Source of the DNA: an uncultured delta proteobacterium
GTDB lineage: Bacteria > Myxococcota > UBA727 > VGSZ01
DNA length: 64,000 nt
NCBI GenBank assembly: GCA_963775425.1
Contig: CAVZJB010000014.1
Span: 32,001-96,000, forward strand
Direction: 5' to 3'
Shown piece by piece: positions 1 through 64,000 of the stretch (positions within the stretch are counted from its first letter, which is position 1; every line of letters starts with the position of its first letter). A program made the translations under genes and the position numbers. Below the pieces are notes generated by a model, which had not been told where the DNA came from, did no database searches, and worked only from the letters and a program-made list of their open reading frames with translations.

Positions 1-183
1 TCGTGCTCTCGTGGGTGAGCGAGGACCAAGCGCGGACGGCGCGCGGGCCGGGCGCGCGGGGCGGGATCGATCGCGTTCCCCCGTGAGCGGTGCGAAGGCG
101 CGGCGACAAAAGAATACGCGGTGGGCGCGACGTTGCCTCGACGACAACGTCGCTCCACCGCTCAAACCGTCACGCCGTGACGA

Positions 184-573
184 TCAACGCTTGCTGAACT
201 GGAAGCGCTTGCGGGCGCCGGGGCGACCGTACTTCTTGCGCTCCACGCGACGGGCGTCGCGGGTCAGCAGGCCGGCCTTCTTCAGCGGCCCACGGAGCTT
301 CTCGTCGGCGTTGCAGAGGGCGCGGGCGAGGCCGTGGCGGATGGCGCCGGCCTGGCCGGAGAGGCCGCCGCCGCGCACGGTGGCGACGAGGTCGTACTGG
401 TCCTTGGCCTCGGCGGCCTCGTAGGGCTGCGCGAGGATCATGCGGAGCACTTCGCGCTTGAAGTACACCTCGATGCCCTTGCCGTTGATGGTGATGGCGC
501 CGTTGCCGGGGCGGATCCACACGCGCGCGCTCGCTTCCTTGCGGCGGCCGGTGGCGTAGAAACGGGTGGTCAT
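184..573 (-). CDS. rpsI: 30S ribosomal protein S9
   Basis: [25 protein letters not shown] and C-terminal [19 protein letters not shown] signatures; follows rplM. Confidence 0.99.
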
Positions 574-590
574 ACTGGGAGTCCTTGCTT

Positions 591-1037
591 TCAGGCGCGG
601 CGCGCGGCGTCGAGCGTGAGCGGTTGGGGTTTCTGGGCGGCGTGCGGGTGCTTGTCACCGCCGTACACCTTGAGCTTCTTGAGCATCTTCTTGCCGAGCG
701 GCCCCTTGGGGAGCATGCCCTGCACGGCGAAGCTGATCATCCGCTCGGGATGCGTGGCCCGCATGTTCTTGGCGGGCGTGGCCTTCTCACCGCCGTAGTA
801 GCCGGTGTAGCGCCAGTAGATCTTCGCGTCTTCCTTCTTGCCCGTGAGCACGATCTTGTCGGCGTTGATGACGACGACGAAGTCGCCCGTGTCTGCGTTG
901 GGCGTGAAGGTGGGCTTGGTCTTGCCGCGCAGGACGCTCGCGATCTGCGAGCACAGGCGGCCGAGCACCTGCCCGTCGGCGTCGACGACGTACCAGGCAC
1001 GCTGGGCGTCGTTCATGGAAATGGATGGAGTGTGCAT
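591..1037 (-). CDS. rplM: 50S ribosomal protein L13
   Basis: [55 protein letters not shown]; ATG at 1037 inside ORF 591..1661. Confidence 0.98.
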
Positions 1038-1170
1038 CGGGCTCGGGACCTCGCGGCATCGCGCCGCACTTGCGGAGGCCGGGTTCGGCGCCTTGCGGCG
1101 GGGGGAACACAGCCCTCGGAGTTGTGCCCCGCTGTTGGCCGGTCGGCCCCGACCTGTCAACACGGCCCCC

Positions 1171-2778
1171 GTGGACGTCGTCGCCTCCCCGCGCCTCACA
1201 CATGGCCCCGCCCGGCGGATCGGACGCGGGGGACACGCCCGCGCCGCAGCCGTGATCGTCGCGGCCGTCGTCGCCGTCGCCGCCGCCGGGTGCCACAAGC
1301 ATGAGGCGGCGCCCAGGAAGCGCCTCGTCATCGCGACCACCGCGGAGCCCGACACGCTGTGCGCCCTCGCGAGCAACAGCGGCGCGGCCCAGGAGGTGAT
1401 CGCGCTCCTGTCGCGGGAGCTCGTCGTCGAGGACCCCTCGTGGCGCACGATCCCAGACCTCGCCACCGAGGTCCCCAAGGCGCGCGTCGTCGACGGAAAG
1501 CTCGTCGTCACCTGGCACATCAAGAAGGACGCGGCCTGGGAGGACGGCGCCCCCGTCACCGCCGCCGACTTCGTCCTCGGCCTCGCCCATGACGAGCGCT
1601 CCGACGCCAAGCGCATCGAGTCCCTGGTCCCGTCGGCGGACGGCCGCTCCTTCACGGTCACCTGGCGCGACGAAAACCCGTTTTACGCCGCCACCCGCGT
1701 GCACCGGCCGCTGCCGTCCCACGTCGCCGCCGTCGCCGCGCTCGCCAAGGGCGCGCTGCGCGACTCGGCGTACTGCCGAAAGCCGCTGTCGAACGGGCCG
1801 TTCCGCTTGGTGGAGTGGGTCCCCGGGGAGCACCTGTTGTTCGCGCGCAACGAGCGCTTCCGCCCGCGTCCCGCGCTCGACGAGGTGCTCGTGCAGATCG
1901 TGCCGTCGACCACGGGCATCCTCACGCGGCTCGCCGCCGGCGACGTCGACGCCGCGTTCCCCTCGGGAGGTCCCTCGCCGGTCGAGGCCAAGCGGTTCGC
2001 CGGCGGCCACCCGGGCTTCGCCGTCGACAAGGCCCCGGGGCAGGTGTGGGCGCACATCGATCTGAACGTCGACGATCCCGCCCTCGCCGACGCCGCCGTC
2101 CGCCGCGCCCTCGCCGCCGCCCTGCCGCGCGCGCAGATGGTCGGCGCCGTCTACGACGGCATGTACGACGTCGCCGAGACCTACATCCCGCCGCGCCACT
2201 GGGCCCACGCCGAGCTGCCGCCCATCGCCTACGACCCCGCCGGCGCCAAGGAGGTGCTCGCGCCGAAGAAGCTGCACCTGACGCTGTCGTCGGCGTCGGG
2301 GCAGCCGCAGAGCGAGTCGCTGCTGCTGTTGGCCAAGGACGCCTGGAAGAAGGCCGGCGTCGACGTCGATCTCGACCTGCGCCCCTTCAAGGTCTTCTTC
2401 GGCGACACCGCGCGCAAGCGAAAGACGCAGATGGCGTTTTACGCCTGGACCATCGACAGCACGTCGTTCGGCGGCGGCCTGTGGCGCAAGGACCGCATCC
2501 CCTCGGAGGAAAACGGCTTCACCGGGCAGAACTTCCCGGGCTTTCACAGCGACGAGGCCACGACGCTCCTCGACAAGGCCGACGTCACCCTCGACCAGGA
2601 CCAGCGCGTGGCCCTCATCGCGCGCGTGCAGAAGATCGTGCGCGACGAGATGCCGGCCATCCCCATCTACTTTCGCCCCGTGGTGGCCCTGCACAGGGCC
2701 GGCGTCACCGGCCTCGCGCCGACCGGGACGCTGACGCCGCTCGCCTGGAACGCCGCCGCGTGGGACGTCTCGCCCTGA
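1171..2778 (+). CDS. Peptide/nickel ABC transporter substrate-binding lipoprotein (SBP family 5, OppA/DppA-like); no permease genes adjacent
   Basis: Lipobox [57 protein letters not shown]. Start uncertain (GTG 1171 or 1252). Confidence 0.9.
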
Positions 2779-2840
2779 TCGTCAGGCGGGAGGCGCGGAT
2801 GCAATCGATTCGCGGCGATCATTCGGGCTCGCCGTCCCGC

Positions 2841-2872
2841 AAAAAGAAAGCGGCGCCTCACGACGCCGCTTC
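2841..2872 (-). terminator. Intrinsic terminator on the minus strand
   Basis: Minus strand reads AAGCGGCGTC-GTGA-GGCGCCGCTT-TCTTTTT: a GC stem with a GNRA loop followed by a U tract. Confidence 0.75.
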
Positions 2873-2935
2873 CCACACACACACACCTGGCTGACCGGAC
2901 ACCTTGAGTCTCGGCGATCCCGAGATGGAGTTGCT
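2841..2935 (-). ncRNA. Candidate ~90-nt small regulatory RNA, antisense to the flanking genes
   Basis: A minus-strand terminator lies between two plus-strand genes. Also a 5' hairpin (TCTCGG/CCGAGA, 2909-2925), an unpaired (GT)6 tract and an upstream CRP-like site. The 5' end is approximate. Confidence 0.5.
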
Positions 2936-2951
2936 TTGACTACATCCCCGG

Positions 2952-2967
2952 TGTGATCGAAGTCACA
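2952..2967. promoter_or_regulatory. CRP/FNR-family operator
   Basis: TGTGA-TCGAAG-TCACA, a perfect TGTGA-N6-TCACA consensus in intergenic DNA. Confidence 0.7.
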
Positions 2968-3011
2968 GGTTGAGGCGCAGGCCGCGGCGGGATGCGACAG
3001 CCTCGCCGCGC

Positions 3012-3938
3012 ATGAAGCTCTGCGTCTTCGGCCGCGACACCGACCCCGTCTCCGCGCACGTCGCGGTCGCCGCCCGCGCCCGCGGCCACGCCGTCGTCGA
3101 GGTGTCGCTCCACGACGCGCGCGTGTCCTTCGACGGCGCCGTGTGGCGCGCCGGCGGCCACGTCCTCGACGAGCAGGACGCCTTCGTGCTCCGCCGCTAT
3201 CCGTCCCCGACGGCGCAGCTCGCCCCCGCCGGCGAGACCCTCGACGGGGCCGCCTGGTGGGTCCGCGCCAAGAAGCAGGCCGAGCGCTCGAGCTTCGCCT
3301 GGTCCGCCCTCGTCGCCATGGAGCGCAGCGGAAAGGCCGTGGTGAACCCGCTCCTGGCGTCGGGTCCCTGCGAGCACAAGCCGTTTCAGCTCGCGGCCTT
3401 CATCGACGCCGGGCTCCCGGTGCCGAAGACCCTCGTCACCAACGACGCCGCGCTCGCCCGCGCCTTCGTCGCGAGCGTCGGCGAGGCGATCGCCAAGCCC
3501 GCCGCGGGCGGCGCCGCCGCCGTCGCCGTCGACGCGGGCAGCGACCTCGAGCCCGCGCGCGCGGCGCCCGTGATCTTCCAGGAGCGCGTGCGCGGCAGAG
3601 ACGTGCGCGTCACCGTCGTCGCCGGGCGCGTGGTCTCCACCGTGGCCGTGCGCGCCGCGGGCGACGACGTCGTCGACTACCGCGCCGGCGCCGCCTGGGA
3701 GCGCGGCGACGTCGTCTACGAAGACCACCCGCTGCCCGCCGCCGCCGCCGCGATGTGCGTCGACGCCGCGCGCGTGTGCGGCCACGTGCTGTCGGGCATC
3801 GATCTCAAGCGCGCCGCCGACGGCAGCTACGTCCTCCTCGAGGCCAACGCCGCCCCCGTCTACCTCGACATCGAAGCGCAGACCGGCGCCCCCATCACGG
3901 CCACGCTCCTCGATCACCTCGAGGCGCGCGTGCGGTGA
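3012..3938 (+). CDS. RimK-like ATP-grasp ligase
   Basis: KPFQLAAFIDAGLPVPKTLVTND, AKPAAGGA, IFQERVRGRDVRVTVV, GIDLK, LLEANAAP; ATG 3012. Confidence 0.88.
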   Translation: MKLCVFGRDTDPVSAHVAVAARARGHAVVEVSLHDARVSFDGAVWRAGGHVLDEQDAFVLRRYPSPTAQLAPAGETLDGAAWWVRAKKQAERSSFAWSALVAMERSGKAVVNPLLASGPCEHKPFQLAAFIDAGLPVPKTLVTNDAALARAFVASVGEAIAKPAAGGAAAVAVDAGSDLEPARAAPVIFQERVRGRDVRVTVVAGRVVSTVAVRAAGDDVVDYRAGAAWERGDVVYEDHPLPAAAAAMCVDAARVCGHVLSGIDLKRAADGSYVLLEANAAPVYLDIEAQTGAPITATLLDHLEARVR

Positions 3939-3965
3939 GCTGCGCCCGCTGCCCGGCGCTCCGGG

Positions 3966-5255
3966 TCACTCCGCCGGACGCAGCAGGAGGGGGCGGTCGT
4001 CGACGCTGACGCCGAGCGCGATCGAGCGCCCGTCCGGCGTCCGCGCGGCTTCGTAGGCGGTCCGGACACCGCCGATGACGTCGGGGCCGGTGGCGTGCGC
4101 GACGCCGGGGGCCACGAAGTAGCGCACCGCCCGGCCGTCGTCGGTCTCGCCCCACGCGTCCACGCCGCCGTCGACGACGACGGGCGCGAGCACGGCGATG
4201 TCCTGGTCGAACGACACCCAGGTGCCGCTCGGGAACGTGGCGCGGCTCGAGACGAACAGGGCGCCGCCGCAGGACACGGCGAAGCGGCCGTCGGGGTGGG
4301 CGTCGGCGTCGAGGCTGCGCACGAGGCCCGGGAACGTGTGCGACGCGACGGGCCAGGCGCCGCCGTCTTCGAGGGCGGCGGTGCAGGTGTCGCCGACCAT
4401 GAACACGAGCACGCGCTCGCCCGACGGAAAGGCGTCCGCGAACGCGTACTCGGCGCCGGTGGTGCCGGGCACGGGATCGCTGACGCCGCTCGCGTCGGCG
4501 AACGCGACGCCCGCGCCGGTGAAGCCGACGCTCGGGCCCGACGGCCCCCGAAAGAAGAAGACCTCCGAGGACGAGTCCAGGCCCGTGAGGGGGATGCTGT
4601 CGTCGGCGATGAAGCCGCCGGCGCCGCGGTGGGCGACGAAGGCCATGGAGGCGTTTTCGAGGATGTCGCCGACCCACTCGACGCCGGCGCCGTCGAGGTA
4701 GGTGTGGGGCAGGGTCTCCGCGAGCGGGAACGGCAGCAGCCGGGTCTGCATCGCGGTGGCGGTGACGGTGATGCTCTCGGCGGCGAGGCCATCGTTGCGC
4801 GTGGCGAAGCGCGCGGCGCCCGCGGCGTCGACGACGAGGCCGCCGTCGAAGCCGGGCACCTCGACGGCCTCGAGGCCGCAGCACAGGGGCGTGACGGCGA
4901 GGGACGCGGTCTCGACGTTGTCGGCGGGGCCGCCCTCGCCCTCGCCCTCTCCCTCGCCTTCGCCCTCGCCTTCGCCTTCGCCCTCGCCTTCGCCTTCACC
5001 CTCGCCTTCGCCTTCACCCTCGCCTTCACCCTCGCCTTCACCCTCGCCGCCGGGGCCGTCTCCGGCGCCGTCCGGGCGCGTCGCGTCCGACGGGCGTTCG
5101 CAGATGCCTGCGCGGCTGCACGACAGGGGGGCGGGGCAGCGGTTGTCGTTGCCGGGGATGCAGCGCACGGCCGGGAGGCACGCGCTCGCGCCCGCGGCGA
5201 GGATGACGAGCAGCGCTCCGGCCCAGGCGCTTCGCGCCGTGCTCGCGGTGCTCAT
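3966..5255 (-). CDS. Lipoprotein with Cys-rich N-terminus, (GE)n linker and probable beta-rich domain
   Basis: Signal ending GASAC; about 19 GE pairs; ATG 5255 overlaps the upstream stop (ATGA). Confidence 0.75.
   Translation of the reverse strand: MSTASTARSAWAGALLVILAAGASACLPAVRCIPGNDNRCPAPLSCSRAGICERPSDATRPDGAGDGPGGEGEGEGEGEGEGEGEGEGEGEGEGEGEGEGEGEGEGEGGPADNVETASLAVTPLCCGLEAVEVPGFDGGLVVDAAGAARFATRNDGLAAESITVTATAMQTRLLPFPLAETLPHTYLDGAGVEWVGDILENASMAFVAHRGAGGFIADDSIPLTGLDSSSEVFFFRGPSGPSVGFTGAGVAFADASGVSDPVPGTTGAEYAFADAFPSGERVLVFMVGDTCTAALEDGGAWPVASHTFPGLVRSLDADAHPDGRFAVSCGGALFVSSRATFPSGTWVSFDQDIAVLAPVVVDGGVDAWGETDDGRAVRYFVAPGVAHATGPDVIGGVRTAYEAARTPDGRSIALGVSVDDRPLLLRPAE
4935..5048 (-). repeat. 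Hexamer repeat encoding (Gly-Glu)~19
   Basis: Run of GGN-GAR codons (ctcgcc/ttcgcc/ttcacc on the + strand). Confidence 0.95.
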
Positions 5256-5932
5256 CGGTCGTCCTCCTCGGTGAGCGTGGCGACGAGCATCAGCCCGCCG
5301 CCCGCGGCGACGGCGGCGCCGGCGACCGCGGCGGCCAGCGGGAGGGTGCCGGCGAGCGAGATGGCGCGCGCCTTGTCGGCGCCGGGGACCTCGGCGCGTG
5401 AGACGGTGTCTGCCGCGTAGCCCCACAGGCCCGCGGTGCCTGCGAGGGCGGCGGCGCCTGCGGCGGCGAGGCCGCCGCCGGACCACAACAGCACGGCGGG
5501 CAGCGGCGACGGCGCCACCGCCGCGGCGCCCGCGCCGCGGGAAGCCTCGCGCAACGACGCGCCGTCGGGTGTGGCCTCGCGCTCGGCGCGCCCGAGCACG
5601 GCGCCCGTGTTGAGGTCGAGCTCGCGCGCTTCGACGACCCAGCGATCGGGCCAGCGGCGCGCGGCGACGCTCAAGAGCCGGTTCGCGCCCAACGCGTTGC
5701 CGACTTCGGCGAGGCAGCTCTCGTCGGCGCCGCAGGACTGCCACTGCGCCTCGACGCGCAACAGGGCGCGGATGTCGTCGGGGGCGACCACCTCGCAGCG
5801 CGTGGCGCCCGCCGCCCCGGCGGCCGCGGCCGCAGTGACGAGCTCCCGCCTCGAGGCGCTGTCGCTGCTCGTCAACTGCGCGGGCATGACGACGATGGAG
5901 CAGCCCGCCACGAGGGACGCGAGGATCAGCAT
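5252..5932 (-). CDS. Hypothetical exported/membrane protein with myxobacterial CsgG/TolB_N-like domain and C-terminal hydrophobic helices
   Basis: LVAGC, CGADESCLAEVGNALGANRLL motif, two C-terminal Gly/Ala-rich TM segments. Confidence 0.65.
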   Translation of the reverse strand: MLILASLVAGCSIVVMPAQLTSSDSASRRELVTAAAAAGAAGATRCEVVAPDDIRALLRVEAQWQSCGADESCLAEVGNALGANRLLSVAARRWPDRWVVEARELDLNTGAVLGRAEREATPDGASLREASRGAGAAAVAPSPLPAVLLWSGGGLAAAGAAALAGTAGLWGYAADTVSRAEVPGADKARAISLAGTLPLAAAVAGAAVAAGGGLMLVATLTEEDDR

Positions 5933-5940
5933 GCGGGCTG

Positions 5941-5960
5941 AATGTAACGATCGTTACATT
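5941..5960. promoter_or_regulatory. Perfect 20-bp palindromic operator overlapping a minus-strand promoter
   Basis: AATGTAACGA|TCGTTACATT; minus-strand TTGACA at 5967-5962 and TACATT at 5946-5941. Confidence 0.7.
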
Positions 5961-6007
5961 TTGTCAAACCCAACCCTGTCGATCCGCGCCCGCGGCCTGT
6001 GCAGCGC

Positions 6008-6325
6008 TCACGCGTCGGAGGAGGCGAGCGCGGCCCACAGGCCCAGGCCGATGACGGCGGCCACCGCGATGAGCTGCGCCGGCGTGTCGAGCGCCAGCGT
6101 CCCGCGGGCGAAGCCGAAGGCGCCGACGGCCCCGGCGACCGCGCCGAAGCCGACGAGCGCGACGTCGCGCCGCGAAAACGGCAGCTTCCGCCGCGCCGGG
6201 GTCTTGTTCGGGAGGCGCGCGAGCACGGCGTCGGTGAAGCGGTCGTCCGCCGCGACCCGTTGGGCGTCGCCCTCGAGCAGCGCGGCCAGCCAGCGGTCGT
6301 CGTCGGTGGGCGGGAGAGAGCTCAT
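6008..6325 (-). CDS. Small membrane protein, probable anti-sigma factor
   Basis: Overlaps the ECF stop (ATGA); DDRFTDAVLARLP followed by two TM helices. Confidence 0.7.
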   Translation of the reverse strand: MSSLPPTDDDRWLAALLEGDAQRVAADDRFTDAVLARLPNKTPARRKLPFSRRDVALVGFGAVAGAVGAFGFARGTLALDTPAQLIAVAAVIGLGLWAALASSDA

Positions 6326-6918
6326 GCGGCCTCCGGGCGGTACGCGGCGAGGAGCACCTTGAGCTTCTCCTTGCCGCGGGCGACGTGCGACTTGAGGGTG
6401 CCGACGGGCATCTCGAGGACGGCGGCGGCCTCCTCGTGGGTGAGCCCGTCCTCGAAACAGAGCGCGAGCGCGGCGCGCTCCTCCGCTTTGAGGGTGGCGA
6501 GCGCGCGCGCGACGTCGCGGCGGGCGGCGGCGTCGGGGGCCGCGGGGGACGCGACGGTCGCGCCCGCGTCGTCGTCGACGGTCTCCCTGCGCCGGTGCGC
6601 GCGGCGGGCGTCGGTGAGGAACGCGCGGTAGCAGAGCTTGAACAACCACGAGCGCAGCGCGCCGTCGCCGCGGAAGCCGCCGAGGTTCTTCCAGGCGAGG
6701 ACGAAGGCGTTTTGGGCGACGTCGTCGGCGCGGCCGCGGTCGCCGCAGCACAGCCGGAGCGCGAAGGCGCGCACCGGCGGCTGGTGGCGGCGCACGAGCG
6801 TGGCGAAGGCGTGGCGGTCGTCGTCGACGACCACCCGCGCCACCAGCTCGCGGTCGGACGGGCCCATCACCACGCGCATCGTAGGTGGCTCCACCCCGGA
6901 AGCGAACCCTCCGTCCAC
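6322..6918 (-). CDS. ECF sigma-70 family factor
   Basis: SDRELVARV, AFATLVRRHQ, ADDVAQNAFV, SWLFKL, GLTHEEAAAVLEMPVGTLKSHVARG. The start may be further downstream. Confidence 0.95.
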   Translation of the reverse strand: MDGGFASGVEPPTMRVVMGPSDRELVARVVVDDDRHAFATLVRRHQPPVRAFALRLCCGDRGRADDVAQNAFVLAWKNLGGFRGDGALRSWLFKLCYRAFLTDARRAHRRRETVDDDAGATVASPAAPDAAARRDVARALATLKAEERAALALCFEDGLTHEEAAAVLEMPVGTLKSHVARGKEKLKVLLAAYRPEAA

Positions 6919-6919
6919 G

Positions 6920-7591
6920 TCACTTCTCGCGGTGCTCGACGTACCAGGCCGCGAGGTAACCGATGCCGAGCAGCAGCGGCACGAGGCCGACGGCCCACGC
7001 GCCGTCGCCGTCGCTGTCGACCATGAAGAGGAAGGCCGTGAGGCCGAGCCCGAGCCCGACGAAGACGATGCCGCGCCGGCGATCGTTGGGCTTCTTCTTG
7101 TCGAAGGTGAGGAGCGCCTCGGGGATCTCGGTGCCGCGCTCGATCATCGCGTGCAGCGTGTCGTGCAGCATCGCCTCGCGGCGGTGGCGGGCGACGGCGA
7201 GCGCGACGACGATGCCGAGGATGGTGAGGAAGAAGCCGAGCGGCACCAGGATGGCGACGGCGCTCTTGTCGCTGTCATGGGAGTTGCGGAGGATGCTCTC
7301 GATCTGCTGGCCCGTGAGGCGGCTGCGCACGTCGGGCGGCAGGCGGGCGATGGTGGCCTCGGCGCTCTCGTCGTCGCTGTCGCTGCCGCCGCTCGAGAGC
7401 TGGATGTGCAACCCGCCGTGCTCCTTCGCTCCGTCGGCGTCGGCGGCGCCGTCGCCCGCCGCCGCGGCCCCCGCCTGCGCCGCCGCGGCCCCCGCCTGCG
7501 CCGGCGTGCCCGCCGGGGGCGCCGGCGCGTCGTCGGCATGGGCCAGGGGCGCGAAAACAAACAGGAATGCAAAGGCGACGGCGGCTCTCAT
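6920..7591 (-). CDS. DUF6249-like membrane protein with signal peptide
   Basis: Signal AHA-DD, TM helix, HDTLHAMIERG, RRGIVFVGLGLGL...VGLVPLLLGIGYL; upstream of the ECF gene. Confidence 0.75.
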   Translation of the reverse strand: MRAAVAFAFLFVFAPLAHADDAPAPPAGTPAQAGAAAAQAGAAAAGDGAADADGAKEHGGLHIQLSSGGSDSDDESAEATIARLPPDVRSRLTGQQIESILRNSHDSDKSAVAILVPLGFFLTILGIVVALAVARHRREAMLHDTLHAMIERGTEIPEALLTFDKKKPNDRRRGIVFVGLGLGLTAFLFMVDSDGDGAWAVGLVPLLLGIGYLAAWYVEHREK

Positions 7592-7599
7592 ACCCACCC

Positions 7600-7627
7600 G
7601 ACGCGCGCGGGCGCCGATCCGGATGCA
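7600..7627 (-). promoter_or_regulatory. Putative ECF-type promoter
   Basis: Minus strand TGCATCC-N17-CGTC just upstream of the DUF6249-ECF operon. Confidence 0.4.
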
Positions 7628-7666
7628 GATCTGCTCCTGCGCCCTCCGCGACGGCAGCGGGACCCG

Positions 7667-7996
7667 CTACGGGGCCTTCATCAGCAGGCGCTCGACGGGG
7701 CGGCCGTGTACGAGGTGCTCGTCGATGATCGCGTCGACGTCCTCGACGGTGCGCGCGGTGTACCAGACGCCCTCGGGCGGGTCCTTCGCCCCATAGACGA
7801 CGAGCGCGGGCCCCTGGCTGCAATGGTCGAGGCAGCCGGCCTTGTTCACGCGCACACGCCCCTTCAAGCCGAGCTTGTGGCAGCGCTCCTTCGCGTGGGC
7901 GTGCAGGAGCGCCGACTGCTTGAGCGCGCAGGACCCCTTGGGATCTTCGGGGCTGCGCTCATTCGTGCACACGAAGAGGTGATGCTCGAAGGGCAT
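7667..7996 (-). CDS. Thioredoxin-like [2Fe-2S] ferredoxin
   Basis: HLFVCTNER...KGSC, AGCLDHCSQGPALVVY, WY...DVDAIIDEHL. Confidence 0.92.
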   Translation of the reverse strand: MPFEHHLFVCTNERSPEDPKGSCALKQSALLHAHAKERCHKLGLKGRVRVNKAGCLDHCSQGPALVVYGAKDPPEGVWYTARTVEDVDAIIDEHLVHGRPVERLLMKAP

Positions 7997-8021
7997 GAGC
8001 GATGCCTACTATGCTGACCGG

Positions 8022-9425
8022 ATGCCCGCCACCGCCGGACGGCGCATCCTCGTCGCCGAAGACGACGACGCCGCGCGCCAGCTCATGGCCCGCGCGTTCG
8101 CCCACCGTGGCGACGACGTGGTCACCGTCGCCGACGGCGCCGCGGCGCTCGAGGCCCTCGCCGGCGGCGGCTTCGACGCGGCCGTCCTCGACGTCATGAT
8201 GCCGAAGCTCAGCGGCTTCGAGGTGCTCGAGCAGGCCCGCGCCCGCGGCGACACCACGCCCATCATCATGGCCACCGCCGCCGCGAGCCCCGACGACGTC
8301 GTGCGAGCGCTCGAGCTGGGCGCCGACGACTACGTCACCAAGCCCTTCAGCTTCGCCGTGCTGTTCGCGCGCATCGACGCCCGCGCGCACGTGAGGCCCT
8401 CGACGGCGCCACCGGTCCCACCGATCCCACCGATCCCACCGATCCCACCGATCCCACCGATCCCACCGGAGGGCGCCACGGTCGACGCCGCCGCGGACGT
8501 CATCGAGGTCGACGACGACGCCGCCGTCGCGGTCGCCGCGCAGCCCGGCGTGCTCGCGCGCATCCGCGCCGCGGCCCGGCGCATGAAGCAGCGCGCGCTG
8601 CCGGCCGCGTTGGAGCTCGCGCCGGGGACGACGCTCGCGGAGCGCTACGTCGTCGGCGAGCGCATCGGCGAGGGCGGCTTCGGCGTCGTCTTCCGCGCGC
8701 GCCACGTCGACCTCGATCAGGACGTGGCCGTCAAAGTGCTTCGCGCGTCCGCGGGCGCCAGGGCGGTGAAGGCCTTTCGCCGCGAGGCGCAGAACGCGTG
8801 CCGCGTCCGCCACGAAAACGCCGTGCGCGTCATGGACTTCGGCGTCGTCGACGGCGCCGCGTACCTGGTGATGGAGCTGCTCGAGGGCCCCACCCTCGAG
8901 CAGGTCTGCAAGAAGAGCGGCCCGCTCGAGCGAGAGCGCGCCTTGACCATCATGCGCCGCGTGTTCTCGGCGCTGGCCTGGATGCACCACGAGGGCATCG
9001 TCCACAGGGACGTCAAGCCGCACAACGTCGTGCTTCACCGGGAGCGGGACCGCGAGGTGCCGAAGCTCCTCGACTTCGGCGTGTCGTGCATGCTCGACGA
9101 CGCCGGCGGCGACGGCAACGCGGTCGTCGGCTCCGCGGCGTACATGGCGCCCGAGCGGTTGCGCGGCGAGCCGTACGACGGCCGCGCCGACGTCTACGCG
9201 TGCGGCGTCATGCTCCACCGCGTGCTCACCGGCGCTTTGCCGTTCCGCATTCCGCTCGACGACTTCGAGGCGCTCGCGCTCTGGCACCTCAACGAGGCGC
9301 CGCCGCCGGCGCAGATCACGCCCGGCGTGGACAAGCTTCTGCAGCGGCTCATGGAAAAAGATCCCACCCTCCGTCCCGACGCTGCGGAAGCGGAAGCGCT
9401 TCTCGAGGCGCTCGTGTGGGAGTGA
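8022..9425 (+). CDS. Response-regulator receiver fused to a Ser/Thr protein kinase
   Basis: REC motifs AEDD, LDVMMP, KPF; kinase motifs GEGGFG, VAVK, HRDVKPHN, DFG, YMAPE. Confidence 0.92.
   Translation: MPATAGRRILVAEDDDAARQLMARAFAHRGDDVVTVADGAAALEALAGGGFDAAVLDVMMPKLSGFEVLEQARARGDTTPIIMATAAASPDDVVRALELGADDYVTKPFSFAVLFARIDARAHVRPSTAPPVPPIPPIPPIPPIPPIPPEGATVDAAADVIEVDDDAAVAVAAQPGVLARIRAAARRMKQRALPAALELAPGTTLAERYVVGERIGEGGFGVVFRARHVDLDQDVAVKVLRASAGARAVKAFRREAQNACRVRHENAVRVMDFGVVDGAAYLVMELLEGPTLEQVCKKSGPLERERALTIMRRVFSALAWMHHEGIVHRDVKPHNVVLHRERDREVPKLLDFGVSCMLDDAGGDGNAVVGSAAYMAPERLRGEPYDGRADVYACGVMLHRVLTGALPFRIPLDDFEALALWHLNEAPPPAQITPGVDKLLQRLMEKDPTLRPDAAEAEALLEALVWE
8409..8468 (+). repeat. 9-bp tandem repeat encoding a (PPI)n linker
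   Basis: CCACCGATC x5 (8418-8462) plus partial flanking copies. Confidence 0.95.
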
Positions 9426-9473
9426 GCGCGGTTCAGGTTGACACCCGCGCCTCCGTGGCCAACAAGTCCTGCC

Positions 9474-10730
9474 ATGACACGTAGTTATCTCTTCACAAGC
9501 GAATCCGTCACCGAAGGTCACCCCGACAAGATGGCCGACCAGGTCAGCGACGCGATTCTGGACGAAATCCTCAGCCTCGATGACCACCCCGAGAACGCAC
9601 GTGTGGCCGTGGAGACGCTCTTCAAGACCGGCATCTGCATCGTCGCCGGCGAGGTCCGCACCCACGCGCACCTCGATGTCGCCAAGATCGTGCGCCGCAC
9701 CATCAACCGCATCGGCTTCGACCACAGCGACAAGGGCTTCGACGGCCACACCTGCGGCGTGCTCAACGCCATCGAGGGGCAGTCGGCCGACATCGCCATG
9801 GGAGTCGACACCAAGAAGAAGAAGGAGCAGGGCGCCGGCGATCAGGGCCTGATGTTCGGCTTCGCCTGCGACGAGACCCCCGAGCTCATGCCGATGCCCA
9901 TCGCGTACGCGCACAAGCTCACCAAGCGCCTCGCGGACGTGCGCCGCTCGTCGCACAAGTGGCTGCGTCCCGACGCCAAGAGCCAGGTCACCATCGTGTA
10001 CGAGACCGGTGACGACGGCGTCGTCACCCCCAGCTACGTCGACACCATCGTCATCTCCACGCAGCACGCGCCGGAAGCCTCGCAGAAGCAGATCCGCGAA
10101 GCCGTGATGGACGACGTGATCAAGAAGGCCATCCCGGCCCGCATGCTCACCAAGCAGACCAAGTTCCACGTGAACCCCACCGGCCAGTTCATCGTCGGCG
10201 GGCCCATGGGCGACGCCGGTGTCACCGGCCGCAAGATCATCGTCGACACCTACGGCGGCATGGGCCGCCACGGCGGCGGCGCCTTCTCGGGCAAGGACCC
10301 GTCCAAGGTCGATCGCTCGGCGGCGTACATGGCTCGCTACGTGGCCAAGAACATCGTCGCCAGCGGCGTCGCCCGTCGCTGCGAGGTGCAGGTGGCCTAC
10401 GCCATCGGCGTCGCGGAGCCCGTGAGCGTCATGGTGGATTGCTTCGGCTCGGAGCAGGCGCCCGTCGAGAAGATCGAGAAGGCGGTGCGCAAGCTCTTCC
10501 CGCTCAAGCCCGCCGGGCTCATCGCGCACCTGAAGCTGCTCACGCCCGTCTACGAAAAGACGGCGGCGTACGGGCACTTCGGCCGCCCCGAGTTCACGTG
10601 GGAGAAGACCGACCTCGCCGACGCCCTGCGCAACGAGCTCGGCCTCGCCAAGAAGAAGGGCAACGGCGTGAACGGCCACGCCTCCGCCCCGGGCAAGGGC
10701 AAGAAGGGCCGCGAGCTCTACGCGTCCTGA
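9474..10730 (+). CDS. metK: S-adenosylmethionine synthetase
   Basis: [49 protein letters not shown]. Confidence 0.99.
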
Positions 10731-10755
10731 TGTGACGCGCGAATCGCCGGTGACC

Positions 10756-10788
10756 GTGGGGCGGGGGCTTGTCCCCCGCCCTTTCGTT
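10756..10788 (+). terminator. Hairpin after metK (terminator / REP-like palindrome)
   Basis: GGGCGGGGG-CTTGT-CCCCCGCCC-TTTCGTT; an inverted copy lies at 46204-46223. Confidence 0.7.
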
Positions 10789-10850
10789 GCCGCGCCCGCA
10801 AACCGATCTTCCGTGAACCGACCACCGAGGTCCGATTTTCTGCCGGCGCT

Positions 10851-11312
10851 TCAGTAGCCCTGGGCGACGGTCTCGGGCGAGGCGGCGGGCGCGTCCTTGG
10901 GGCTCGAGGCGTCGACGGCCTTGGCGGGGCTCCCGGGGACGCGCGCCTTCTTGATGCGCACGATGTCGCCCTTGATCGTGTAGTCGCGGGGGGCGACGCA
11001 GCCGAAGGTGACACCGTTGATGATCAGGTTCACGCAGCCCCACTGCGACTCGTAGGTGAGGTTGGCCACGCCGTCGGCGCCCTTGGCCTGCACCTGGCGC
11101 TTGATCTCCGTGGAGAAGAAGTCGGGCGGCGGGTCGCCGATCAGACCGAAGATGAAGAAGTAGTTGGTCTTCTCGATGTTGAGGGCGCCGACCTTCTCCG
11201 TGTCCTCGGACTTCACGTCGCTGCGCAGGGTGCCGGGGAGGTTGGCGTCGACGGTGTTGCAGCCCGCGGCGAGCGCGGCGCTGGCCAGGGCGAAGAGGAT
11301 GAAGCGCTTCAC
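10851..11312 (-). CDS. Bor/Iss-like small lipoprotein
   Basis: MKRFILFALASAALAAGC lipobox; NYFFIFGLI...INGVTFGCVAPR pattern. Confidence 0.7.
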   Translation of the reverse strand: MKRFILFALASAALAAGCNTVDANLPGTLRSDVKSEDTEKVGALNIEKTNYFFIFGLIGDPPPDFFSTEIKRQVQAKGADGVANLTYESQWGCVNLIINGVTFGCVAPRDYTIKGDIVRIKKARVPGSPAKAVDASSPKDAPAASPETVAQGY

Positions 11313-11866
11313 GGGGCACCTCCGGTGGTGGCCGCGGGCGGCGGCGAGGACGATACGGGCGGCGGCTCCGGCTCACCCGTGGGCGCCGGCGGCTCCGCGA
11401 CGTCGCCGGTGCCGGCGACCTTCACCCGCGTGCCGGAGAAGGTGACGTCGAGCGGCGGCATCACGCAGGGGGCGATGAAGTCCACGACGGGGATGATGCC
11501 GACGATGACGGAGATGCCGAAGTCCCACCCCGAGTACAGCTCGCCGATGTGGACGTTGCGCAGGGCGCCGTCGCCGGTGGCGGCGGCGATCTCCTCGGTG
11601 GCGCTCTCGTTGGCGATGGGGAACAGGCCCTTGATGAGCCAGTACTTCCGATCGACGACGGTGACGGAGCCGCTGCCCTGAACGCCGTCACCCCACAGGA
11701 TGGCGTCGAAGCCGGTGCGGCTCTCGGCCTTGGCGGGCTGCGACTCCGCGGGCGCGCCGCTGCCGTCGGAGCGCAGATCGAGGACGCCGGGCACCCTGGT
11801 GGTGATGTGGTTGCAGCCGGCGCCGGCGAGGGCGAGCGCGGTGCAGGCGAGGAGGGGAGCACGCAT
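11309..11866 (-). CDS. Bor/Iss-like lipoprotein, paralog of the adjacent gene
   Basis: LALAGAGC lipobox; CNHITTRVPGVLDLRSD resembles CNTVDANLPGTLRSD; KYWLIKGLF. Confidence 0.7.
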   Translation of the reverse strand: MRAPLLACTALALAGAGCNHITTRVPGVLDLRSDGSGAPAESQPAKAESRTGFDAILWGDGVQGSGSVTVVDRKYWLIKGLFPIANESATEEIAAATGDGALRNVHIGELYSGWDFGISVIVGIIPVVDFIAPCVMPPLDVTFSGTRVKVAGTGDVAEPPAPTGEPEPPPVSSSPPPAATTGGAP

Positions 11867-11925
11867 GGGCGCGTTGGTAGCCCGGATCCCTCGCACCTCG
11901 CAACGGGCTTGTGTAGAAGCGCGGC

Positions 11926-14697
11926 GTGAGGCCAAAGCTCTTCGCCGTCGCTGCCCTCGTCGCCGCGCTGCCGGCGTGGGCGGGCCCTGCCGCGGCCGAG
12001 GGCCCTGCCGCGGCCGAGGACCCTGCCGCGGCGCAGGCGCAGCAGATCACGCCGCCCGAGATCGTCGCCGGCGCCGAGCCCGTCTACCCCCCCGACGCCT
12101 TCAAGGAGGACGTGAAGGGTGACGTCGTCATGGACGTCGACCTCGACGACGAGGGCCTCGTGCAGCGCGTCGTCGTCAAGGCGAGCCCCGACAAGCGGTT
12201 GTCGTGGGCGGCGCTCGGCGCCGTCGTCAACATGGAGCTCCTGCCGGCGCGCCAGGGCGACGTCTCCATCCCGGTGCGCTTCGAGTACAAGCTCACCTTC
12301 ACCATCGACGAGGAGGTGCGCGAGCGCGCCCTCGCCGAGGACGAGGCCCGCCGCCTGGCCGCCCGCAAGGAGACGGCGCCGGTGAACCTCGACGGGCGGG
12401 TGCTCATCGCGGGCGAGCGCGCCTCCATCCCCGGCGCCTTCGTCTCCGTCGAAGGCCTCGACGCCGGCGACGTCGTCAGCGGCGACGACGGATCGTTTTC
12501 GGCCCGCGGCGTCCCCGAGGGCAAGCAGCACATCCACGTCGAGGCCAGCGGCTTCCTCCCCGGCGACGTCGACGTCGACGTCAAGCCCAACATCGTCACC
12601 GACGTCAACATCTTCCTCGTGAAGAAGCCCGGCGTTCAGGACGAGACCGTGGTCTACGAGCGCCGCACGCAGCGAGAGGTGAGCAAGCGCGTGCTCACGC
12701 AAAAGGAGCTCACGCGTGTGCCCGGGACGTTCGGCGACGCCATCCGCGCGGTGCAGCGGCTCCCCGGTGTGCAGCGCGCGCCCTTCGGCCTCGGGGCGCT
12801 GCTCGTGCGCGGCGGCTCCCCCAACGACAGCACCATCCTCGTCGACGGCCACCTCACGCGCATCCTCTTCCACCTCGGCGCCGGCCCGTCCGTCATCAAC
12901 TCCGACCTCGTCGACAAGCTCGAGCTGTATCCGGGCGGCCAGGGCGTGCGCTTCGGGCGCGCCATCGCCGGCGCCGTCGACGTCGTCACGCGCGACCCGC
13001 GCACCGACGAGTACGCCGGCAAGGTCACCATCGACCTGTTGCAGACGGGCTTTCACCTCGAGGGGCCGCTGCCGCTGCCGGACTCGTGGGCGCAGGTGCT
13101 CGGCGACACCAACGGCAAGATCGGCTTCTTCGTCGCCGGCCGCAGCAGCTACGCCGCCGAGGTGCTCAACATCGGGGACACCATCACCAGGTTCGTGGAC
13201 CTCGGCGTCGACCAGCTCACGCTCGCGCCGCGCTACAGCGACTACCAGGCCAAGCTCGTGTGGAAGCTGCCGTACCACCAGTCGCTCTCGATGCTGCTGC
13301 TCGGCTCCCACGACGACCTCGACCTCGCGCTCAACGCCGCCGAGCTCAACCCCAACGCGCCGTCCAACGTCGGCATCACCATCGGCTTTCACCGGCTCAA
13401 CCCCGTCTACAAGTGGCAGAGCGGCGACCAGAACAGCGACGGCACGCCGCACCTGCGCGTGTGGATCTCACCGGCCATCGAGACCAGCTACAGCGAGAAC
13501 CGCTTCGACGCGTCGCAGTTCCGCCTCGACGTCAATCGCGCGTCCTTGCGGGCGGAGGTCGAGCTGCGGCCCACGGACGGCTTCGGCCTGCTCATCGGCA
13601 CCGACGACACCGCGGCCACCTTCCACTCCGTCACCGACGTCCCCGCCATCATCCCCGACGAGCGCCTGTTCCCGCGGCCGGTGACGTCGGACCAGCCGCG
13701 CTTCCTCATCGCCGACGACGTGCTCGGCACGTCGTACTCTGCGTACGCCCAGGCCGACGCAAAGCTCGGCAACCTGCTCCTCGTCGGCGGCGCGCGCGCC
13801 GACATCTGGACCTACTACGACCAGATCCGCACCTCGATCGATCCGCGGCTGGCGCTGCGCCTCGACATGCTCGACTTCGTCACGCTCAAGGGGAGCGTCG
13901 GGCTCTACCACCAGACGGCGTCGCCCTTCGAGCTGGCCAAGAAGTTCGGCAACCCCGACCTGCCGCTCGAGCAGGGCTGGCAGGTGTCGGGCGGCTTCGA
14001 GTCGCAGCTCACGCGCTCCCTCGAGGTGGACGCGCAGCTGTTCGGGCGCACCGCGGAGAACATCGCCGAGCTGGTGGTGAGCCCGGTGCGCTTCTTCGCG
14101 ACGGGGGCGCCGCGCATCCAGCCCATCGGGGAGCAGCGCGTGTTCGGCGCGGAGTTCCTCTTGCGCCAGCACATCGACGCCATCCCCGGCGTCGGCGGCT
14201 TCTTCGGTTGGATCGCGTACACGGTGATGAAGGCCGAGGAGCGCAGCGACGCGCCGGTGGGCGTGGAGAACGCCGAGGCCTTCGGCTGGACGCCGTCGAC
14301 GTTCGATCAGACGCACAACCTCTCGGTGGCGATGTCGTGGCAGACGCCGGCGTGGCCGGTGGTGGGCCCGTTCGAATTCGGCGCCGCCGTCCGCTACGTG
14401 ACGGGGAACCCGGCGACGTTGGCGCAAAAGGGCATCTTCGACGCCGACACCTCGGACCACCAGCGCGTCAACGACCCGTACAACAGCGATCGCCTGCCGG
14501 CGTTCTTCCAGCTCGACCTGCGCGTCGACAAGAAATTCACGTTCGACACGTGGGCGCTCGCGCTCTTCTGCGACCTGCAAAACGCCACCAACCAGCGAAA
14601 CTTCGAGCTGTTCCAGTACAACTACGACTTCTCGCAGGTGGAGGGCTTCCCGGGCCTGCCCATCCTCCCCGTCGTCGGCGCCGAAGCCTCTTTCTGA
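11926..14697 (+). CDS. TonB-dependent receptor with N-terminal TonB_C and carboxypeptidase-regulatory-like domains
   Basis: Signal peptide; PVYPPDA TonB_C-like domain; plug DAIRAVQRLPGV, LLVRGG; DPRLALR; RLPAFFQLDLRVDK; terminal Phe. Confidence 0.92.
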   Translation: MRPKLFAVAALVAALPAWAGPAAAEGPAAAEDPAAAQAQQITPPEIVAGAEPVYPPDAFKEDVKGDVVMDVDLDDEGLVQRVVVKASPDKRLSWAALGAVVNMELLPARQGDVSIPVRFEYKLTFTIDEEVRERALAEDEARRLAARKETAPVNLDGRVLIAGERASIPGAFVSVEGLDAGDVVSGDDGSFSARGVPEGKQHIHVEASGFLPGDVDVDVKPNIVTDVNIFLVKKPGVQDETVVYERRTQREVSKRVLTQKELTRVPGTFGDAIRAVQRLPGVQRAPFGLGALLVRGGSPNDSTILVDGHLTRILFHLGAGPSVINSDLVDKLELYPGGQGVRFGRAIAGAVDVVTRDPRTDEYAGKVTIDLLQTGFHLEGPLPLPDSWAQVLGDTNGKIGFFVAGRSSYAAEVLNIGDTITRFVDLGVDQLTLAPRYSDYQAKLVWKLPYHQSLSMLLLGSHDDLDLALNAAELNPNAPSNVGITIGFHRLNPVYKWQSGDQNSDGTPHLRVWISPAIETSYSENRFDASQFRLDVNRASLRAEVELRPTDGFGLLIGTDDTAATFHSVTDVPAIIPDERLFPRPVTSDQPRFLIADDVLGTSYSAYAQADAKLGNLLLVGGARADIWTYYDQIRTSIDPRLALRLDMLDFVTLKGSVGLYHQTASPFELAKKFGNPDLPLEQGWQVSGGFESQLTRSLEVDAQLFGRTAENIAELVVSPVRFFATGAPRIQPIGEQRVFGAEFLLRQHIDAIPGVGGFFGWIAYTVMKAEERSDAPVGVENAEAFGWTPSTFDQTHNLSVAMSWQTPAWPVVGPFEFGAAVRYVTGNPATLAQKGIFDADTSDHQRVNDPYNSDRLPAFFQLDLRVDKKFTFDTWALALFCDLQNATNQRNFELFQYNYDFSQVEGFPGLPILPVVGAEASF

Positions 14698-14718
14698 CGC
14701 GCCCGGTTGTCCCGAGGC

Positions 14719-16359
14719 TCACCACGGATCGGGGATGCGGACGTCGCCGGAGGTGTCGAAGCTGAAGGCGAGGGCGAGCTTCTTTTCGACGTTGGGCGCG
14801 AGCTCCACCGGGACGCGCACGATGCCGTGCTCGTCGGGCTTGTGCTCGCCGAGATCGACGCTGGAGTGCTGCGGCGAGGGCAGCACCTTGAGCTGCTTCA
14901 CCTCGCTGACCGGCATCCGCAGGTGGACCATCACGCGCTCGGTGCCGTCGCCTGTGTGCGAGAGCACGGCTTCGCGGATGAAGTGCACCACGTCCTTGCC
15001 CACGAGCTTCTTGTCTTCGGCGCGGCGCTTCTTGGTTCGCACGGTGAAGCGGTCGTCGCTGCCGAAGCTGAGGTCGAAGCTCTCGCCGACGCCGACGTAG
15101 GTGACGTCGCCGGTGCCGACGAACGTCCCTTGCTGCGACAGCGCAACGCCGCCCGCGAGGATGGGGCCCGCGCCCGCGTTCTTGAGGCTCGCGCGCAGGA
15201 ACACCTGGGGCGCGAGCTCCGGATACGCGATGCGCTCGACGCTGCACGGCGCCGTGAAGCTCGCCACCTGCACCCGGTGCGGCCGGCCGTCGTCGGGGAT
15301 GGTGCTCTTGTCCGCCCGGAACGTGCGCGCCTCGCCGCCGTCATCGACGCCGGGCGCCGTCCCCTGCGTCGCGCTCTTGGGCACGCCCTCCTCGCGGTGC
15401 TCCACCACGATGGTGCGGCGCTCCTCGGCGGTCTTTTGTCGCAGCGTCAGCCGGTCCGCGCGCAGCGCCGGCAGCTCCGCCCCCGCCGACGGCCGCGCCG
15501 TCGACAGCGCCAGCGCGACGTCGGTCCACGCCTCGCCGGTGCGGTTCCAGACGGCCGCGCAGGTCACGAAGCGCACCTCGCCCCCGTGGCCGTCGGCGGC
15601 GGCGCCCTCGAACGACAGGTGCGCCTCGTGCGCCGGCCGCCACGCCGCGCAGGCGGTGACGTTCGAGAGCGACAAGCGATAGCGGCCGCCCGTCGGCGAC
15701 GACACGCGCAGCCGCACCTCCGCCACCGTGCGCTGCCCGAGCGGGCGCGGCCGCGCGTCGTCGGCGGCGCGGACGCGCTTCTTCTTCAGGGCGTCGAGCG
15801 CCGCGCGCTTCTCGGCGCGCTCGGCGTCGCAGGCGGTGATCTTGTCGTCGAGCACGTCGAGCGACGCGCGCCACGACTCGACGCTGCCGCCGCCGCGGCC
15901 CACCGCGCGCGCCAGCAGATCGCCGTAGCGGCGCAGCGCGATCTCGGCGCGGGCGCGCTCCGCGCTCACGCGCTTGAGCGCGATGTCGGCGAGGGCGATG
16001 TCATCGTCGAGCTTCTCGATCTCGTCGTGGAGCGCGGTGCGCCGACGGTCCTGATCGTCGGACGGCGCGCCGTCGTCGACGATGAGGCGCTCCACGCGCG
16101 TGTCGTTCAGGTGCGCCACGCCCGCGCCATCGACGGGGTGCAGGTGCGCCACCACGTGCTCGTCGGACAGGAGCACCGGCAGCTCCTTGACGACGACCAG
16201 CGCGGCCCCCGCCGGCAGCGTCACGTCGGCCTCGCGCGCGACGTCGGCGCGGTCCTCGTACACGGTGACGCGCACGATGGGCGCGGTGACGTCGATGGAT
16301 GCCGTGGACGACGGGCTCGCGCCGGGGCCCGCGGAGGCGTGCTCGCTGTTGTCATTCAC
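14719..16359 (-). CDS. DUF4140/DUF4139 (MuiA-like) protein
   Basis: APIVRVTVYEDRADVARE, coiled coil, AAWRPAH, AVWNRTGEAWTDVALALSTARP, TIPDDG. Confidence 0.88.
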   Translation of the reverse strand: MNDNSEHASAGPGASPSSTASIDVTAPIVRVTVYEDRADVAREADVTLPAGAALVVVKELPVLLSDEHVVAHLHPVDGAGVAHLNDTRVERLIVDDGAPSDDQDRRRTALHDEIEKLDDDIALADIALKRVSAERARAEIALRRYGDLLARAVGRGGGSVESWRASLDVLDDKITACDAERAEKRAALDALKKKRVRAADDARPRPLGQRTVAEVRLRVSSPTGGRYRLSLSNVTACAAWRPAHEAHLSFEGAAADGHGGEVRFVTCAAVWNRTGEAWTDVALALSTARPSAGAELPALRADRLTLRQKTAEERRTIVVEHREEGVPKSATQGTAPGVDDGGEARTFRADKSTIPDDGRPHRVQVASFTAPCSVERIAYPELAPQVFLRASLKNAGAGPILAGGVALSQQGTFVGTGDVTYVGVGESFDLSFGSDDRFTVRTKKRRAEDKKLVGKDVVHFIREAVLSHTGDGTERVMVHLRMPVSEVKQLKVLPSPQHSSVDLGEHKPDEHGIVRVPVELAPNVEKKLALAFSFDTSGDVRIPDPW

Positions 16360-18598
16360 GGCGGTTTCCCCCCGACAGCTCGGCCTTCGCCGGCAGGTCG
16401 ATGCTGTACGTGAAGTCGACGCTGTGCTTGACGCCCGGCATCAGCACCGCGCGCCACTCGAAGCCGCCCTTGAGCTCCTGGCCGTGCGCGTCCTTGTCCG
16501 TGCGGTTGATGGGCGGCTTCTCTTCGAGGACCTGCACGGTGACGTCCTTGACCTCGTCGGCGGGCACCGGGAGGCGGTCGTAGAGCACCAGGGGCGCCGG
16601 CTCCTTGCGCGTGGAGAGGAGCTCGAGGTGCACCTTGTGCTCCACCCGCGACGTCGACGTCACGATGCCCTTCTCCTTCTGGTTCACGTGCACCGTGCGC
16701 GACAGCACGCGCACGTCGGGGTCGACGCCGAGGTTGACCTCGACGGCGCCGGCGCCGGCGACGCGCGCGGCGCCCGGGTCGAGCCGCGCGTTCACCTTGA
16801 AGGCGCCGTCCTCGTAGACCGCGAGCGGCCCCGGCGGCAGCGGCGCCCCGCCGATCTCGAGCTTGCAGGTGCGCCACACGTCGTTGCTCTCGCGCGGCAC
16901 CGCCTTGTGCTCGGTGGCTGCAGGGCCGGCGTCCTCGCGCACCTCGACGCGGTAGAAGGTGCCGTCGCCGGGGACGTCGGTGGCGTCGGCCGCGCGCATC
17001 ACCGCCGGGAAGTGGGTGCCGAGGAGCGCCGAGGTCCCCCGCGGCAGCGGCGCGCGCTCGAGGTTCTGTCGCGCCCGCTCGAGCGCGAACAGGGCGCGGC
17101 GCAGCTCGGCGCGGCCGGCGCTGTCCGTGTCATGCGCCTCGAGCAGCCACTCGAGCCGGGACGTGGCATCGAGCGGCAGCAGCGCGCCGCGCTGTGGCTC
17201 GTCGGGGCCGGCCATGCGCATGCTCGAGGCGCGCAGGCGCGGCGGCAGCTCCGCCGCCGGCGCGCGCAGGACCGCGCTGCTCTCCTCGCGCGCGGCGCGC
17301 TTGCGCATCGGGCCGCCGCCGAAGCCGCGGGACATCGAGGCGCGGGGCGGCATCGGCGCCCCGGGAGACATGGCGTTCATCATCTCCATGGGCATGCCCG
17401 CGGAGCCGACCATCATGCCCTGGGCCTGCGCCAGCGGCGCCGGCGGCGGCGGCGGCGGCTCGCGCGACATGGCCGCCTCGTCGACGTCGAAGCCCACGCC
17501 GGTCTTGGTGGACGCGCCGAAGGCTTCGCGCGAGCGCGCCGGCGTAGCCTCGTCGGCCTCGGCGCTCGCCTCGTCGTCGAAGAGATCGATGCCGGCGTCG
17601 GTCTGTTCCTCTTCGAACGAGCGCACCTCGCCGGTGTCGGCGCGCTCGAAGGCCGCCATGGTGTCGGGGCGCCGCGACGGCATCGGCCGCGGCACCGGCT
17701 GGGTGGGCTCCGGCGGCGGCGGGCCGCCCCTGTTGCGCGCGAGCTTGCGCGGGGCGCGGTCGTAGCCGGAGAAGAGCTGCGGCAGGTCCGTGGGCAGCGG
17801 GCGGAACGCGCGCAGCGCGGCGGGCTGCGCGCGCCCGATGCGCCACGACGACAAGACGGGCAGGGTGGTCTCGCGGGCGAGGTCGGCGGTGCAGACGCCG
17901 ACGGTCACGCCGCTCCAGTCCTCGCCGGTGGCCTGTGCCACCAGCGCGGCCGTGACGAGGCGCGCGCGCCCGGTGGCGAGGTGGAGCGCGTACGTGGGCA
18001 CCCACCGGGCGGCGTGCACGAAGTACTCGAGCCTGAAGGGGACGTCCTCGTCGGCGTCGAGCCGGAAGCGCACCCCGCGCAGGACGCGGGGGGTGCGGTC
18101 GGGGACGGCGCCGGCGCGCTCGTCGAGCTTGCGCCGCTCGCGGTCGAGCTCGCGGCGCTTCTGCTCGAGGGCCCGGCGGCGGTCGGCGACGGCGCGGGCG
18201 CGGCCGGCGGCGAAGTCGACGAGGTCGACGAAGTGCTTGCCGTCCACGAGGCCGTCGGCGGGCGCGCGGGGGTCGGGCAGCTCGGGCATCAGCCCGTCGA
18301 GCACCTCGAGGAGGCCGGCGCACGTCTTGATCTCATCGTCGACGGCGGAGATGCGCAGGAGCAGCGCCGCGCGCTCCTCCTCGGGCACCGGCAGCGGCGC
18401 CGGCACCGTCTCGAGCTTCACGGTCTCTTCGAGGGACGCCACCTCGCCCCGGACCGGCCGGACGCGCAGGGAGTCCGCCGAGAACAGGAGCGGGAGCCCG
18501 CGCACCTCGACATCGCCGCGGCCGGCGCCCTCGCGCACGACCAGGGCGCCGTTTCGGTAGACCGTCACCTCGGAGATCCGGGTTGCCGCGACTTGCAT
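16352..18598 (-). CDS. DUF4140/DUF4139 protein with a long disordered insert
   Basis: ISEVTVYRNGALVVR, ARWVPTY, AQATGEDWSGV, C-terminal Ig-like region; ATG 18598 (alternative GTG 18607). Confidence 0.88.
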   Translation of the reverse strand: MQVAATRISEVTVYRNGALVVREGAGRGDVEVRGLPLLFSADSLRVRPVRGEVASLEETVKLETVPAPLPVPEEERAALLLRISAVDDEIKTCAGLLEVLDGLMPELPDPRAPADGLVDGKHFVDLVDFAAGRARAVADRRRALEQKRRELDRERRKLDERAGAVPDRTPRVLRGVRFRLDADEDVPFRLEYFVHAARWVPTYALHLATGRARLVTAALVAQATGEDWSGVTVGVCTADLARETTLPVLSSWRIGRAQPAALRAFRPLPTDLPQLFSGYDRAPRKLARNRGGPPPPEPTQPVPRPMPSRRPDTMAAFERADTGEVRSFEEEQTDAGIDLFDDEASAEADEATPARSREAFGASTKTGVGFDVDEAAMSREPPPPPPAPLAQAQGMMVGSAGMPMEMMNAMSPGAPMPPRASMSRGFGGGPMRKRAAREESSAVLRAPAAELPPRLRASSMRMAGPDEPQRGALLPLDATSRLEWLLEAHDTDSAGRAELRRALFALERARQNLERAPLPRGTSALLGTHFPAVMRAADATDVPGDGTFYRVEVREDAGPAATEHKAVPRESNDVWRTCKLEIGGAPLPPGPLAVYEDGAFKVNARLDPGAARVAGAGAVEVNLGVDPDVRVLSRTVHVNQKEKGIVTSTSRVEHKVHLELLSTRKEPAPLVLYDRLPVPADEVKDVTVQVLEEKPPINRTDKDAHGQELKGGFEWRAVLMPGVKHSVDFTYSIDLPAKAELSGGNRRE

Positions 18599-19287
18599 GA
18601 CCCGCACTTAGCACGTACACGCCTCGGCTTTGGAGGCACTCATGGGCAAGGGCGACCAGCGTTCGCGTCGTGGCAAGATCTACCGGGGCACCCACGGAAA
18701 GACCCGTCCGGCGGGCAACAAGAAGCGTGACCACGCGGCGGAAGCAAAGTCCGTGCGGTGATTTTCTGCGCTGACGCGCAGGCAGCCGGGCCCTCCGGGC
18801 CCCCCCGCGCTCCGCGCGGGTCCCCCCCGGCTTGAGCATCTTCCCGCCTGGAGCCGCGCGCGGAGCTCGCGCTCGCGTGGCGGCGTGGCGATCGCCGGAT
18901 GTCGCGGGACGGAGTCCCTCCACTTGATGCAGCTCCTCCACGAGCTCGGGCTGCTCGTGTTGCCCGGCGGCGCGGCTGCGCGGCCAACCTCCGCGGATGA
19001 CGAAGCGGGTCTGCTCGAGCTGGTCGCGGACGATCACGTTTGCCGAGCTCGCGGAGCACGTCGACACGAAGGGCGACGCGCTGTCGAGCGTGTTCGCGGA
19101 CTCCCTGCGGCGCTGGGCGAGCATCGGCGCTGGGACACCCGCTCTCGGGGGGCGAAACCGCGACGCGATGACGGGACGGCGCCCCGCTTCCTCCACGGCG
19201 GGAGCGTGTGGCAAGTGGCAATCGCCGCGTACCGCAGCGCCGCATTGATTTCGGATCTCACTCGCTTCCAGGTGATACGCTCGCATC

Positions 19288-20364
19288 ATGCGTCCGTTCC
19301 GCCTCTCCGCCCTCGTCGTCGCGTCGGTGCTCGGCAGCGGATGCGGCGCAGGATTGCTCGATCCGAATCGCTACGATCGCACGTGCAATGCGGCGTCCGA
19401 CTGTGTGGCGGTCTCGTTCGCGCCCGCGTGCAACACCGGTTGTGGACCTGGACCGAACGGCGCCATCAACCGATCCTCGCTCGCGCAGCTTGAGAAAGAC
19501 ACGCAAGACGCCACGGCGTTGTGCGGACCACAGTTCGCCGAGTGCTTGCTCGGCGGCGGCCCACCAGTGATCACGACGTGCGACAGCGGCGCCTGCGGGA
19601 TCGAGCCCGCTCCGGTGCCGCCGACGGACGTCTCGTGGAGCTGGTCGAACCCGATCGCGGCGACGACAATCCCGACGAACACCGTTTTCGCCGGCACCGT
19701 CAGCGCAGGCACCGACCCCGCGCAGGGGCTCTCCGTCACGCTCACGGTGGAGGGCGAGGACGACCCCCGCAGCGTGACGATCACGACCGACACCGCGCGC
19801 TGCGCCGCGTTCGGCGGCTGCGAGAGCGTCCTCGACGTGGGGCCGCCATTGCCGCCGCACGCGAACATCGAATTCAACTTCACGCCATCTTCCTCGTTCA
19901 GCGACATTGCGTGGACCACCGGGGACGGCGACGACGTCACGGCGCCGAGCGTCGTCCCGTTCGAGGTGACCGCTACGGGCGTCGCGAAGGCGAACGGCGT
20001 GCTCGAAAAGGTGGTGAACCTCCGCGCGCAGTTGCCCGCCGATGACTCCGGCCTCGCGACGATCGACGTCTTCCGTACGATCGACGGCGGCGAAGAGAAG
20101 GCGCTCGACCGCTTGCGGCCCGACTCCCTCGAGGTCGGCGATCAGATCCCGAGCGCCTCGGGTGCCGAGACCGCGTGCTACGTGCTCGCCGCATCGGACT
20201 GGGCGGGCAACACCGCGCGCGCGGATCCGGTGTGCGTCGACGTTGGCGTCAGTGACGCCGAGGCAGCGTCACTCAACGGTGGATGCGCGTCATCGACCGA
20301 CACCGCGCCGCTCGCGGCCGCGGCCCTGCTCGCGCTCCTGCCACGGCGTCGCCGCCGGCGCTGA
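19288..20364 (+). CDS. Exported Cys-containing protein with MYXO-CTERM-like tail
   Basis: N-terminal signal ending GSGC; C-terminal GGCASS-hydrophobic-RRRRRR. Confidence 0.75.
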   Translation: MRPFRLSALVVASVLGSGCGAGLLDPNRYDRTCNAASDCVAVSFAPACNTGCGPGPNGAINRSSLAQLEKDTQDATALCGPQFAECLLGGGPPVITTCDSGACGIEPAPVPPTDVSWSWSNPIAATTIPTNTVFAGTVSAGTDPAQGLSVTLTVEGEDDPRSVTITTDTARCAAFGGCESVLDVGPPLPPHANIEFNFTPSSSFSDIAWTTGDGDDVTAPSVVPFEVTATGVAKANGVLEKVVNLRAQLPADDSGLATIDVFRTIDGGEEKALDRLRPDSLEVGDQIPSASGAETACYVLAASDWAGNTARADPVCVDVGVSDAEAASLNGGCASSTDTAPLAAAALLALLPRRRRRR

Positions 20365-20377
20365 CGGCGCTCCTGTG

Positions 20378-20624
20378 CACGTGCGCGGTCGCGGGAGCGC
20401 TCGCGTGTACGGGGAGCGAGTGGGTGACACGTGCGCGGTCGCGGGAGCGCTCGCGTGTACCGCGGTCGCGTGAACGGGGAGCGACTGCGTGACACGTGCG
20501 CGGTCGCGGGAGCGGTCACGTGAACGGGGAGCGACTGGGTGACACGGGCGCGGTCGCGGGAGCGCTCGCGTGAATGTGCCCGCTCCTCGGCCGTGTCCGT
20601 GAACGTGTCACCCACTCGCTCCCC
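20378..20624. repeat. Intergenic ~50-bp tandem repeat (4 units) plus a partial inverted copy
   Basis: Units start at 20378, 20428, 20493 and 20543 (CACGTGCGCGGTCGCGGGAGCGCTCGCGTG...); 20604-20624 is the reverse complement of 20411-20431. Confidence 0.9.
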
Positions 20625-20678
20625 CTCACGTTCCCGCTCCCCGCTCCCGCTCCCCGCTCCCGGTGCTAAACGAGCCCC

Positions 20679-21284
20679 ATGAACATCGAGCTCTTCTACG
20701 ACCTCGAGTCGAGCTACTCGTATCTCGCCTTCACCGCGCTCGACCGCTACGTCCCCGCCGTGTGGCCGGGCGTGGAGCTCGTGCTGCGCCCCGCGCTCCT
20801 CGGCGGTGTCTTCAAGGCCGTCGGCAACGTGCCGCCGGCGACGCTGCCGGCGCGCGCGCCGTACCTGGTGAGCGACATGGCGCGGCTCGCCAGGTGGTAC
20901 GGCGTGCCCATGCAGATCCCCGACGGCTTCCCGTCGACGTCGCTGCAGGTGATGCGCGCGCTCACCGCCGTCTCCCAGCGCGAGCCCGCCAAGCTGCGCG
21001 ACGTCACGCGCGCCCTGTACCGGGCCCACTGGGGCGAGGGCAAAGCCGTCGACACGCCCGAGGCGTGGGCCGCCGCCGGCGCCGGCTTCGTCGACGCCGC
21101 CACCGTCCAGGATCCGGCGATCAAAGACGCCCTCAAAAAGACCACCGAGGAAGCCGTCGCGCGCGGCGCCTTCGGCTTCCCCGCCATGTTCGTCGACGGC
21201 GGCGATCTCTTCTTCGGCGCCGATCGAATCGAGCTGCTCGCGCGCGAGCACGGCCTCCCCTGGCGCGGCCCCGCACCGGCGTGA
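20679..21284 (+). CDS. DsbA-family HCCA isomerase / GST-kappa protein
   Basis: IELFYDLESSYSYLA, RPALLGGVFKAVGN, TEEAVARGAFGFP, FFGADR. Confidence 0.92.
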   Translation: MNIELFYDLESSYSYLAFTALDRYVPAVWPGVELVLRPALLGGVFKAVGNVPPATLPARAPYLVSDMARLARWYGVPMQIPDGFPSTSLQVMRALTAVSQREPAKLRDVTRALYRAHWGEGKAVDTPEAWAAAGAGFVDAATVQDPAIKDALKKTTEEAVARGAFGFPAMFVDGGDLFFGADRIELLAREHGLPWRGPAPA

Positions 21285-21469
21285 CCTCGGCCACAGGCGC
21301 GCCGCATTCGTGCGACGCGCGCATACGAAGACGTACACCAGCGTGACGGTCGACCACATCGGACGTGATGAGGGTCCGGAACCACATGTCGCATCCGTCA
21401 GTTGAACGGCGCTGATTGCGCTCGCGCCCCCTACGCTTTCCGACAACGGGAAACAGGGTGGGTGAACTG

Positions 21470-23719
21470 ATGCGCTTCTTTGCTCTTGCCGTCCTCGCCG
21501 CCGTCACCGCAACGCCCGCCGTCGCCGCGCGGGACCTCGCGGTCTTCCGCAAGGGCGTGCCGCAAAAGCGCATCCCCGGCGTGGGCCTCGTCAAGCTCCG
21601 CGGCATCGACGCCCACCAGCTCATCGTCGACGGCGACGCCCTCAAGGATCTCTCGGCGCGCAGCCACGTCGACGTCACCCTCATCCGCCCCGTGGTCCTC
21701 GGCTGGGCCTTCGTCGAGATCCGGGCCCACGGCGACACCACCGTCCCCGACGAGGCCACCACCCTCTCCCTGCTCGAGCAGCTCAAGAACGATCCCGCCG
21801 TCGAGGCCGTCAGCGCCGACAAGTGGATGCACGCCCTGCGCGTCCCCAACGACCCCGGCCTCCCCCAGATGTGGCACTTCGACATCATCCACGCGCAGCA
21901 GGCGTGGGACATCACGCAGGGCCTCACCAGCCAGCGCATCGGCATCATCGACACCGGCCTCGTGCGCAGCCACGAAGACGTCGGCAACCGCGCCGTCAAC
22001 GGCTTCGACTTCATCTCCTCGACGCAGACCTCCAACGACGGCAACGGCCGCGACAGCGACTTCAACGACGCCGGCGACGCGTGCAACGGCCCCTCCAGCT
22101 TCCACGGCACCCACGTCGCCGGCACCATCGGCGCCACCGCCGACAACGGCATCGGCGTCGTCGGCCTCAACTGGAACGCCGGCCTCGTCATCGCCCGCGC
22201 CCTCGGCGTGTGCGGCGGCGATCTCGTCGACATCATGGAGGGCGCCGTCTGGCTCGCCGGCGGCCACGTCGACAACGTCCCCGACGTCGGCGCCGACCGC
22301 GTCTCCGTCATGAACCTCTCCCTCGGCAGCGACGGCGGCTGCTCCAGCTTCGAGCAGCAGGGCGTCGACTTCGTGAACCAGCAGGGCGTGATGTTCGTGG
22401 CCGCCGCCGGCAACAGCTCCGGCCCCGTGGGCAGCCCCGCCAACTGCAACGGCGCCATCGCCGTGGCCGCGCACGGCCCGCAGCACGAGCTCGCGTCGTA
22501 CTCGAGCTTCGGCAACGAGGTCGCCATCGTGGCCCCCGGCGGCGACGAGGAGCAGTTCGGCCAGGCCGGCGGCGTCCTGTCCTCCATCGGCCCGAACGGC
22601 GACGCCTACGCGTTCGAAGAGGGCACGAGCATGGCCACGCCGCACGTCACCGGCTCCATCTCCTTGATGCAGGCGCTCAACGCCAGCCTCTCCCGCACCG
22701 ACATCGTCGGCATCCTCCAGCAGACCGGCGTCACCTGCAGCGGCTGCGGCAGCAAGAAGGCCCTCGCGCTCGACGCCGCGCTCGCGGCCGTGCCCGGTGG
22801 TGGCGGCGTCACCAACCCGCCGCCGCCGCCGCCGCCCACGGGCGACGACGCGTTCGAGGAGAACGACAGCTTCGACCAGGCCAAGGACGGCCTCGCCTGC
22901 AACGGCACGCAGAACCTCATCGCGCTCCCCGCCGATCAGGACTGGTTCCTCCTGCCCACGGCGGCGGGCGAGTCCATCGACGTCTCCATCGCGGGCGGAA
23001 ACACCACGAACGGCGATCTCGATCTCTACGCGTTCACCGCGCCGACCAACGACGCCATCGTCGCGGCGTCGGAGACCAACACGGGCAACGAGAGCATCCA
23101 CGTCGACGGCGACGGCACCACCCTGCACATCCTCGTGAACCCGTTCGTCGACACGCAGAACAACATCAACAACAGCGGGCCCTACGCCATCACCGTCACG
23201 TGCTCCGGCCCGCAGCCCGGCGCCACCGACCCCGGCACGGATCCGGGCACCGATCCGGGCACCGACCCCGGCACGGATCCGAACCCCGCGCTCGACGACT
23301 CCTACGAGGACAACGACACCCTCGCGCAGGCGGGCAAGATGTTCTGCGACGAGGAGCTCGACCTCCAGGCCAACGACGACGACTTCTTCACGGTCGACGT
23401 CCGCGAGGGCGACGCGCTGCAGATCGAGGTGCAGTCGGGGGTGGCGCTCGCCACCCAGATCTTGAACAGCAACGGTGACGTCGTCGCGGAGAGCAGCGGC
23501 ACCGCCGCCGCGCGCGCCGACGCCCTCGCCGCGGGCACCTATGTGATGAAGATCTCGCCCACCGGCGCGGCCGGCCCCTACCACCTGAAGGCCGACTGCA
23601 TCGCCGCGAGCAACCCGCAGGTGCAGACCGTCGGCGGCTGCTCCAGCAGCGGCGCCGCCGCCGCCCCCATGGGCTTCGCGCTCGCGCTCCTCGCGCTCCT
23701 CCGCCGCAAGCGGCGCTGA
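21470..23719 (+). CDS. Secreted S8 subtilisin-like peptidase with PPC-like domains and MYXO-CTERM
   Basis: Catalytic triad motifs IIDTG, FHGTHVAG and GTSMATPHV; AAGN; DDxYEDND repeats; C-terminal GGCSSS...LLALLRRKRR. Confidence 0.95.
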   Translation: MRFFALAVLAAVTATPAVAARDLAVFRKGVPQKRIPGVGLVKLRGIDAHQLIVDGDALKDLSARSHVDVTLIRPVVLGWAFVEIRAHGDTTVPDEATTLSLLEQLKNDPAVEAVSADKWMHALRVPNDPGLPQMWHFDIIHAQQAWDITQGLTSQRIGIIDTGLVRSHEDVGNRAVNGFDFISSTQTSNDGNGRDSDFNDAGDACNGPSSFHGTHVAGTIGATADNGIGVVGLNWNAGLVIARALGVCGGDLVDIMEGAVWLAGGHVDNVPDVGADRVSVMNLSLGSDGGCSSFEQQGVDFVNQQGVMFVAAAGNSSGPVGSPANCNGAIAVAAHGPQHELASYSSFGNEVAIVAPGGDEEQFGQAGGVLSSIGPNGDAYAFEEGTSMATPHVTGSISLMQALNASLSRTDIVGILQQTGVTCSGCGSKKALALDAALAAVPGGGGVTNPPPPPPPTGDDAFEENDSFDQAKDGLACNGTQNLIALPADQDWFLLPTAAGESIDVSIAGGNTTNGDLDLYAFTAPTNDAIVAASETNTGNESIHVDGDGTTLHILVNPFVDTQNNINNSGPYAITVTCSGPQPGATDPGTDPGTDPGTDPGTDPNPALDDSYEDNDTLAQAGKMFCDEELDLQANDDDFFTVDVREGDALQIEVQSGVALATQILNSNGDVVAESSGTAAARADALAAGTYVMKISPTGAAGPYHLKADCIAASNPQVQTVGGCSSSGAAAAPMGFALALLALLRRKRR
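23225..23284 (+). repeat. (TDPG)5 linker repeat
   Basis: 12-bp imperfect tandem repeat inside the peptidase gene. Confidence 0.85.
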
Positions 23720-23744
23720 GCCGCGTCCGACACGTTCCGTCGAC

Positions 23745-23780
23745 GAGAGCCGCCCGATCACTCGGGCGGCTTTCGTTTTG
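23745..23780 (+). terminator. Intrinsic terminator
   Basis: AGCCGCCCGA-TCAC-TCGGGCGGCT-TTCGTTTTG after the peptidase gene. Confidence 0.8.
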
Positions 23781-23863
23781 TGCGCTTGTCCGCCGAACCC
23801 GCTGTCGAGCGGGGTCGTATTCGGCTTGGCACCTCATCAGGGGCGCCCACATCAGGAGGAACC

Positions 23864-25057
23864 GTGACTCGCAAAACCGCGACGCGGCTTTGGTGCGTCG
23901 CCTTCGGGCTCGGTTTGAGCCCGCTCGCGTCGTGCAGCTGCGGATTGACCTGCGGGACTGGCACCGCAGACAACGGCCAGGGGCAGTGTCTGCCCGTCGG
24001 AGCAGAAGGAGAGGGAGAGGGAGAGGGGGAACAGCTCACCTGCGGCGCCGGCACCGTCGACAACGGCCAGAGCCAGTGCGTCCCTGAAAACCCGCTCGCG
24101 TGCGGCGCGGGCACCAACGACAACGGCAACGGCCAGTGCGTGGTGACCAACCCGATCACCTGCGGGGAGGGCACCGAGGAGCAGACCGGCGTGTGTCTGC
24201 CGGTCGGCACCTTCACGCCCGCGCCGGCGTCGACGAGCCTGGAGCTGCCGTTCGACGCGGCGCCGAGCCCCGACGGCAGCGTCATCTACTACACCGCCGG
24301 CGGCAGCGACGGGGAGACGCACTCGTTGTGGAGCGTCCCGTTCGACGGCAGCGCCGCGCCCAGGGAGCTCACCACGGGCCTGGTGGCGCCGCTCGGCATC
24401 GCGGTGTCGTCGGACGGCGGCACCGTGTTCGTCGGCGACACCGGCGACGAGGACGGCGCAGACCCAGACCAGATCGGCGGGCTGCTCTCGGTGGACGCGT
24501 CCACGGGCACGGCCACGCGCGTGGCGGGCGCCGACGGCTTCGAGATCAAGGGGCTCGACCTCATCGACAACAACGGCACCGACGAGATCACCTTCAGCGG
24601 GACGGATCCCGCCGACGGCGAGAAGGGCATCTTCGCGCTCGTCGGCGGGAGCGTGACGCTCATCGCCAAGGGCGCGCCGTTCAGCGACCCGAGCGGCGTC
24701 GCGGTGACGTCCACGGGTGACCGCTATGTCGTCGACACCAGCGCCGCCGAGGACGGACAGGGCGCGGTGATCAAGGTCGACTCCGCCGACGCCGCGTCGG
24801 TGTTCGTCGAGGGCATCAACGCCGGCTACCCCGCGGGCGCCGCCCTCAGCCACGACGAGGCCACGTTGTTCGTGTCGGGCATCGGCGCCGACGGCAACGC
24901 CCTCGTCAACGTCATCGACCTCGCCACCGGCAACGTCAGCTTCGTCAACACGGGCCTGTTGGGCAACGACGAAGCCGGCGGACTCCACCGCGCCAAGGAC
25001 AGCGACTCCTTCGCGTGGGCCGGCACCACCACCGTCTACGGCATCACGTTCCAGTGA
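23864..25057 (+). CDS. Lipoprotein with CGxGTxDNGxxQC repeats and a beta-propeller-like domain
   Basis: AGGAGGA RBS, LASC lipobox, four Cys-pair repeats, short GE run, NHL/SGL-like PLGIAVS, PSGVAVT and PAGAALS. Confidence 0.75.
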   Translation: MTRKTATRLWCVAFGLGLSPLASCSCGLTCGTGTADNGQGQCLPVGAEGEGEGEGEQLTCGAGTVDNGQSQCVPENPLACGAGTNDNGNGQCVVTNPITCGEGTEEQTGVCLPVGTFTPAPASTSLELPFDAAPSPDGSVIYYTAGGSDGETHSLWSVPFDGSAAPRELTTGLVAPLGIAVSSDGGTVFVGDTGDEDGADPDQIGGLLSVDASTGTATRVAGADGFEIKGLDLIDNNGTDEITFSGTDPADGEKGIFALVGGSVTLIAKGAPFSDPSGVAVTSTGDRYVVDTSAAEDGQGAVIKVDSADAASVFVEGINAGYPAGAALSHDEATLFVSGIGADGNALVNVIDLATGNVSFVNTGLLGNDEAGGLHRAKDSDSFAWAGTTTVYGITFQ

Positions 25058-25086
25058 ACCCCATCAAGGAAATCAGGAGAGACATC

Positions 25087-26481
25087 ATGAAACGCCAGAT
25101 GAAGACCCTCTTCGGCGCCGCGCTCATCGCGCTCGTGCCCACCACCGCGATGGCGTCGAGCCATCGGGAAGCCCCGGCCATCAGCAACGATCCCGCGGCC
25201 GACAACACCGACCTGTATGCGTGGGTGACGCCGACCACGCACGACAAGCTGATCGTTATCGCCAACTACATCCCGCTCGAGGAGCCCTCGGGCGGTCCGA
25301 ACTTCCACTCGTTCTCGGACGACGTGCGCTACGAGGTCCACCTGTTCAAGGGCGACGACATCCAGCGGGACTTCGTCACGTACCGGATCCGCTTCCACAC
25401 GTCGCACCCGAACGCGGCCAACCCCGGCGACGCCACGGCGAGCCCCATCGGAAACGGGCTGAACTTCTTCAGCCAGATCTCCGGCGATACGCAGACGTAC
25501 ACGGTCACCAAGATCGATCGCCAGGGTCACCGCACGGTGATCGCCAGCGACGTGCCCGTGGCGCCGGTGAACATCGGCCCCCGCACGGAGGCCGTCGTCC
25601 ACGGCGGCGCCGCCTACGACGACGACTTCACGCAGACCTTCGTCCAGAACACCACCGACGGCGGCCGCGTCTTCGCCGGCCCGCGTGACGACGGCTTCTA
25701 CGTGGACCTCGGCGGCATCTTCGACCTCGCGAACCTCCGCCCGAACGGCACCGCGCAGGACGGCGTCGCCGGCTTCAACACCCACAGCATCGCGCTCGAG
25801 ATCCCGTTGACCACCCTCTTCGGCAACACGCTGCCCTCGGTGTCCAACAACGACAGCATCGTGAGCGTGTATGCGTCGGCGAGCCGCCGTAAGGTGAGCA
25901 TCCTCAAGCGCAACGGCCGCCACCGGAGCGCGGGCCCGTTCGTGCAGGTGAGCCGCCTGGGCCTCCCGCTCATCAACGAGGCCGTCATCGGTCTGCAGGA
26001 CAAGGACCGCTACAACGCGTCGCTGCCCAAGGACGACGTCGCCAAGTTCGGCGGCTACTTCCTGAACCCGGTGGTGGTGCGTGACGCCGTGGCCGTGGGC
26101 ATCTACGACCAGGCCACCGTGGACGCCGGCGGCTTCGACCGCAACCGCACCGACATCCTCGACGTCATCGGCCTCAAGGGCGGCGACGTGAACCTGAGCC
26201 AGATCGGCGACGTCCTGCGCGTCGACGTCACCAAGGACTCGGCGTTCCCCAACGGCCGCGCGCTCGAGGGCACCACCGACGTCCTCGGCAACACCCGCGC
26301 CGCGGATCAGGAAAACGGCGACGTGACCGACATCGAGCTGTCGCTGCTGCTGTTCAAGCTCGGGTCCATCGTGAGCGACGGCGTGCAGCACAACGACAAG
26401 CCGTTCCTCGATCACTTCCCGTACCTGAACACCCCGTGGCGCGGCTTCGACGAGGGCCACGGCAAGCCCACGGCCCCGTAG
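25087..26481 (+). CDS. DUF4331 family secreted protein
   Basis: ASSHREAP, ADNTDLYA, VFAGPRDDGFYVDL, QVSRLGLPLINE, FPNGR, FPYL. Confidence 0.92.
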   Translation: MKRQMKTLFGAALIALVPTTAMASSHREAPAISNDPAADNTDLYAWVTPTTHDKLIVIANYIPLEEPSGGPNFHSFSDDVRYEVHLFKGDDIQRDFVTYRIRFHTSHPNAANPGDATASPIGNGLNFFSQISGDTQTYTVTKIDRQGHRTVIASDVPVAPVNIGPRTEAVVHGGAAYDDDFTQTFVQNTTDGGRVFAGPRDDGFYVDLGGIFDLANLRPNGTAQDGVAGFNTHSIALEIPLTTLFGNTLPSVSNNDSIVSVYASASRRKVSILKRNGRHRSAGPFVQVSRLGLPLINEAVIGLQDKDRYNASLPKDDVAKFGGYFLNPVVVRDAVAVGIYDQATVDAGGFDRNRTDILDVIGLKGGDVNLSQIGDVLRVDVTKDSAFPNGRALEGTTDVLGNTRAADQENGDVTDIELSLLLFKLGSIVSDGVQHNDKPFLDHFPYLNTPWRGFDEGHGKPTAP

Positions 26482-26639
26482 TCGCGCCGGGACCGGCGCG
26501 GGGAAAACGGCCTCGCGCCGGCCCCGGGGCATGTGCGCCCGCACAGAGCGGTCGCTGTATGACTCCGGTTGTGACGGGGCCCCCACTTTCGGGGGCCTCG
26601 TCGTTTGGTCAGGATCCACCCGTGGCTCGTAGGTCAGGC

Positions 26640-28007
26640 ATGAAGCGCACCTCTCCCCTCGCCGCCCTCGCCCTCGCCCTCGCCTGCGCCGCGTGCTCGG
26701 CGCCGCCGCGGGCGCCGGCGCCGGCCGCGGCGGCCTCGTCCTCGCCGGCGCGCGCGCTCTGCCTCGCGACGCCCGGCGCCGCCGCCCCCGACGGCAGCGG
26801 CGCGGCGGAGGTGGACGGCGTGTTGAAGGAGCGCCGCGAGGCCGTGGAGAAGGACCCCGACAAGATGGCGCTGTGGGTGCTCCTCGGGCGCGCGTGGGTG
26901 GAGAAGGCGCGCAACTCGGGGGATCCCGGCTTCTACCTGCACGCGGACGCCTGCGGCCAGGAGGTGCTCGCGCAGGAGCCCGACAACGTCCTCGCGCTCG
27001 GGCTTCGCTCGCTCGCGCTGATGAACGATCACAAGTTCGAGGACGCCAAGGCGCTCGCCGGCGAGATGCTGCAGAAGGACCGCGACGACCTCACGGCGTG
27101 GGGGACGCTGTCCGACGCCGAGCTCGAGCTCGGCCACATCGACGCCGCCGAGAAGGCCGCCCAGGAGATGATGGATCGCAAGCCGTCGTTGCCGTCGTAC
27201 GCGCGCGCCTCGTACTTGAAGTGGCTGCGCGGCGACGACGACGGCGCGCTCGAGGCCATTCGGCTCGCGTACGACGCGGGCCGCGGCCAGAAGGATCATG
27301 AGCCGTCGGCGTGGGTGCTGTCCGAGGCCGCGAAGATCTTCTGGATGCGCGGCGACGTCGCCGGCGCTGAGAGGGGCTACGACATGGCGCTCGCCGAGAA
27401 GGCCGATCACCCGCAGGCGCTGGTGGGCAAGGCGCGCTGCCTCATCGCCGAGGGGAAAGCGGCGCAGGCGCTGCCGCTCCTCGAGGAGGCCTGGCAGAAG
27501 CGGCCGCTGGTGAAGACCGCGTGGTGGGTGTCCAAGGCCCACGACGTCCTCGGGCACGCCGCGGACAAGGAGCGCTGGCTGCAAAAGGCCATCGACCACG
27601 GCAAGGAGGGCGACCGCCGCACGCTCGCGCTCGTGCTCGCCACCGTGAACCGCGACATCCCGCTCGCCGAGCAGAGCGTCGCGCTCGACAACGCCCACCG
27701 CGGCGGCCCCTACGCCGACGACATCGCCGCGCTCACCGCGTGGCGCGCTGGCGACATGAAGACCGCGCTCGCCGCGAGCGCGCACGCCTTGTCGCTCGGG
27801 ACACCGGACCCGATGCTGCGTTTGCACCGCGGGGTGATCCTCGCCGCGAGCGGCGACGCGTCGGGCAAGAAGCTCGTCGCGGACGCGCTCGCCCAGGGCA
27901 TGCGCTTCGATCCGTCGGCGGTGGCGCTGGCGGGCGAGGTGGGCGTCCCGGCGCCCTCGTCGTCGCCGTCGCTGCCCGGCGCTCGCGTGGCCGGGGGTGT
28001 CCCGTGA
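26640..28007 (+). CDS. TPR-repeat lipoprotein (DUF4331-associated)
   Basis: ACAAC lipobox; KARNSGDPGFY, DAELELG, KPSLPSYARASY; helical repeats. Confidence 0.85.
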   Translation: MKRTSPLAALALALACAACSAPPRAPAPAAAASSSPARALCLATPGAAAPDGSGAAEVDGVLKERREAVEKDPDKMALWVLLGRAWVEKARNSGDPGFYLHADACGQEVLAQEPDNVLALGLRSLALMNDHKFEDAKALAGEMLQKDRDDLTAWGTLSDAELELGHIDAAEKAAQEMMDRKPSLPSYARASYLKWLRGDDDGALEAIRLAYDAGRGQKDHEPSAWVLSEAAKIFWMRGDVAGAERGYDMALAEKADHPQALVGKARCLIAEGKAAQALPLLEEAWQKRPLVKTAWWVSKAHDVLGHAADKERWLQKAIDHGKEGDRRTLALVLATVNRDIPLAEQSVALDNAHRGGPYADDIAALTAWRAGDMKTALAASAHALSLGTPDPMLRLHRGVILAASGDASGKKLVADALAQGMRFDPSAVALAGEVGVPAPSSSPSLPGARVAGGVP

Positions 28008-29053
28008 TCGGCGCCGTCGTCGCGGTCGCGCTCGCGTGGTCCGCGCCGGCGCACCAGGTGGGGCTGTCGCGCGGGCTGTACACAGTCTCCGACGACGGCG
28101 TGGACCTCGAGCTCACGCTGGCGCGCGGCGAGGCGGCGCGCACGGTCAAGGGGCTCGACGTCGACAACAGCGGCACGGTGGAGGATCGCGAGCTGAACGC
28201 GGCCGCGGCCTACTTCGCCACCGACGTCGTCGATCAGGTCGTCGTCACGAGCGAGGGCAAGCGCTGTCCGGGGCGCTTCGTGGGCGCCAACCTCACGGAG
28301 GAGGACGGTCTCGCGGTGCGCGCCCACTACGCCTGCGAGCGCACCGGCAAGATCACCGTCGACTTCCAGCTCGTGCACAGGCTCTCCACGGGCCACCGCC
28401 ACCTCGCCCACGTCGTCACCACCGGCGGCGAAGAGGACTTCGTGGCGTTCACGGGCTCGACGCAATTCACCTTCGGGCAGGACGCGCCGCCGCCGTCGCG
28501 CCTGGAGTTCTTGAAGCTCGGTGTGGAGCACATCCTCACGGGCTTCGATCACCTGGTGTTCCTGTTCGGCCTCATCCTCATCGGCGGCCGGCTGCGCTCG
28601 CTCCTCGGCGTCATCACGGCGTTCACGCTGGCGCACTCGGTGACGCTCGGGCTCGCCGTCATGGGCGTGTTCGCGCCGCCGCCGCAGGTGGTGGAGCCGC
28701 TCATCGCGGCCTCCATCGCCTACGTCGGCGTCGAAAACTTCTTCGTGAAGAACGCCGAGGGGCGCTGGCGCATCACGGCGCCCTTCGGCCTCGTGCACGG
28801 CTTCGGCTTCGCGGGCGCGCTCGCCGAGGTGGGCGTGCCCAAGAGCGACGTGCCGCTCACGCTCTTCCTGTTCAACGCCGGCGTGGAGTGCGGCCAGCTC
28901 ATGGTGCTCGCCGTGGTGCTCCCGCTCCTGTGGCTCGCGCGCAAGAAGGGCATGCTCGGCGAGCGCACGGTGAAGGGCCTGAGCGTCGTCGTCATCCTGC
29001 TCGGCACGTTCTGGCTCGTGCAGCGGGTGCTGACGGCGCTCGGCGTGCTCTGA
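28004..29053 (+). CDS. HupE/UreJ_2 family membrane protein
   Basis: PAH mature start, LGVEHILTGFDHLVFL, TAFTLAHSVTL, FGLVHGFGFA, FNAGVECGQL; GTGA overlap with the TPR gene. Confidence 0.92.
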   Translation: MIGAVVAVALAWSAPAHQVGLSRGLYTVSDDGVDLELTLARGEAARTVKGLDVDNSGTVEDRELNAAAAYFATDVVDQVVVTSEGKRCPGRFVGANLTEEDGLAVRAHYACERTGKITVDFQLVHRLSTGHRHLAHVVTTGGEEDFVAFTGSTQFTFGQDAPPPSRLEFLKLGVEHILTGFDHLVFLFGLILIGGRLRSLLGVITAFTLAHSVTLGLAVMGVFAPPPQVVEPLIAASIAYVGVENFFVKNAEGRWRITAPFGLVHGFGFAGALAEVGVPKSDVPLTLFLFNAGVECGQLMVLAVVLPLLWLARKKGMLGERTVKGLSVVVILLGTFWLVQRVLTALGVL

Positions 29054-29064
29054 GAGCGGGCGCT

Positions 29065-30042
29065 TCAGGGCAGGGCGCTGCAGCGCATGCCGCAGACGCC
29101 TTGCGCTTTGCCCGGGTCCTTGGCGCAGCCGCCGAGCGCGCAGTCGAAGTCGACGCTGCACGGCTCGCCCGCGTTGTTGAGAGCGGTGCAGGTGCCGTTG
29201 GCGCAGCGCGCGCCGTCGACGCAGCCGCCGCGCGTGCAGGGCTTGCCGGCGGCGATGCGGCCGGCGGCGCACTTGCCGGCGTCGCAGCGGTTGCCGTCGC
29301 CGCACTCGATGTTGGCCTGACAGGCGTCGCCCGCGTTCTTGGGCGCGCGGCAGACACCGAGCTCGCAGGTGCTCCGGTCGCAGGACGGGTGCTCGCGATC
29401 GATGTCGACCTGGGGCATGACGATGGAGAGCGCGTCGACCGCGCCGCCGCAGCGGCCGCCGGCGGCGGCGGGCTTGCCGCAGCGCCCCGTGTCGAGGGGG
29501 GAGACGCCGAGGCAGCGCAGGCCGTCCTTGCACTCGAGGCTCGAGCGGCACACGGCGCCGCCGTCGAGGGAGCCGCGCAACAGCCCGCTGCACTCGGGCG
29601 GCGTTCGCGGCGGGATGGGGCCCACCCAGGCGCAGCCCTCGGTCTGCCTGGCGCGCGCGTCGGCGCAGCTCTTCGCCTTCGCCTCGTCGAGGGTGACGGC
29701 CTTGCCGGCGAGGGCCGCGCTCAGCACGCCCGCGCAGGTCCGCGCGAGCGGGCTCGGTCCGGGCTTGTCCTTGCAGCACGCGGCCTTCCTCTCGGCGGGC
29801 GCGGTGTACAGGGCGTCGCACAGGGCGACGGCGGCCGGCGTCGGCGGCGTGTTGGCGTCGTAGACGGGCTGGATGTCCTCGTGGGCGCTGGCGTCGTCCG
29901 CGGTGCCGGGCGCGCCCGCGTCGACGGTCGCCGCCCGGGGCGGGCCGCCGGCGTCGGCCGCCTGGGACGCGCCGCCCTTCTTCGGACAACCCGCGATCGC
30001 AGTGACGACGACGACGACGGCGACGAGGGCGGTGCGCTTCAT
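29065..30042 (-). CDS. Cys-rich lipoprotein
   Basis: IAGC lipobox; repeated GxxCxxxxxCxxGxxC motifs. Confidence 0.8.
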   Translation of the reverse strand: MKRTALVAVVVVVTAIAGCPKKGGASQAADAGGPPRAATVDAGAPGTADDASAHEDIQPVYDANTPPTPAAVALCDALYTAPAERKAACCKDKPGPSPLARTCAGVLSAALAGKAVTLDEAKAKSCADARARQTEGCAWVGPIPPRTPPECSGLLRGSLDGGAVCRSSLECKDGLRCLGVSPLDTGRCGKPAAAGGRCGGAVDALSIVMPQVDIDREHPSCDRSTCELGVCRAPKNAGDACQANIECGDGNRCDAGKCAAGRIAAGKPCTRGGCVDGARCANGTCTALNNAGEPCSVDFDCALGGCAKDPGKAQGVCGMRCSALP

Positions 30043-30584
30043 CCGCGCTCGATAGGTTGGCCGGCCGGCGCGAGCAAGCCCGGAAGCGCCGCCAGCGGCT
30101 GGCGCGCGAGCGCGCGGGCGGCGTCGGCGAGCGGCGAAGGCACCGGCAGCCCCGCGTTGCCGAGGGCCTCGAGCGCGGGGACGGCCGCGAAGGCGCGCTC
30201 GAAGAGGCGCGGGTGGGGCACGGCGGGACCCGCGCCCTGCGGCGCGTCTCCGTCGACGAGCGGCGCGTCGACGCTCCACAGCACGTCGAGGTCCAGCGTG
30301 CGCGACGCGTTGGCCATCGCCCGCACGCGGCCGCACGCGGCTTCGATCGCGTGAAGCGCCTGCAGCAGCGCCGCCGCCGGCAGCGCCGTGTCGACGACGA
30401 CGGCGGCGTTGACGAAGCGCGCCGCGGTGGCGCCGCCCGCGGCCGGGCTCTCGTACAGCCGGCTCGCCGCCACGACGCTCAGCATCGGGTGCGCCCCGAG
30501 GCGCGCGGCCCCCTCGCGCACCCGCGAGGCCGCGTGGTGATCGGAAGAGCCGAGGCCGACGACGAAGCGCACGCGCGGCAGCAT
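30039..30584 (-). CDS. folK: 2-amino-4-hydroxy-6-hydroxymethyldihydropteridine diphosphokinase
   Basis: VVGLGS, SRLYES, FVNAAV, IEAACGR, RTLDLDVL, PHPRLFERAF. Confidence 0.9.
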   Translation of the reverse strand: MLPRVRFVVGLGSSDHHAASRVREGAARLGAHPMLSVVAASRLYESPAAGGATAARFVNAAVVVDTALPAAALLQALHAIEAACGRVRAMANASRTLDLDVLWSVDAPLVDGDAPQGAGPAVPHPRLFERAFAAVPALEALGNAGLPVPSPLADAARALARQPLAALPGLLAPAGQPIERG

Positions 30585-30620
30585 CGCGTCACCTGCCGCG
30601 GGCGGCAACGCGATCCGTAC

Positions 30621-31067
30621 TCAGCTCACCTTCTGGGCTTCGGCGAGCGCGGCGGCGTCGACGCGCTCGTTCTCCGGGTGGCCGGCGTGGCCGCGCACCC
30701 ACTCCCAGGTGACCTCGTGCTTGCCCGCCTCGGCGATGAGCGCCTCCCAGAGGGGACGGTTTTCGACGGGCTTGCCCGCGCTGTTCCGCCAGCCCTTCTT
30801 CACCCAGTTGTGGCGCCACTCCTTCATGCCCTTCACGACGTAGTTGCTGTCGGTGACGATGTGCACCCGGCAACGGCGCTTGAGCGCGGCGAGGCCGCCG
30901 ATGGCGGCTTGGAGCTCCATGCGGTTGTTCGTCGTCGCCGGGGCGCCGCCGGTGACCAGCTTCTCTTTGCGCGCGCCGTCCTTGTCGACGACGAGCAGCG
31001 CCGCCCAGCCGCCGGGCCCCGGGTTCCCGAGGCAACTGCCGTCGCAAAACAAGCTCACGCGCTCCAC
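30621..31067 (-). CDS. rnhA: Ribonuclease HI
   Basis: DGSCLGNPGPGGW, TTNNRMEL, TDSNYV, WVRGHAGHPENERVD. Confidence 0.98.
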   Translation of the reverse strand: MERVSLFCDGSCLGNPGPGGWAALLVVDKDGARKEKLVTGGAPATTNNRMELQAAIGGLAALKRRCRVHIVTDSNYVVKGMKEWRHNWVKKGWRNSAGKPVENRPLWEALIAEAGKHEVTWEWVRGHAGHPENERVDAAALAEAQKVS

Positions 31068-31074
31068 GCGCCGC

Positions 31075-32442
31075 CTACTCCAGGTACTGCAGGAACAGGA
31101 GCGCCGTGGACATGTAGATGAGGATGCCGGTGATGTCGTTGGCGGTGGTGACGAACGGCCCCGACGCGATGGCGGGATCCACGCCGAGCCGCTTCATCGC
31201 CGCCGGCGCCAACGTCCCCATCGACGCCGCCGCCGTCATGGCCGCGACCATGGCCACGAAGACCACGAGGCCGAGCATGAACTTGCCGTGGGCGAAGAAC
31301 AGGATGCTCACGACGCCCACCACCGCGCCGCACACCACGCCCATCAACATGCCCACGCGGAATTCGCGAAAGAGGATGGAGCTGAGCTCGGCGACGTTGA
31401 CGCGGCCGGTGGCGAGGCCACGGGTCAGGATGGTGGCGGACTGCGTCCCGACGTTTCCGCCCATGGCGGTGATGACGGGGACGAACGCCGCGAGGATGAC
31501 CGCCTGCTTGAGCACGGGCTGGTACCAGAACAGGAGCGTGGCCGACACGAGCGAGCCGAACAGCGTGGTGACGAGCCACGGCAGGCGCACGCGGGCGATG
31601 GGCAGCACCCGGTCGCGGTAGAGCAGCTCCTCCGCCGAGGTACCGGCCTGCTTGAGGGCGTCCTCCTCGGCCTCCTCGGCGACGACGTGCATGATGTCGT
31701 CGTGGAGGATGCGGCCGAGCATGCGGCCATCGCGGTCGACCACGGGCAACGACACCGCCGAGTACTTCTTGAAGATGCCCGCCACGCGCTCCTGGTCGAC
31801 GTCCGGAGTCACCTTGGCGATCGGCGGCTCCATGATCTCCGACATCTTCTTGTCGGGCTTGTTGAGCAAGAGCAGCGTGAGCTCGACGTAGCCGACGAGG
31901 TGGTCCTCGTCGTCGACGACCCAGACGCCGTGCACGGGGATGTCGTCGTCGACGAGGGCGCGCACGCGGGCGATGGCGTCGTCGATGGTGGCGCTCTTTT
32001 TCACCTGAGCGCGCTCGACCTGCATCAGGCCGCCGGCGGTGTCCGGCGCGAACTGCAGCAGCTCCTCGACCTGCGCGCGCTCCTCCGGCTGGAGGCTCTG
32101 CAACGCCTCGCGCTGCTCTTGCGGCTCGAGCTCCTCGATGACGTCGGCGGCGTCGTCGGTCTCGAGGTTCTGGACGAGCTTGGCGATCTCGCTCTTGTCG
32201 AGCAGGCCGAGCAGCGCGGCGCGCTCGCTCTCCTCGAAGAGCGCGACGGCCTCCGCGCGGTTGGCGTCGTCGGGGACCAGGCGCAACAGGCGCGGCCACT
32301 CCTTCACCTCGACGACGCGCAGGCTCTCCACGATGTCCGCGGGGTGTGGCAGCAGGCGCAGGAACGTCGAGGCGGTGGCGTCGTCGCCACGCAAGACGGC
32401 CTCGAGGTCGTCGTTGTGTTCCAGGTCCGGACTCGTACCCAC
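31075..32442 (-). CDS. mgtE: Magnesium transporter MgtE
   Basis: HPADI, DDAADV, DTAGGLM, CBS pair, RLPWL, MGGNVGTQS, DPAIASGPFVTTAND. Confidence 0.97.
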   Translation of the reverse strand: MGTSPDLEHNDDLEAVLRGDDATASTFLRLLPHPADIVESLRVVEVKEWPRLLRLVPDDANRAEAVALFEESERAALLGLLDKSEIAKLVQNLETDDAADVIEELEPQEQREALQSLQPEERAQVEELLQFAPDTAGGLMQVERAQVKKSATIDDAIARVRALVDDDIPVHGVWVVDDEDHLVGYVELTLLLLNKPDKKMSEIMEPPIAKVTPDVDQERVAGIFKKYSAVSLPVVDRDGRMLGRILHDDIMHVVAEEAEEDALKQAGTSAEELLYRDRVLPIARVRLPWLVTTLFGSLVSATLLFWYQPVLKQAVILAAFVPVITAMGGNVGTQSATILTRGLATGRVNVAELSSILFREFRVGMLMGVVCGAVVGVVSILFFAHGKFMLGLVVFVAMVAAMTAAASMGTLAPAAMKRLGVDPAIASGPFVTTANDITGILIYMSTALLFLQYLE

Positions 32443-32578
32443 GACGGATCGACATTACGCCTCCACCTCGCCCGGGCAAGGCATAAGCGCCGGCCGTCCC
32501 TCTGCGAGACGACCCTCCGCGCGCGGCGCGGTGAGCGGCGGCGTTGGCACCCGCGTCTTCGCCGGCTACACATCCGGC

Positions 32579-35017
32579 ATGAGGCGCGTCGCCGATCCGC
32601 ACCCCGCCGTGGCGAGCCCATGTCTACGCACGGCCTTGCCCGGGCGCGCGCTCTTCGCTCTCGCCGTCGCCCTCACGCTCGGTGGGGCTTGCACGCCACG
32701 GACCGTGGCGCAGTCCATGGGCGGCGTGGACGTCTCCGTCGACGCCGACGCCGGCCGCATCGTGCTGTCGCGCGGGGGCCGCACGCTCCTCGACGTCGGT
32801 GCGAGCGACGTGGGCGGCCGGCGGGTGGACGCCACCTTCGAGATGCAATTCGGCATGTTCGACATCGAAGAGTCCGGGGCTCCCTTCGCGTTCGCAGACA
32901 AGATGCGCATCGACGCCGTCACCGACAGCCGCGTCGACCTCACCTTCGAGGACGCCGGCGGCGCCGCGTTCGCGCAGGGCACCCTCACGCCCCTGACCGG
33001 CGGCGTGCAGCTCGCGGTGACCCTCGCGGGGGGCCTCGACGACGCCGTCGTCGCGAGCACCTGCGCGTTCCACCACGCCATCGGGCTCGGCGCCCAGACC
33101 CACGACGTGGACCACGTCGGCCAGCGCGTGCCGCTGTGGGTGAGCGAGCAGGGCATCGGCACCACCGACACCGACGAGCTCCCCGCCGTGTGGCAGGTGG
33201 TCGGCCGCCGCCACACGAGCTACGCGCCCATGCCCGCGTTCGTCGCCGACAACGCCGCCGCCTACGTCGTCGACACGCCGGCGTTTTCGCGCCTCGATCT
33301 GTGCGCCACCGATCCCGGCAAGGCCTCGTTCGAGGCGTGGCAGCCGCGCCTCGCCCTCGACGTCTACGCCGGCGATACGCCGCGGCAGGCACAGGCGTCG
33401 ATGGTCGACGCCCTGGGACGTCCGCCGCTGCCGCCGCCGTGGACCTTCGCGCCGTGGAACGACGCCATCTTCGGCTCCGACAACGTGCGCGCCGTCGCTC
33501 GCCGCATCCGCGCGCTCGGGCTGCCCTCGAGCGTCATCTGGACCGAGGACTGGCGCGGCGGCGCCGACGTCGGCGGCGGCGCGTACCGCCTCGACGAGGA
33601 CTGGGGGCCGGACCCCGTCCTGTACCCCGACTTCGCGGACATGGTGCGCGACGTGAACGGGCTCGGCTTTCAACAGATGGTCTACTTCAACAGCTTCGTC
33701 GTCCAGGGCGCCGACGTGTTCGACGAAGTGACGTCACGCGGCCTCGGCATCGGCGCGCCTTTGTTTTCGGGGCCGGACAAGGACTTCTCGCCCACCACGC
33801 TCGTCGACCTCACCAACCCCGACGCCCGCGCCTTCGTGAAGCAGCACTTCGCCGACGCCTTCGCGCTCGGCGTGCGCGGCTGGATGGCCGACTACGGCGA
33901 GTGGCTCCCGGTCGACGACGACACGCTCTTCGACGGCGAAGACCCGCACCTCGTGCACAACCGCTTCCCGGTGCTGTGGCAGCAGGTGAACCGCGAAGCG
34001 CAGCAGGAGGCGGGGCTGCTCGACGACAGCGTGGTGTTCGTCCGCTCCGCGCACCTCGGATCGCAGCCGCTGGTGCAGGTGATCTGGGCGGGCGACCAGC
34101 GCACGAGCTTCGACGCCGACGACGGCCTGCCCACGGTCCTGCCCATCGGCATCGGCCTGTCCACGGTGGGCTTCCCGTTCTTCGCCCACGACGTCGCCGG
34201 CTACCAGAGCGCCACCAACCCGCCCGGCGACAAGGAGCTGTTCCTGCGCTGGACCGAGCTCGGCGCGCTCTCGCCCGTCATGCGCACCCACCACGGGACC
34301 AACGTCACGCAGAACGTCAACATCTTCACCGACGACGACACCGTCGCCCACTGGAGGCGCTACGCGTCTTTGCACGTCCGCCTCTACCCGTACCTGCGCG
34401 CGTTGGCCCGGGCGGCCTGTGGCAAGGGGGGCGCGCCCCTGTGGACGCCGCTGCCGCTCGCGTATCCCGCCGACGACGCCGTGTGGGGCCTGAAGGACGA
34501 GGTGATGCTCGGGCCCGCGCTGCTGGTCGCGCCCGTGCTCACCGAGGGCGCCGTGTCGCGGCCCGTGGTGTTCCCGAGCGCGCGCTTCGCCCCCGTCGCC
34601 GTCGCCGTCGACGGCGCGCTCACCGCGCCCGCGGGTGACGGCGCCGCCGTGGTGGGACCGGCCACCGTCGACGTGGACGCGCCCGTCGCGGACATCCCGC
34701 TGTTCGTCGCCGCCGGCGGCATCGTCCCGATGACCGCCAACGTCGCGGACACGTTGTTGCCCGGCGGCCGCGGGCTCGCGGGCCTCGAGACCACGGAGGG
34801 CGATCGCGTCGTCGTCGTCGGCCTCGGCGCCGACGGCACGTTCACCGAGGACAGCGGCGCGTCGTACGCGCTCAGCGGTACCGGGACAGACGCTTCGTCG
34901 GCCGGCCCCGGCGGCGTCGTCGATGTCACCGGCGACGGCGTCGTCGACGGCGACGGCTTCACGCTCACGCTGTCGGGGCAGCCGGCGGCGCGCGTGACGC
35001 ACGTCGTATTCAGGTGA
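32579..35017 (+). CDS. GH31 glycoside hydrolase (YihQ-like), probable lipoprotein
   Basis: Nucleophile motif GWMADYGEWLP, acid/base motif WAGDQ, HDVAGY, ELFLRWTELGALSPVMRTH; LGGAC lipobox. Confidence 0.92.
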   Translation: MRRVADPHPAVASPCLRTALPGRALFALAVALTLGGACTPRTVAQSMGGVDVSVDADAGRIVLSRGGRTLLDVGASDVGGRRVDATFEMQFGMFDIEESGAPFAFADKMRIDAVTDSRVDLTFEDAGGAAFAQGTLTPLTGGVQLAVTLAGGLDDAVVASTCAFHHAIGLGAQTHDVDHVGQRVPLWVSEQGIGTTDTDELPAVWQVVGRRHTSYAPMPAFVADNAAAYVVDTPAFSRLDLCATDPGKASFEAWQPRLALDVYAGDTPRQAQASMVDALGRPPLPPPWTFAPWNDAIFGSDNVRAVARRIRALGLPSSVIWTEDWRGGADVGGGAYRLDEDWGPDPVLYPDFADMVRDVNGLGFQQMVYFNSFVVQGADVFDEVTSRGLGIGAPLFSGPDKDFSPTTLVDLTNPDARAFVKQHFADAFALGVRGWMADYGEWLPVDDDTLFDGEDPHLVHNRFPVLWQQVNREAQQEAGLLDDSVVFVRSAHLGSQPLVQVIWAGDQRTSFDADDGLPTVLPIGIGLSTVGFPFFAHDVAGYQSATNPPGDKELFLRWTELGALSPVMRTHHGTNVTQNVNIFTDDDTVAHWRRYASLHVRLYPYLRALARAACGKGGAPLWTPLPLAYPADDAVWGLKDEVMLGPALLVAPVLTEGAVSRPVVFPSARFAPVAVAVDGALTAPAGDGAAVVGPATVDVDAPVADIPLFVAAGGIVPMTANVADTLLPGGRGLAGLETTEGDRVVVVGLGADGTFTEDSGASYALSGTGTDASSAGPGGVVDVTGDGVVDGDGFTLTLSGQPAARVTHVVFR

Positions 35018-35036
35018 GCCGCGCGACGAGCGCCCC

Positions 35037-35924
35037 GTGAGCGGCGCTCCGTTCGCGGGCGAGCACGTCGGGCACCTCGCGGCGCTGGCGTGCGCCTCGA
35101 TGTGGGCGCTGTCGACGGTGCTGTTCGGCGCGGCCGCGCGCACCGTCGACCCGCGCGCGCTGAACCTCTTGAAGTGCGCGCTGGCGGCCCCGCTCCTCGG
35201 CGTCACCGCGCTGCTCCTCGGAGACCTGCCGGCGTTTTCGGCGCGGGACTCGGCGGCGCTGGCGGTGTCGGCGCTGTTCGGCATCGTCGTGGCCGACACC
35301 GCGTACTTCGTGGCGCTCAAGGAGCTCGGCGCGGCCCGCGGCGTTCTCTTCGTGGCGCTCATCCCCGTATGCACGTCGCTGTTGGCGCTGCCCGTGCTCG
35401 GCGAAGCGCTCGAGCCGCGGATGGTGGCGGGGATGATCGTGACGCTCTCGGGCGTGGTGGTGGTGGTGCGCGGCCGCGCGCGGGGCGCCGGCAGGGGGCG
35501 CATCGGGGTGGGCGTCGTCGCCGGCGTCGTCTACTGCACGGCGCAGGCGGCGGCGAACGTCCTGCAGAAGGGTGTGGACCCGGCGCTGTCGCCGCTGTCG
35601 CTGTCGTTCTTCCGCTTGAGCATCGGCGCGGCGGTCATCGCGCTCTCGCTCGTCGTCACCGTGCGCGGCCGCAGGGACATCGCGGCGCTGCGGCCCGTGC
35701 TCGCGCGCGGCTCCCTCGGGACCCTCGCGGGCGCGTACGCGGGGCTCTTGCTCGGGACCTACGCCATCCGCACGGTGCCGACGGGCGTGGCGACCACGCT
35801 CATCGCGACCACGCCCCTGTTCGCCCTGGTCGCCGCGCGCGTCGTCGACAAGGAGACCCCGAGCGCCCGCACGCTCGCCGGCGCGCTCCTGGCCCTCGCC
35901 GGCGTCGCGCTCTTGATGCTCTGA
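35037..35924 (+). CDS. DMT/EamA family transporter
   Basis: About 10 TM helices in two repeats; SALFGIVVADTAYF, LIATTPLFAL. Confidence 0.9.
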   Translation: MSGAPFAGEHVGHLAALACASMWALSTVLFGAAARTVDPRALNLLKCALAAPLLGVTALLLGDLPAFSARDSAALAVSALFGIVVADTAYFVALKELGAARGVLFVALIPVCTSLLALPVLGEALEPRMVAGMIVTLSGVVVVVRGRARGAGRGRIGVGVVAGVVYCTAQAAANVLQKGVDPALSPLSLSFFRLSIGAAVIALSLVVTVRGRRDIAALRPVLARGSLGTLAGAYAGLLLGTYAIRTVPTGVATTLIATTPLFALVAARVVDKETPSARTLAGALLALAGVALLML

Positions 35925-35944
35925 CGGGCTTCAATCGAGGGGGA

Positions 35945-35989
35945 CGGAGGGAGCGGCCGCGCTGATGAGCGACCGGAGGGAGCGGCCGC
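35945..35989 (+). repeat. Direct repeat CGGAGGGAGCGGCCGC x2; third copy at 39121-39136
   Basis: Copies at 35945-35960 and 35974-35989; 22-bp identity between 35968-35989 and 39115-39136. Confidence 0.8.
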
Positions 35990-36104
35990 CCGGCGTGTAG
36001 GCGGATGTCGGCGAGGCCGTCATGCCATTCGCCGTCATGAACCCGGCCGCCCGGGAACGCGAGTAGTGCAGGAACGCGCGCTTCGTTAGAGCATCGGACA
36101 TCCG

Positions 36105-37892
<1,788 letters not shown>

Positions 37893-37929
37893 CGACGGTC
37901 GCCGACGCGGGCGGCGAGCGCCTTGCGGC

Positions 37930-38673
37930 TCACACGACGAGGCCGCCGTCCACGTTGATGACGGCGCCGGTGATGTAGCTCGCGTCGTCGCTGGCGAGGA
38001 ACGCGTACACCGCCGCGATCTCTTCAGGCTTCGCCAGGCGCTGCAGCGGTGTGCGCTCGCTCATCGCCGCGAGCACGCTCTGCGGCACGGGCGCGGTCAT
38101 GGGCGTCTCGACGAAGCCGGGGGCCACGGCGTTCACGCGCACGTTGCTCCGTCCGAGCTCGCGCGCGAGGGTCTTGGTGAGGCCGATGACGCCCGCCTTG
38201 GACGCCACGTAGTTCGACTGGCCGAAGTTGCCCGTGTGCGCCACCACCGAGGCGGCGTTCAGGATGACGCCGTGCTTTTGCACCTTCATCTTGGCCGCGG
38301 CGGCCTGAGAGAGGCGGAACACGGCGGTGAGGTTGACGGCGATGACCTTGTCCCAGTCGTCGACGCTCAGCTTGCCGACGGACGCGTCACGCGTGATGCC
38401 GGCGTTGTTCACGAGGACGTCGACGCCGCCCTCCATGGCTTCCGCGACCGCGGTGAGGCCTTGCGCACTTGCAACATCGGCGGCGACGTAGCGCACGCGC
38501 GCGCCGGGGGCGTCTTCGGCGCCGAGCGCTGCCGCCAGCCCCGTCTCCGAGAGCGGCCGCAGGTCGACGGCGATCACGCGCGCGCCCTCGTCGAGAAATC
38601 GCCGCGCCGTCGCGAGCCCGATGCCGCTCGCCGCGCCCGTCACCACCGCCGTCTTGTCTTTGAGTCCACGCAT
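37930..38673 (-). CDS. SDR: acetoacetyl-CoA / 3-oxoacyl reductase (PhaB/FabG-like)
   Basis: TGAASGIG, NNAGITRD, GNFGQSNYVASK; PHA-cluster context favours a PhaB-type role. Confidence 0.9.
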   Translation of the reverse strand: MRGLKDKTAVVTGAASGIGLATARRFLDEGARVIAVDLRPLSETGLAAALGAEDAPGARVRYVAADVASAQGLTAVAEAMEGGVDVLVNNAGITRDASVGKLSVDDWDKVIAVNLTAVFRLSQAAAAKMKVQKHGVILNAASVVAHTGNFGQSNYVASKAGVIGLTKTLARELGRSNVRVNAVAPGFVETPMTAPVPQSVLAAMSERTPLQRLAKPEEIAAVYAFLASDDASYITGAVINVDGGLVV

Positions 38674-38732
38674 GATCGCTCCTGGGAGAGAAAGGGTGCG
38701 CGGCCAACGTGCGCGCCTGCGGGCTGCGCACG

Positions 38733-38746
38733 TTGCGCCGCACAAA
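38733..38746. promoter_or_regulatory. Putative PhaR operator (imperfect)
   Basis: TTGC-GCC-GCACAAA upstream of the SDR gene. Confidence 0.5.
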
Positions 38747-38755
38747 TCGAGGTGC

Positions 38756-39016
38756 TTAGGCGAGCATCGCGCGGGCGCCGTTGACGAAGGCGCGGCCGGC
38801 CTCATGCATCGCGTGCGCCTGGGCGGCGGAGTAGCGGCTCGACTCCTGCACGGTGCGCTCCCACTCGGCGAAGCCCTTCTCCATGGCGGCCGCGCTCTCG
38901 TCGAGCATCCGCTGGGCCTCGCCCCGCCAGAACTGGGTGAGCGTGTAAAACGGCGCGGCCGCGTCGGCTGGGGGGGTGCGGGGGGCGGTCTTCTGCTCGG
39001 TCTTGTTGTCGCTCAC
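38756..39016 (-). CDS. Small amphipathic helical protein, putative phasin
   Basis: AAGGAGG RBS; 86 aa, Ala/Glu/Gln-rich; lies between phaR and the SDR gene with an operator upstream. Confidence 0.6.
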   Translation of the reverse strand: MSDNKTEQKTAPRTPPADAAAPFYTLTQFWRGEAQRMLDESAAAMEKGFAEWERTVQESSRYSAAQAHAMHEAGRAFVNGARAMLA

Positions 39017-39076
39017 GGTGTCCTCCTTGGTGTGAGTGACCGCAAGCTAGGCAGCGCTCGCAACTGCGTCAAGGAT

Positions 39077-39095
39077 TTTTGTGCAACGCACAAAA
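39077..39095. promoter_or_regulatory. Putative PhaR operator
   Basis: Perfect inverted repeat TTTTGTGC-AAC-GCACAAAA upstream of the phasin-like gene. Confidence 0.75.
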
Positions 39096-39216
39096 CCACC
39101 GGATCCGCCCGATCAGCGACCGGAGGGAGCGGCCGCGCTTGATCAGGGTCGCCGTCCGCGCGACGCGGGGGACGAGCCCCCGCCCTGCGGGGCGCCGGAG
39201 CGGCCGAGGACCGGGT

Positions 39217-39795
<579 letters not shown>

Positions 39796-39859
39796 GTCCC
39801 GTACGTAGGAGACCGGTGCGCATCCGTCAATCGGACGATTCCGATCCGGCGCGCCCGGA

Positions 39860-39910
39860 TGTGCGAATGCACAAAACCCCCTTGACAAATCCGCGCCCGC
39901 CCGGCTGAAT
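39860..39910 (+). promoter_or_regulatory. Putative PhaR operator plus -35 box of the PHA operon promoter
   Basis: TGTGC-GAAT-GCACAAAA (39860-39876) followed by TTGACA (39882-39887). Confidence 0.65.
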
Positions 39911-39917
39911 CCGCGCC

Positions 39918-40892
39918 ATGACGGGATCCGATCGCATGCTGCTTCGCAACATCGAGCCCGGTTCGAGCGCGGCCCTCCGCCCCGAGGACGTGCCCGCCGT
40001 CGTCGACGACGCCACCCTCGCCGCGGTCCTGCGCGCCGGCCGCCCCGACGAGCTCGTCTCCGGCGCACAGCGCGGCCTCCTCACCGTGCGCGGCCTCGCT
40101 TGCCCCACCATCGCCGCCGGCAGCGGCCGCCCCGTCCTCTGCGTGCACGGCCTCGGGCACGACGCGTGGGACTTCGGCCCGCTCTTTGTGCGATGCACAA
40201 AAGCCGCGTCGCTCCTCGCGTTCGACCTCCCCGGCTTCGGCCTCGCGGACAAGGTCCCGCCCGCCTCCGCGCCCGCACAGACGTTCGACATGGAGCTGTA
40301 TGTCGAGGCGCTGCTCGCGGCGGCGGCGCTCGCGCCGGAGCCGCCGGTGGTGGTCGCGTCTTCCCTCGGTGGCCACATCGCGCTGATCGCCGCCATGCGC
40401 GCGCCCCGGGCGTTCGCCCGCCTGGTGCTGGCGGCCCCTGGTGGCCTCGTCGGCGCGCCCGGCCCGCTGCAGGCCCTGCTCCGCGCCTACTACGCCGTGG
40501 ACTCCATCTGCGCCCGCAGCGAGCAGGAGCTCACGAGCAACAGCCACAAGATCTTCGCGCGCCGCGGCCTCGCCGCCGCCGACGCGCTCGCGGCGCGCAA
40601 GCTGGCGGTGCACCGCTCCGCGCGCAAGCGCGAGTTCGCCGTGCCGTTCGCCGGCATCGTCGACGACGTGTTTCGTCACGTCATCATGGACCGCGTCGCC
40701 GACGTGCGCGTGCCCACGCTGATCCTGTCGGGCGAGCGCGACGTCGTCGTCCCCCCCGACGCCTGCGCCACGGCCGCCCGCCGCATGGGCGCCCGCTTCG
40801 TGTCCTTCCCCGGCGTCGGGCACTGCCCGCACCTCGAGATCCCCGACGTCTTCGCCGACGCCGTCGTCACCTTCATCCACGGAGAAGCATGA
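39918..40892 (+). CDS. Alpha/beta hydrolase (cytoplasmic)
   Basis: VHGLG, FDLPGFG, nucleophile ASSLGG, GERDVVV, GHCPHLE. Confidence 0.9.
   Translation: MTGSDRMLLRNIEPGSSAALRPEDVPAVVDDATLAAVLRAGRPDELVSGAQRGLLTVRGLACPTIAAGSGRPVLCVHGLGHDAWDFGPLFVRCTKAASLLAFDLPGFGLADKVPPASAPAQTFDMELYVEALLAAAALAPEPPVVVASSLGGHIALIAAMRAPRAFARLVLAAPGGLVGAPGPLQALLRAYYAVDSICARSEQELTSNSHKIFARRGLAAADALAARKLAVHRSARKREFAVPFAGIVDDVFRHVIMDRVADVRVPTLILSGERDVVVPPDACATAARRMGARFVSFPGVGHCPHLEIPDVFADAVVTFIHGEA
40185..40201. promoter_or_regulatory. Intragenic copy of the putative PhaR operator
   Basis: TTTGTGC-GAT-GCACAAA inside the hydrolase CDS, with AT-ending codons atypical of the gene. Confidence 0.55.
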
Positions 40893-42612
40893 TGTTGCCC
40901 GGAGACTGGACCGAAGGCCTCGCGCGCCTGTTCTCGGAGAGCATCGCCGTCGTCGACGAGCGCACCGGTGAGCGCGTCAGCTACCGGGCCCTCTTCGCCC
41001 GCACCAGCGCCACCGCCGCCGCGCTCCAGGCGCTCGGCGTCGAAAAGGGCGATCGCGTCGCCGTGCTCGCCAAGAACCGGCTGGAGCACCTCGAGCTCAT
41101 GTTCGCCTGCGCTCGCCTCGGCGCGCTGTTCCTCCCGATGAACTGGCGCCTCGCGGAGCCCGAGCTCGGCTACATCCTCGACGACGCCGAGCCGTCCGTC
41201 CTCTTCTTCGAGCCGTCCTTCGCAGACGCCGCAAACCGCTTGTGCGCGGCACGCAACGTGCGGGCGCTCGGGCTCGACGGCGAAGAGGGCCTCGAGAAGC
41301 TCGCGCGCGCCGGCGCCAAGCAGGCGCCGGTGAAGCAGGCGCCGCTCGGCGAGGACGATCCGTGGCTCATCCTGTACACCTCGGGGACCACCGGCCACCC
41401 CAAGGGCGCGCTCCTGCCGCACCGGCAGGTCGCGTACAACGCGCTCAACACCATCGTCGCCCTGGACCTCGCCGCGGCCGACAAGACCGTCACCTACACG
41501 CCGCTGTTCCACACGGGCGGCCTGCACGTCCTCACCACGCCGCTGCTCATGAAGGGCGGCACCGTGGTGCTCGCCGACGGCTTCGAGCCCGAGCGCTTCC
41601 TGCAGCTCAACGCGCGCGAGCGCTGCACGCTCCTGTTCGGCGTGCCCACCACGTTCGAAATGATGGCGCAGGCGCAGGCGTTCACCGACGTCGATCTGTC
41701 GTCGCTGCGCGTGGCCCTGTGCGGCGGCGCCCCGTGCCCGCTGTCGCTGATCGAGCGCTACACCAGGCGGGGCATCGTCTTCAAACAGGGCTACGGCCTC
41801 ACCGAGGTGGGGCCCAACGTGCTCAACCTCAACGCCGAGGACGTCGTCAAGAAGGCGGGGAGCGCCGGCCGCCCCAACCTCTTCATCACCGCCCGCATCG
41901 ACGGCGACACCGCGCACACGGGCAAGGGCCGCGGCGAGCTGCTCCTCGGCGGGCCGTGCGTGTGCCTGGGCTACTGGCGCAAGCCGGAGGCCACCCGCGC
42001 CGCGTTCACGGCGGACGGCTTGTTCCGCACCGGCGACGTCGTCGAGGTGGACGCCGACGGCTTCATGACCATCGTCGACCGCGCCAAGGACATGTTCATC
42101 TCCGGCGGCGAGAACGTGTACCCGGCGGAGGTCGAGAAGGTCCTCGCGGATCATCCCGCGGTGCGCGCGGCGGCCGTGGTCGGCATCGCGGACGCGCGCT
42201 GGGGCGAGGTCGGCCGGGCGTACGTCGAGGCGCGCGAGGCCGTGGAGCCTGCGGCGCTCGTGCAGTTCGCGCGGGCGCGCCTCGCCGCCTACAAGGTGCC
42301 GAAGGACGTCGTCGTCGTCGACGAGCTCCCGCGCAACCCGAGCGGCAAGGTGCAAAAGCACCTGCTGTCCCGCGCCCCCACCGCGGCCGCGGCGCCGTCG
42401 TCGTCGACACAGGCGTCGTCGACACGGGCGTCCTCGACACGGGCGTCGTCGACACAGGCGTCGTCGACACAGGCGTCCTCGACACAGGCGTCCTCGACAC
42501 AGGCGTCCTCGACACAGGCGTCGTCGACACAGGCGTCCTCGACGCAGGCGTCGTCGTCCGGCTCTGCGGCGCAGGCGCCCGGCGCCGCGCCGCGCCGCAA
42601 GGAGGCGCGCGC

Positions 42613-42616
<4 letters not shown>
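40889..42616 (+). CDS. Acyl-CoA synthetase (AMP-binding) with repetitive C-terminal tail
   Basis: YTSGTTGHPKG, QGYGLTE, FRTGD, DRAKDMFISGGENVYPAEVE, LPRNPSGK. Confidence 0.95.
42401..42550 (+). repeat. 15-bp tandem repeat x10 encoding SST(Q/R)A
   Basis: Consensus TCSTCGACACRGGCG units from 42401, in frame. Confidence 0.95.
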
Positions 42617-43631
<1,015 letters not shown>

Positions 43632-43632
<1 letters not shown>

Positions 43633-44690
43633 TGGCCGAGCGCGCGGTGATGCTCGCTTCGTGCGCGGCGCTCGTCGTCGCGTCGTCGTGCGTGACGCCG
43701 GGTCTTCACACCACCGCCGCGCCGGCCACCGCCGGCGACGGCACGCGCATGGTGCAGGTGCGCGGCGCGTGGCTCCGCGTGCTCGCGCTCGGGCCGCCGC
43801 GAGGGCCGAGCCCCGGCCCGTCGGCCGCCGACGCTGACGCTGACGCCGACGCCAACGCCGTCGCCGGCGCCGGCGACGCAGCCGGGGGCGCCGGCGCGCC
43901 GGTGGTGTTCGTGCACGGCTTCGGCTCTCGCCTCGAGGCGTGGAAGCTCGTGCAGCCCGAGGTGGCCAAGACGCGGCGGACGCTGAGCTTCGATCAGCGC
44001 GGCTTCGGGCTGTCCGAGCGCGCAGAGGGCGCGTACGGGCCCGAGTCGCACGCCGCCGACCTGCTCGCGCTCCTCGACGAGGAGCACATCGATCGCGCGG
44101 TGCTGGTCGGCCACAGCTACGGCGCCGGCGTCGTGCTCCGGCTCGCCCTGCGTCACCCCGAGCGCGTCGCGGGGATCGTGCTCGTGTCGCCGTTCGCGCT
44201 CGACGAGCAGGTGGGCTCGTACTTCCACTGGGCGATGGTCCCCGGCCTCGGCGAGGCGATGTTCAGCGCGCAGTTCCGCGACTTCCCCGGCGAGAAGTAC
44301 CTGCTCGCGTTCGGCCCCGAGGCCAGGAAGAAGTACGTCTCCGTCGCCGCGCTCGACGAGGTGCAGCGGCTGCAGGCGAAGGACGGCTCCACCTACGCCG
44401 CCCTCGCCACCATCCGCGGCATGGACTACGCGTCCGTCGAGGACGCGTACGCGAAGATCGCGGTCTCCGTCACGGTGGTGTGGGGCGAGAAGGATCGTGT
44501 GGCGCCCATCAAGCGCCTCGAGACGTTCGCCGCCAAGCTCCCTCACGCGCGCTTCGTGCGCGTCCCGGGCGTCGGCCACATGCCGCCGTGGGAGAAGCCC
44601 GACGTCGTCGTCGACGCGGTGCTCGGCGCGCGCGACGCGCCGACGCGCCAGGCCGACACCGACGCGGGCGCCGCGGGAGGTGCGCGGTGA
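43632..44690 (+). CDS. Alpha/beta hydrolase, probable lipoprotein (exported esterase)
   Basis: VASSC lipobox-like; VHGFG, FDQRGFG, GHSYG, GEKD, GHMP. Confidence 0.9.
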
Positions 44691-46195
44691 GCGCGTTGGC
44701 TTTCGCCTTCGTCGCCGCGCTCGCGGCGCGCACCGGCACCGGCGACCCCGCCGAGATCTTCCGTGACAAGGATCCGCAGAGCGACCTCGTGCTCCACGGC
44801 CAGCTTCGCCTGCGCTCGGCGCTGTACAACAACCTCGAGCTCGACCGCCGCCTCTTCAAGCCCGACGCGCTCTTCCCGCAGGGGCTCGTCCTCGGCAACG
44901 ACGCGCGCGTGCGCCTCACGCCCTCGTTCTTCATCGGGGACGACCTGCGCGCGTTCCTCGACGTCGACCTCGTCACCGCGTCGCTCGGTGAGCCGGCGAG
45001 CGGCGGGCCCTACACGGTCCACGACCCGTTCCAGTCGTCGTTCCTCGACGTGCGCGCCGCCGGCGTCGACTGGCTCCTGCCCGTGGGCGTGCTCTCCATC
45101 GGCCGCATGCCCTCGCACTTCGCGCTCGGCATCGCCGCCAACGACGGCGCCGACCTCGACGACGACAACGGCGATCACGCCGACCGCGTCGCCCTCGTCC
45201 TGCCGCTGTACGGCCACCTGCTCGCCGCCGCCTTCGACGTCCTCGACCCGAACGCCCACACGCCGGGCTCGGCGCCCGCGGTGGGCGAGCAGGCGGTCAC
45301 CCTCGGCGTCATGAAGTGGCGCGCGCCCTGGGAGATCGCGCTGTACCGGGACGCCGGCCGCGCCGTCTTCGACTACGGCCTCGCGCTCAGCGCGGAGTGG
45401 TCGCTGAAGGACGCGCCCGGTCCGTGGGCGCTCATCGATCAACAGCTCGAGCCCGACGTCACCGTCGTCCGTCACGACACGCACCTCTTCGTCGCCGACG
45501 CGTGGACGCGCCTGGTGTTCGGCGCCGTGCGGCTCGAGGCCGAGGGCTTCGTCAGCGACCTCGGCATCGACAACCCCTCCGCCATCCCCGGCGTCGACGT
45601 GCGCGAGCCCATCACGGGCAACCCCGCGGCCGCCGCGCTCGTCGCCGACGTACGCGCCTTCGACGACGCGAGCGCCGACGGCGCGCACGCGCTCCTCGAG
45701 CTCGGCGCCGCGTCGGCGGATCCGGCGCCGGGCTTCCCCGCCGCCGACCCGACCACCGCCGCGGGCGCGCGCCCCGGCGACGTCTTCGGTCCGCAGGTCG
45801 TGTTCGTGCGCGACATGCGCTTCGACGCCGCGCGCATGCACCCGCTGCACCGCGTCGACCTCATCCTGTGGCGCACGCTGCTCGGCGGCGTCTCCGAGGC
45901 GGGCTACGTGCGGCTCAACGTCGCGGGCTCGCCGCTGCCGTGGCTGCGCCTCGAGGGCAACGCCATCTATTCGCAGGCGTTCGCCCCGGGCAGCGCCCCC
46001 GGGGGCGTCGGCCCCCTCGGCGTCGAGGTCGACGGCGCCGCCGTCGTCAGCGCGCCCTTCGCCCCCGGCGTCTCCCTGCGCGTCGACGCCGGCAACCTCT
46101 TTCCCCTCGGCGGGCTCGCCGACCTCGGCGGTTCGCCGACGTCGGTGTCGTCGTGGGCGCAGATGGTCATCGTGAGGCTCGGCTATGCGCTTTGA
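44687..46195 (+). CDS. Outer-membrane beta-barrel (TIGR04551-like)
   Basis: LHGQLRLR first strand, GRMPSHFALGIAANDG...DDNGDHADR, VDLILWR, LGVEVD, C-terminal VRLGYAL. Confidence 0.7.
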   Translation: MSALAFAFVAALAARTGTGDPAEIFRDKDPQSDLVLHGQLRLRSALYNNLELDRRLFKPDALFPQGLVLGNDARVRLTPSFFIGDDLRAFLDVDLVTASLGEPASGGPYTVHDPFQSSFLDVRAAGVDWLLPVGVLSIGRMPSHFALGIAANDGADLDDDNGDHADRVALVLPLYGHLLAAAFDVLDPNAHTPGSAPAVGEQAVTLGVMKWRAPWEIALYRDAGRAVFDYGLALSAEWSLKDAPGPWALIDQQLEPDVTVVRHDTHLFVADAWTRLVFGAVRLEAEGFVSDLGIDNPSAIPGVDVREPITGNPAAAALVADVRAFDDASADGAHALLELGAASADPAPGFPAADPTTAAGARPGDVFGPQVVFVRDMRFDAARMHPLHRVDLILWRTLLGGVSEAGYVRLNVAGSPLPWLRLEGNAIYSQAFAPGSAPGGVGPLGVEVDGAAVVSAPFAPGVSLRVDAGNLFPLGGLADLGGSPTSVSSWAQMVIVRLGYAL

Positions 46196-46203
46196 ACGCC
46201 CCC

Positions 46204-46223
46204 GGCGGGGGACAAGCCCCCGC
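46204..46223. repeat. REP-like palindrome (inverted copy of 10761-10780)
   Basis: GGCGGGGGACAAGCCCCCGC is the exact reverse complement of 10761-10780. Confidence 0.75.
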
Positions 46224-46226
46224 GCC

Positions 46227-47072
46227 ATGACGGTGCTCGTCGTCGTCGCCGCCGTCGTCGCGGCCGGGGCATGCGCGCCCGCGCCCGCGCCGGAGGACAC
46301 GCTGTTCACGCCGGTGGTGCTCCCCGCGTGCAACGCCAACGCCGACGGCATCATCGAGCACGACGAGATGCCGTTCGTCGTCGGCGCCACCGCGCGGGTG
46401 CGCGTCGGCGAGAACGTCCCCGTCGACGTCGCCGGCGCGCCCGCCAGCTCCGTCGGCGGCGGGGGCAGCGCGCGGGTGTGGGACCTCTCGCGCCCCGACC
46501 CCGACAGCGAGCCGGTGGGCCTCCTCACGCTGCAGTCGATGGACGGCCAGTGGTTCGCCGGCGACTTCCCGGACGCCGACTACGCCGGCCCCCTCGCGCC
46601 GGGCGGCGGTCTGCTCGGCCCGCTCGTCGTCGACGCCGACGGCGTCAAGCTCCTCGGCTCCGTCAGCGCCGACGAGAGCCCGCCGGAGGGACGCACCGAG
46701 CTCGCCTATCAGGACCCGGTGATGCTCTATCCGTTCCCGCTCCAGGTCGGCACCCACGCGGTCACAGAGACCCAGGCCGTCGACGGGGTGGCCCAGGGCA
46801 TCCCCGTCGCCGTCGACGACACCTACACCATCGACGTCACCGCCCACGGCAAGGTCATCCTCAAAGACCTCGTCCTCGAGGACGCCCTGCGCGTCACCGT
46901 GCGCCTCGAGCGCGTCCCCGTCGCCGGCATCGCCGTGCAGCAGGTGACGCAGGTGTTCGTCAACGAGTGCGTCGGCGAGGTCGCCCGCTTCGTGTCTCCG
47001 TTCGTCCCCCTCGACCAGGAGCTGCCCGACGACTTCGACGTCGCCGAGCAGGTCTGGCGCCTCTCCCTGTAA
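46227..47072 (+). CDS. Lipoprotein, paralog of 42613..43632
   Basis: AAGAC lipobox; NADGIIEHDEMP, WDLS, GQWFAGDF, YQDPVMLYPFPL. Confidence 0.78.
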   Translation: MTVLVVVAAVVAAGACAPAPAPEDTLFTPVVLPACNANADGIIEHDEMPFVVGATARVRVGENVPVDVAGAPASSVGGGGSARVWDLSRPDPDSEPVGLLTLQSMDGQWFAGDFPDADYAGPLAPGGGLLGPLVVDADGVKLLGSVSADESPPEGRTELAYQDPVMLYPFPLQVGTHAVTETQAVDGVAQGIPVAVDDTYTIDVTAHGKVILKDLVLEDALRVTVRLERVPVAGIAVQQVTQVFVNECVGEVARFVSPFVPLDQELPDDFDVAEQVWRLSL

Positions 47073-47108
47073 CCCCTTGCCCGCACCCCCATCGACCCAG
47101 GAGAAACC

Positions 47109-47327
47109 GTGTCGACCGACAAGAAGCAACAGCCGCTGCCCGAAGAAGCGCTCGACAAGATGATCAGCCTCATCGAGGGCCCCATGAACACCGCCGGCGA
47201 GAAGATCCTGTCGTCGACGATCGTCCTCGCCCCCCTCTCCCTCGGCATGGACCTCTCCATGCGCGCGCTCGCCCGACTGCGCGGCGCCGTCGACAACGAT
47301 CGCTTCGGAAAGAAGGCCCGCCGATGA
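47109..47327 (+). CDS. 72-aa protein coupled to phaC (candidate minimal synthase partner)
   Basis: AGGAG RBS before the GTG; stop overlaps the phaC ATG. Confidence 0.65.
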   Translation: MSTDKKQQPLPEEALDKMISLIEGPMNTAGEKILSSTIVLAPLSLGMDLSMRALARLRGAVDNDRFGKKARR

Positions 47328-48430
47328 TGACCGAGATCCTTTCGCGCAGCGGCTTGTTCAGCGCCGTCCCCACCGCGCTCGCCCGCATGAACGGCGCCAT
47401 GATGCTCGCGCGCGTCTCCCTCGATCGCACGCCGGCCCCGGTGGCGCCGTCGCCCGCCGTGGTCATCGCCACCGAGGGCGCCGCGCAGCTCATGCGCTAC
47501 GAGGCCGTGCCCGGCGTCGCCAAGAAGGACCCGATCCTCTTGTGCCCGAGCCTCATCAACCGGCTCTACGTGCTCGACCTCAAGGAGGGCATCTCCGTCG
47601 TCGAGGTGCTCAGAAAGGCCGGCCACACCGTCTACGGCATCGACTGGGGCGAGCCCGGCGAGGCCGAGCGCGGCGTGCGGTTCGAGGGCTTCGTGCGCCG
47701 CCTGCAGCGCTTCCTCGAGGTCGGCTGCGCCGACGCCGGCGTCGAGCGCATGCACCTGCTCGGGCACTGCCTCGGCGGCACCATGGCCACCGCGCTCGCC
47801 GCCACCGACGACAGCCGCATCCAGAGCCTCATCAACCTCACCGCCCCCGTCGCCTTCCACGACGCCGGGCTGTTGTCCAAGTGGACGCGCGCGCCGTTCT
47901 TCCACGCCGAAAACGTCGTGCGCGCCGTGGGCCACGTCCCGCCCTGGCTCACGCAGCCGGCGTTTCAAATCTTGAAGCCCATGGGGCAGCCGTCGAAGGC
48001 GCTGCGCCTGTTCCAGTCGCTCGACAAGCCGCAGTTCCTCGAGTTCTTCCGCTGCCTCGAGACCTGGATCAACGACAACGTCTCCATCCCCGACGCCTTC
48101 TTCGTCGACCTCGTCGAGGTGCTCTACAAGAAAGACGGCCTCGTCACCGGCAAGCTGCACTTCGCCGAGGGCCCGGTGGTGCTCGAGGAGGTCACGGTGC
48201 CGCTGCTCACGGTGGCGGCCGCCGAGGACCACATCGTGCCCAAGGACTCCGCGCTCGCCGGCGTCGCGCGCTTCTCCTCGAAGAAGAAGCGCACCGAGGT
48301 GCTCCCCGGCGGCCACATCGGCGTCGTCGTCGGCGGCCTCGCCCGCCGCCGCTTGTGGCCGCTGCTCCTCGAGTGGCTCGAGGAGACCGCGCTGCCTCCT
48401 CCCGCCATGAAGCTCGAGGTGCTCCAGTGA
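47324..48430 (+). CDS. phaC: Class III-type PHA synthase
   Basis: PSLINRLYVLDL, IDWGEP, lipase-like box GHCLGG, EDHIVP, GGHIG; about 368 aa. Confidence 0.9.
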   Translation: MMTEILSRSGLFSAVPTALARMNGAMMLARVSLDRTPAPVAPSPAVVIATEGAAQLMRYEAVPGVAKKDPILLCPSLINRLYVLDLKEGISVVEVLRKAGHTVYGIDWGEPGEAERGVRFEGFVRRLQRFLEVGCADAGVERMHLLGHCLGGTMATALAATDDSRIQSLINLTAPVAFHDAGLLSKWTRAPFFHAENVVRAVGHVPPWLTQPAFQILKPMGQPSKALRLFQSLDKPQFLEFFRCLETWINDNVSIPDAFFVDLVEVLYKKDGLVTGKLHFAEGPVVLEEVTVPLLTVAAAEDHIVPKDSALAGVARFSSKKKRTEVLPGGHIGVVVGGLARRRLWPLLLEWLEETALPPPAMKLEVLQ

Positions 48431-49632
48431 CCGCCATCGCCGCCGCCGCGCGCGGCGCCGGCGTCGCCGTCGACGGCCGCGCCCGCCAGCTCGCCATCGG
48501 GGCGTTGATGCCGATGGTCTACATGCTCTTCGGCGTCACCTGGCTCGCCTACGTGCCGCTGCTCCCCGAGGTGGCCAAGAGCGTCGACAAGCCCATCCCC
48601 GAGGCGGCGTTCCTCATCGTCGTCATCTCGTGGGCCAAGAGCTTCGTGCCCATCCTCGCCGGCATCGTCGCCGCGCGCATCGGGCTCACCAACGCACTGC
48701 GCGTGGGCGGCGTCCTCGTGCTGGTCGGCGCCGCCGCCCCGTGGATGCACAGCTACGGCGTGGCCGTGGCCGTGCGCTTCCTCTTCGGCATGGGCGGCGC
48801 CGTGTGGGTGACGCTTATGGGGCCGGTGGTGCTGGCGTCCCTGTCGCCGTCGCAGCGCCCGGTCGCCAACGCCGTCAACGGCGTCGCCGTCAACGCGGGC
48901 ATCGTCATCGCCTACGCGGTGACGTTGCCGCTCGCGAAGCTCATCGGTCCGCAGTGGGCGCTGACGCTCGCGAGCGTGCTCACGGGCGCGTGCCTGATGG
49001 CGCTCGGCTTCTGCGGCAAGCTCGGCGACGTCGCGCCCGTCTCGGTCTTCGGCACGCTCAAGGCCTACGCGCGCACGCTCAAGCTCCCGGCCACGTGGAT
49101 CCTGGCGGTGGCCTTCTGCGGCCCGCTCGCCTTGTACCTGATGCTGAACACGTACCTGTCGCAGCACCTGATCGCGGCGTACCACCTGGACCGCAGCGCG
49201 GCGTCGCACTGGATGATCTGGCTGAACATCTGGGCGCTCCCCGCGTCGCTGTTGTCGGGCGTGCTCCTGCGCCGCTTCAAGACCCCGGTGCCCATGCTGC
49301 TCGCCGTCGTCATCGCGCCCGTCGGCCTCTACGTGGCGCTGTCCGGCGAGGGCGACGTCGCGCGCGCCGTCGGCTTCGTCCTCGTCGCCGTCGGGATGTT
49401 CCTCCCGGTGTCGCCGCTGGTGACGACCGTCCAGAAGATCCCCGGGATGTCGCCGCAGGACTTCGGGATGATCGTCGGGACCATGTTCGCCGTGAGCTAC
49501 GTGGTCTCCTCCGCGATCCCCACCGCCGTCGCCCCCCTGGTGGCGCACGGCGTCGCGCTCGGGACCCTCCTGTCCGCCGCCGGCCTGCTGGGCCTCACAC
49601 CGCTGGTGGGCCTTCTGCTCAAACGCTCGTAA
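48427..49632 (+). CDS. MFS transporter
   Basis: About 12 TM helices; motif A-like AGIVAARIG; RFLFGMG; GTGA overlap with phaC. Confidence 0.88.
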   Translation: MTAIAAAARGAGVAVDGRARQLAIGALMPMVYMLFGVTWLAYVPLLPEVAKSVDKPIPEAAFLIVVISWAKSFVPILAGIVAARIGLTNALRVGGVLVLVGAAAPWMHSYGVAVAVRFLFGMGGAVWVTLMGPVVLASLSPSQRPVANAVNGVAVNAGIVIAYAVTLPLAKLIGPQWALTLASVLTGACLMALGFCGKLGDVAPVSVFGTLKAYARTLKLPATWILAVAFCGPLALYLMLNTYLSQHLIAAYHLDRSAASHWMIWLNIWALPASLLSGVLLRRFKTPVPMLLAVVIAPVGLYVALSGEGDVARAVGFVLVAVGMFLPVSPLVTTVQKIPGMSPQDFGMIVGTMFAVSYVVSSAIPTAVAPLVAHGVALGTLLSAAGLLGLTPLVGLLLKRS

Positions 49633-49685
49633 AGCCAAATGAATTCGGGCTGTCCGGCGTTCGCCCTACATCCCGATCCACGGTC

Positions 49686-49712
49686 GCAACGGGCCCTCCG
49701 GGCGGGCGATAA
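49686..49712 (+). promoter_or_regulatory. Possible sigma28/FliA-like promoter
   Basis: GCAA-N15-GGCGATAA versus consensus TAAA-N15-GCCGATAA. Confidence 0.35.
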
Positions 49713-49747
49713 TGGGGAGAGACCTTTTCTCTTTCCAGGAGTTTCCC

Positions 49748-50260
49748 ATGTCTGACCCCGTCTCCGGAGGCATCGGCAAAGCCAGCCAACAGATGATGCA
49801 AGAGCTCCAAAAGCAGATGGAGCAGAACCAGGGCGTCGCCAAGAACGGCGGCGCCGGCCAGTTCAACGACGTCATGGCGCAGCAGGGGGTGCAGAACCCC
49901 GCGCAGGTGAACCCGGCCATGGACCCTTCGAAGGTCAACGAGACCCAGAAGGCCGCCGAGGTGCTGCGGACGGCGCAGGCGCAGCAGGTGCACGGCGTCG
50001 ACAAGTCGCTGCAGGTGAAGCCCGTCGAGGGCGCCGAGAAGACCCACGGCCTCAAGCAGGTGCTCAACCAGGTCGTCGACGGCCAGAACAAGCTCGACCA
50101 GATCATCAAGATGGCCACGAGCGGCAAGGTCTACGGCAACCAGCAGCTGCTCGCGGTGCAGGCCGCGGTCTACAAGTTCTCGCAGGAGCTCGAGCTCACC
50201 TCGAAGGTCGTGGAGAAGGCGACGTCGGGCGTGAAGCAGACCATGCAGACGCAGGTCTGA
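49748..50260 (+). CDS. Type III secretion inner-rod (SctI/EscI/HrpB2) or FliE-like protein
   Basis: AGGAG RBS; Gln-rich N-terminus; C-terminal LLAVQAAVYKFSQELELTSKVVEKATSGVKQTMQTQV. Confidence 0.7.
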   Translation: MSDPVSGGIGKASQQMMQELQKQMEQNQGVAKNGGAGQFNDVMAQQGVQNPAQVNPAMDPSKVNETQKAAEVLRTAQAQQVHGVDKSLQVKPVEGAEKTHGLKQVLNQVVDGQNKLDQIIKMATSGKVYGNQQLLAVQAAVYKFSQELELTSKVVEKATSGVKQTMQTQV

Positions 50261-50270
50261 AAGGCTGACG

Positions 50271-50348
50271 AAAAAAAAGGAGCGGAGAGCTCGGCGCCCC
50301 GGCGCTCAACTCGGCGCGAGTCTTCGTCGCCGAGCTCGGAGCTCCTTT
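50271..50348. terminator. Long imperfect inverted repeat, possible bidirectional terminator
   Basis: A8 tract; AAAGGAGC/GCTCCTTT and GAGCTCGGCG/CGCCGAGCTC arms. Confidence 0.5.
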
Positions 50349-50450
50349 CCGCTCCGCCGTGTGGCCGTAGGTGTCCGAAGGCGGGTGCCGGATTGCGGCG
50401 GGAGGCCGGCCAAACTATGACCGGCCTCCGCGCTTTTTGGGGAGGTCCCG

Positions 50451-51572
50451 ATGTCCCGCCGGCTTCGAGGGGAGCACGCCCGCCGCGTCGGCGGCGTCGC
50501 TGGCGCCTGCGTCGCCGTCGCGCTCGTCTCCGGCTGCGGCGACGTCGCGCCGCTCGGGAGCGCGGGCCCCGTGGCCGGCGTCGACGACGACAGCGGCGTG
50601 CCCGTGCAGCTCACGGGCACCGGCGTCGCCGAGCGCGAGGGCTTCGTCCCCCTCGGGCCGCCCTACCCGATCATCCTCGTGCACGGCTTCTCGGGTTGGG
50701 ACGACATCGGGCCCGTCGGCTACTTCTTCCAGGTGAAGCAGGCCCTCGAAGACGACGGCGACGACGTCACCACCCCGGCGCTGCCGCCGTACACGAGCTC
50801 CGACGAGCGCGCGCGCGTGCTCGCGAACGTCATCGACGACGTCCTCGCGCGCACGGGCAAGCGCGAGGTGCACCTCATCGGCCACAGCCAGGGAGGCATG
50901 GACATCCGCCGCGTGGTCGGCGGCATGGGCTACGGCGCCGCCGGCAAGATCGCCTCGGTGACGACGATCTCCACGCCGCACCAGGGCACCGCCGTCGCCG
51001 ACCTCGCCGCTTCCGCCCCCGACGGCGTCTTGAACCCGGCGGGCCAGCTCTTGCAGTGGCTCCTCGGCGCCGGCGGCGCGCCCCCCGACCAGGCGAGCTG
51101 GGCCAGCGACGACACCAGCGACGCCTGGACGCCCGACCTCGCCGACTCCATCCGCAGCCTCACGCCCGCGGCCGCGCGTGAGCTCGCGGCGCACAACCGC
51201 ATCCCCGCGGACATCCCGTTCTTCACCGTCGCGGGCGTCTCCAACCTGCGCTCGCTCGACAACCCGCAGTGCGCGGCGTCTCTGTGGGGCCGCGGCGACG
51301 CCGTCGACGACACCGACCCCCTGCTCGTCGCCTCGGGGACGTACCTGTCGTTCACCGACGGCGGCGACGTCGGCCAGCCCACGCCCAACGACGGCCTCGT
51401 GACGGTGGCCTCGGCGCGGGCGCCGGAGAGCACGTTCCTCGGCTGCGTCCCCGCCGACCACTTCGACGAGATCGGCCAGGTCGCCGACGTCATCCCCGAC
51501 ATCATCTCGGGCTGGGACCACGTGGCGTTCTACCGCCGGCTGGTCGCGCAGATTCGTACGACGGAGCAATGA
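50451..51572 (+). CDS. Triacylglycerol lipase (family I-like), lipoprotein
   Basis: VSGC lipobox; YPIILVHG, GHSQGG, STPHQG, NDGLV, DHFDEIGQ. Confidence 0.92.
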   Translation: MSRRLRGEHARRVGGVAGACVAVALVSGCGDVAPLGSAGPVAGVDDDSGVPVQLTGTGVAEREGFVPLGPPYPIILVHGFSGWDDIGPVGYFFQVKQALEDDGDDVTTPALPPYTSSDERARVLANVIDDVLARTGKREVHLIGHSQGGMDIRRVVGGMGYGAAGKIASVTTISTPHQGTAVADLAASAPDGVLNPAGQLLQWLLGAGGAPPDQASWASDDTSDAWTPDLADSIRSLTPAAARELAAHNRIPADIPFFTVAGVSNLRSLDNPQCAASLWGRGDAVDDTDPLLVASGTYLSFTDGGDVGQPTPNDGLVTVASARAPESTFLGCVPADHFDEIGQVADVIPDIISGWDHVAFYRRLVAQIRTTEQ

Positions 51573-51627
51573 CCCGTCGACGACGGCGAAGCGCGCGAGC
51601 CCCGGCCCCACGGCGTCGAGCGTCGCC

Positions 51628-52503
51628 GTGAGCGCGCTCGACGCGCACGAGCTGCTGGCGCCGCTGTTGCGCTCGCCGGCGGGGACGCTGTGGGTCGCGC
51701 GGCGGCCCGACGGCGCGGTCGTCGAGCTCCTGACCCTCGAGCCGCTTCGCGACGACATCGACGAGGCGTTCTTTCGCGGCGACGTCGTCCCCGCGTGGGA
51801 GCGCGTGACGGCGCTCGGCGACGCGCGCCTGCCGCAGCTCGTCGACGCGCCGTTCCGCGCCGACGGCCGGAACGTGCTGCCCTTCGCGCACACGCCGTGC
51901 ATCTCCCTCGACGACGTCGTCGCGCGCGCGATCGCCGACGGCGGGCTCGCGTTGCCTTTCGTCGTCGCCGTCGGTCGCGAGCTTCTCGGCGCGCTCGCGC
52001 GCCTGCACGGCGCGGGCATCATCCACGGCGATCTCCACCCGCGCGTGCTCGCCGCAACGCTGGACGGACGCGCCCGCATCCTCGGCGCGTTCCTCGATCG
52101 CATCCCGTACTACCGCGACGTGCTCGGCATGCCGCCGCAGCTCGGCTACGCGTCGCCGGAGTCGATGCGCGGCCGCGCGCTCACGCCCGCCGCCGACGTC
52201 TACATGCTGGGCGTCGTCCTCCTCGAGCTGGCGGCGGGCAGGCGCGCCGTCGACGAGCCGAGCCTGAGCGGCGCGCTCGCCCAGTCGCTCGCCGGACCCG
52301 CGCGCGCCGTCGACGCCGCGCGCGCGGATCTCCCCGACGCGTTCCGCGAGATCGTCCGGCGCATGGTCCTCGTGGAGCCCACCCGCCGCGCCACGCTGGC
52401 GCAGATCGCGGCCGTGCTCGACGGCGAGCTCGCGTGGGCGGCGTGGACGCCGGAGCAGGTGCAGGCGGAGCTGCGCGCCCTCTTCCCCGAGAGGTTTCCC
52501 TGA
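51628..52503 (+). CDS. Degenerate Ser/Thr kinase-like protein (probable pseudokinase)
   Basis: IIHGDLHP, YASPE and DVYMLG are retained; no Gly loop, VAIK lysine or DFG. Confidence 0.7.
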   Translation: MSALDAHELLAPLLRSPAGTLWVARRPDGAVVELLTLEPLRDDIDEAFFRGDVVPAWERVTALGDARLPQLVDAPFRADGRNVLPFAHTPCISLDDVVARAIADGGLALPFVVAVGRELLGALARLHGAGIIHGDLHPRVLAATLDGRARILGAFLDRIPYYRDVLGMPPQLGYASPESMRGRALTPAADVYMLGVVLLELAAGRRAVDEPSLSGALAQSLAGPARAVDAARADLPDAFREIVRRMVLVEPTRRATLAQIAAVLDGELAWAAWTPEQVQAELRALFPERFP

Positions 52504-52552
52504 TCGCGCGAGCGCGCGTGCAACGGCGGGGGCGCGATGCCATGTTGCCCCG

Positions 52553-53182
52553 GTGACCGCCCGCCGCTCCCGCAAAGCCCCCTCGCCGCGCGCGACGAAG
52601 CCGTCGTCGCCGGCCGCCCCGCAGGTGCGCGTGCGCGACGGATCGGTGCGCGAGGATCCGCTCATCGAGCACAAGGCGGCGCTCGCGAAGATCGACGGCG
52701 CCGTGGCGCTCGCGTCATCCAAGGCGGGTGACGCGCTCGTGTGCAAGCGCGGCTGCGCCTCGTGCTGCGTGGACGGCTTGAGCGTCCTCCCCGTCGAAGC
52801 CGCGCTCATCGAGGAGAGCGGACTCATGCCACCGCCGGTGAGCGCCGCGGGCGCGTGCGCGTTCCTCGACGAGGACGGCGCCTGCTCCATCTACCCGGTG
52901 CGCCCCGTGTTGTGCCGCACCCACGGGCTGGCGCTGCGCACGTCCGCCGGCGGCGACGACGTCAACGAGGGCGCGCCGCGGGCGGGCCTCCGCGTGCTCG
53001 GCGAGGTGAGCGCGTGCGGCCTCAACTACACCGCGCGCGCGCCCCGGGCCGACGAGGTCCTCGACGCGGGCGCGGTGCTCGCGCTGCTCGTCACGGTCGA
53101 CCGCCGCTACCGCAAGCGCGTCGGCCTCCCCGACGACACCTCGCGCGTCCCGCTCCGGGTGCTCGCGGCGCGCTCGCGCTGA
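52553..53182 (+). CDS. YkgJ / CxxCxxCC cysteine-cluster protein
   Basis: CKRGCASCC, CAFLDEDGACSIYPVRPVLCRTHG. Confidence 0.88.
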   Translation: MTARRSRKAPSPRATKPSSPAAPQVRVRDGSVREDPLIEHKAALAKIDGAVALASSKAGDALVCKRGCASCCVDGLSVLPVEAALIEESGLMPPPVSAAGACAFLDEDGACSIYPVRPVLCRTHGLALRTSAGGDDVNEGAPRAGLRVLGEVSACGLNYTARAPRADEVLDAGAVLALLVTVDRRYRKRVGLPDDTSRVPLRVLAARSR

Positions 53183-53196
53183 CGCGGCCGCGAAGC

Positions 53197-54984
53197 TCAA
53201 TCCATCTTGACGCGCAGCTCGGCGGTCTTGCCCTTGTCGATGGTGACCTTCTGCACCTTGGTGTGGCCCTCCCAGACGAGCTTCACCGTGTAGGTGCCGA
53301 CGGGCAGCGTGATCGGCCTGGGCGGCGGCGTCTGCCCGACGGCCTCGCCGCCGAGAAAGACCTGGGCGTAGGGCACGGCGCTCACCCGCAGCGTCCCGGT
53401 CGGCAGCGCGTTGAAGTCGGCGACGTCGTCGACGATGGGGACCACGTGCACCGAGCCGCGGCGGCCGTCGACGGCGACGACGGTGCGCGCGCCGCTGCGC
53501 ACGCGGCCGCTGCCCGGACCGCGCCGCGGGGCGCCGGCCGCGCGGAACGCCACCGACGGTGGACCCTTGAGCGCCACCGTGCGCAACGACGACGCGTGAC
53601 CCGCCCGGTGGACACGCTTGTCGTCGGGGCGCTTGTCTCCCGCGCTCTTGTCGCCGCCCGCGTCGCCGCCCGCGCTCGTGTCGCCGGCCGCGCTCTTGTC
53701 GCCGCCCGCGTCGTCGCTCGCGCTCTTGTCGCCGGCCGCGCTCTTGTCGCCGTCGCTCGCATCGGCGGCCTTGTCGTTCGCGGCGCCGTCCTTCGCGCCG
53801 TCGTTCCCGTGGGACGCCGCCTCGGCGATCGCACGCGCCGGGGGCTCCGACGACGACGTGTTCAACAACAGGAGCCCGAGGGCGCCGCAGAAGCCGACGA
53901 CGGCCGCGGCGGTGACGCCGAGGAGCGCGCCCCGTCGAGGGCCGACCTCGGTGGAGCGCGTGACGGTGGTGGGCGCGAACGTCCCCGAGATGGGCATGGA
54001 CGCGGGGCCGCTCTTGACGAGGGCGGTGGTCTCGGGGTCGTCGTCCTCCGGCTCGGGCGCCGCCATGATCTCCGCCACGAGCTCCTGCGCCGGGACGCGC
54101 GACGCGCCCTCGCCCCCGAGGACGCGCACGAGCCGTTCGTGCAGGGCGAGGCCGTTGTCGTAGCGCTTGTTCGGGTCCTTCTCGAGCATGCGCATGACGA
54201 TGCGGTCGAGCACCGCGGGCACGGACTTGTTCACCGACGACGGCGGCGACGCGCGCTGCTCGAGGACGCGCTTGAGCGTGATGACCTCGGTGGCGCCGTC
54301 GAACGGACGCCGCCCGCACAGGAGCCAATAGAAGGTGACGCCGAGCGAGAAGAGGTCGCTGCGGCCGTCGAGCGGGCGCCCCTCGATCTGTTCGGGGGAC
54401 ATGTACGGGATCTTGCCCTTGAGCTCGCCGGTCCTCGTCACCGCGCCCTTTTGCTGCTGCGCGCGCGCGATGCCGAAGTCGAGGACCTTGGTGACGCCGT
54501 CGCGCGTGATCATCAGGTTGTCGGGCGAGATGTCCCGGTGCACGAGGCCCGACGGGCGGCCCACCTCGTCGACGAGGGTGTGCGCGTGGTGGAGCCCCAG
54601 GGCGGCGTCGGCGACGGCGCGGACGATCACCTCGGTGGGCAGCGCGCGCTTGCGGGCCCACGCGCGGCGCGCGAGGCGATGGAGCGTGATGCCGTCGATG
54701 AACTCCATGGCCAGGAAGTAGGTGCCCTGGTCCTGGCCGAGCTCGAAGATCTGCACGACGTTCGGGTGGTTGAGGCGCGCGGCGACGCGCGCTTCGCGCA
54801 GGAACATCTCGACGAACTTCTTGTTCTCCGTGAGGTGCGCGAGCATGCGCTTGACGACGACGGTCTTTTGGAAGTCGCTCGGCCCCTCCTGCCGCGCGAG
54901 GAAGACCTCGGCCATGCCTCCCTGGCCGATGCGCTGCGCGAGCATGTAGCGCCCGACGCGTTGCACCCCGGAGGGGATCGGCAT
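53197..54984 (-). CDS. Membrane Ser/Thr protein kinase with C-terminal PEGA-like domain
   Basis: GQGGMAEV, VVVK, HRDISPDN, DFG, YMSPE; TM helix; GDKSA repeats; PYAQVFLGG..VGQTP. The start may be slightly upstream. Confidence 0.93.
   Translation of the reverse strand: MPIPSGVQRVGRYMLAQRIGQGGMAEVFLARQEGPSDFQKTVVVKRMLAHLTENKKFVEMFLREARVAARLNHPNVVQIFELGQDQGTYFLAMEFIDGITLHRLARRAWARKRALPTEVIVRAVADAALGLHHAHTLVDEVGRPSGLVHRDISPDNLMITRDGVTKVLDFGIARAQQQKGAVTRTGELKGKIPYMSPEQIEGRPLDGRSDLFSLGVTFYWLLCGRRPFDGATEVITLKRVLEQRASPPSSVNKSVPAVLDRIVMRMLEKDPNKRYDNGLALHERLVRVLGGEGASRVPAQELVAEIMAAPEPEDDDPETTALVKSGPASMPISGTFAPTTVTRSTEVGPRRGALLGVTAAAVVGFCGALGLLLLNTSSSEPPARAIAEAASHGNDGAKDGAANDKAADASDGDKSAAGDKSASDDAGGDKSAAGDTSAGGDAGGDKSAGDKRPDDKRVHRAGHASSLRTVALKGPPSVAFRAAGAPRRGPGSGRVRSGARTVVAVDGRRGSVHVVPIVDDVADFNALPTGTLRVSAVPYAQVFLGGEAVGQTPPPRPITLPVGTYTVKLVWEGHTKVQKVTIDKGKTAELRVKMD
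53634..53758 (-). repeat. GDKSA(A/S) peptide repeats in the kinase linker
   Basis: Repeated GCGCTCTTGTCGCC on the + strand. Confidence 0.8.
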
Positions 54985-55030
54985 CGTGGGGTCGTCGGGG
55001 ATCTCGGGCAGGCCCACGTCGACGATCAGC

Positions 55031-55993
55031 CTACATGGGCAGAAAGAACTTGAGCGAGCACGCGAACACGCGGTGATCAAACCGGACCACGCTCTGCTGG
55101 TAAGCCACGTCGAGCCCGAAGTACGGGACGATGAAGCCGGCGCCCACCGTGACGAGCTGGTCGTCGGTGGCCTCGTCCCACAGGTAGCCCGCGCGCAGCG
55201 GGACGGAGTCGAACGCGAGGTACTCGAGGCCCCCCGACACGCGGCTCTTGGGCCCGTACAGGGTGAAGAAGTTGATGTTCCAGTCCACCTCGAGCGTGAG
55301 GCCGGAGAGCGGGCCGACGAGCTGCCCCAACGTCGACGGGGCCGAGAGGCCGGCGGCGGTGGGCGTGGGGCCGAGCGCGGGCCCGCCGCCGAAGATGAGC
55401 GCCGACAGCGGGCCGAGGTCGAGGTTGGCGCCGAAGCCGGCGGCGAGGGGCGCCCGCTGCGATTGGATGGGGATCAGGTTGTAGCCGACGGCGGCCAGCG
55501 ACAGCCCGAACGGCAGCCGCGACAGCACGCCGACGTCGGCGGAGAGCGCGTTCAGGTAGTTGCCGAGGACGGCGTCGGAGACGTTGACGTACTTGAGACC
55601 GGCGCCGACGGCGAGGAGCTGGTCGAAGACGGGCACCGCCAGCGCCAGCGTGGCCTTGTGCTGGAGCGAGGCCCGCTTGGTGAGCTCGCGGCCGTCAAAG
55701 GTGTAGCCGAGGCCGGCGGCGACCTTGGAGGTCTTGCTGTCGACGACGCTGACGTCGACGGTGTGCTCCTCCTTGTCGAGGTCGAGCGCGTAGTGCAGCT
55801 CCGGCGAATACCGCGGAATCACGACGAGGCCGGCGGGGTTGAAGTAGATGGCGTCGTTGCCCGTGGCGTTGGCGCGGTACGCCTCGGCCAGCGACAGGGC
55901 CCGGGTGCCCACGAAGTCCTGCGCGTGCGCCGCCGCCGGGGCGAGCGCGCATGCGACGAGCACGAAGGCGAACCGGGTCACAGCGGACAGCAT
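55031..55993 (-). CDS. Outer-membrane beta-barrel, FadL/PorV-like
   Basis: Signal AHA-QD; GTRALSLAEAY...AIYFNPAGL (NPA motif); LRAGY, TVGAGF, LDVAYQ. Confidence 0.75.
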   Translation of the reverse strand: MLSAVTRFAFVLVACALAPAAAHAQDFVGTRALSLAEAYRANATGNDAIYFNPAGLVVIPRYSPELHYALDLDKEEHTVDVSVVDSKTSKVAAGLGYTFDGRELTKRASLQHKATLALAVPVFDQLLAVGAGLKYVNVSDAVLGNYLNALSADVGVLSRLPFGLSLAAVGYNLIPIQSQRAPLAAGFGANLDLGPLSALIFGGGPALGPTPTAAGLSAPSTLGQLVGPLSGLTLEVDWNINFFTLYGPKSRVSGGLEYLAFDSVPLRAGYLWDEATDDQLVTVGAGFIVPYFGLDVAYQQSVVRFDHRVFACSLKFFLPM

Positions 55994-56057
55994 AGGCACG
56001 GCCGTTGAAACGCGCGAACCTTTGGCCAAAGCTTCTTGTTCCACAAAGGCGGTGCGG

Positions 56058-56615
56058 ATGGGCGAGAGAGACGAGGCACGTTGGGTCTGGCTCGACCTCG
56101 AGATGACGGGGCTCGATGACAAGACCTGCGTCATCATCCAGATGGCGGTGATCATCACCGACGGGTCGCTGAACGAGCTGGCCATGCTCGAGCAGACCAT
56201 CTGGCAGCCGGAGAGCGCGCTCGAGACCATGACGCCCTTCGTGCGCAAGATGCACACGGACAACGGGCTGCTCGCGCGCGTGCGCGCCTCCGACGTGGGG
56301 CAGGCGGAGGCGGAGCAGCGCACGGTGGAGCTGGTGCTCGCCCACGCGCCGTACAAAAAGGGCATCCTCGCCGGCAACAGCATCTGGCAGGACCGCAGGT
56401 TCCTCTTGCGCCACATGCCGCACTTCGAGCAGGTGCTGCACTACCGACAGATCGACGTATCGACCATCAAGGTGCTCTCCCGCCAGTGGTACGGCGCCAA
56501 GGGCGAGAGCCCGGGCAAACCGTCCACGCACACGGCGCTCGACGACATCCGCGCGTCCATCGCCGAGCTCAAGTGGTACCGCGACCATTGCTTCGTCATG
56601 GTGCCCTCGCCGTGA
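56058..56615 (+). CDS. orn: Oligoribonuclease
   Basis: WLDLEMTGLD, MHTDNGL, AGNSIWQDRRFL, HYRQIDVSTIK, HTALDDIRASIAELKWYR. Confidence 0.97.
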   Translation: MGERDEARWVWLDLEMTGLDDKTCVIIQMAVIITDGSLNELAMLEQTIWQPESALETMTPFVRKMHTDNGLLARVRASDVGQAEAEQRTVELVLAHAPYKKGILAGNSIWQDRRFLLRHMPHFEQVLHYRQIDVSTIKVLSRQWYGAKGESPGKPSTHTALDDIRASIAELKWYRDHCFVMVPSP

Positions 56616-56667
56616 CGGGCGGCGCGCGACGGTGACCGTCGGCGGCAAGGCGGGCTAGATTGCGCGC

Positions 56668-58269
56668 ATGTCGGAGCTGAAGAAGATCGTCGCGCTCCTC
56701 GCCGGCGGCGACGTCGAGCGGCGCGTGGCCGCCGCCGTCGTCCTCGGGGCCATCGGGGCCAAGGACAAAGAGACCACGGCGGCGCTGGAGAAGCTCCTCG
56801 CGGGCTCGCCCGAAGAGCAGCGAGCGGCGCTCGACGCGTTCGCGGCGCTCGGCCCCAAGCGCGTCCTGGCCAAGGTCTTCGAGCTGCTCGCGAACGGGAC
56901 GCCCCACGTGCGCGACGCCGCGTTCCGCGCGCTCAAGGCCGCCGGCGCCGACGTCGTCGACGACATCCGCGCCCGCCGCGAGAAGGCCGGCGAGGCCGAG
57001 AAACAGCGGCTCGACCGCGTGCTCGCCGAGCTCGGCGGCGCCGACGCGTTCAAGGCGCTCCTCGAGGGGCTCGCCTCCGCCGACGAGCAGACCGCCCGCG
57101 CCGCCGCGCTCTCGGTGCGCGAGCGCGTCGCCGCCGCCGACGCCCGCACGCGCCGGTCCTACGGCAGCGCCGTGCTCAAGGCCCTCACCGCCAAGCGCGA
57201 GCGCACCGCCCAGCAGGAAACGGCGCTGTTGAAGATCCTCGGCTGGTGCGAGGACGAGGTCGCCGTGCCGCTGCTCCTCGAGGTCGCCGCCGACGCCGGC
57301 AAGGCCGCCGCCGTCCGCTCCGAGGCCATCATCGCGCTGCGCTTCGCCCTCGCCGCCGGCGCCGCCGACAAGAGCGTCGTCGGCGCGCTCCTCGACGTCG
57401 CCGCCGGGGCCGACTCCGGCCTCGCCCGCACCGCCATCGACACCCTCGCCGGCCTCAACCTCGACGACAAGGCCGCGCCCAAGCTGGTGGTGCTGGCGCA
57501 ACACCGGGACCCGGTGCGCGCGCGCTTCGCCGTGGACAAGCTGAAGGCGCAGGGGGGCCAGAAGGCGGCGGCGGCCCTCGTCGACGTCGTCTTGGCAGGG
57601 GACAAGAACGTGTCGGAGGCGGCGGCGGAGGCGCTGTCGTCGTTGCCGGAGGCCACGGCGCCGGCGCTCGAGGCGCTGTTGACGTCGAAGGGCGACGCCG
57701 TGCGCCTCCTGGTCGACGTCCTCAAGCCGCGCGCGGGCAAGCTCCCGAAGGGCGCGGCCAAGAAGCTCCTCGACGTCGTGACCGCGCGCCTGGTGGAAGA
57801 CGGCAGGAACTACGAGTCGTGCCTCGCCGTGGCGCGCGCCGCCGACGCCGACGGCACGGCGGCGGCGCTGCGCGAGCTCGCGGCCAGGCTCAAGAAACAG
57901 AAGAAGGACGAGCGCGCCGAGCACGTGCTGCGGCTGTTGACCAACAGCGGCGGCGCCACCGTCGATGACCGCGTGCGCCTCGCGCTCCTCGCGCTGCAGA
58001 AGTCGCGGCTCGACGCGCGCCCCGACGCGCGCGCCCGCGACGAGGCGCTCAAGGCGTTCTCGGGCATCCTCGGCAGCGTCGACGTCATGAAGGTCCTGAA
58101 GAAGGACAAGCACGTCACCGCCGAGCAGCTCTTCTTCCTCGGGTTCCACTTCGCCGAGGAGGGCGAGCCCATCGGAGAGCAACTGCTGCGCGAGGTGATC
58201 GCGCGCGGCCCGCGCACCAAGCTCGCCAAGGCGGCGAAGAACAAGCTGGCGCTCGAGGCCGCGACGTAG
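56668..58269 (+). CDS. HEAT-repeat protein
   Basis: Repeated RxAAAxxLGxIG / VRDAAFRAL / VRSEAIIAL helices. Confidence 0.8.
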   Translation: MSELKKIVALLAGGDVERRVAAAVVLGAIGAKDKETTAALEKLLAGSPEEQRAALDAFAALGPKRVLAKVFELLANGTPHVRDAAFRALKAAGADVVDDIRARREKAGEAEKQRLDRVLAELGGADAFKALLEGLASADEQTARAAALSVRERVAAADARTRRSYGSAVLKALTAKRERTAQQETALLKILGWCEDEVAVPLLLEVAADAGKAAAVRSEAIIALRFALAAGAADKSVVGALLDVAAGADSGLARTAIDTLAGLNLDDKAAPKLVVLAQHRDPVRARFAVDKLKAQGGQKAAAALVDVVLAGDKNVSEAAAEALSSLPEATAPALEALLTSKGDAVRLLVDVLKPRAGKLPKGAAKKLLDVVTARLVEDGRNYESCLAVARAADADGTAAALRELAARLKKQKKDERAEHVLRLLTNSGGATVDDRVRLALLALQKSRLDARPDARARDEALKAFSGILGSVDVMKVLKKDKHVTAEQLFFLGFHFAEEGEPIGEQLLREVIARGPRTKLAKAAKNKLALEAAT

Positions 58270-58304
58270 GGCGGACGCGGGACAGGCGCGTATGAGGTGA
58301 AGCC

Positions 58305-58583
58305 GTGTGCAGGAACATCAAGACGCTGTTCAACTTCGATCCGCCCGCCAGCGACGAGGAGATCCGCGCGGCGGCGCTTCAGTTCGTGCGCAAGATCGCG
58401 GGAACGCGCGCGCCGGCCAAGAAGAACGCGGGCGCGTTCGACGACGCCGTCGACGAGGTCTTCGTCGCCGCGCGCCGCTTGATCGACAGCATGGAGCCCT
58501 TCGGTCCGCCCAAGAACCGCGAGGTCGAGGCGTTGAAGGCCAAGGAGCGCGGCAAGCTCCGCTTTCGAAAGGCGTCCGCGTGA
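58305..58583 (+). CDS. DUF2277 family protein
   Basis: MCRNIKTLFNFDPPASDEEIRAAALQFVRKI. Confidence 0.9.
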   Translation: MCRNIKTLFNFDPPASDEEIRAAALQFVRKIAGTRAPAKKNAGAFDDAVDEVFVAARRLIDSMEPFGPPKNREVEALKAKERGKLRFRKASA

Positions 58584-59617
58584 CGAGCGGCGCGGGGACC
58601 GAAACGGCGGGCGCGGAGAGCACCGCGTCGCCGGCGCGGGTTCGCATCGGGGTCCTCGGCGCTGCGCGCATCTCGCCGTACGCGCTCTATGCGCCGGCGC
58701 GCAAGGTCGACGGCGTCGACGTCGTCGCCATCGCCGCGCGGGATCGCGCGCGCGCCGAAAAGTCGGCCGCAAAGCACGGCATCGCGCGCGTGCACGACTC
58801 GTACGACGCGCTGCTCGCGGACCCCGACGTCGACGCCGTCTACTGCCCGCTGCCGAACGGCCTGCACGCGCGCTGGAGCATCGCGGCGCTCGACGCCGGC
58901 AAGCACGTCTTGTGCGAGAAGCCCTTCGCCTCCAACGAGGACGAGGCGCGCGCGATGGCCGCCGCCGCCAAAAAGAGCGGGCGCGTGCTGATGGAGGCGT
59001 TCCATTGGCGCTTCCACCCGATGGCGCGGCGCATGGTCGACATCGTTCGGAGCGGAGAGCTCGGCAAGCTCGTGCGCGTGGAGACCTTCATGTGCGTCCC
59101 GCTGCCGTTCCCGGGGGACATCCGCTACCGCTACGAGCTCGGCGGCGGCGCGCTCATGGACACCGGCGCGTACGCGGTCCACATGCTGCGAACGCTCTCC
59201 GGCCGCGAGCCCGAGGTGAAGGCGGCGCGCGTGAAGCTCGCGCGCGAAAAGGTCGATCGCTGGGCGCAGGCCGACGTCGACCTCGGCGACGGCGCGACGG
59301 GGACGCTCACGTGCGCGCTGTGGTCCTCGACGCTGTTGAAGGTGCAGGCGCGGGTGGTGGGCGAGGACGGCGAGATGGTCGCGCACAACCCCGTGTTGCC
59401 GCAGATCTGGCACCGCCTCTCGGTGAAGGCCGGCGGCGACAAGCGCGTGGAGCACTTCTCGCGCGAGGCCACCTACACGAGCCAGATGCGCGCCTTCGCG
59501 GAGGCCGTGCGCGCGGGGGAGCCGAGCTTGTGCGGCCCCGACGACAGCATCCAGAACATGCGCGTCATCGACGCCGTCTACCGCGCCGCCGGCTTGCCCT
59601 TGCGCGGCGCCGCCTGA
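58580..59617 (+). CDS. Gfo/Idh/MocA oxidoreductase
   Basis: GVLGAARI, PLPNGLH, AGKHVLCEKP, GGGALMDTGAY. Confidence 0.94.
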   Translation: MTSGAGTETAGAESTASPARVRIGVLGAARISPYALYAPARKVDGVDVVAIAARDRARAEKSAAKHGIARVHDSYDALLADPDVDAVYCPLPNGLHARWSIAALDAGKHVLCEKPFASNEDEARAMAAAAKKSGRVLMEAFHWRFHPMARRMVDIVRSGELGKLVRVETFMCVPLPFPGDIRYRYELGGGALMDTGAYAVHMLRTLSGREPEVKAARVKLAREKVDRWAQADVDLGDGATGTLTCALWSSTLLKVQARVVGEDGEMVAHNPVLPQIWHRLSVKAGGDKRVEHFSREATYTSQMRAFAEAVRAGEPSLCGPDDSIQNMRVIDAVYRAAGLPLRGAA

Positions 59618-59857
59618 CGCGAGCACACCTCGGAGCACAACGGCGCCTGACCAAACGGCGTCAAACGACCCGGGGATCCGCACCCCGCCCGGCCCGCGCG
59701 CGTTGAACAAAGCGCAGGCCGCGCGCGTCTGCGATCGCCAAGGGGTCGCGCGATGTCCGAGCGCCGCAGCGAAACAAGGGAAGCCGCGTTCTTCTCCGCG
59801 CGTCATCGCGAGGGGCGCAATTTCGCGGCGGCGGGGATCGCGGGCTACGCTGCCCGC

Positions 59858-60520
59858 GTGCGTGCTCTCCCCTTCGCCGTCGTCGTCCTGCTCGCGACGT
59901 CGTCGTGCCTCCAGATCCCCAACGTGCTCGCGCCCGGCTCGCCGGTGGACTTTTGTATCGAGCAGGCGAAGGTCTACTGCCAACTGCAGTTCGACTGCTG
60001 CACCGCCACGGAGCGCACCGAAGATCCGCTCGGCATCTTCAGCGGGCCCGCGGTGTCGCGCTGGGCGCCGTCCACCATCGACGAGTGCGTCGGCATCGTG
60101 AGCGACATCTGCCGCGGGGAGGTCGAGCAACAAAACGAGTCGCTCGCCGACGAGCGCGTCAAGTACGACTCCGACGAGGCCGCGAGCTGCCTGGACGACC
60201 TGCACAAGGCGGCCGACGACTGCAGCCTCAAGGACTTCCTCAAGGCCGACGGCAGCTACCTCACGAGCCTCGTCCAGAACGGGCAGCCGGGCATCTTCGG
60301 CGCCGCCTGCGAAGACACCATCAAGGGCGAGGTCGACGACGGCGACACCTGCTTCGCACAGTACGAGTGCAAGCGCGGCTTCTGCTCTCCCCGGCAAAAC
60401 GGCGACGTCACTCTCAAGGGGGAGTGCAGCGGCGACACCCACCCCGAAAACCCCTTCGCCACCTTCGGCAACATCACGCTCGAGGTCTGTAACGGCCTCG
60501 ACGACGAGGCCAACCCATGA
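59858..60520 (+). CDS. Cys-rich lipoprotein (short paralog)
   Basis: ATSSC lipobox-like; FCIEQAKVYCQLQFDCCTATER. Confidence 0.78.
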   Translation: MRALPFAVVVLLATSSCLQIPNVLAPGSPVDFCIEQAKVYCQLQFDCCTATERTEDPLGIFSGPAVSRWAPSTIDECVGIVSDICRGEVEQQNESLADERVKYDSDEAASCLDDLHKAADDCSLKDFLKADGSYLTSLVQNGQPGIFGAACEDTIKGEVDDGDTCFAQYECKRGFCSPRQNGDVTLKGECSGDTHPENPFATFGNITLEVCNGLDDEANP

Positions 60521-62643
60521 AGCGCATCGCTCTCGCTCTCGCGGCCGCGGCCGCGGCGGCCTCGATGGGCTGCGGCTCCGACGCCCTCACCTTCTGCATC
60601 GAGTCCGCCAAGGCGTCGTGCCAGGTGCAGTTCCAGTGCTGCACGGCCACCGAGCGCGCCGCCGTCTTCGGCAGCACCAACGTCTCCATCGGGCCGTACT
60701 ACGACGAGGGCGGCTGCATCGACGCCTTCACCCGCCAATGCGAGGTCGCGGCGCAGGTGCAGGACGAGGCCATCGCGGCCAAGCGCCTGGCGTTCGACAA
60801 GGACAAGGGCGACAAGTGTCTCGACGACGCGCGCAAGGCCGCCGCCGACTGCGACGCCGACGCCATCTTCAACCGCGACGCCAACTGCGCGCAGCTCTTC
60901 ACCGGCCTCGTCGAGGACGGCGGCACTTGTACGGCCACGCAACAGTGCAAGGAGCTCGGCTCGCAGTGCGAGATCGACAACACGCCGGACGCCGACGGCA
61001 AGCTCACCGTGACCATCGAGGGCACGTGCAAGGGCCAGGGCGACGAGGGTGAGCCGTGCTTCCCCGGCGGCACCTGCAAGAGCGGCCTGCGCTGCGTGTT
61101 CGACAACACCACCGGCGCGCAGAGCTGTGAGCCGCCGGCCGGCGCAGGCGGAGTTTGCACGCAAGACGCCGACTGCGTCACCGGCCTGCGCTGCACACAG
61201 GACGCGAGCTTCCAGTTGCGCTGCACCGAGCCCGGCGACGTCGGCGCGCCGTGCAACAGCGATCAGGACTGCGGCCTCTCGCTGCGCTGCCTCGTCAACG
61301 ACGCGCAGCAGCAGGTGTGCACCGTCCCCGGCGTCGCAGGCTCGCAGTGCAACAGCGACGGCGACTGCGGCTCGGGCCTCCTGTGCGCGGTGGGCACGGA
61401 CGGCTTCACGCGCACGTGCTCCGCGCCGGCGGCGGCCGGCGATCCCTGCCAGGTCACGGACCAATGCGTGCCCGGCCTCGACTGTCGCTTCGACGGCACC
61501 GCCAACCGCTGCTACGCCGGCGACGCCGGCGACCCGTGCGACAGCTTCAGCGAGCGCTGCTCCGCCGGCCTGCTGTGCCGCAACGATCCCATCGCCGGGC
61601 GCGAGAAGTGCCAGGCGCCGCTCGCGGCCAACCAGGGCTGCGAGGAATTCACGCCGGGGCAGTGCGCGTCGCCGCTCGTGTGCCGGCAGAACGCATCGCT
61701 GACCTTCGTGTGCCTGCAGCCGCTCGCGGCCAACGCGACCTGTACGCCGGTGAGCGGCGGCGACGACCCCTGCGACGCCACCCACGCCTGCCAGTTCGAC
61801 GATGTCGCGCTCGACGACATCTGCGTCGCCCGCCTCGTCGCCGGGACCTCGTGCACGCAGGACGACGACTGCACCGCCGGCTTGTTCTGCGACACGCGGT
61901 CGACCGGGACGTGCATCGGGCTGCGCGCAAACGGCGCGTCGTGCATCGAGACCCGCGAGTGCGCCGCCAACCTCACCTGCCGCAACAACGACGCCGGCTC
62001 GCAGAGCATCTGCCGCGCGCTCTCCGCCGAGGGGGGCGGCTGCCAGCAGCTCTCCGATTGCGCGGCCGGGCTCGACTGCCGCCCCAACGACGACGGCTCC
62101 CTGAACGTCTGCCGCGGGCCGTCGGCGGCGGGGCAGCGCTGCGAGTCCATCGCGGATTGCGCGTCCGGCCTCGACTGCCGCTTGAACGACGCCGGCACCG
62201 GCAACGTGTGCCGAGGCCCGTCGGCGGAGAGCGGGCGCTGCGACAACGACCTCGACTGCGGCGTCGGGCTGCAGTGCCGCTTCAACAACAACACCGGACA
62301 GCAGGTCTGCCTGGGCAAGGGCAACGCCGGCGACCCCTGCAGCAGCGACACCGACTGCAGCGACAGCCTGGTGTGCCGGAGCAACCCGAACACCGGCGCC
62401 TTCGAGTGCCGCGCCCTCGGTGGCGCGGGCGACACCTGCACGCAGGATCAGGACTGCGAGGGCGGCCTGCGCTGCCGCGACCTCGGCGAGGCCGACGGCG
62501 TGGTGGTGTGCACCGACAAGCAGGACGACGGGGGCCCTTGCGCCAGCGACGGCGACTGCGTCTCCGGGAGCTGCGACGTCGCCGACGGCTTCTGCGGCGA
62601 GGCCCCGCCCGAGCAGAGCTTCGCCATCTGCGACGGCCTGTAG
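60517..62643 (+). CDS. Large Cys-repeat lipoprotein (~16 four-Cys repeats)
   Basis: SMGC lipobox; FCIESAKASCQVQFQCCTATER; repeats GxxCxxDxDCxxGLxC...C; ATGA overlap with the previous gene. Confidence 0.85.
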   Translation: MKRIALALAAAAAAASMGCGSDALTFCIESAKASCQVQFQCCTATERAAVFGSTNVSIGPYYDEGGCIDAFTRQCEVAAQVQDEAIAAKRLAFDKDKGDKCLDDARKAAADCDADAIFNRDANCAQLFTGLVEDGGTCTATQQCKELGSQCEIDNTPDADGKLTVTIEGTCKGQGDEGEPCFPGGTCKSGLRCVFDNTTGAQSCEPPAGAGGVCTQDADCVTGLRCTQDASFQLRCTEPGDVGAPCNSDQDCGLSLRCLVNDAQQQVCTVPGVAGSQCNSDGDCGSGLLCAVGTDGFTRTCSAPAAAGDPCQVTDQCVPGLDCRFDGTANRCYAGDAGDPCDSFSERCSAGLLCRNDPIAGREKCQAPLAANQGCEEFTPGQCASPLVCRQNASLTFVCLQPLAANATCTPVSGGDDPCDATHACQFDDVALDDICVARLVAGTSCTQDDDCTAGLFCDTRSTGTCIGLRANGASCIETRECAANLTCRNNDAGSQSICRALSAEGGGCQQLSDCAAGLDCRPNDDGSLNVCRGPSAAGQRCESIADCASGLDCRLNDAGTGNVCRGPSAESGRCDNDLDCGVGLQCRFNNNTGQQVCLGKGNAGDPCSSDTDCSDSLVCRSNPNTGAFECRALGGAGDTCTQDQDCEGGLRCRDLGEADGVVVCTDKQDDGGPCASDGDCVSGSCDVADGFCGEAPPEQSFAICDGL

Positions 62644-62679
62644 CTCACGACGTGGCGCGGGGCGCGTCCCCCGCCGGCG

Positions 62680-63810
62680 TCAATTCTGCGCGAGAGCGGC
62701 GTCGAGGTTCTCGACGTCGGTGCCGCTCAGGTACGCGTCGAGCGCGCCGAGCGTCCAGGCAGTGGCGGTGAGGCCGGCGAGCACGCCGGAGGCGACGAGG
62801 GCGGCCTCGCCGTTTTGCCGCGCGGACACGACGTCCTGCTGGAGCTTGGCGATGTCCTTGCGGTCCGCCGGGTCCTTGCCGAGGTTGTCGTACACGACGA
62901 AGCGCACGTAGCTTCCGATGCCCGCGGTGGTGAGCGTGGCGAGGGCGAGGCCGCCGGTGGTGGCCCCGAAGACGCCGGCCTTGATGGGCTCGTCGTTGTA
63001 GGCCTGGCCCCAGCCCGGGAGCACGACGCTGCGGAACAGCGCGGCGCCCTTGGAACGCAACACGACGGCGTTGGCCGAAAACGCGATGAGCTCGTCCTTG
63101 GGCAGGTTCACCTCGCGGGCGGTGCCGTCGATGACGCTGCCGGTCTCGGCGTCGACGGCGCGGACGCTCACGCGGAACGCGTCCTGGCCGTCGCTCACCT
63201 GGCCGATGATGAGCGCGCGGGCGCCGGCGATCTTGCCCACCTGCGCGGCCTGGCCGTCGGCGAGCGCGCCGGTCTGCCCGAGCGCCTGCTCGTCGAGGAT
63301 CTTGGCGAGCGCCGAGCGCTCGACGAGCGGCAGCCGGTGGTCACGGGCGAGGTTGGTGACGACGAGATCGCTCACGACGGCGCCGAGCTTCTTCTGCTTG
63401 GCCTGGTCGCCCGCCTCCTCGAAGGGGAGCACGGCGAAGCGCTGGCTGCGGTAGTCGCCGGGGAGCCGCTTGAGGGGGATGGCGATCTGATCGCACAGGG
63501 CCCGCATCCGCGCGTCCATGCCCCGCGCGTTGAGGGCCGCCTGCTCCGCGCGCTTCTGGTCCTCGGCGGCGCGCTTGGCGGCGAGCTCCTCGTCGGCCTT
63601 CTTCTTGTGGGCCTCTTCCTCGGCGGCGGCCTTCTTCTGCGCCTCTTCTTCGGCCGCTTTGTTCTGGGCTTCTTCCTCGGCGGCCTTCTTGGCCTCCTCT
63701 TCGGCGGCCTTCTTCTGCGCCCGGGTCAGGTGCTTGGTGGGCGCCGGCTTGGCGGGGGCGTCCGCGGTGATGGGGCCCGAGAAGAGGAGGACGGCGGCGA
63801 GGATCAGCAT
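62680..63810 (-). CDS. Exported protein: EAK-rich helix, CsgG/FlgO-like domain and DUF5683-like membrane domain
   Basis: FAVLPF, LVERSALAKILDEQALGQTG, VDAETG; AALFRSVVLPGWGQAYN. Confidence 0.8.
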   Translation of the reverse strand: MLILAAVLLFSGPITADAPAKPAPTKHLTRAQKKAAEEEAKKAAEEEAQNKAAEEEAQKKAAAEEEAHKKKADEELAAKRAAEDQKRAEQAALNARGMDARMRALCDQIAIPLKRLPGDYRSQRFAVLPFEEAGDQAKQKKLGAVVSDLVVTNLARDHRLPLVERSALAKILDEQALGQTGALADGQAAQVGKIAGARALIIGQVSDGQDAFRVSVRAVDAETGSVIDGTAREVNLPKDELIAFSANAVVLRSKGAALFRSVVLPGWGQAYNDEPIKAGVFGATTGGLALATLTTAGIGSYVRFVVYDNLGKDPADRKDIAKLQQDVVSARQNGEAALVASGVLAGLTATAWTLGALDAYLSGTDVENLDAALAQN

Positions 63811-63957
63811 GGCCGCTGTTTAGCGGCACGGCCGCCCGCTGCCAACGGCCGCCCGACCGTCGACAGCCCTGTCGTGCCCGCTTGACGTGACGGCGGTCGC
63901 GGCGCGAGGGTGAATGCGGGCGGTGGCGTCCCCGTCCGACCCCGCCGGAGGTCAAAG

Positions 63958-64000
63958 ATGCGCTCGCTGCTCACCGCTCTCCTCGTCGCCTGCGCGCTCT
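63958..64000 (+). CDS. Start of a probable exported protein (truncated by the window edge)
   Basis: ATG followed by RSLLTALLVACAL, a signal-peptide-like sequence. Confidence 0.45.
   Translation, partial: MRSLLTALLVACAL

Follow-up and report, generated by a model that had tools for sequence, protein, structure and literature searches.

A PHA storage locus under predicted PhaR control carries an envelope module that may feed it with exogenous ester carbon

The genes at 37930-49632 of the window, the whole 64,000-nt stretch of DNA that was analysed, may form the PhaR-controlled PHA storage locus of an uncultured Myxococcota bacterium, with a built-in four-gene envelope module that feeds exogenous ester carbon to PHA, a reading to which we give about an even chance of being right. 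The presence of an outer-membrane channel, three lipoproteins and a transporter in a PHA unit suggests storage of outside carbon. An exogenous ester or oligomer would reach the channel, aided by two YmcC/LolA-like lipoproteins, and a lipid-anchored esterase would free (hydroxy)carboxylic acids in the envelope. The acids would be imported by the MFS transporter, or by a sodium:solute symporter (SSF) in other lineages, and converted to CoA esters by the ligase. The (R)-3-hydroxyacyl-CoA would be supplied to PhaC directly, or after beta-oxidation steps and SDR reduction, and stored by PhaC as PHA granules; titration of PhaR by nascent PHA would keep the operon on. An earlier note, made from the sequence alone, had proposed uptake, cleavage and direct polymerisation of outside esters; it is partly supported, in that co-occurrence of the genes is found, a PhaR-type operator is predicted and import is favoured, but direct polymerisation is not supported.

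One reading frame per gene is tracked by third-position GC across 37930-49632, and an in-frame start is present at the junction of every one of the 12 genes listed earlier, whose names are in line with Pfam and NCBIfam matches. Nine plus-strand genes form one run that resembles a transcription unit; the minus strand, read divergently, carries phaR, a phasin-like gene and a FabG/PhaB-like reductase:

37930-38673, minus strand, FabG/PhaB-like SDR, 247 aa
38756-39016, minus strand, phasin-like small ORF, 86 aa
39217-39795, minus strand, phaR, 192 aa
39918-40892, plus strand, cytoplasmic alpha/beta hydrolase, 324 aa, without signal peptide
40889-42616, plus strand, acyl-CoA ligase, 575 aa
42613-43632, plus strand, lipoprotein A, with lipobox, paralogue of lipoprotein B
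43632-44690, plus strand, lipoprotein alpha/beta hydrolase, 352 aa, GHSYG nucleophile box
44687-46195, plus strand, outer-membrane beta barrel, 502 aa, predicted 18 strands
46185-47072, plus strand, lipoprotein B, 295 aa
47109-47327, plus strand, 72-aa ORF, candidate PhaE-like partner of PhaC
47324-48430, plus strand, PhaC, class III-like PHA synthase, 368 aa, GHCLGG box
48427-49632, plus strand, inner-membrane MFS transporter, 401 aa

The genes, the frames and the six overlaps named earlier (at 40889, 42613, 43632, 44687, 47324 and 48427; 4, 4, 1, 4, 4 and 4 nt, respectively) are all borne out. The earlier total of six overlapping junctions out of eight becomes seven, with the addition of an 11-nt overlap between the barrel and lipoprotein B, if the latter starts at the ATG at 46185, as it does in orthologues. 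The single gapped junction of the run, 47072/47109, is 36 nt with AGGAG upstream. Two longer frames were dropped: an SDR start at 38805, the end of the long ORF, the SDR domain beginning at the ATG at 38673; and phaR as a 283-aa ORF reaching 40068, which is an over-extension.

Palindromes matching PhaR-type operators are predicted at both promoters, that of the phasin-like gene and that of the nine-gene operon, together with an intragenic site:

39078-39094, no strand assigned, PhaR-box palindrome TTTGTGCAACGCACAAA, adjoining a TTGACG -35-like hexamer on the minus strand
39860-39887, plus strand, palindrome TGTGCGAATGCACA, 2-nt spacer variant, in the phaR/operon divergent promoter region
40185-40201, intragenic PhaR box, in the cytoplasmic hydrolase gene

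The first box, TTTGTGCAACGCACAAA, lies 62 nt upstream of the 86-aa ORF start, and both it and the intragenic box show 0 mismatches to the published R. eutropha PhaR consensus YTKNTGCRNYGCANMAR, as given in the portion of PMC12849132 consulted. The palindrome TGTGCGAATGCACA is followed after 8 nt by TTGACA (39882-39887), an arrangement found also in L015, L016 and L018 and, in variant form, in L052-L054, L058 and L060. For the pattern TGTGC-N3/4-GCACA, 0.13 sites would be expected in the window and 4 are present; the whole 8.26-Mb genome has just 7, of which 3 fall in a span of 1.1 kb at this locus. The S. meliloti PhaR core is given as YGCRNYGCR in the consulted part of PMC12542648. A looser PhaR-box pattern precedes the module operon of genus g4, where module and phaC are on separate contigs, and also the stand-alone module of G047; such a pattern is common (about 1 per 3-5 kb), so that outside the window its position, not its count, carries weight. 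The predicted operator ahead of the operon upholds the claim that the envelope genes belong with the PHA genes.

The PHA side of the locus resembles known PhaR/PhaP circuits, with a PhaR carrying PHB_acc_N, a small phasin-like gene, and TGCRNYGCA-type boxes at the phasin -35 and in the phaR intergenic region. PhaR scores 91.1 bits with PHB_acc_N (cut-off 25) and 100.1 with TIGR01848 (below its cut-off of 109.45). The 86-aa ORF has a GC3 of 0.97 and no Pfam match; a small ORF occupies the same place after phaR in 12 loci, 2 of which show sub-threshold Phasin_2 matches. PhaC, of which no second copy was found in the genome by tblastn, scores 29.7 bits with PhaC_N and 206.3 with TIGR01836 (below the cut-off of 365.3), and 7 orthologues show no change at C149, D302 and H331, which we take to be the catalytic positions. 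Granule biology in the cytoplasm is indicated by PhaR, the phasin-like ORF and these PhaC residues.

As compared to class III phaE-phaC loci with PhaR/PhaP, the ~40-kDa PhaC with its Cys lipase box is shared, but PhaC scores below the TIGR01836 cut-off, full-length PhaE and phaA are absent, and the operon also includes a ligase, four envelope genes and a transporter. No thiolase is present in the locus, as stated earlier, and the genome-wide check that had been proposed gave six full-length thiolase matches elsewhere; for PhaE, there are 0 PF09712 matches elsewhere in the genome (assembly 94.55% complete). The earlier statement that no full-size phaE is present holds for full size, but a vestigial PhaE, and a partner of PhaC, may survive in the 72-aa ORF. 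This ORF is kept with PhaC in 8 loci, some without envelope genes, and relatives of the locus carry 97-98-aa PF09712 C-terminal fragments in place of PhaE. None of its 8 orthologues matches Pfam directly, and the hhalign comparison with the 97-98-aa mini-PhaE group gave a probability of 65% (E 5.9e-5). The predicted complex of the ORF with PhaC scored 0.43 (best of 3 controls, 0.00), which lends weak support. Among solved complexes, 58 of 80 attained this mark, as did 2 of 110 mismatched pairs; those that attained it at or below 0.60 comprise only 7 of the 80 but both of these mismatches. The runs agreed in at least 74% of contacts, with a partner pLDDT of at least 63.

The linkage of the module to PHA genes was monitored in 401 genomes of the phylum, covering 154 genera. 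Lipoprotein B is encoded in 70 genomes (31 genera), nearly all of which have a pair of copies separated by about 3.3 kb, and the family is confined to Myxococcota metagenome genomes among the searches made. Of the 70 genomes, 58 have a PhaC-like match no more than about 12 kb away on that contig (coordinates compared by eye), so the co-occurrence of envelope genes with phaC/phaR, on which the earlier note had staked its reading, is found. In two further genomes, G071 and G130, a divergent 481-aa PhaC-like gene with a Cys box (GYCGQG) lies inside the module operon. A fortuitous or purely historical neighbourhood without functional coupling would find some ground in the common descent of the genomes: the counts are over related genomes, not independent samples, and overstate independence. 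The linkage is kept, however, through at least four gene orders (those of the window's family, G013, G141/G283, Myxococcaceae-type loci and the G039 type differ) at 30-35% protein identity, and PhaR boxes precede the module operon even when it is unlinked. A neighbourhood without coupling is consequently very improbable indeed and, judged from these comparisons, the link between envelope and PHA genes is not chance.

The barrel is predicted to be an 18-strand channel of the AlgE/OprD class, a class which, on structural modelling, also holds Occ/OprD carboxylate channels and chitoporin. It has no Pfam sequence-family match to such channels (identity about 10%) and reaches 164 bits with TIGR04551, below the cut-off of 300. 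Its AlphaFold2 model (pLDDT 80.1, pTM 0.82) resembles these channels with Z values of 20-25 over ~320-380 residues, the top match being AlgE (Z 25.4, rmsd 3.6, 369 aligned) and Occ/OprD channels following at about 24; the exporter AlgE being within ~1 Z unit of uptake channels, the fold gives no transport direction. Unlike those channels, the barrel has two lipoproteins and a lipoprotein esterase encoded beside it; we know of no such dedicated partners for Occ/OprD, chitoporin or AlgE.

The two lipoproteins are paralogues (about 27-31% identity by tblastn across loci) without Pfam matches, predicted to share a YmcC/LolA-like fold. Lipoprotein A comprises a lipobox, a 4-Cys mini-domain, an EG-repeat linker and a beta domain paralogous to lipoprotein B; this N-terminal architecture is kept in 9 of 13 loci printed, the gene models of the other four starting too short. 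In lipoprotein B, C49 and C262 show no variation and the lipobox Cys30 hardly any, and one neighbour cluster in the Atlas is auto-named 'lipoprotein-sorting protein family'. Its model (pLDDT 92.4) is an all-beta half-barrel-like fold, like YmcC/LolA-like lipoproteins, closest to the lipoprotein 4fvs (Z 9.5, rmsd 3.9, 170 aligned) and to YmcC (2in5, Z 7.5), values that barely exceed the 7-8 usual as background, and no sequence family is matched.

The lipoprotein hydrolase (Abhydrolase_1, 112.9 bits) has esterase 5egn as its nearest solved relative (2e-20), and its orthologues carry a lipobox and GHS(Y/W)G. Neither hydrolase reached a PHA-depolymerase model, the two scoring 63.2 and 47.2 bits with NF050089 (cut-off 300). 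The transporter (MFS_1, 70.8 bits) has generic MFS proteins as nearest Atlas clusters. In five lineages (G013, G141, G283, G063 and G115) it is replaced by an SSF symporter, which takes the equivalent position in loci L018, L058 and L074; members of the SSF family are importers. This replacement favours import over export, as does the absence from the locus of a polymer translocase or synthase-linked inner-membrane component. The opposite traffic would be export of a PhaC-dependent product such as short oligo-hydroxyalkanoates, or of free 3-hydroxy acids mobilised from granules, via the MFS and the AlgE-like barrel, with trimming by the periplasmic esterase; its purpose could be secretion or modification of the envelope. 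The AlgE match is in line with it, and so are an MFS_3 'transmembrane secretion effector' match, an exporter-type family, in an MFS (also MFS_1) adjoining one related locus, and the weak resemblance to YmcC, since YmcC-type lipoproteins are linked to capsule-export operons. Against the SSF exchange and the missing translocase, with PhaR and the phasin-like gene indicating cytoplasmic granules and the acyl-CoA ligase left without a role, export appears improbable.

The ligase (AMP-binding, 282.7 bits; PRK06187, 444.8, below the cut-off of 476) ends in an ASSTQ repeat tail that starts near 42383, and its nearest solved relatives are the fatty-acyl/feruloyl-CoA synthetase 8weu/8wev (E 2e-119) and FadD13 (2e-95). 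The earlier inclusion of this enzyme in the envelope system is not supported, the same ligase, mini-PhaE and PhaC core being present in five of nine module-free PhaC loci examined (L065, L066, L067, L068 and L070); the ligase is thus no evidence for the role of the module. This core without module also agrees with an internal supply of monomers by a PhaG-type hydrolase and the ligase, the module having a co-regulated envelope-lipid or outer-membrane role. In Pseudomonas, PhaG acts as a 3-hydroxyacyl thioesterase and the acid is re-activated by a CoA ligase, which leads to medium-chain PHA from free 3-hydroxy acids; here, too, a hydrolase and a ligase would supply PhaC with 3-hydroxyacyl-CoA. 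The SDR scores best as FabG (NCBIfam 268 bits, cut-off 296; adh_short_C2, 210 bits; acetoacetyl-CoA reductase TIGR01829, 230.5, cut-off 302.1), and the LolA/YmcC-like fold is known from lipoprotein and lipid handling. However, the Pseudomonas route is wholly cytoplasmic, and the cytoplasmic hydrolase (Abhydrolase_6, 83.7 bits; nearest solved relatives generic esterases, E 1e-11) has no PhaG model among its matches and is missing from most locus variants (G141, Myxococcaceae type and G039 type). The MFS/SSF transporter travelling with the module is also left unexplained, and internal supply is considered quite unlikely.

An SDR orthologue adjoins PhaR or PhaC in most related loci, and the SDR in nearly every locus variant, with a MaoC/PhaJ hydratase in one, points to a route via beta-oxidation-type intermediates. 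The PhaB/FabG-like character of the SDR and the six thiolases also suit a PhaR-controlled uptake of polyester oligomers or lipids that feeds general catabolism; carbon would then reach PHA only via acetyl-CoA and those thiolases, and there would be no dedicated scavenge-to-store channel. The S. meliloti PhaR regulon extends well beyond PHA genes and includes transporters, according to the part of PMC12542648 consulted. The module can also stand apart from phaC, being on a different contig in genus g4 (G003, G007-G010), and in G047 it is directly followed by an MFS, and the flanks are free of PHA genes for 7 kb downstream and 12 kb upstream. G047 is, though, the only non-PHA context among the 70 genomes, and in most lineages the module shares an operon with ligase and PhaC, often with translational coupling, which renders general catabolism unlikely. 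For the preferred reading, a channel from outside esters to storage, the Bradymonabacteria, Myxococcota-related predators with granules, offer a comparison: the consulted part of PMC7460792 names fadL copies and no barrel, lipoprotein and esterase module, infers PHA synthesis from fatty-acid beta-oxidation, and describes an increase of PHA granules during predation.

The best-supported reading of 37930-49632 is that of a PhaR-controlled PHA storage locus that has recruited an envelope uptake module, comprising lipoprotein A, a lipoprotein esterase, an outer-membrane barrel and lipoprotein B. Gene calls were made from Pfam and NCBIfam; an SDR, a phasin-like ORF and phaR on the minus strand diverge from a nine-gene run on the plus strand.

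Genes of the locus (window coordinates, strand, description)
37930-38673, minus: SDR, 247 aa, FabG/PhaB-like
38756-39016, minus: small ORF, 86 aa, no family
39217-39795, minus: PhaR, 192 aa, PHB_acc_N
39918-40892, plus: hydrolase, 324 aa, alpha/beta hydrolase lacking a signal peptide
40889-42616, plus: ligase, 575 aa, acyl-CoA ligase
42613-43632, plus: lipoprotein A, 339 aa, no family
43632-44690, plus: esterase, 352 aa, lipoprotein alpha/beta hydrolase, GHSYG
44687-46195, plus: barrel, 502 aa, TIGR04551 164 bits, below the curated cut-off of 300
46185-47072, plus: lipoprotein B, 295 aa, paralogue of lipoprotein A
47109-47327, plus: small ORF, 72 aa, no family
47324-48430, plus: PhaC, 368 aa, GHCLGG box, TIGR01836 206.3 bits, below the curated class III cut-off of 365.3
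48427-49632, plus: MFS, 401 aa, MFS_1

The gene run and junctions described in the earlier note are borne out, as evident from an in-frame start codon at every junction that it named. It had counted overlaps at six of the eight junctions; the overlaps are real and the count is low, and with seven of the eight plus-strand junctions overlapping, the observation holds. GC at the third codon position indicates a single frame per gene throughout 37930-49632 (assembly of 8.26 Mb, 72% GC and 18 contigs). A promoter consensus scan of 37700-50500 returned no promoters, and six terminator-like sites were recorded there as compared to 3.6 ± 2.4 in shuffles.

The entire 12-gene block recurs in the same order in three genomes of the sister genus (loci L015, L016 and L019), and in mirror order in genome G013 of a different family. 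The distant genome G039 displays the order ligase, PhaC, PhaR, 105-aa ORF, second PhaC, lipoprotein, hydrolase, barrel and lipoprotein, and its junctions overlap as well. Among 401 genomes sampled from the phylum, lipoprotein B is present in 70, representing 31 of 154 genera, nearly always as two copies ∼3.3 kb apart, and PhaC-like matches at E ≤ 1e-15 occur in 176 of the 401 genomes. The association of envelope and PHA genes across Myxococcota, as expected by the earlier note, is supported by a same-contig PhaC-like match within ∼12 kb in 58 of the 70 lipoprotein B genomes (coordinates compared by eye).

The 12 exceptions are genomes G003, G007-G010, G047, G071, G126, G130, G400, G379 and G381. 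G003 and G007-G010, which belong to one genus, carry phaC on another contig; G400 is 78% complete and has no PhaC; and in G379 and G381 the lipoprotein B match and the PhaC-like match fall on separate short contigs. The module of G047 stands alone, with an MFS gene behind it, and neither the 7 kb downstream nor the 12 kb upstream contains a PHA gene. In G071 and G130, a 481-aa protein with a GYCGQG box is encoded between lipoprotein B and the ligase. It belongs to no Pfam or NCBIfam family, shows weak similarity to PhaC-like genes (E ∼2e-8, searched against a small local database) and may be a very divergent synthase. Family f24, whose operon carries this gene, was considered as a case of a PhaC-less module and rejected as such, because the 481-aa product has a Cys box and is weakly related to PhaC. 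Copies of this gene stand at the PhaC position in the f24 loci L051 (7973-9418, minus strand) and L050 (7561-8925, minus strand). The order to which the window belongs, as grouped by the tool, also includes a family of 21 genomes of 0.3-3.4 Mb each, none of which has PhaC or the lipoprotein.

The gene order varies by lineage. In the Myxococcaceae-type order, lipoprotein A, hydrolase, barrel, lipoprotein B, a 97-98-aa ORF, ligase and PhaC form a run diverging from PhaR, a small ORF, a second PhaC and the SDR. A core of the 97-98-aa ORF (mini-PhaE), ligase and PhaC, with PhaR and a second PhaC on the divergent side, was found without the envelope genes in five of the nine module-free PhaC loci fetched (L065, L066, L067, L068 and L070). 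The existence of this core indicates that the envelope module is an optional addition to a PHA locus of wider occurrence in Myxococcota, and also that the ligase is unusable as evidence for the function of the module. Genus g4 has a split operon, with hydrolase, ligase, lipoprotein A, esterase, barrel and lipoprotein B on one contig and the 72-aa ORF and PhaC on another. At L049, a locus of this genus, the module operon runs on into a penicillin-amidase-family gene (463.6 bits) and a phosphatidylserine decarboxylase gene (12619-16145, plus strand).

PhaR matches PF07879 (PHB_acc_N) with 91.1 bits against a cut-off of 25, and NCBIfam TIGR01848 with 100.1 bits, slightly below its cut-off of 109.45. 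A palindrome, TGTGC-N3/4-GCACA, followed within a few bases by a TTGACA hexamer, is common to the phaR/operon intergenic regions of the window and the related loci L015, L016 and L018, and variants of it occur in L052-L054, L058 and L060. It was observed four times in the window against 0.13 expected, with none of 100 shuffles reaching four, and at seven sites genome-wide, three of them at 39080, 39860 and 40187. Sites 39078-39094 and 40185-40201 have no mismatch to the palindromic consensus YTKNTGCRNYGCANMAR deduced for R. eutropha PhaR (PMC12849132, excerpt), and the phaR intergenic region carries a spacer variant of the palindrome; the palindrome core is also consistent with the S. meliloti motif YGCRNYGCR (PMC12542648, excerpt). 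Putative operators of TGCRNYGCA type are present at the phasin and phaR promoters.

Site 39078-39094, located 62 nt upstream of the 86-aa ORF and beside a minus-strand TTGACG, would be in the classic position for repression of a phasin gene. Site 40185-40201 is within the first hydrolase gene, and intragenic PhaR sites are described in R. eutropha (excerpt of PMC12849132). No Phasin_2 match over the cut-off was obtained anywhere in the genome, and sub-threshold matches were recorded in two of the 12 small ORFs tested. The related loci were scanned with a looser PhaR-box pattern, which is frequent and therefore informative by position only. It occurs upstream of the module operon in Myxococcaceae-type loci and in L051, and upstream of both halves of the split locus of genus g4 (L049, L020 and L017); the stand-alone module of G047 is preceded by GATGCAGTGCAGC and then TTGACA.

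PhaC has a PhaC_N-type segment (PF07167, 29.7 bits; cut-off 23.7), an Abhydrolase_1 match of 58.4 bits and a Cys in its lipase box; C149, D302 and H331, which we take to be the catalytic positions, are invariant in seven orthologues. It is the one PhaC-like gene of the genome by tblastn, and six full-length thiolases are encoded elsewhere. For a full-length PhaE, no PF09712 match was found genome-wide at E ≤ 0.1 in this 94.55% complete assembly.

Orthologues of the 72-aa ORF lie alongside PhaC in eight loci, including split loci free of envelope genes, and have in common the motif PLPEE-LD-x5-EGP-N; none of the eight proteins (the 72-aa ORF and seven orthologues) matches Pfam, even at E ≤ 5. 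At the equivalent place, before ligase and PhaC, the Myxococcaceae-type loci encode the 97-98-aa protein, which is named PhaE by the NCBI pipeline and matches the C-terminal quarter of Pfam PhaE in all five members (37.7 bits; gathering score 25.7). Profile-profile alignment of the two groups with hhalign gave a probability of 65% (E 5.9e-5), and from these sequence comparisons the 72-aa ORF is a possible PhaE remnant. Its predicted complex with PhaC scored 0.43, the best of three controls being 0.00. That mark is reached by 58 of 80 solved complexes and by two mismatched pairs out of 110; just seven of the 80, and both passing mismatches, reach it with a score of 0.60 or under. Contacts agreed by at least 74% among the runs, with a partner pLDDT of at least 63, and the prediction weakly suggests pairing of the 72-aa protein with PhaC. 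No account of a truncated PhaE with a class III PhaC was found in the literature search, and the locus prompts one to ask how a PhaC of class III type can function when its partner has 72-98 residues.

The AlphaFold2 model of the barrel, built from a 49-sequence alignment (pLDDT 80.1, pTM 0.82), has ∼18 strands. Among solved folds it is best matched by AlgE (Z 25.4, rmsd 3.6, 369 aligned), followed by Occ/OprD carboxylate channels (Z ∼24) and chitoporins (Z ∼20); the AlgE and uptake-channel values are tied, so that the fold cannot separate import from export. The barrel is thus predicted to have the 18-strand monomeric fold of the OprD/Occ and AlgE channels. It has no match to Pfam OprD or Alginate_exp, nor to any other Pfam family at E ≤ 0.01. 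Many homologues of 45-63% identity bear the TIGR04551 name from JGI, and its database relatives form 92 clusters, all of metagenome genomes with Deltaproteobacteria, Myxococcales, Myxococcota or Polyangia labels. An invariant acidic stretch, D-L-D-D-D-x-G-D-x-x-D-R, occupies a low-confidence loop at residues 158-167 (window ∼45158-45190), and the first strands carry the invariant Arg pairs R41/R43 and R74/R76. A barrel homologue on another contig, C16, was considered as part of a paralogous module and rejected; it has 770 aa, no Pfam family and unrelated neighbours (LD-carboxypeptidase, beta-lactamase).

Lipoprotein B is modelled as an all-beta protein (pLDDT 92.4), with no PDB match at E ≤ 0.001 in Foldseek. 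Comparison against all representatives with VIA-align gave lipoprotein 4fvs at Z 9.5, slightly above typical background, YmcC at Z 7.5 and LolA-type proteins at Z 4-5; one neighbouring Atlas cluster is automatically named as a lipoprotein-sorting family. Its database relatives comprise 79 clusters, with the same metagenome origin and labels as those of the barrel. In lipoprotein A the lipobox is followed by two additional elements, a mini-domain with four Cys and a long linker rich in EG, DG or G; the linker is an EG-repeat run at 42775-42885 in the window and differs in composition and length among the orthologues. Both hydrolases have generic esterases as their closest solved relatives. No Esterase_PHB match is among those listed by Pfam, and on the PHA-depolymerase model NF050089 (cut-off 300) the lipoprotein and cytoplasmic hydrolases score 63.2 and 47.2 bits, respectively. 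Among solved structures, the ligase is closest to a fatty-acyl/feruloyl-CoA synthetase pair (E 2e-119) and to FadD13; its C-terminal tail (42383-42616) consists of ∼60 residues of tandem ASSTQ/ASSTR repeats.

The gene after PhaC encodes an MFS protein in the window and the sister genus, and a sodium:solute symporter (SSF; PF00474, E 1e-37) in G013, G141 and G283, overlapping by 4 nt in G013 and G141. SSF genes are also found within the loci of genomes G063 and G115, and at one related locus a MaoC/PhaJ-type hydratase gene lies between PhaC and the SSF gene. Members of the SSF family are importers. NCBIfam assigns no substrate to these symporters, the best matches being of PanF/PutP type and far below cut-off. 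An MFS protein encoded near L052, a Myxococcaceae-type locus, matches MFS_3, a family of exporter type, with an equal score.

The module would thus consist of a channel, two lipoproteins of hydrophobic-cargo type, a lipid-anchored esterase and an inner-membrane importer, and would deliver free acids to the ligase and thence to PhaC. Gene content, conserved linkage, operator sites and predicted folds are documented here, and from them we infer the direction of transport, the substrate and a path from acyl-CoA to (R)-3-hydroxyacyl-CoA. A more specific proposal, which we consider rather unlikely, is a dedicated trans-envelope line from scavenging to storage. In it, (R)-3-hydroxyacyl units bound as esters outside the cell, for instance in prey PHA, in oligomers or as 3-hydroxy fatty acids in the lipids of prey, would be collected by the channel, lipoproteins and esterase; symporter and CoA ligase would pass them straight to PhaC, so that prey carbon would enter predator granules bypassing central metabolism, with PhaR as a feed-forward switch.

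PHA storage is usually described as purely cytoplasmic and fed from acetyl-CoA or fatty-acid metabolism. Here, a PhaR-controlled PHA operon appears to include genes for a channel in the outer membrane, for lipoproteins, for an esterase of the periplasm and for an importer. Many Myxococcota genera share this arrangement, which would link carbon storage to the uptake of particular external substrates in a phylum made up largely of predators or saprophytes. What is new is that a dedicated envelope module, together with a minimal PhaE, extends a PHA/PhaR locus, the kind of system itself being known; the locus would be the first functional handle on three families without a known role, namely TIGR04551 barrels, the two lipoproteins and mini-PhaE. 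A literature search, partly through listings, found no description of such a locus type or of TIGR04551 proteins. In Bradymonabacteria, predation is accompanied by an increase in PHA granules, and fatty-acid beta-oxidation has been inferred as the route to PHA (PMC7460792, excerpt). These granule data fit the uptake-module reading, which would provide a specific genetic explanation for that increase; the envelope module is not mentioned in the excerpted part of that report.

Directly upstream of the SDR lie an EamA transporter gene (35037-35924, plus strand) and an MsbA-like ABC exporter gene (36105-37892, plus strand; TIGR02204 685.6 bits, cut-off 780.4), neither of which is retained beside the locus by the sister genus. 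Downstream, an ORF at 49793-50260 (plus strand) encodes a Q/K/E-rich protein of 155 aa that has no Pfam family; GC at its second codon positions is very low, and a start further upstream, at the ATG at 49712, would give 182 aa. At 50451-51572 (plus strand), 0.8 kb past the MFS gene and not within the block shared with the sister genus, an ORF encodes a lipase-like alpha/beta hydrolase of 373 aa with a lipoprotein-type signal (LVSGC) and matches to Abhydrolase_1, Lip_C and Palm_thioest. The fourth copy of the palindrome in the window, TGTGC-N4-GCACA at 26532-26545, is located in the 158-nt gap between the plus-strand genes 25054-26481 and 26640-28007.
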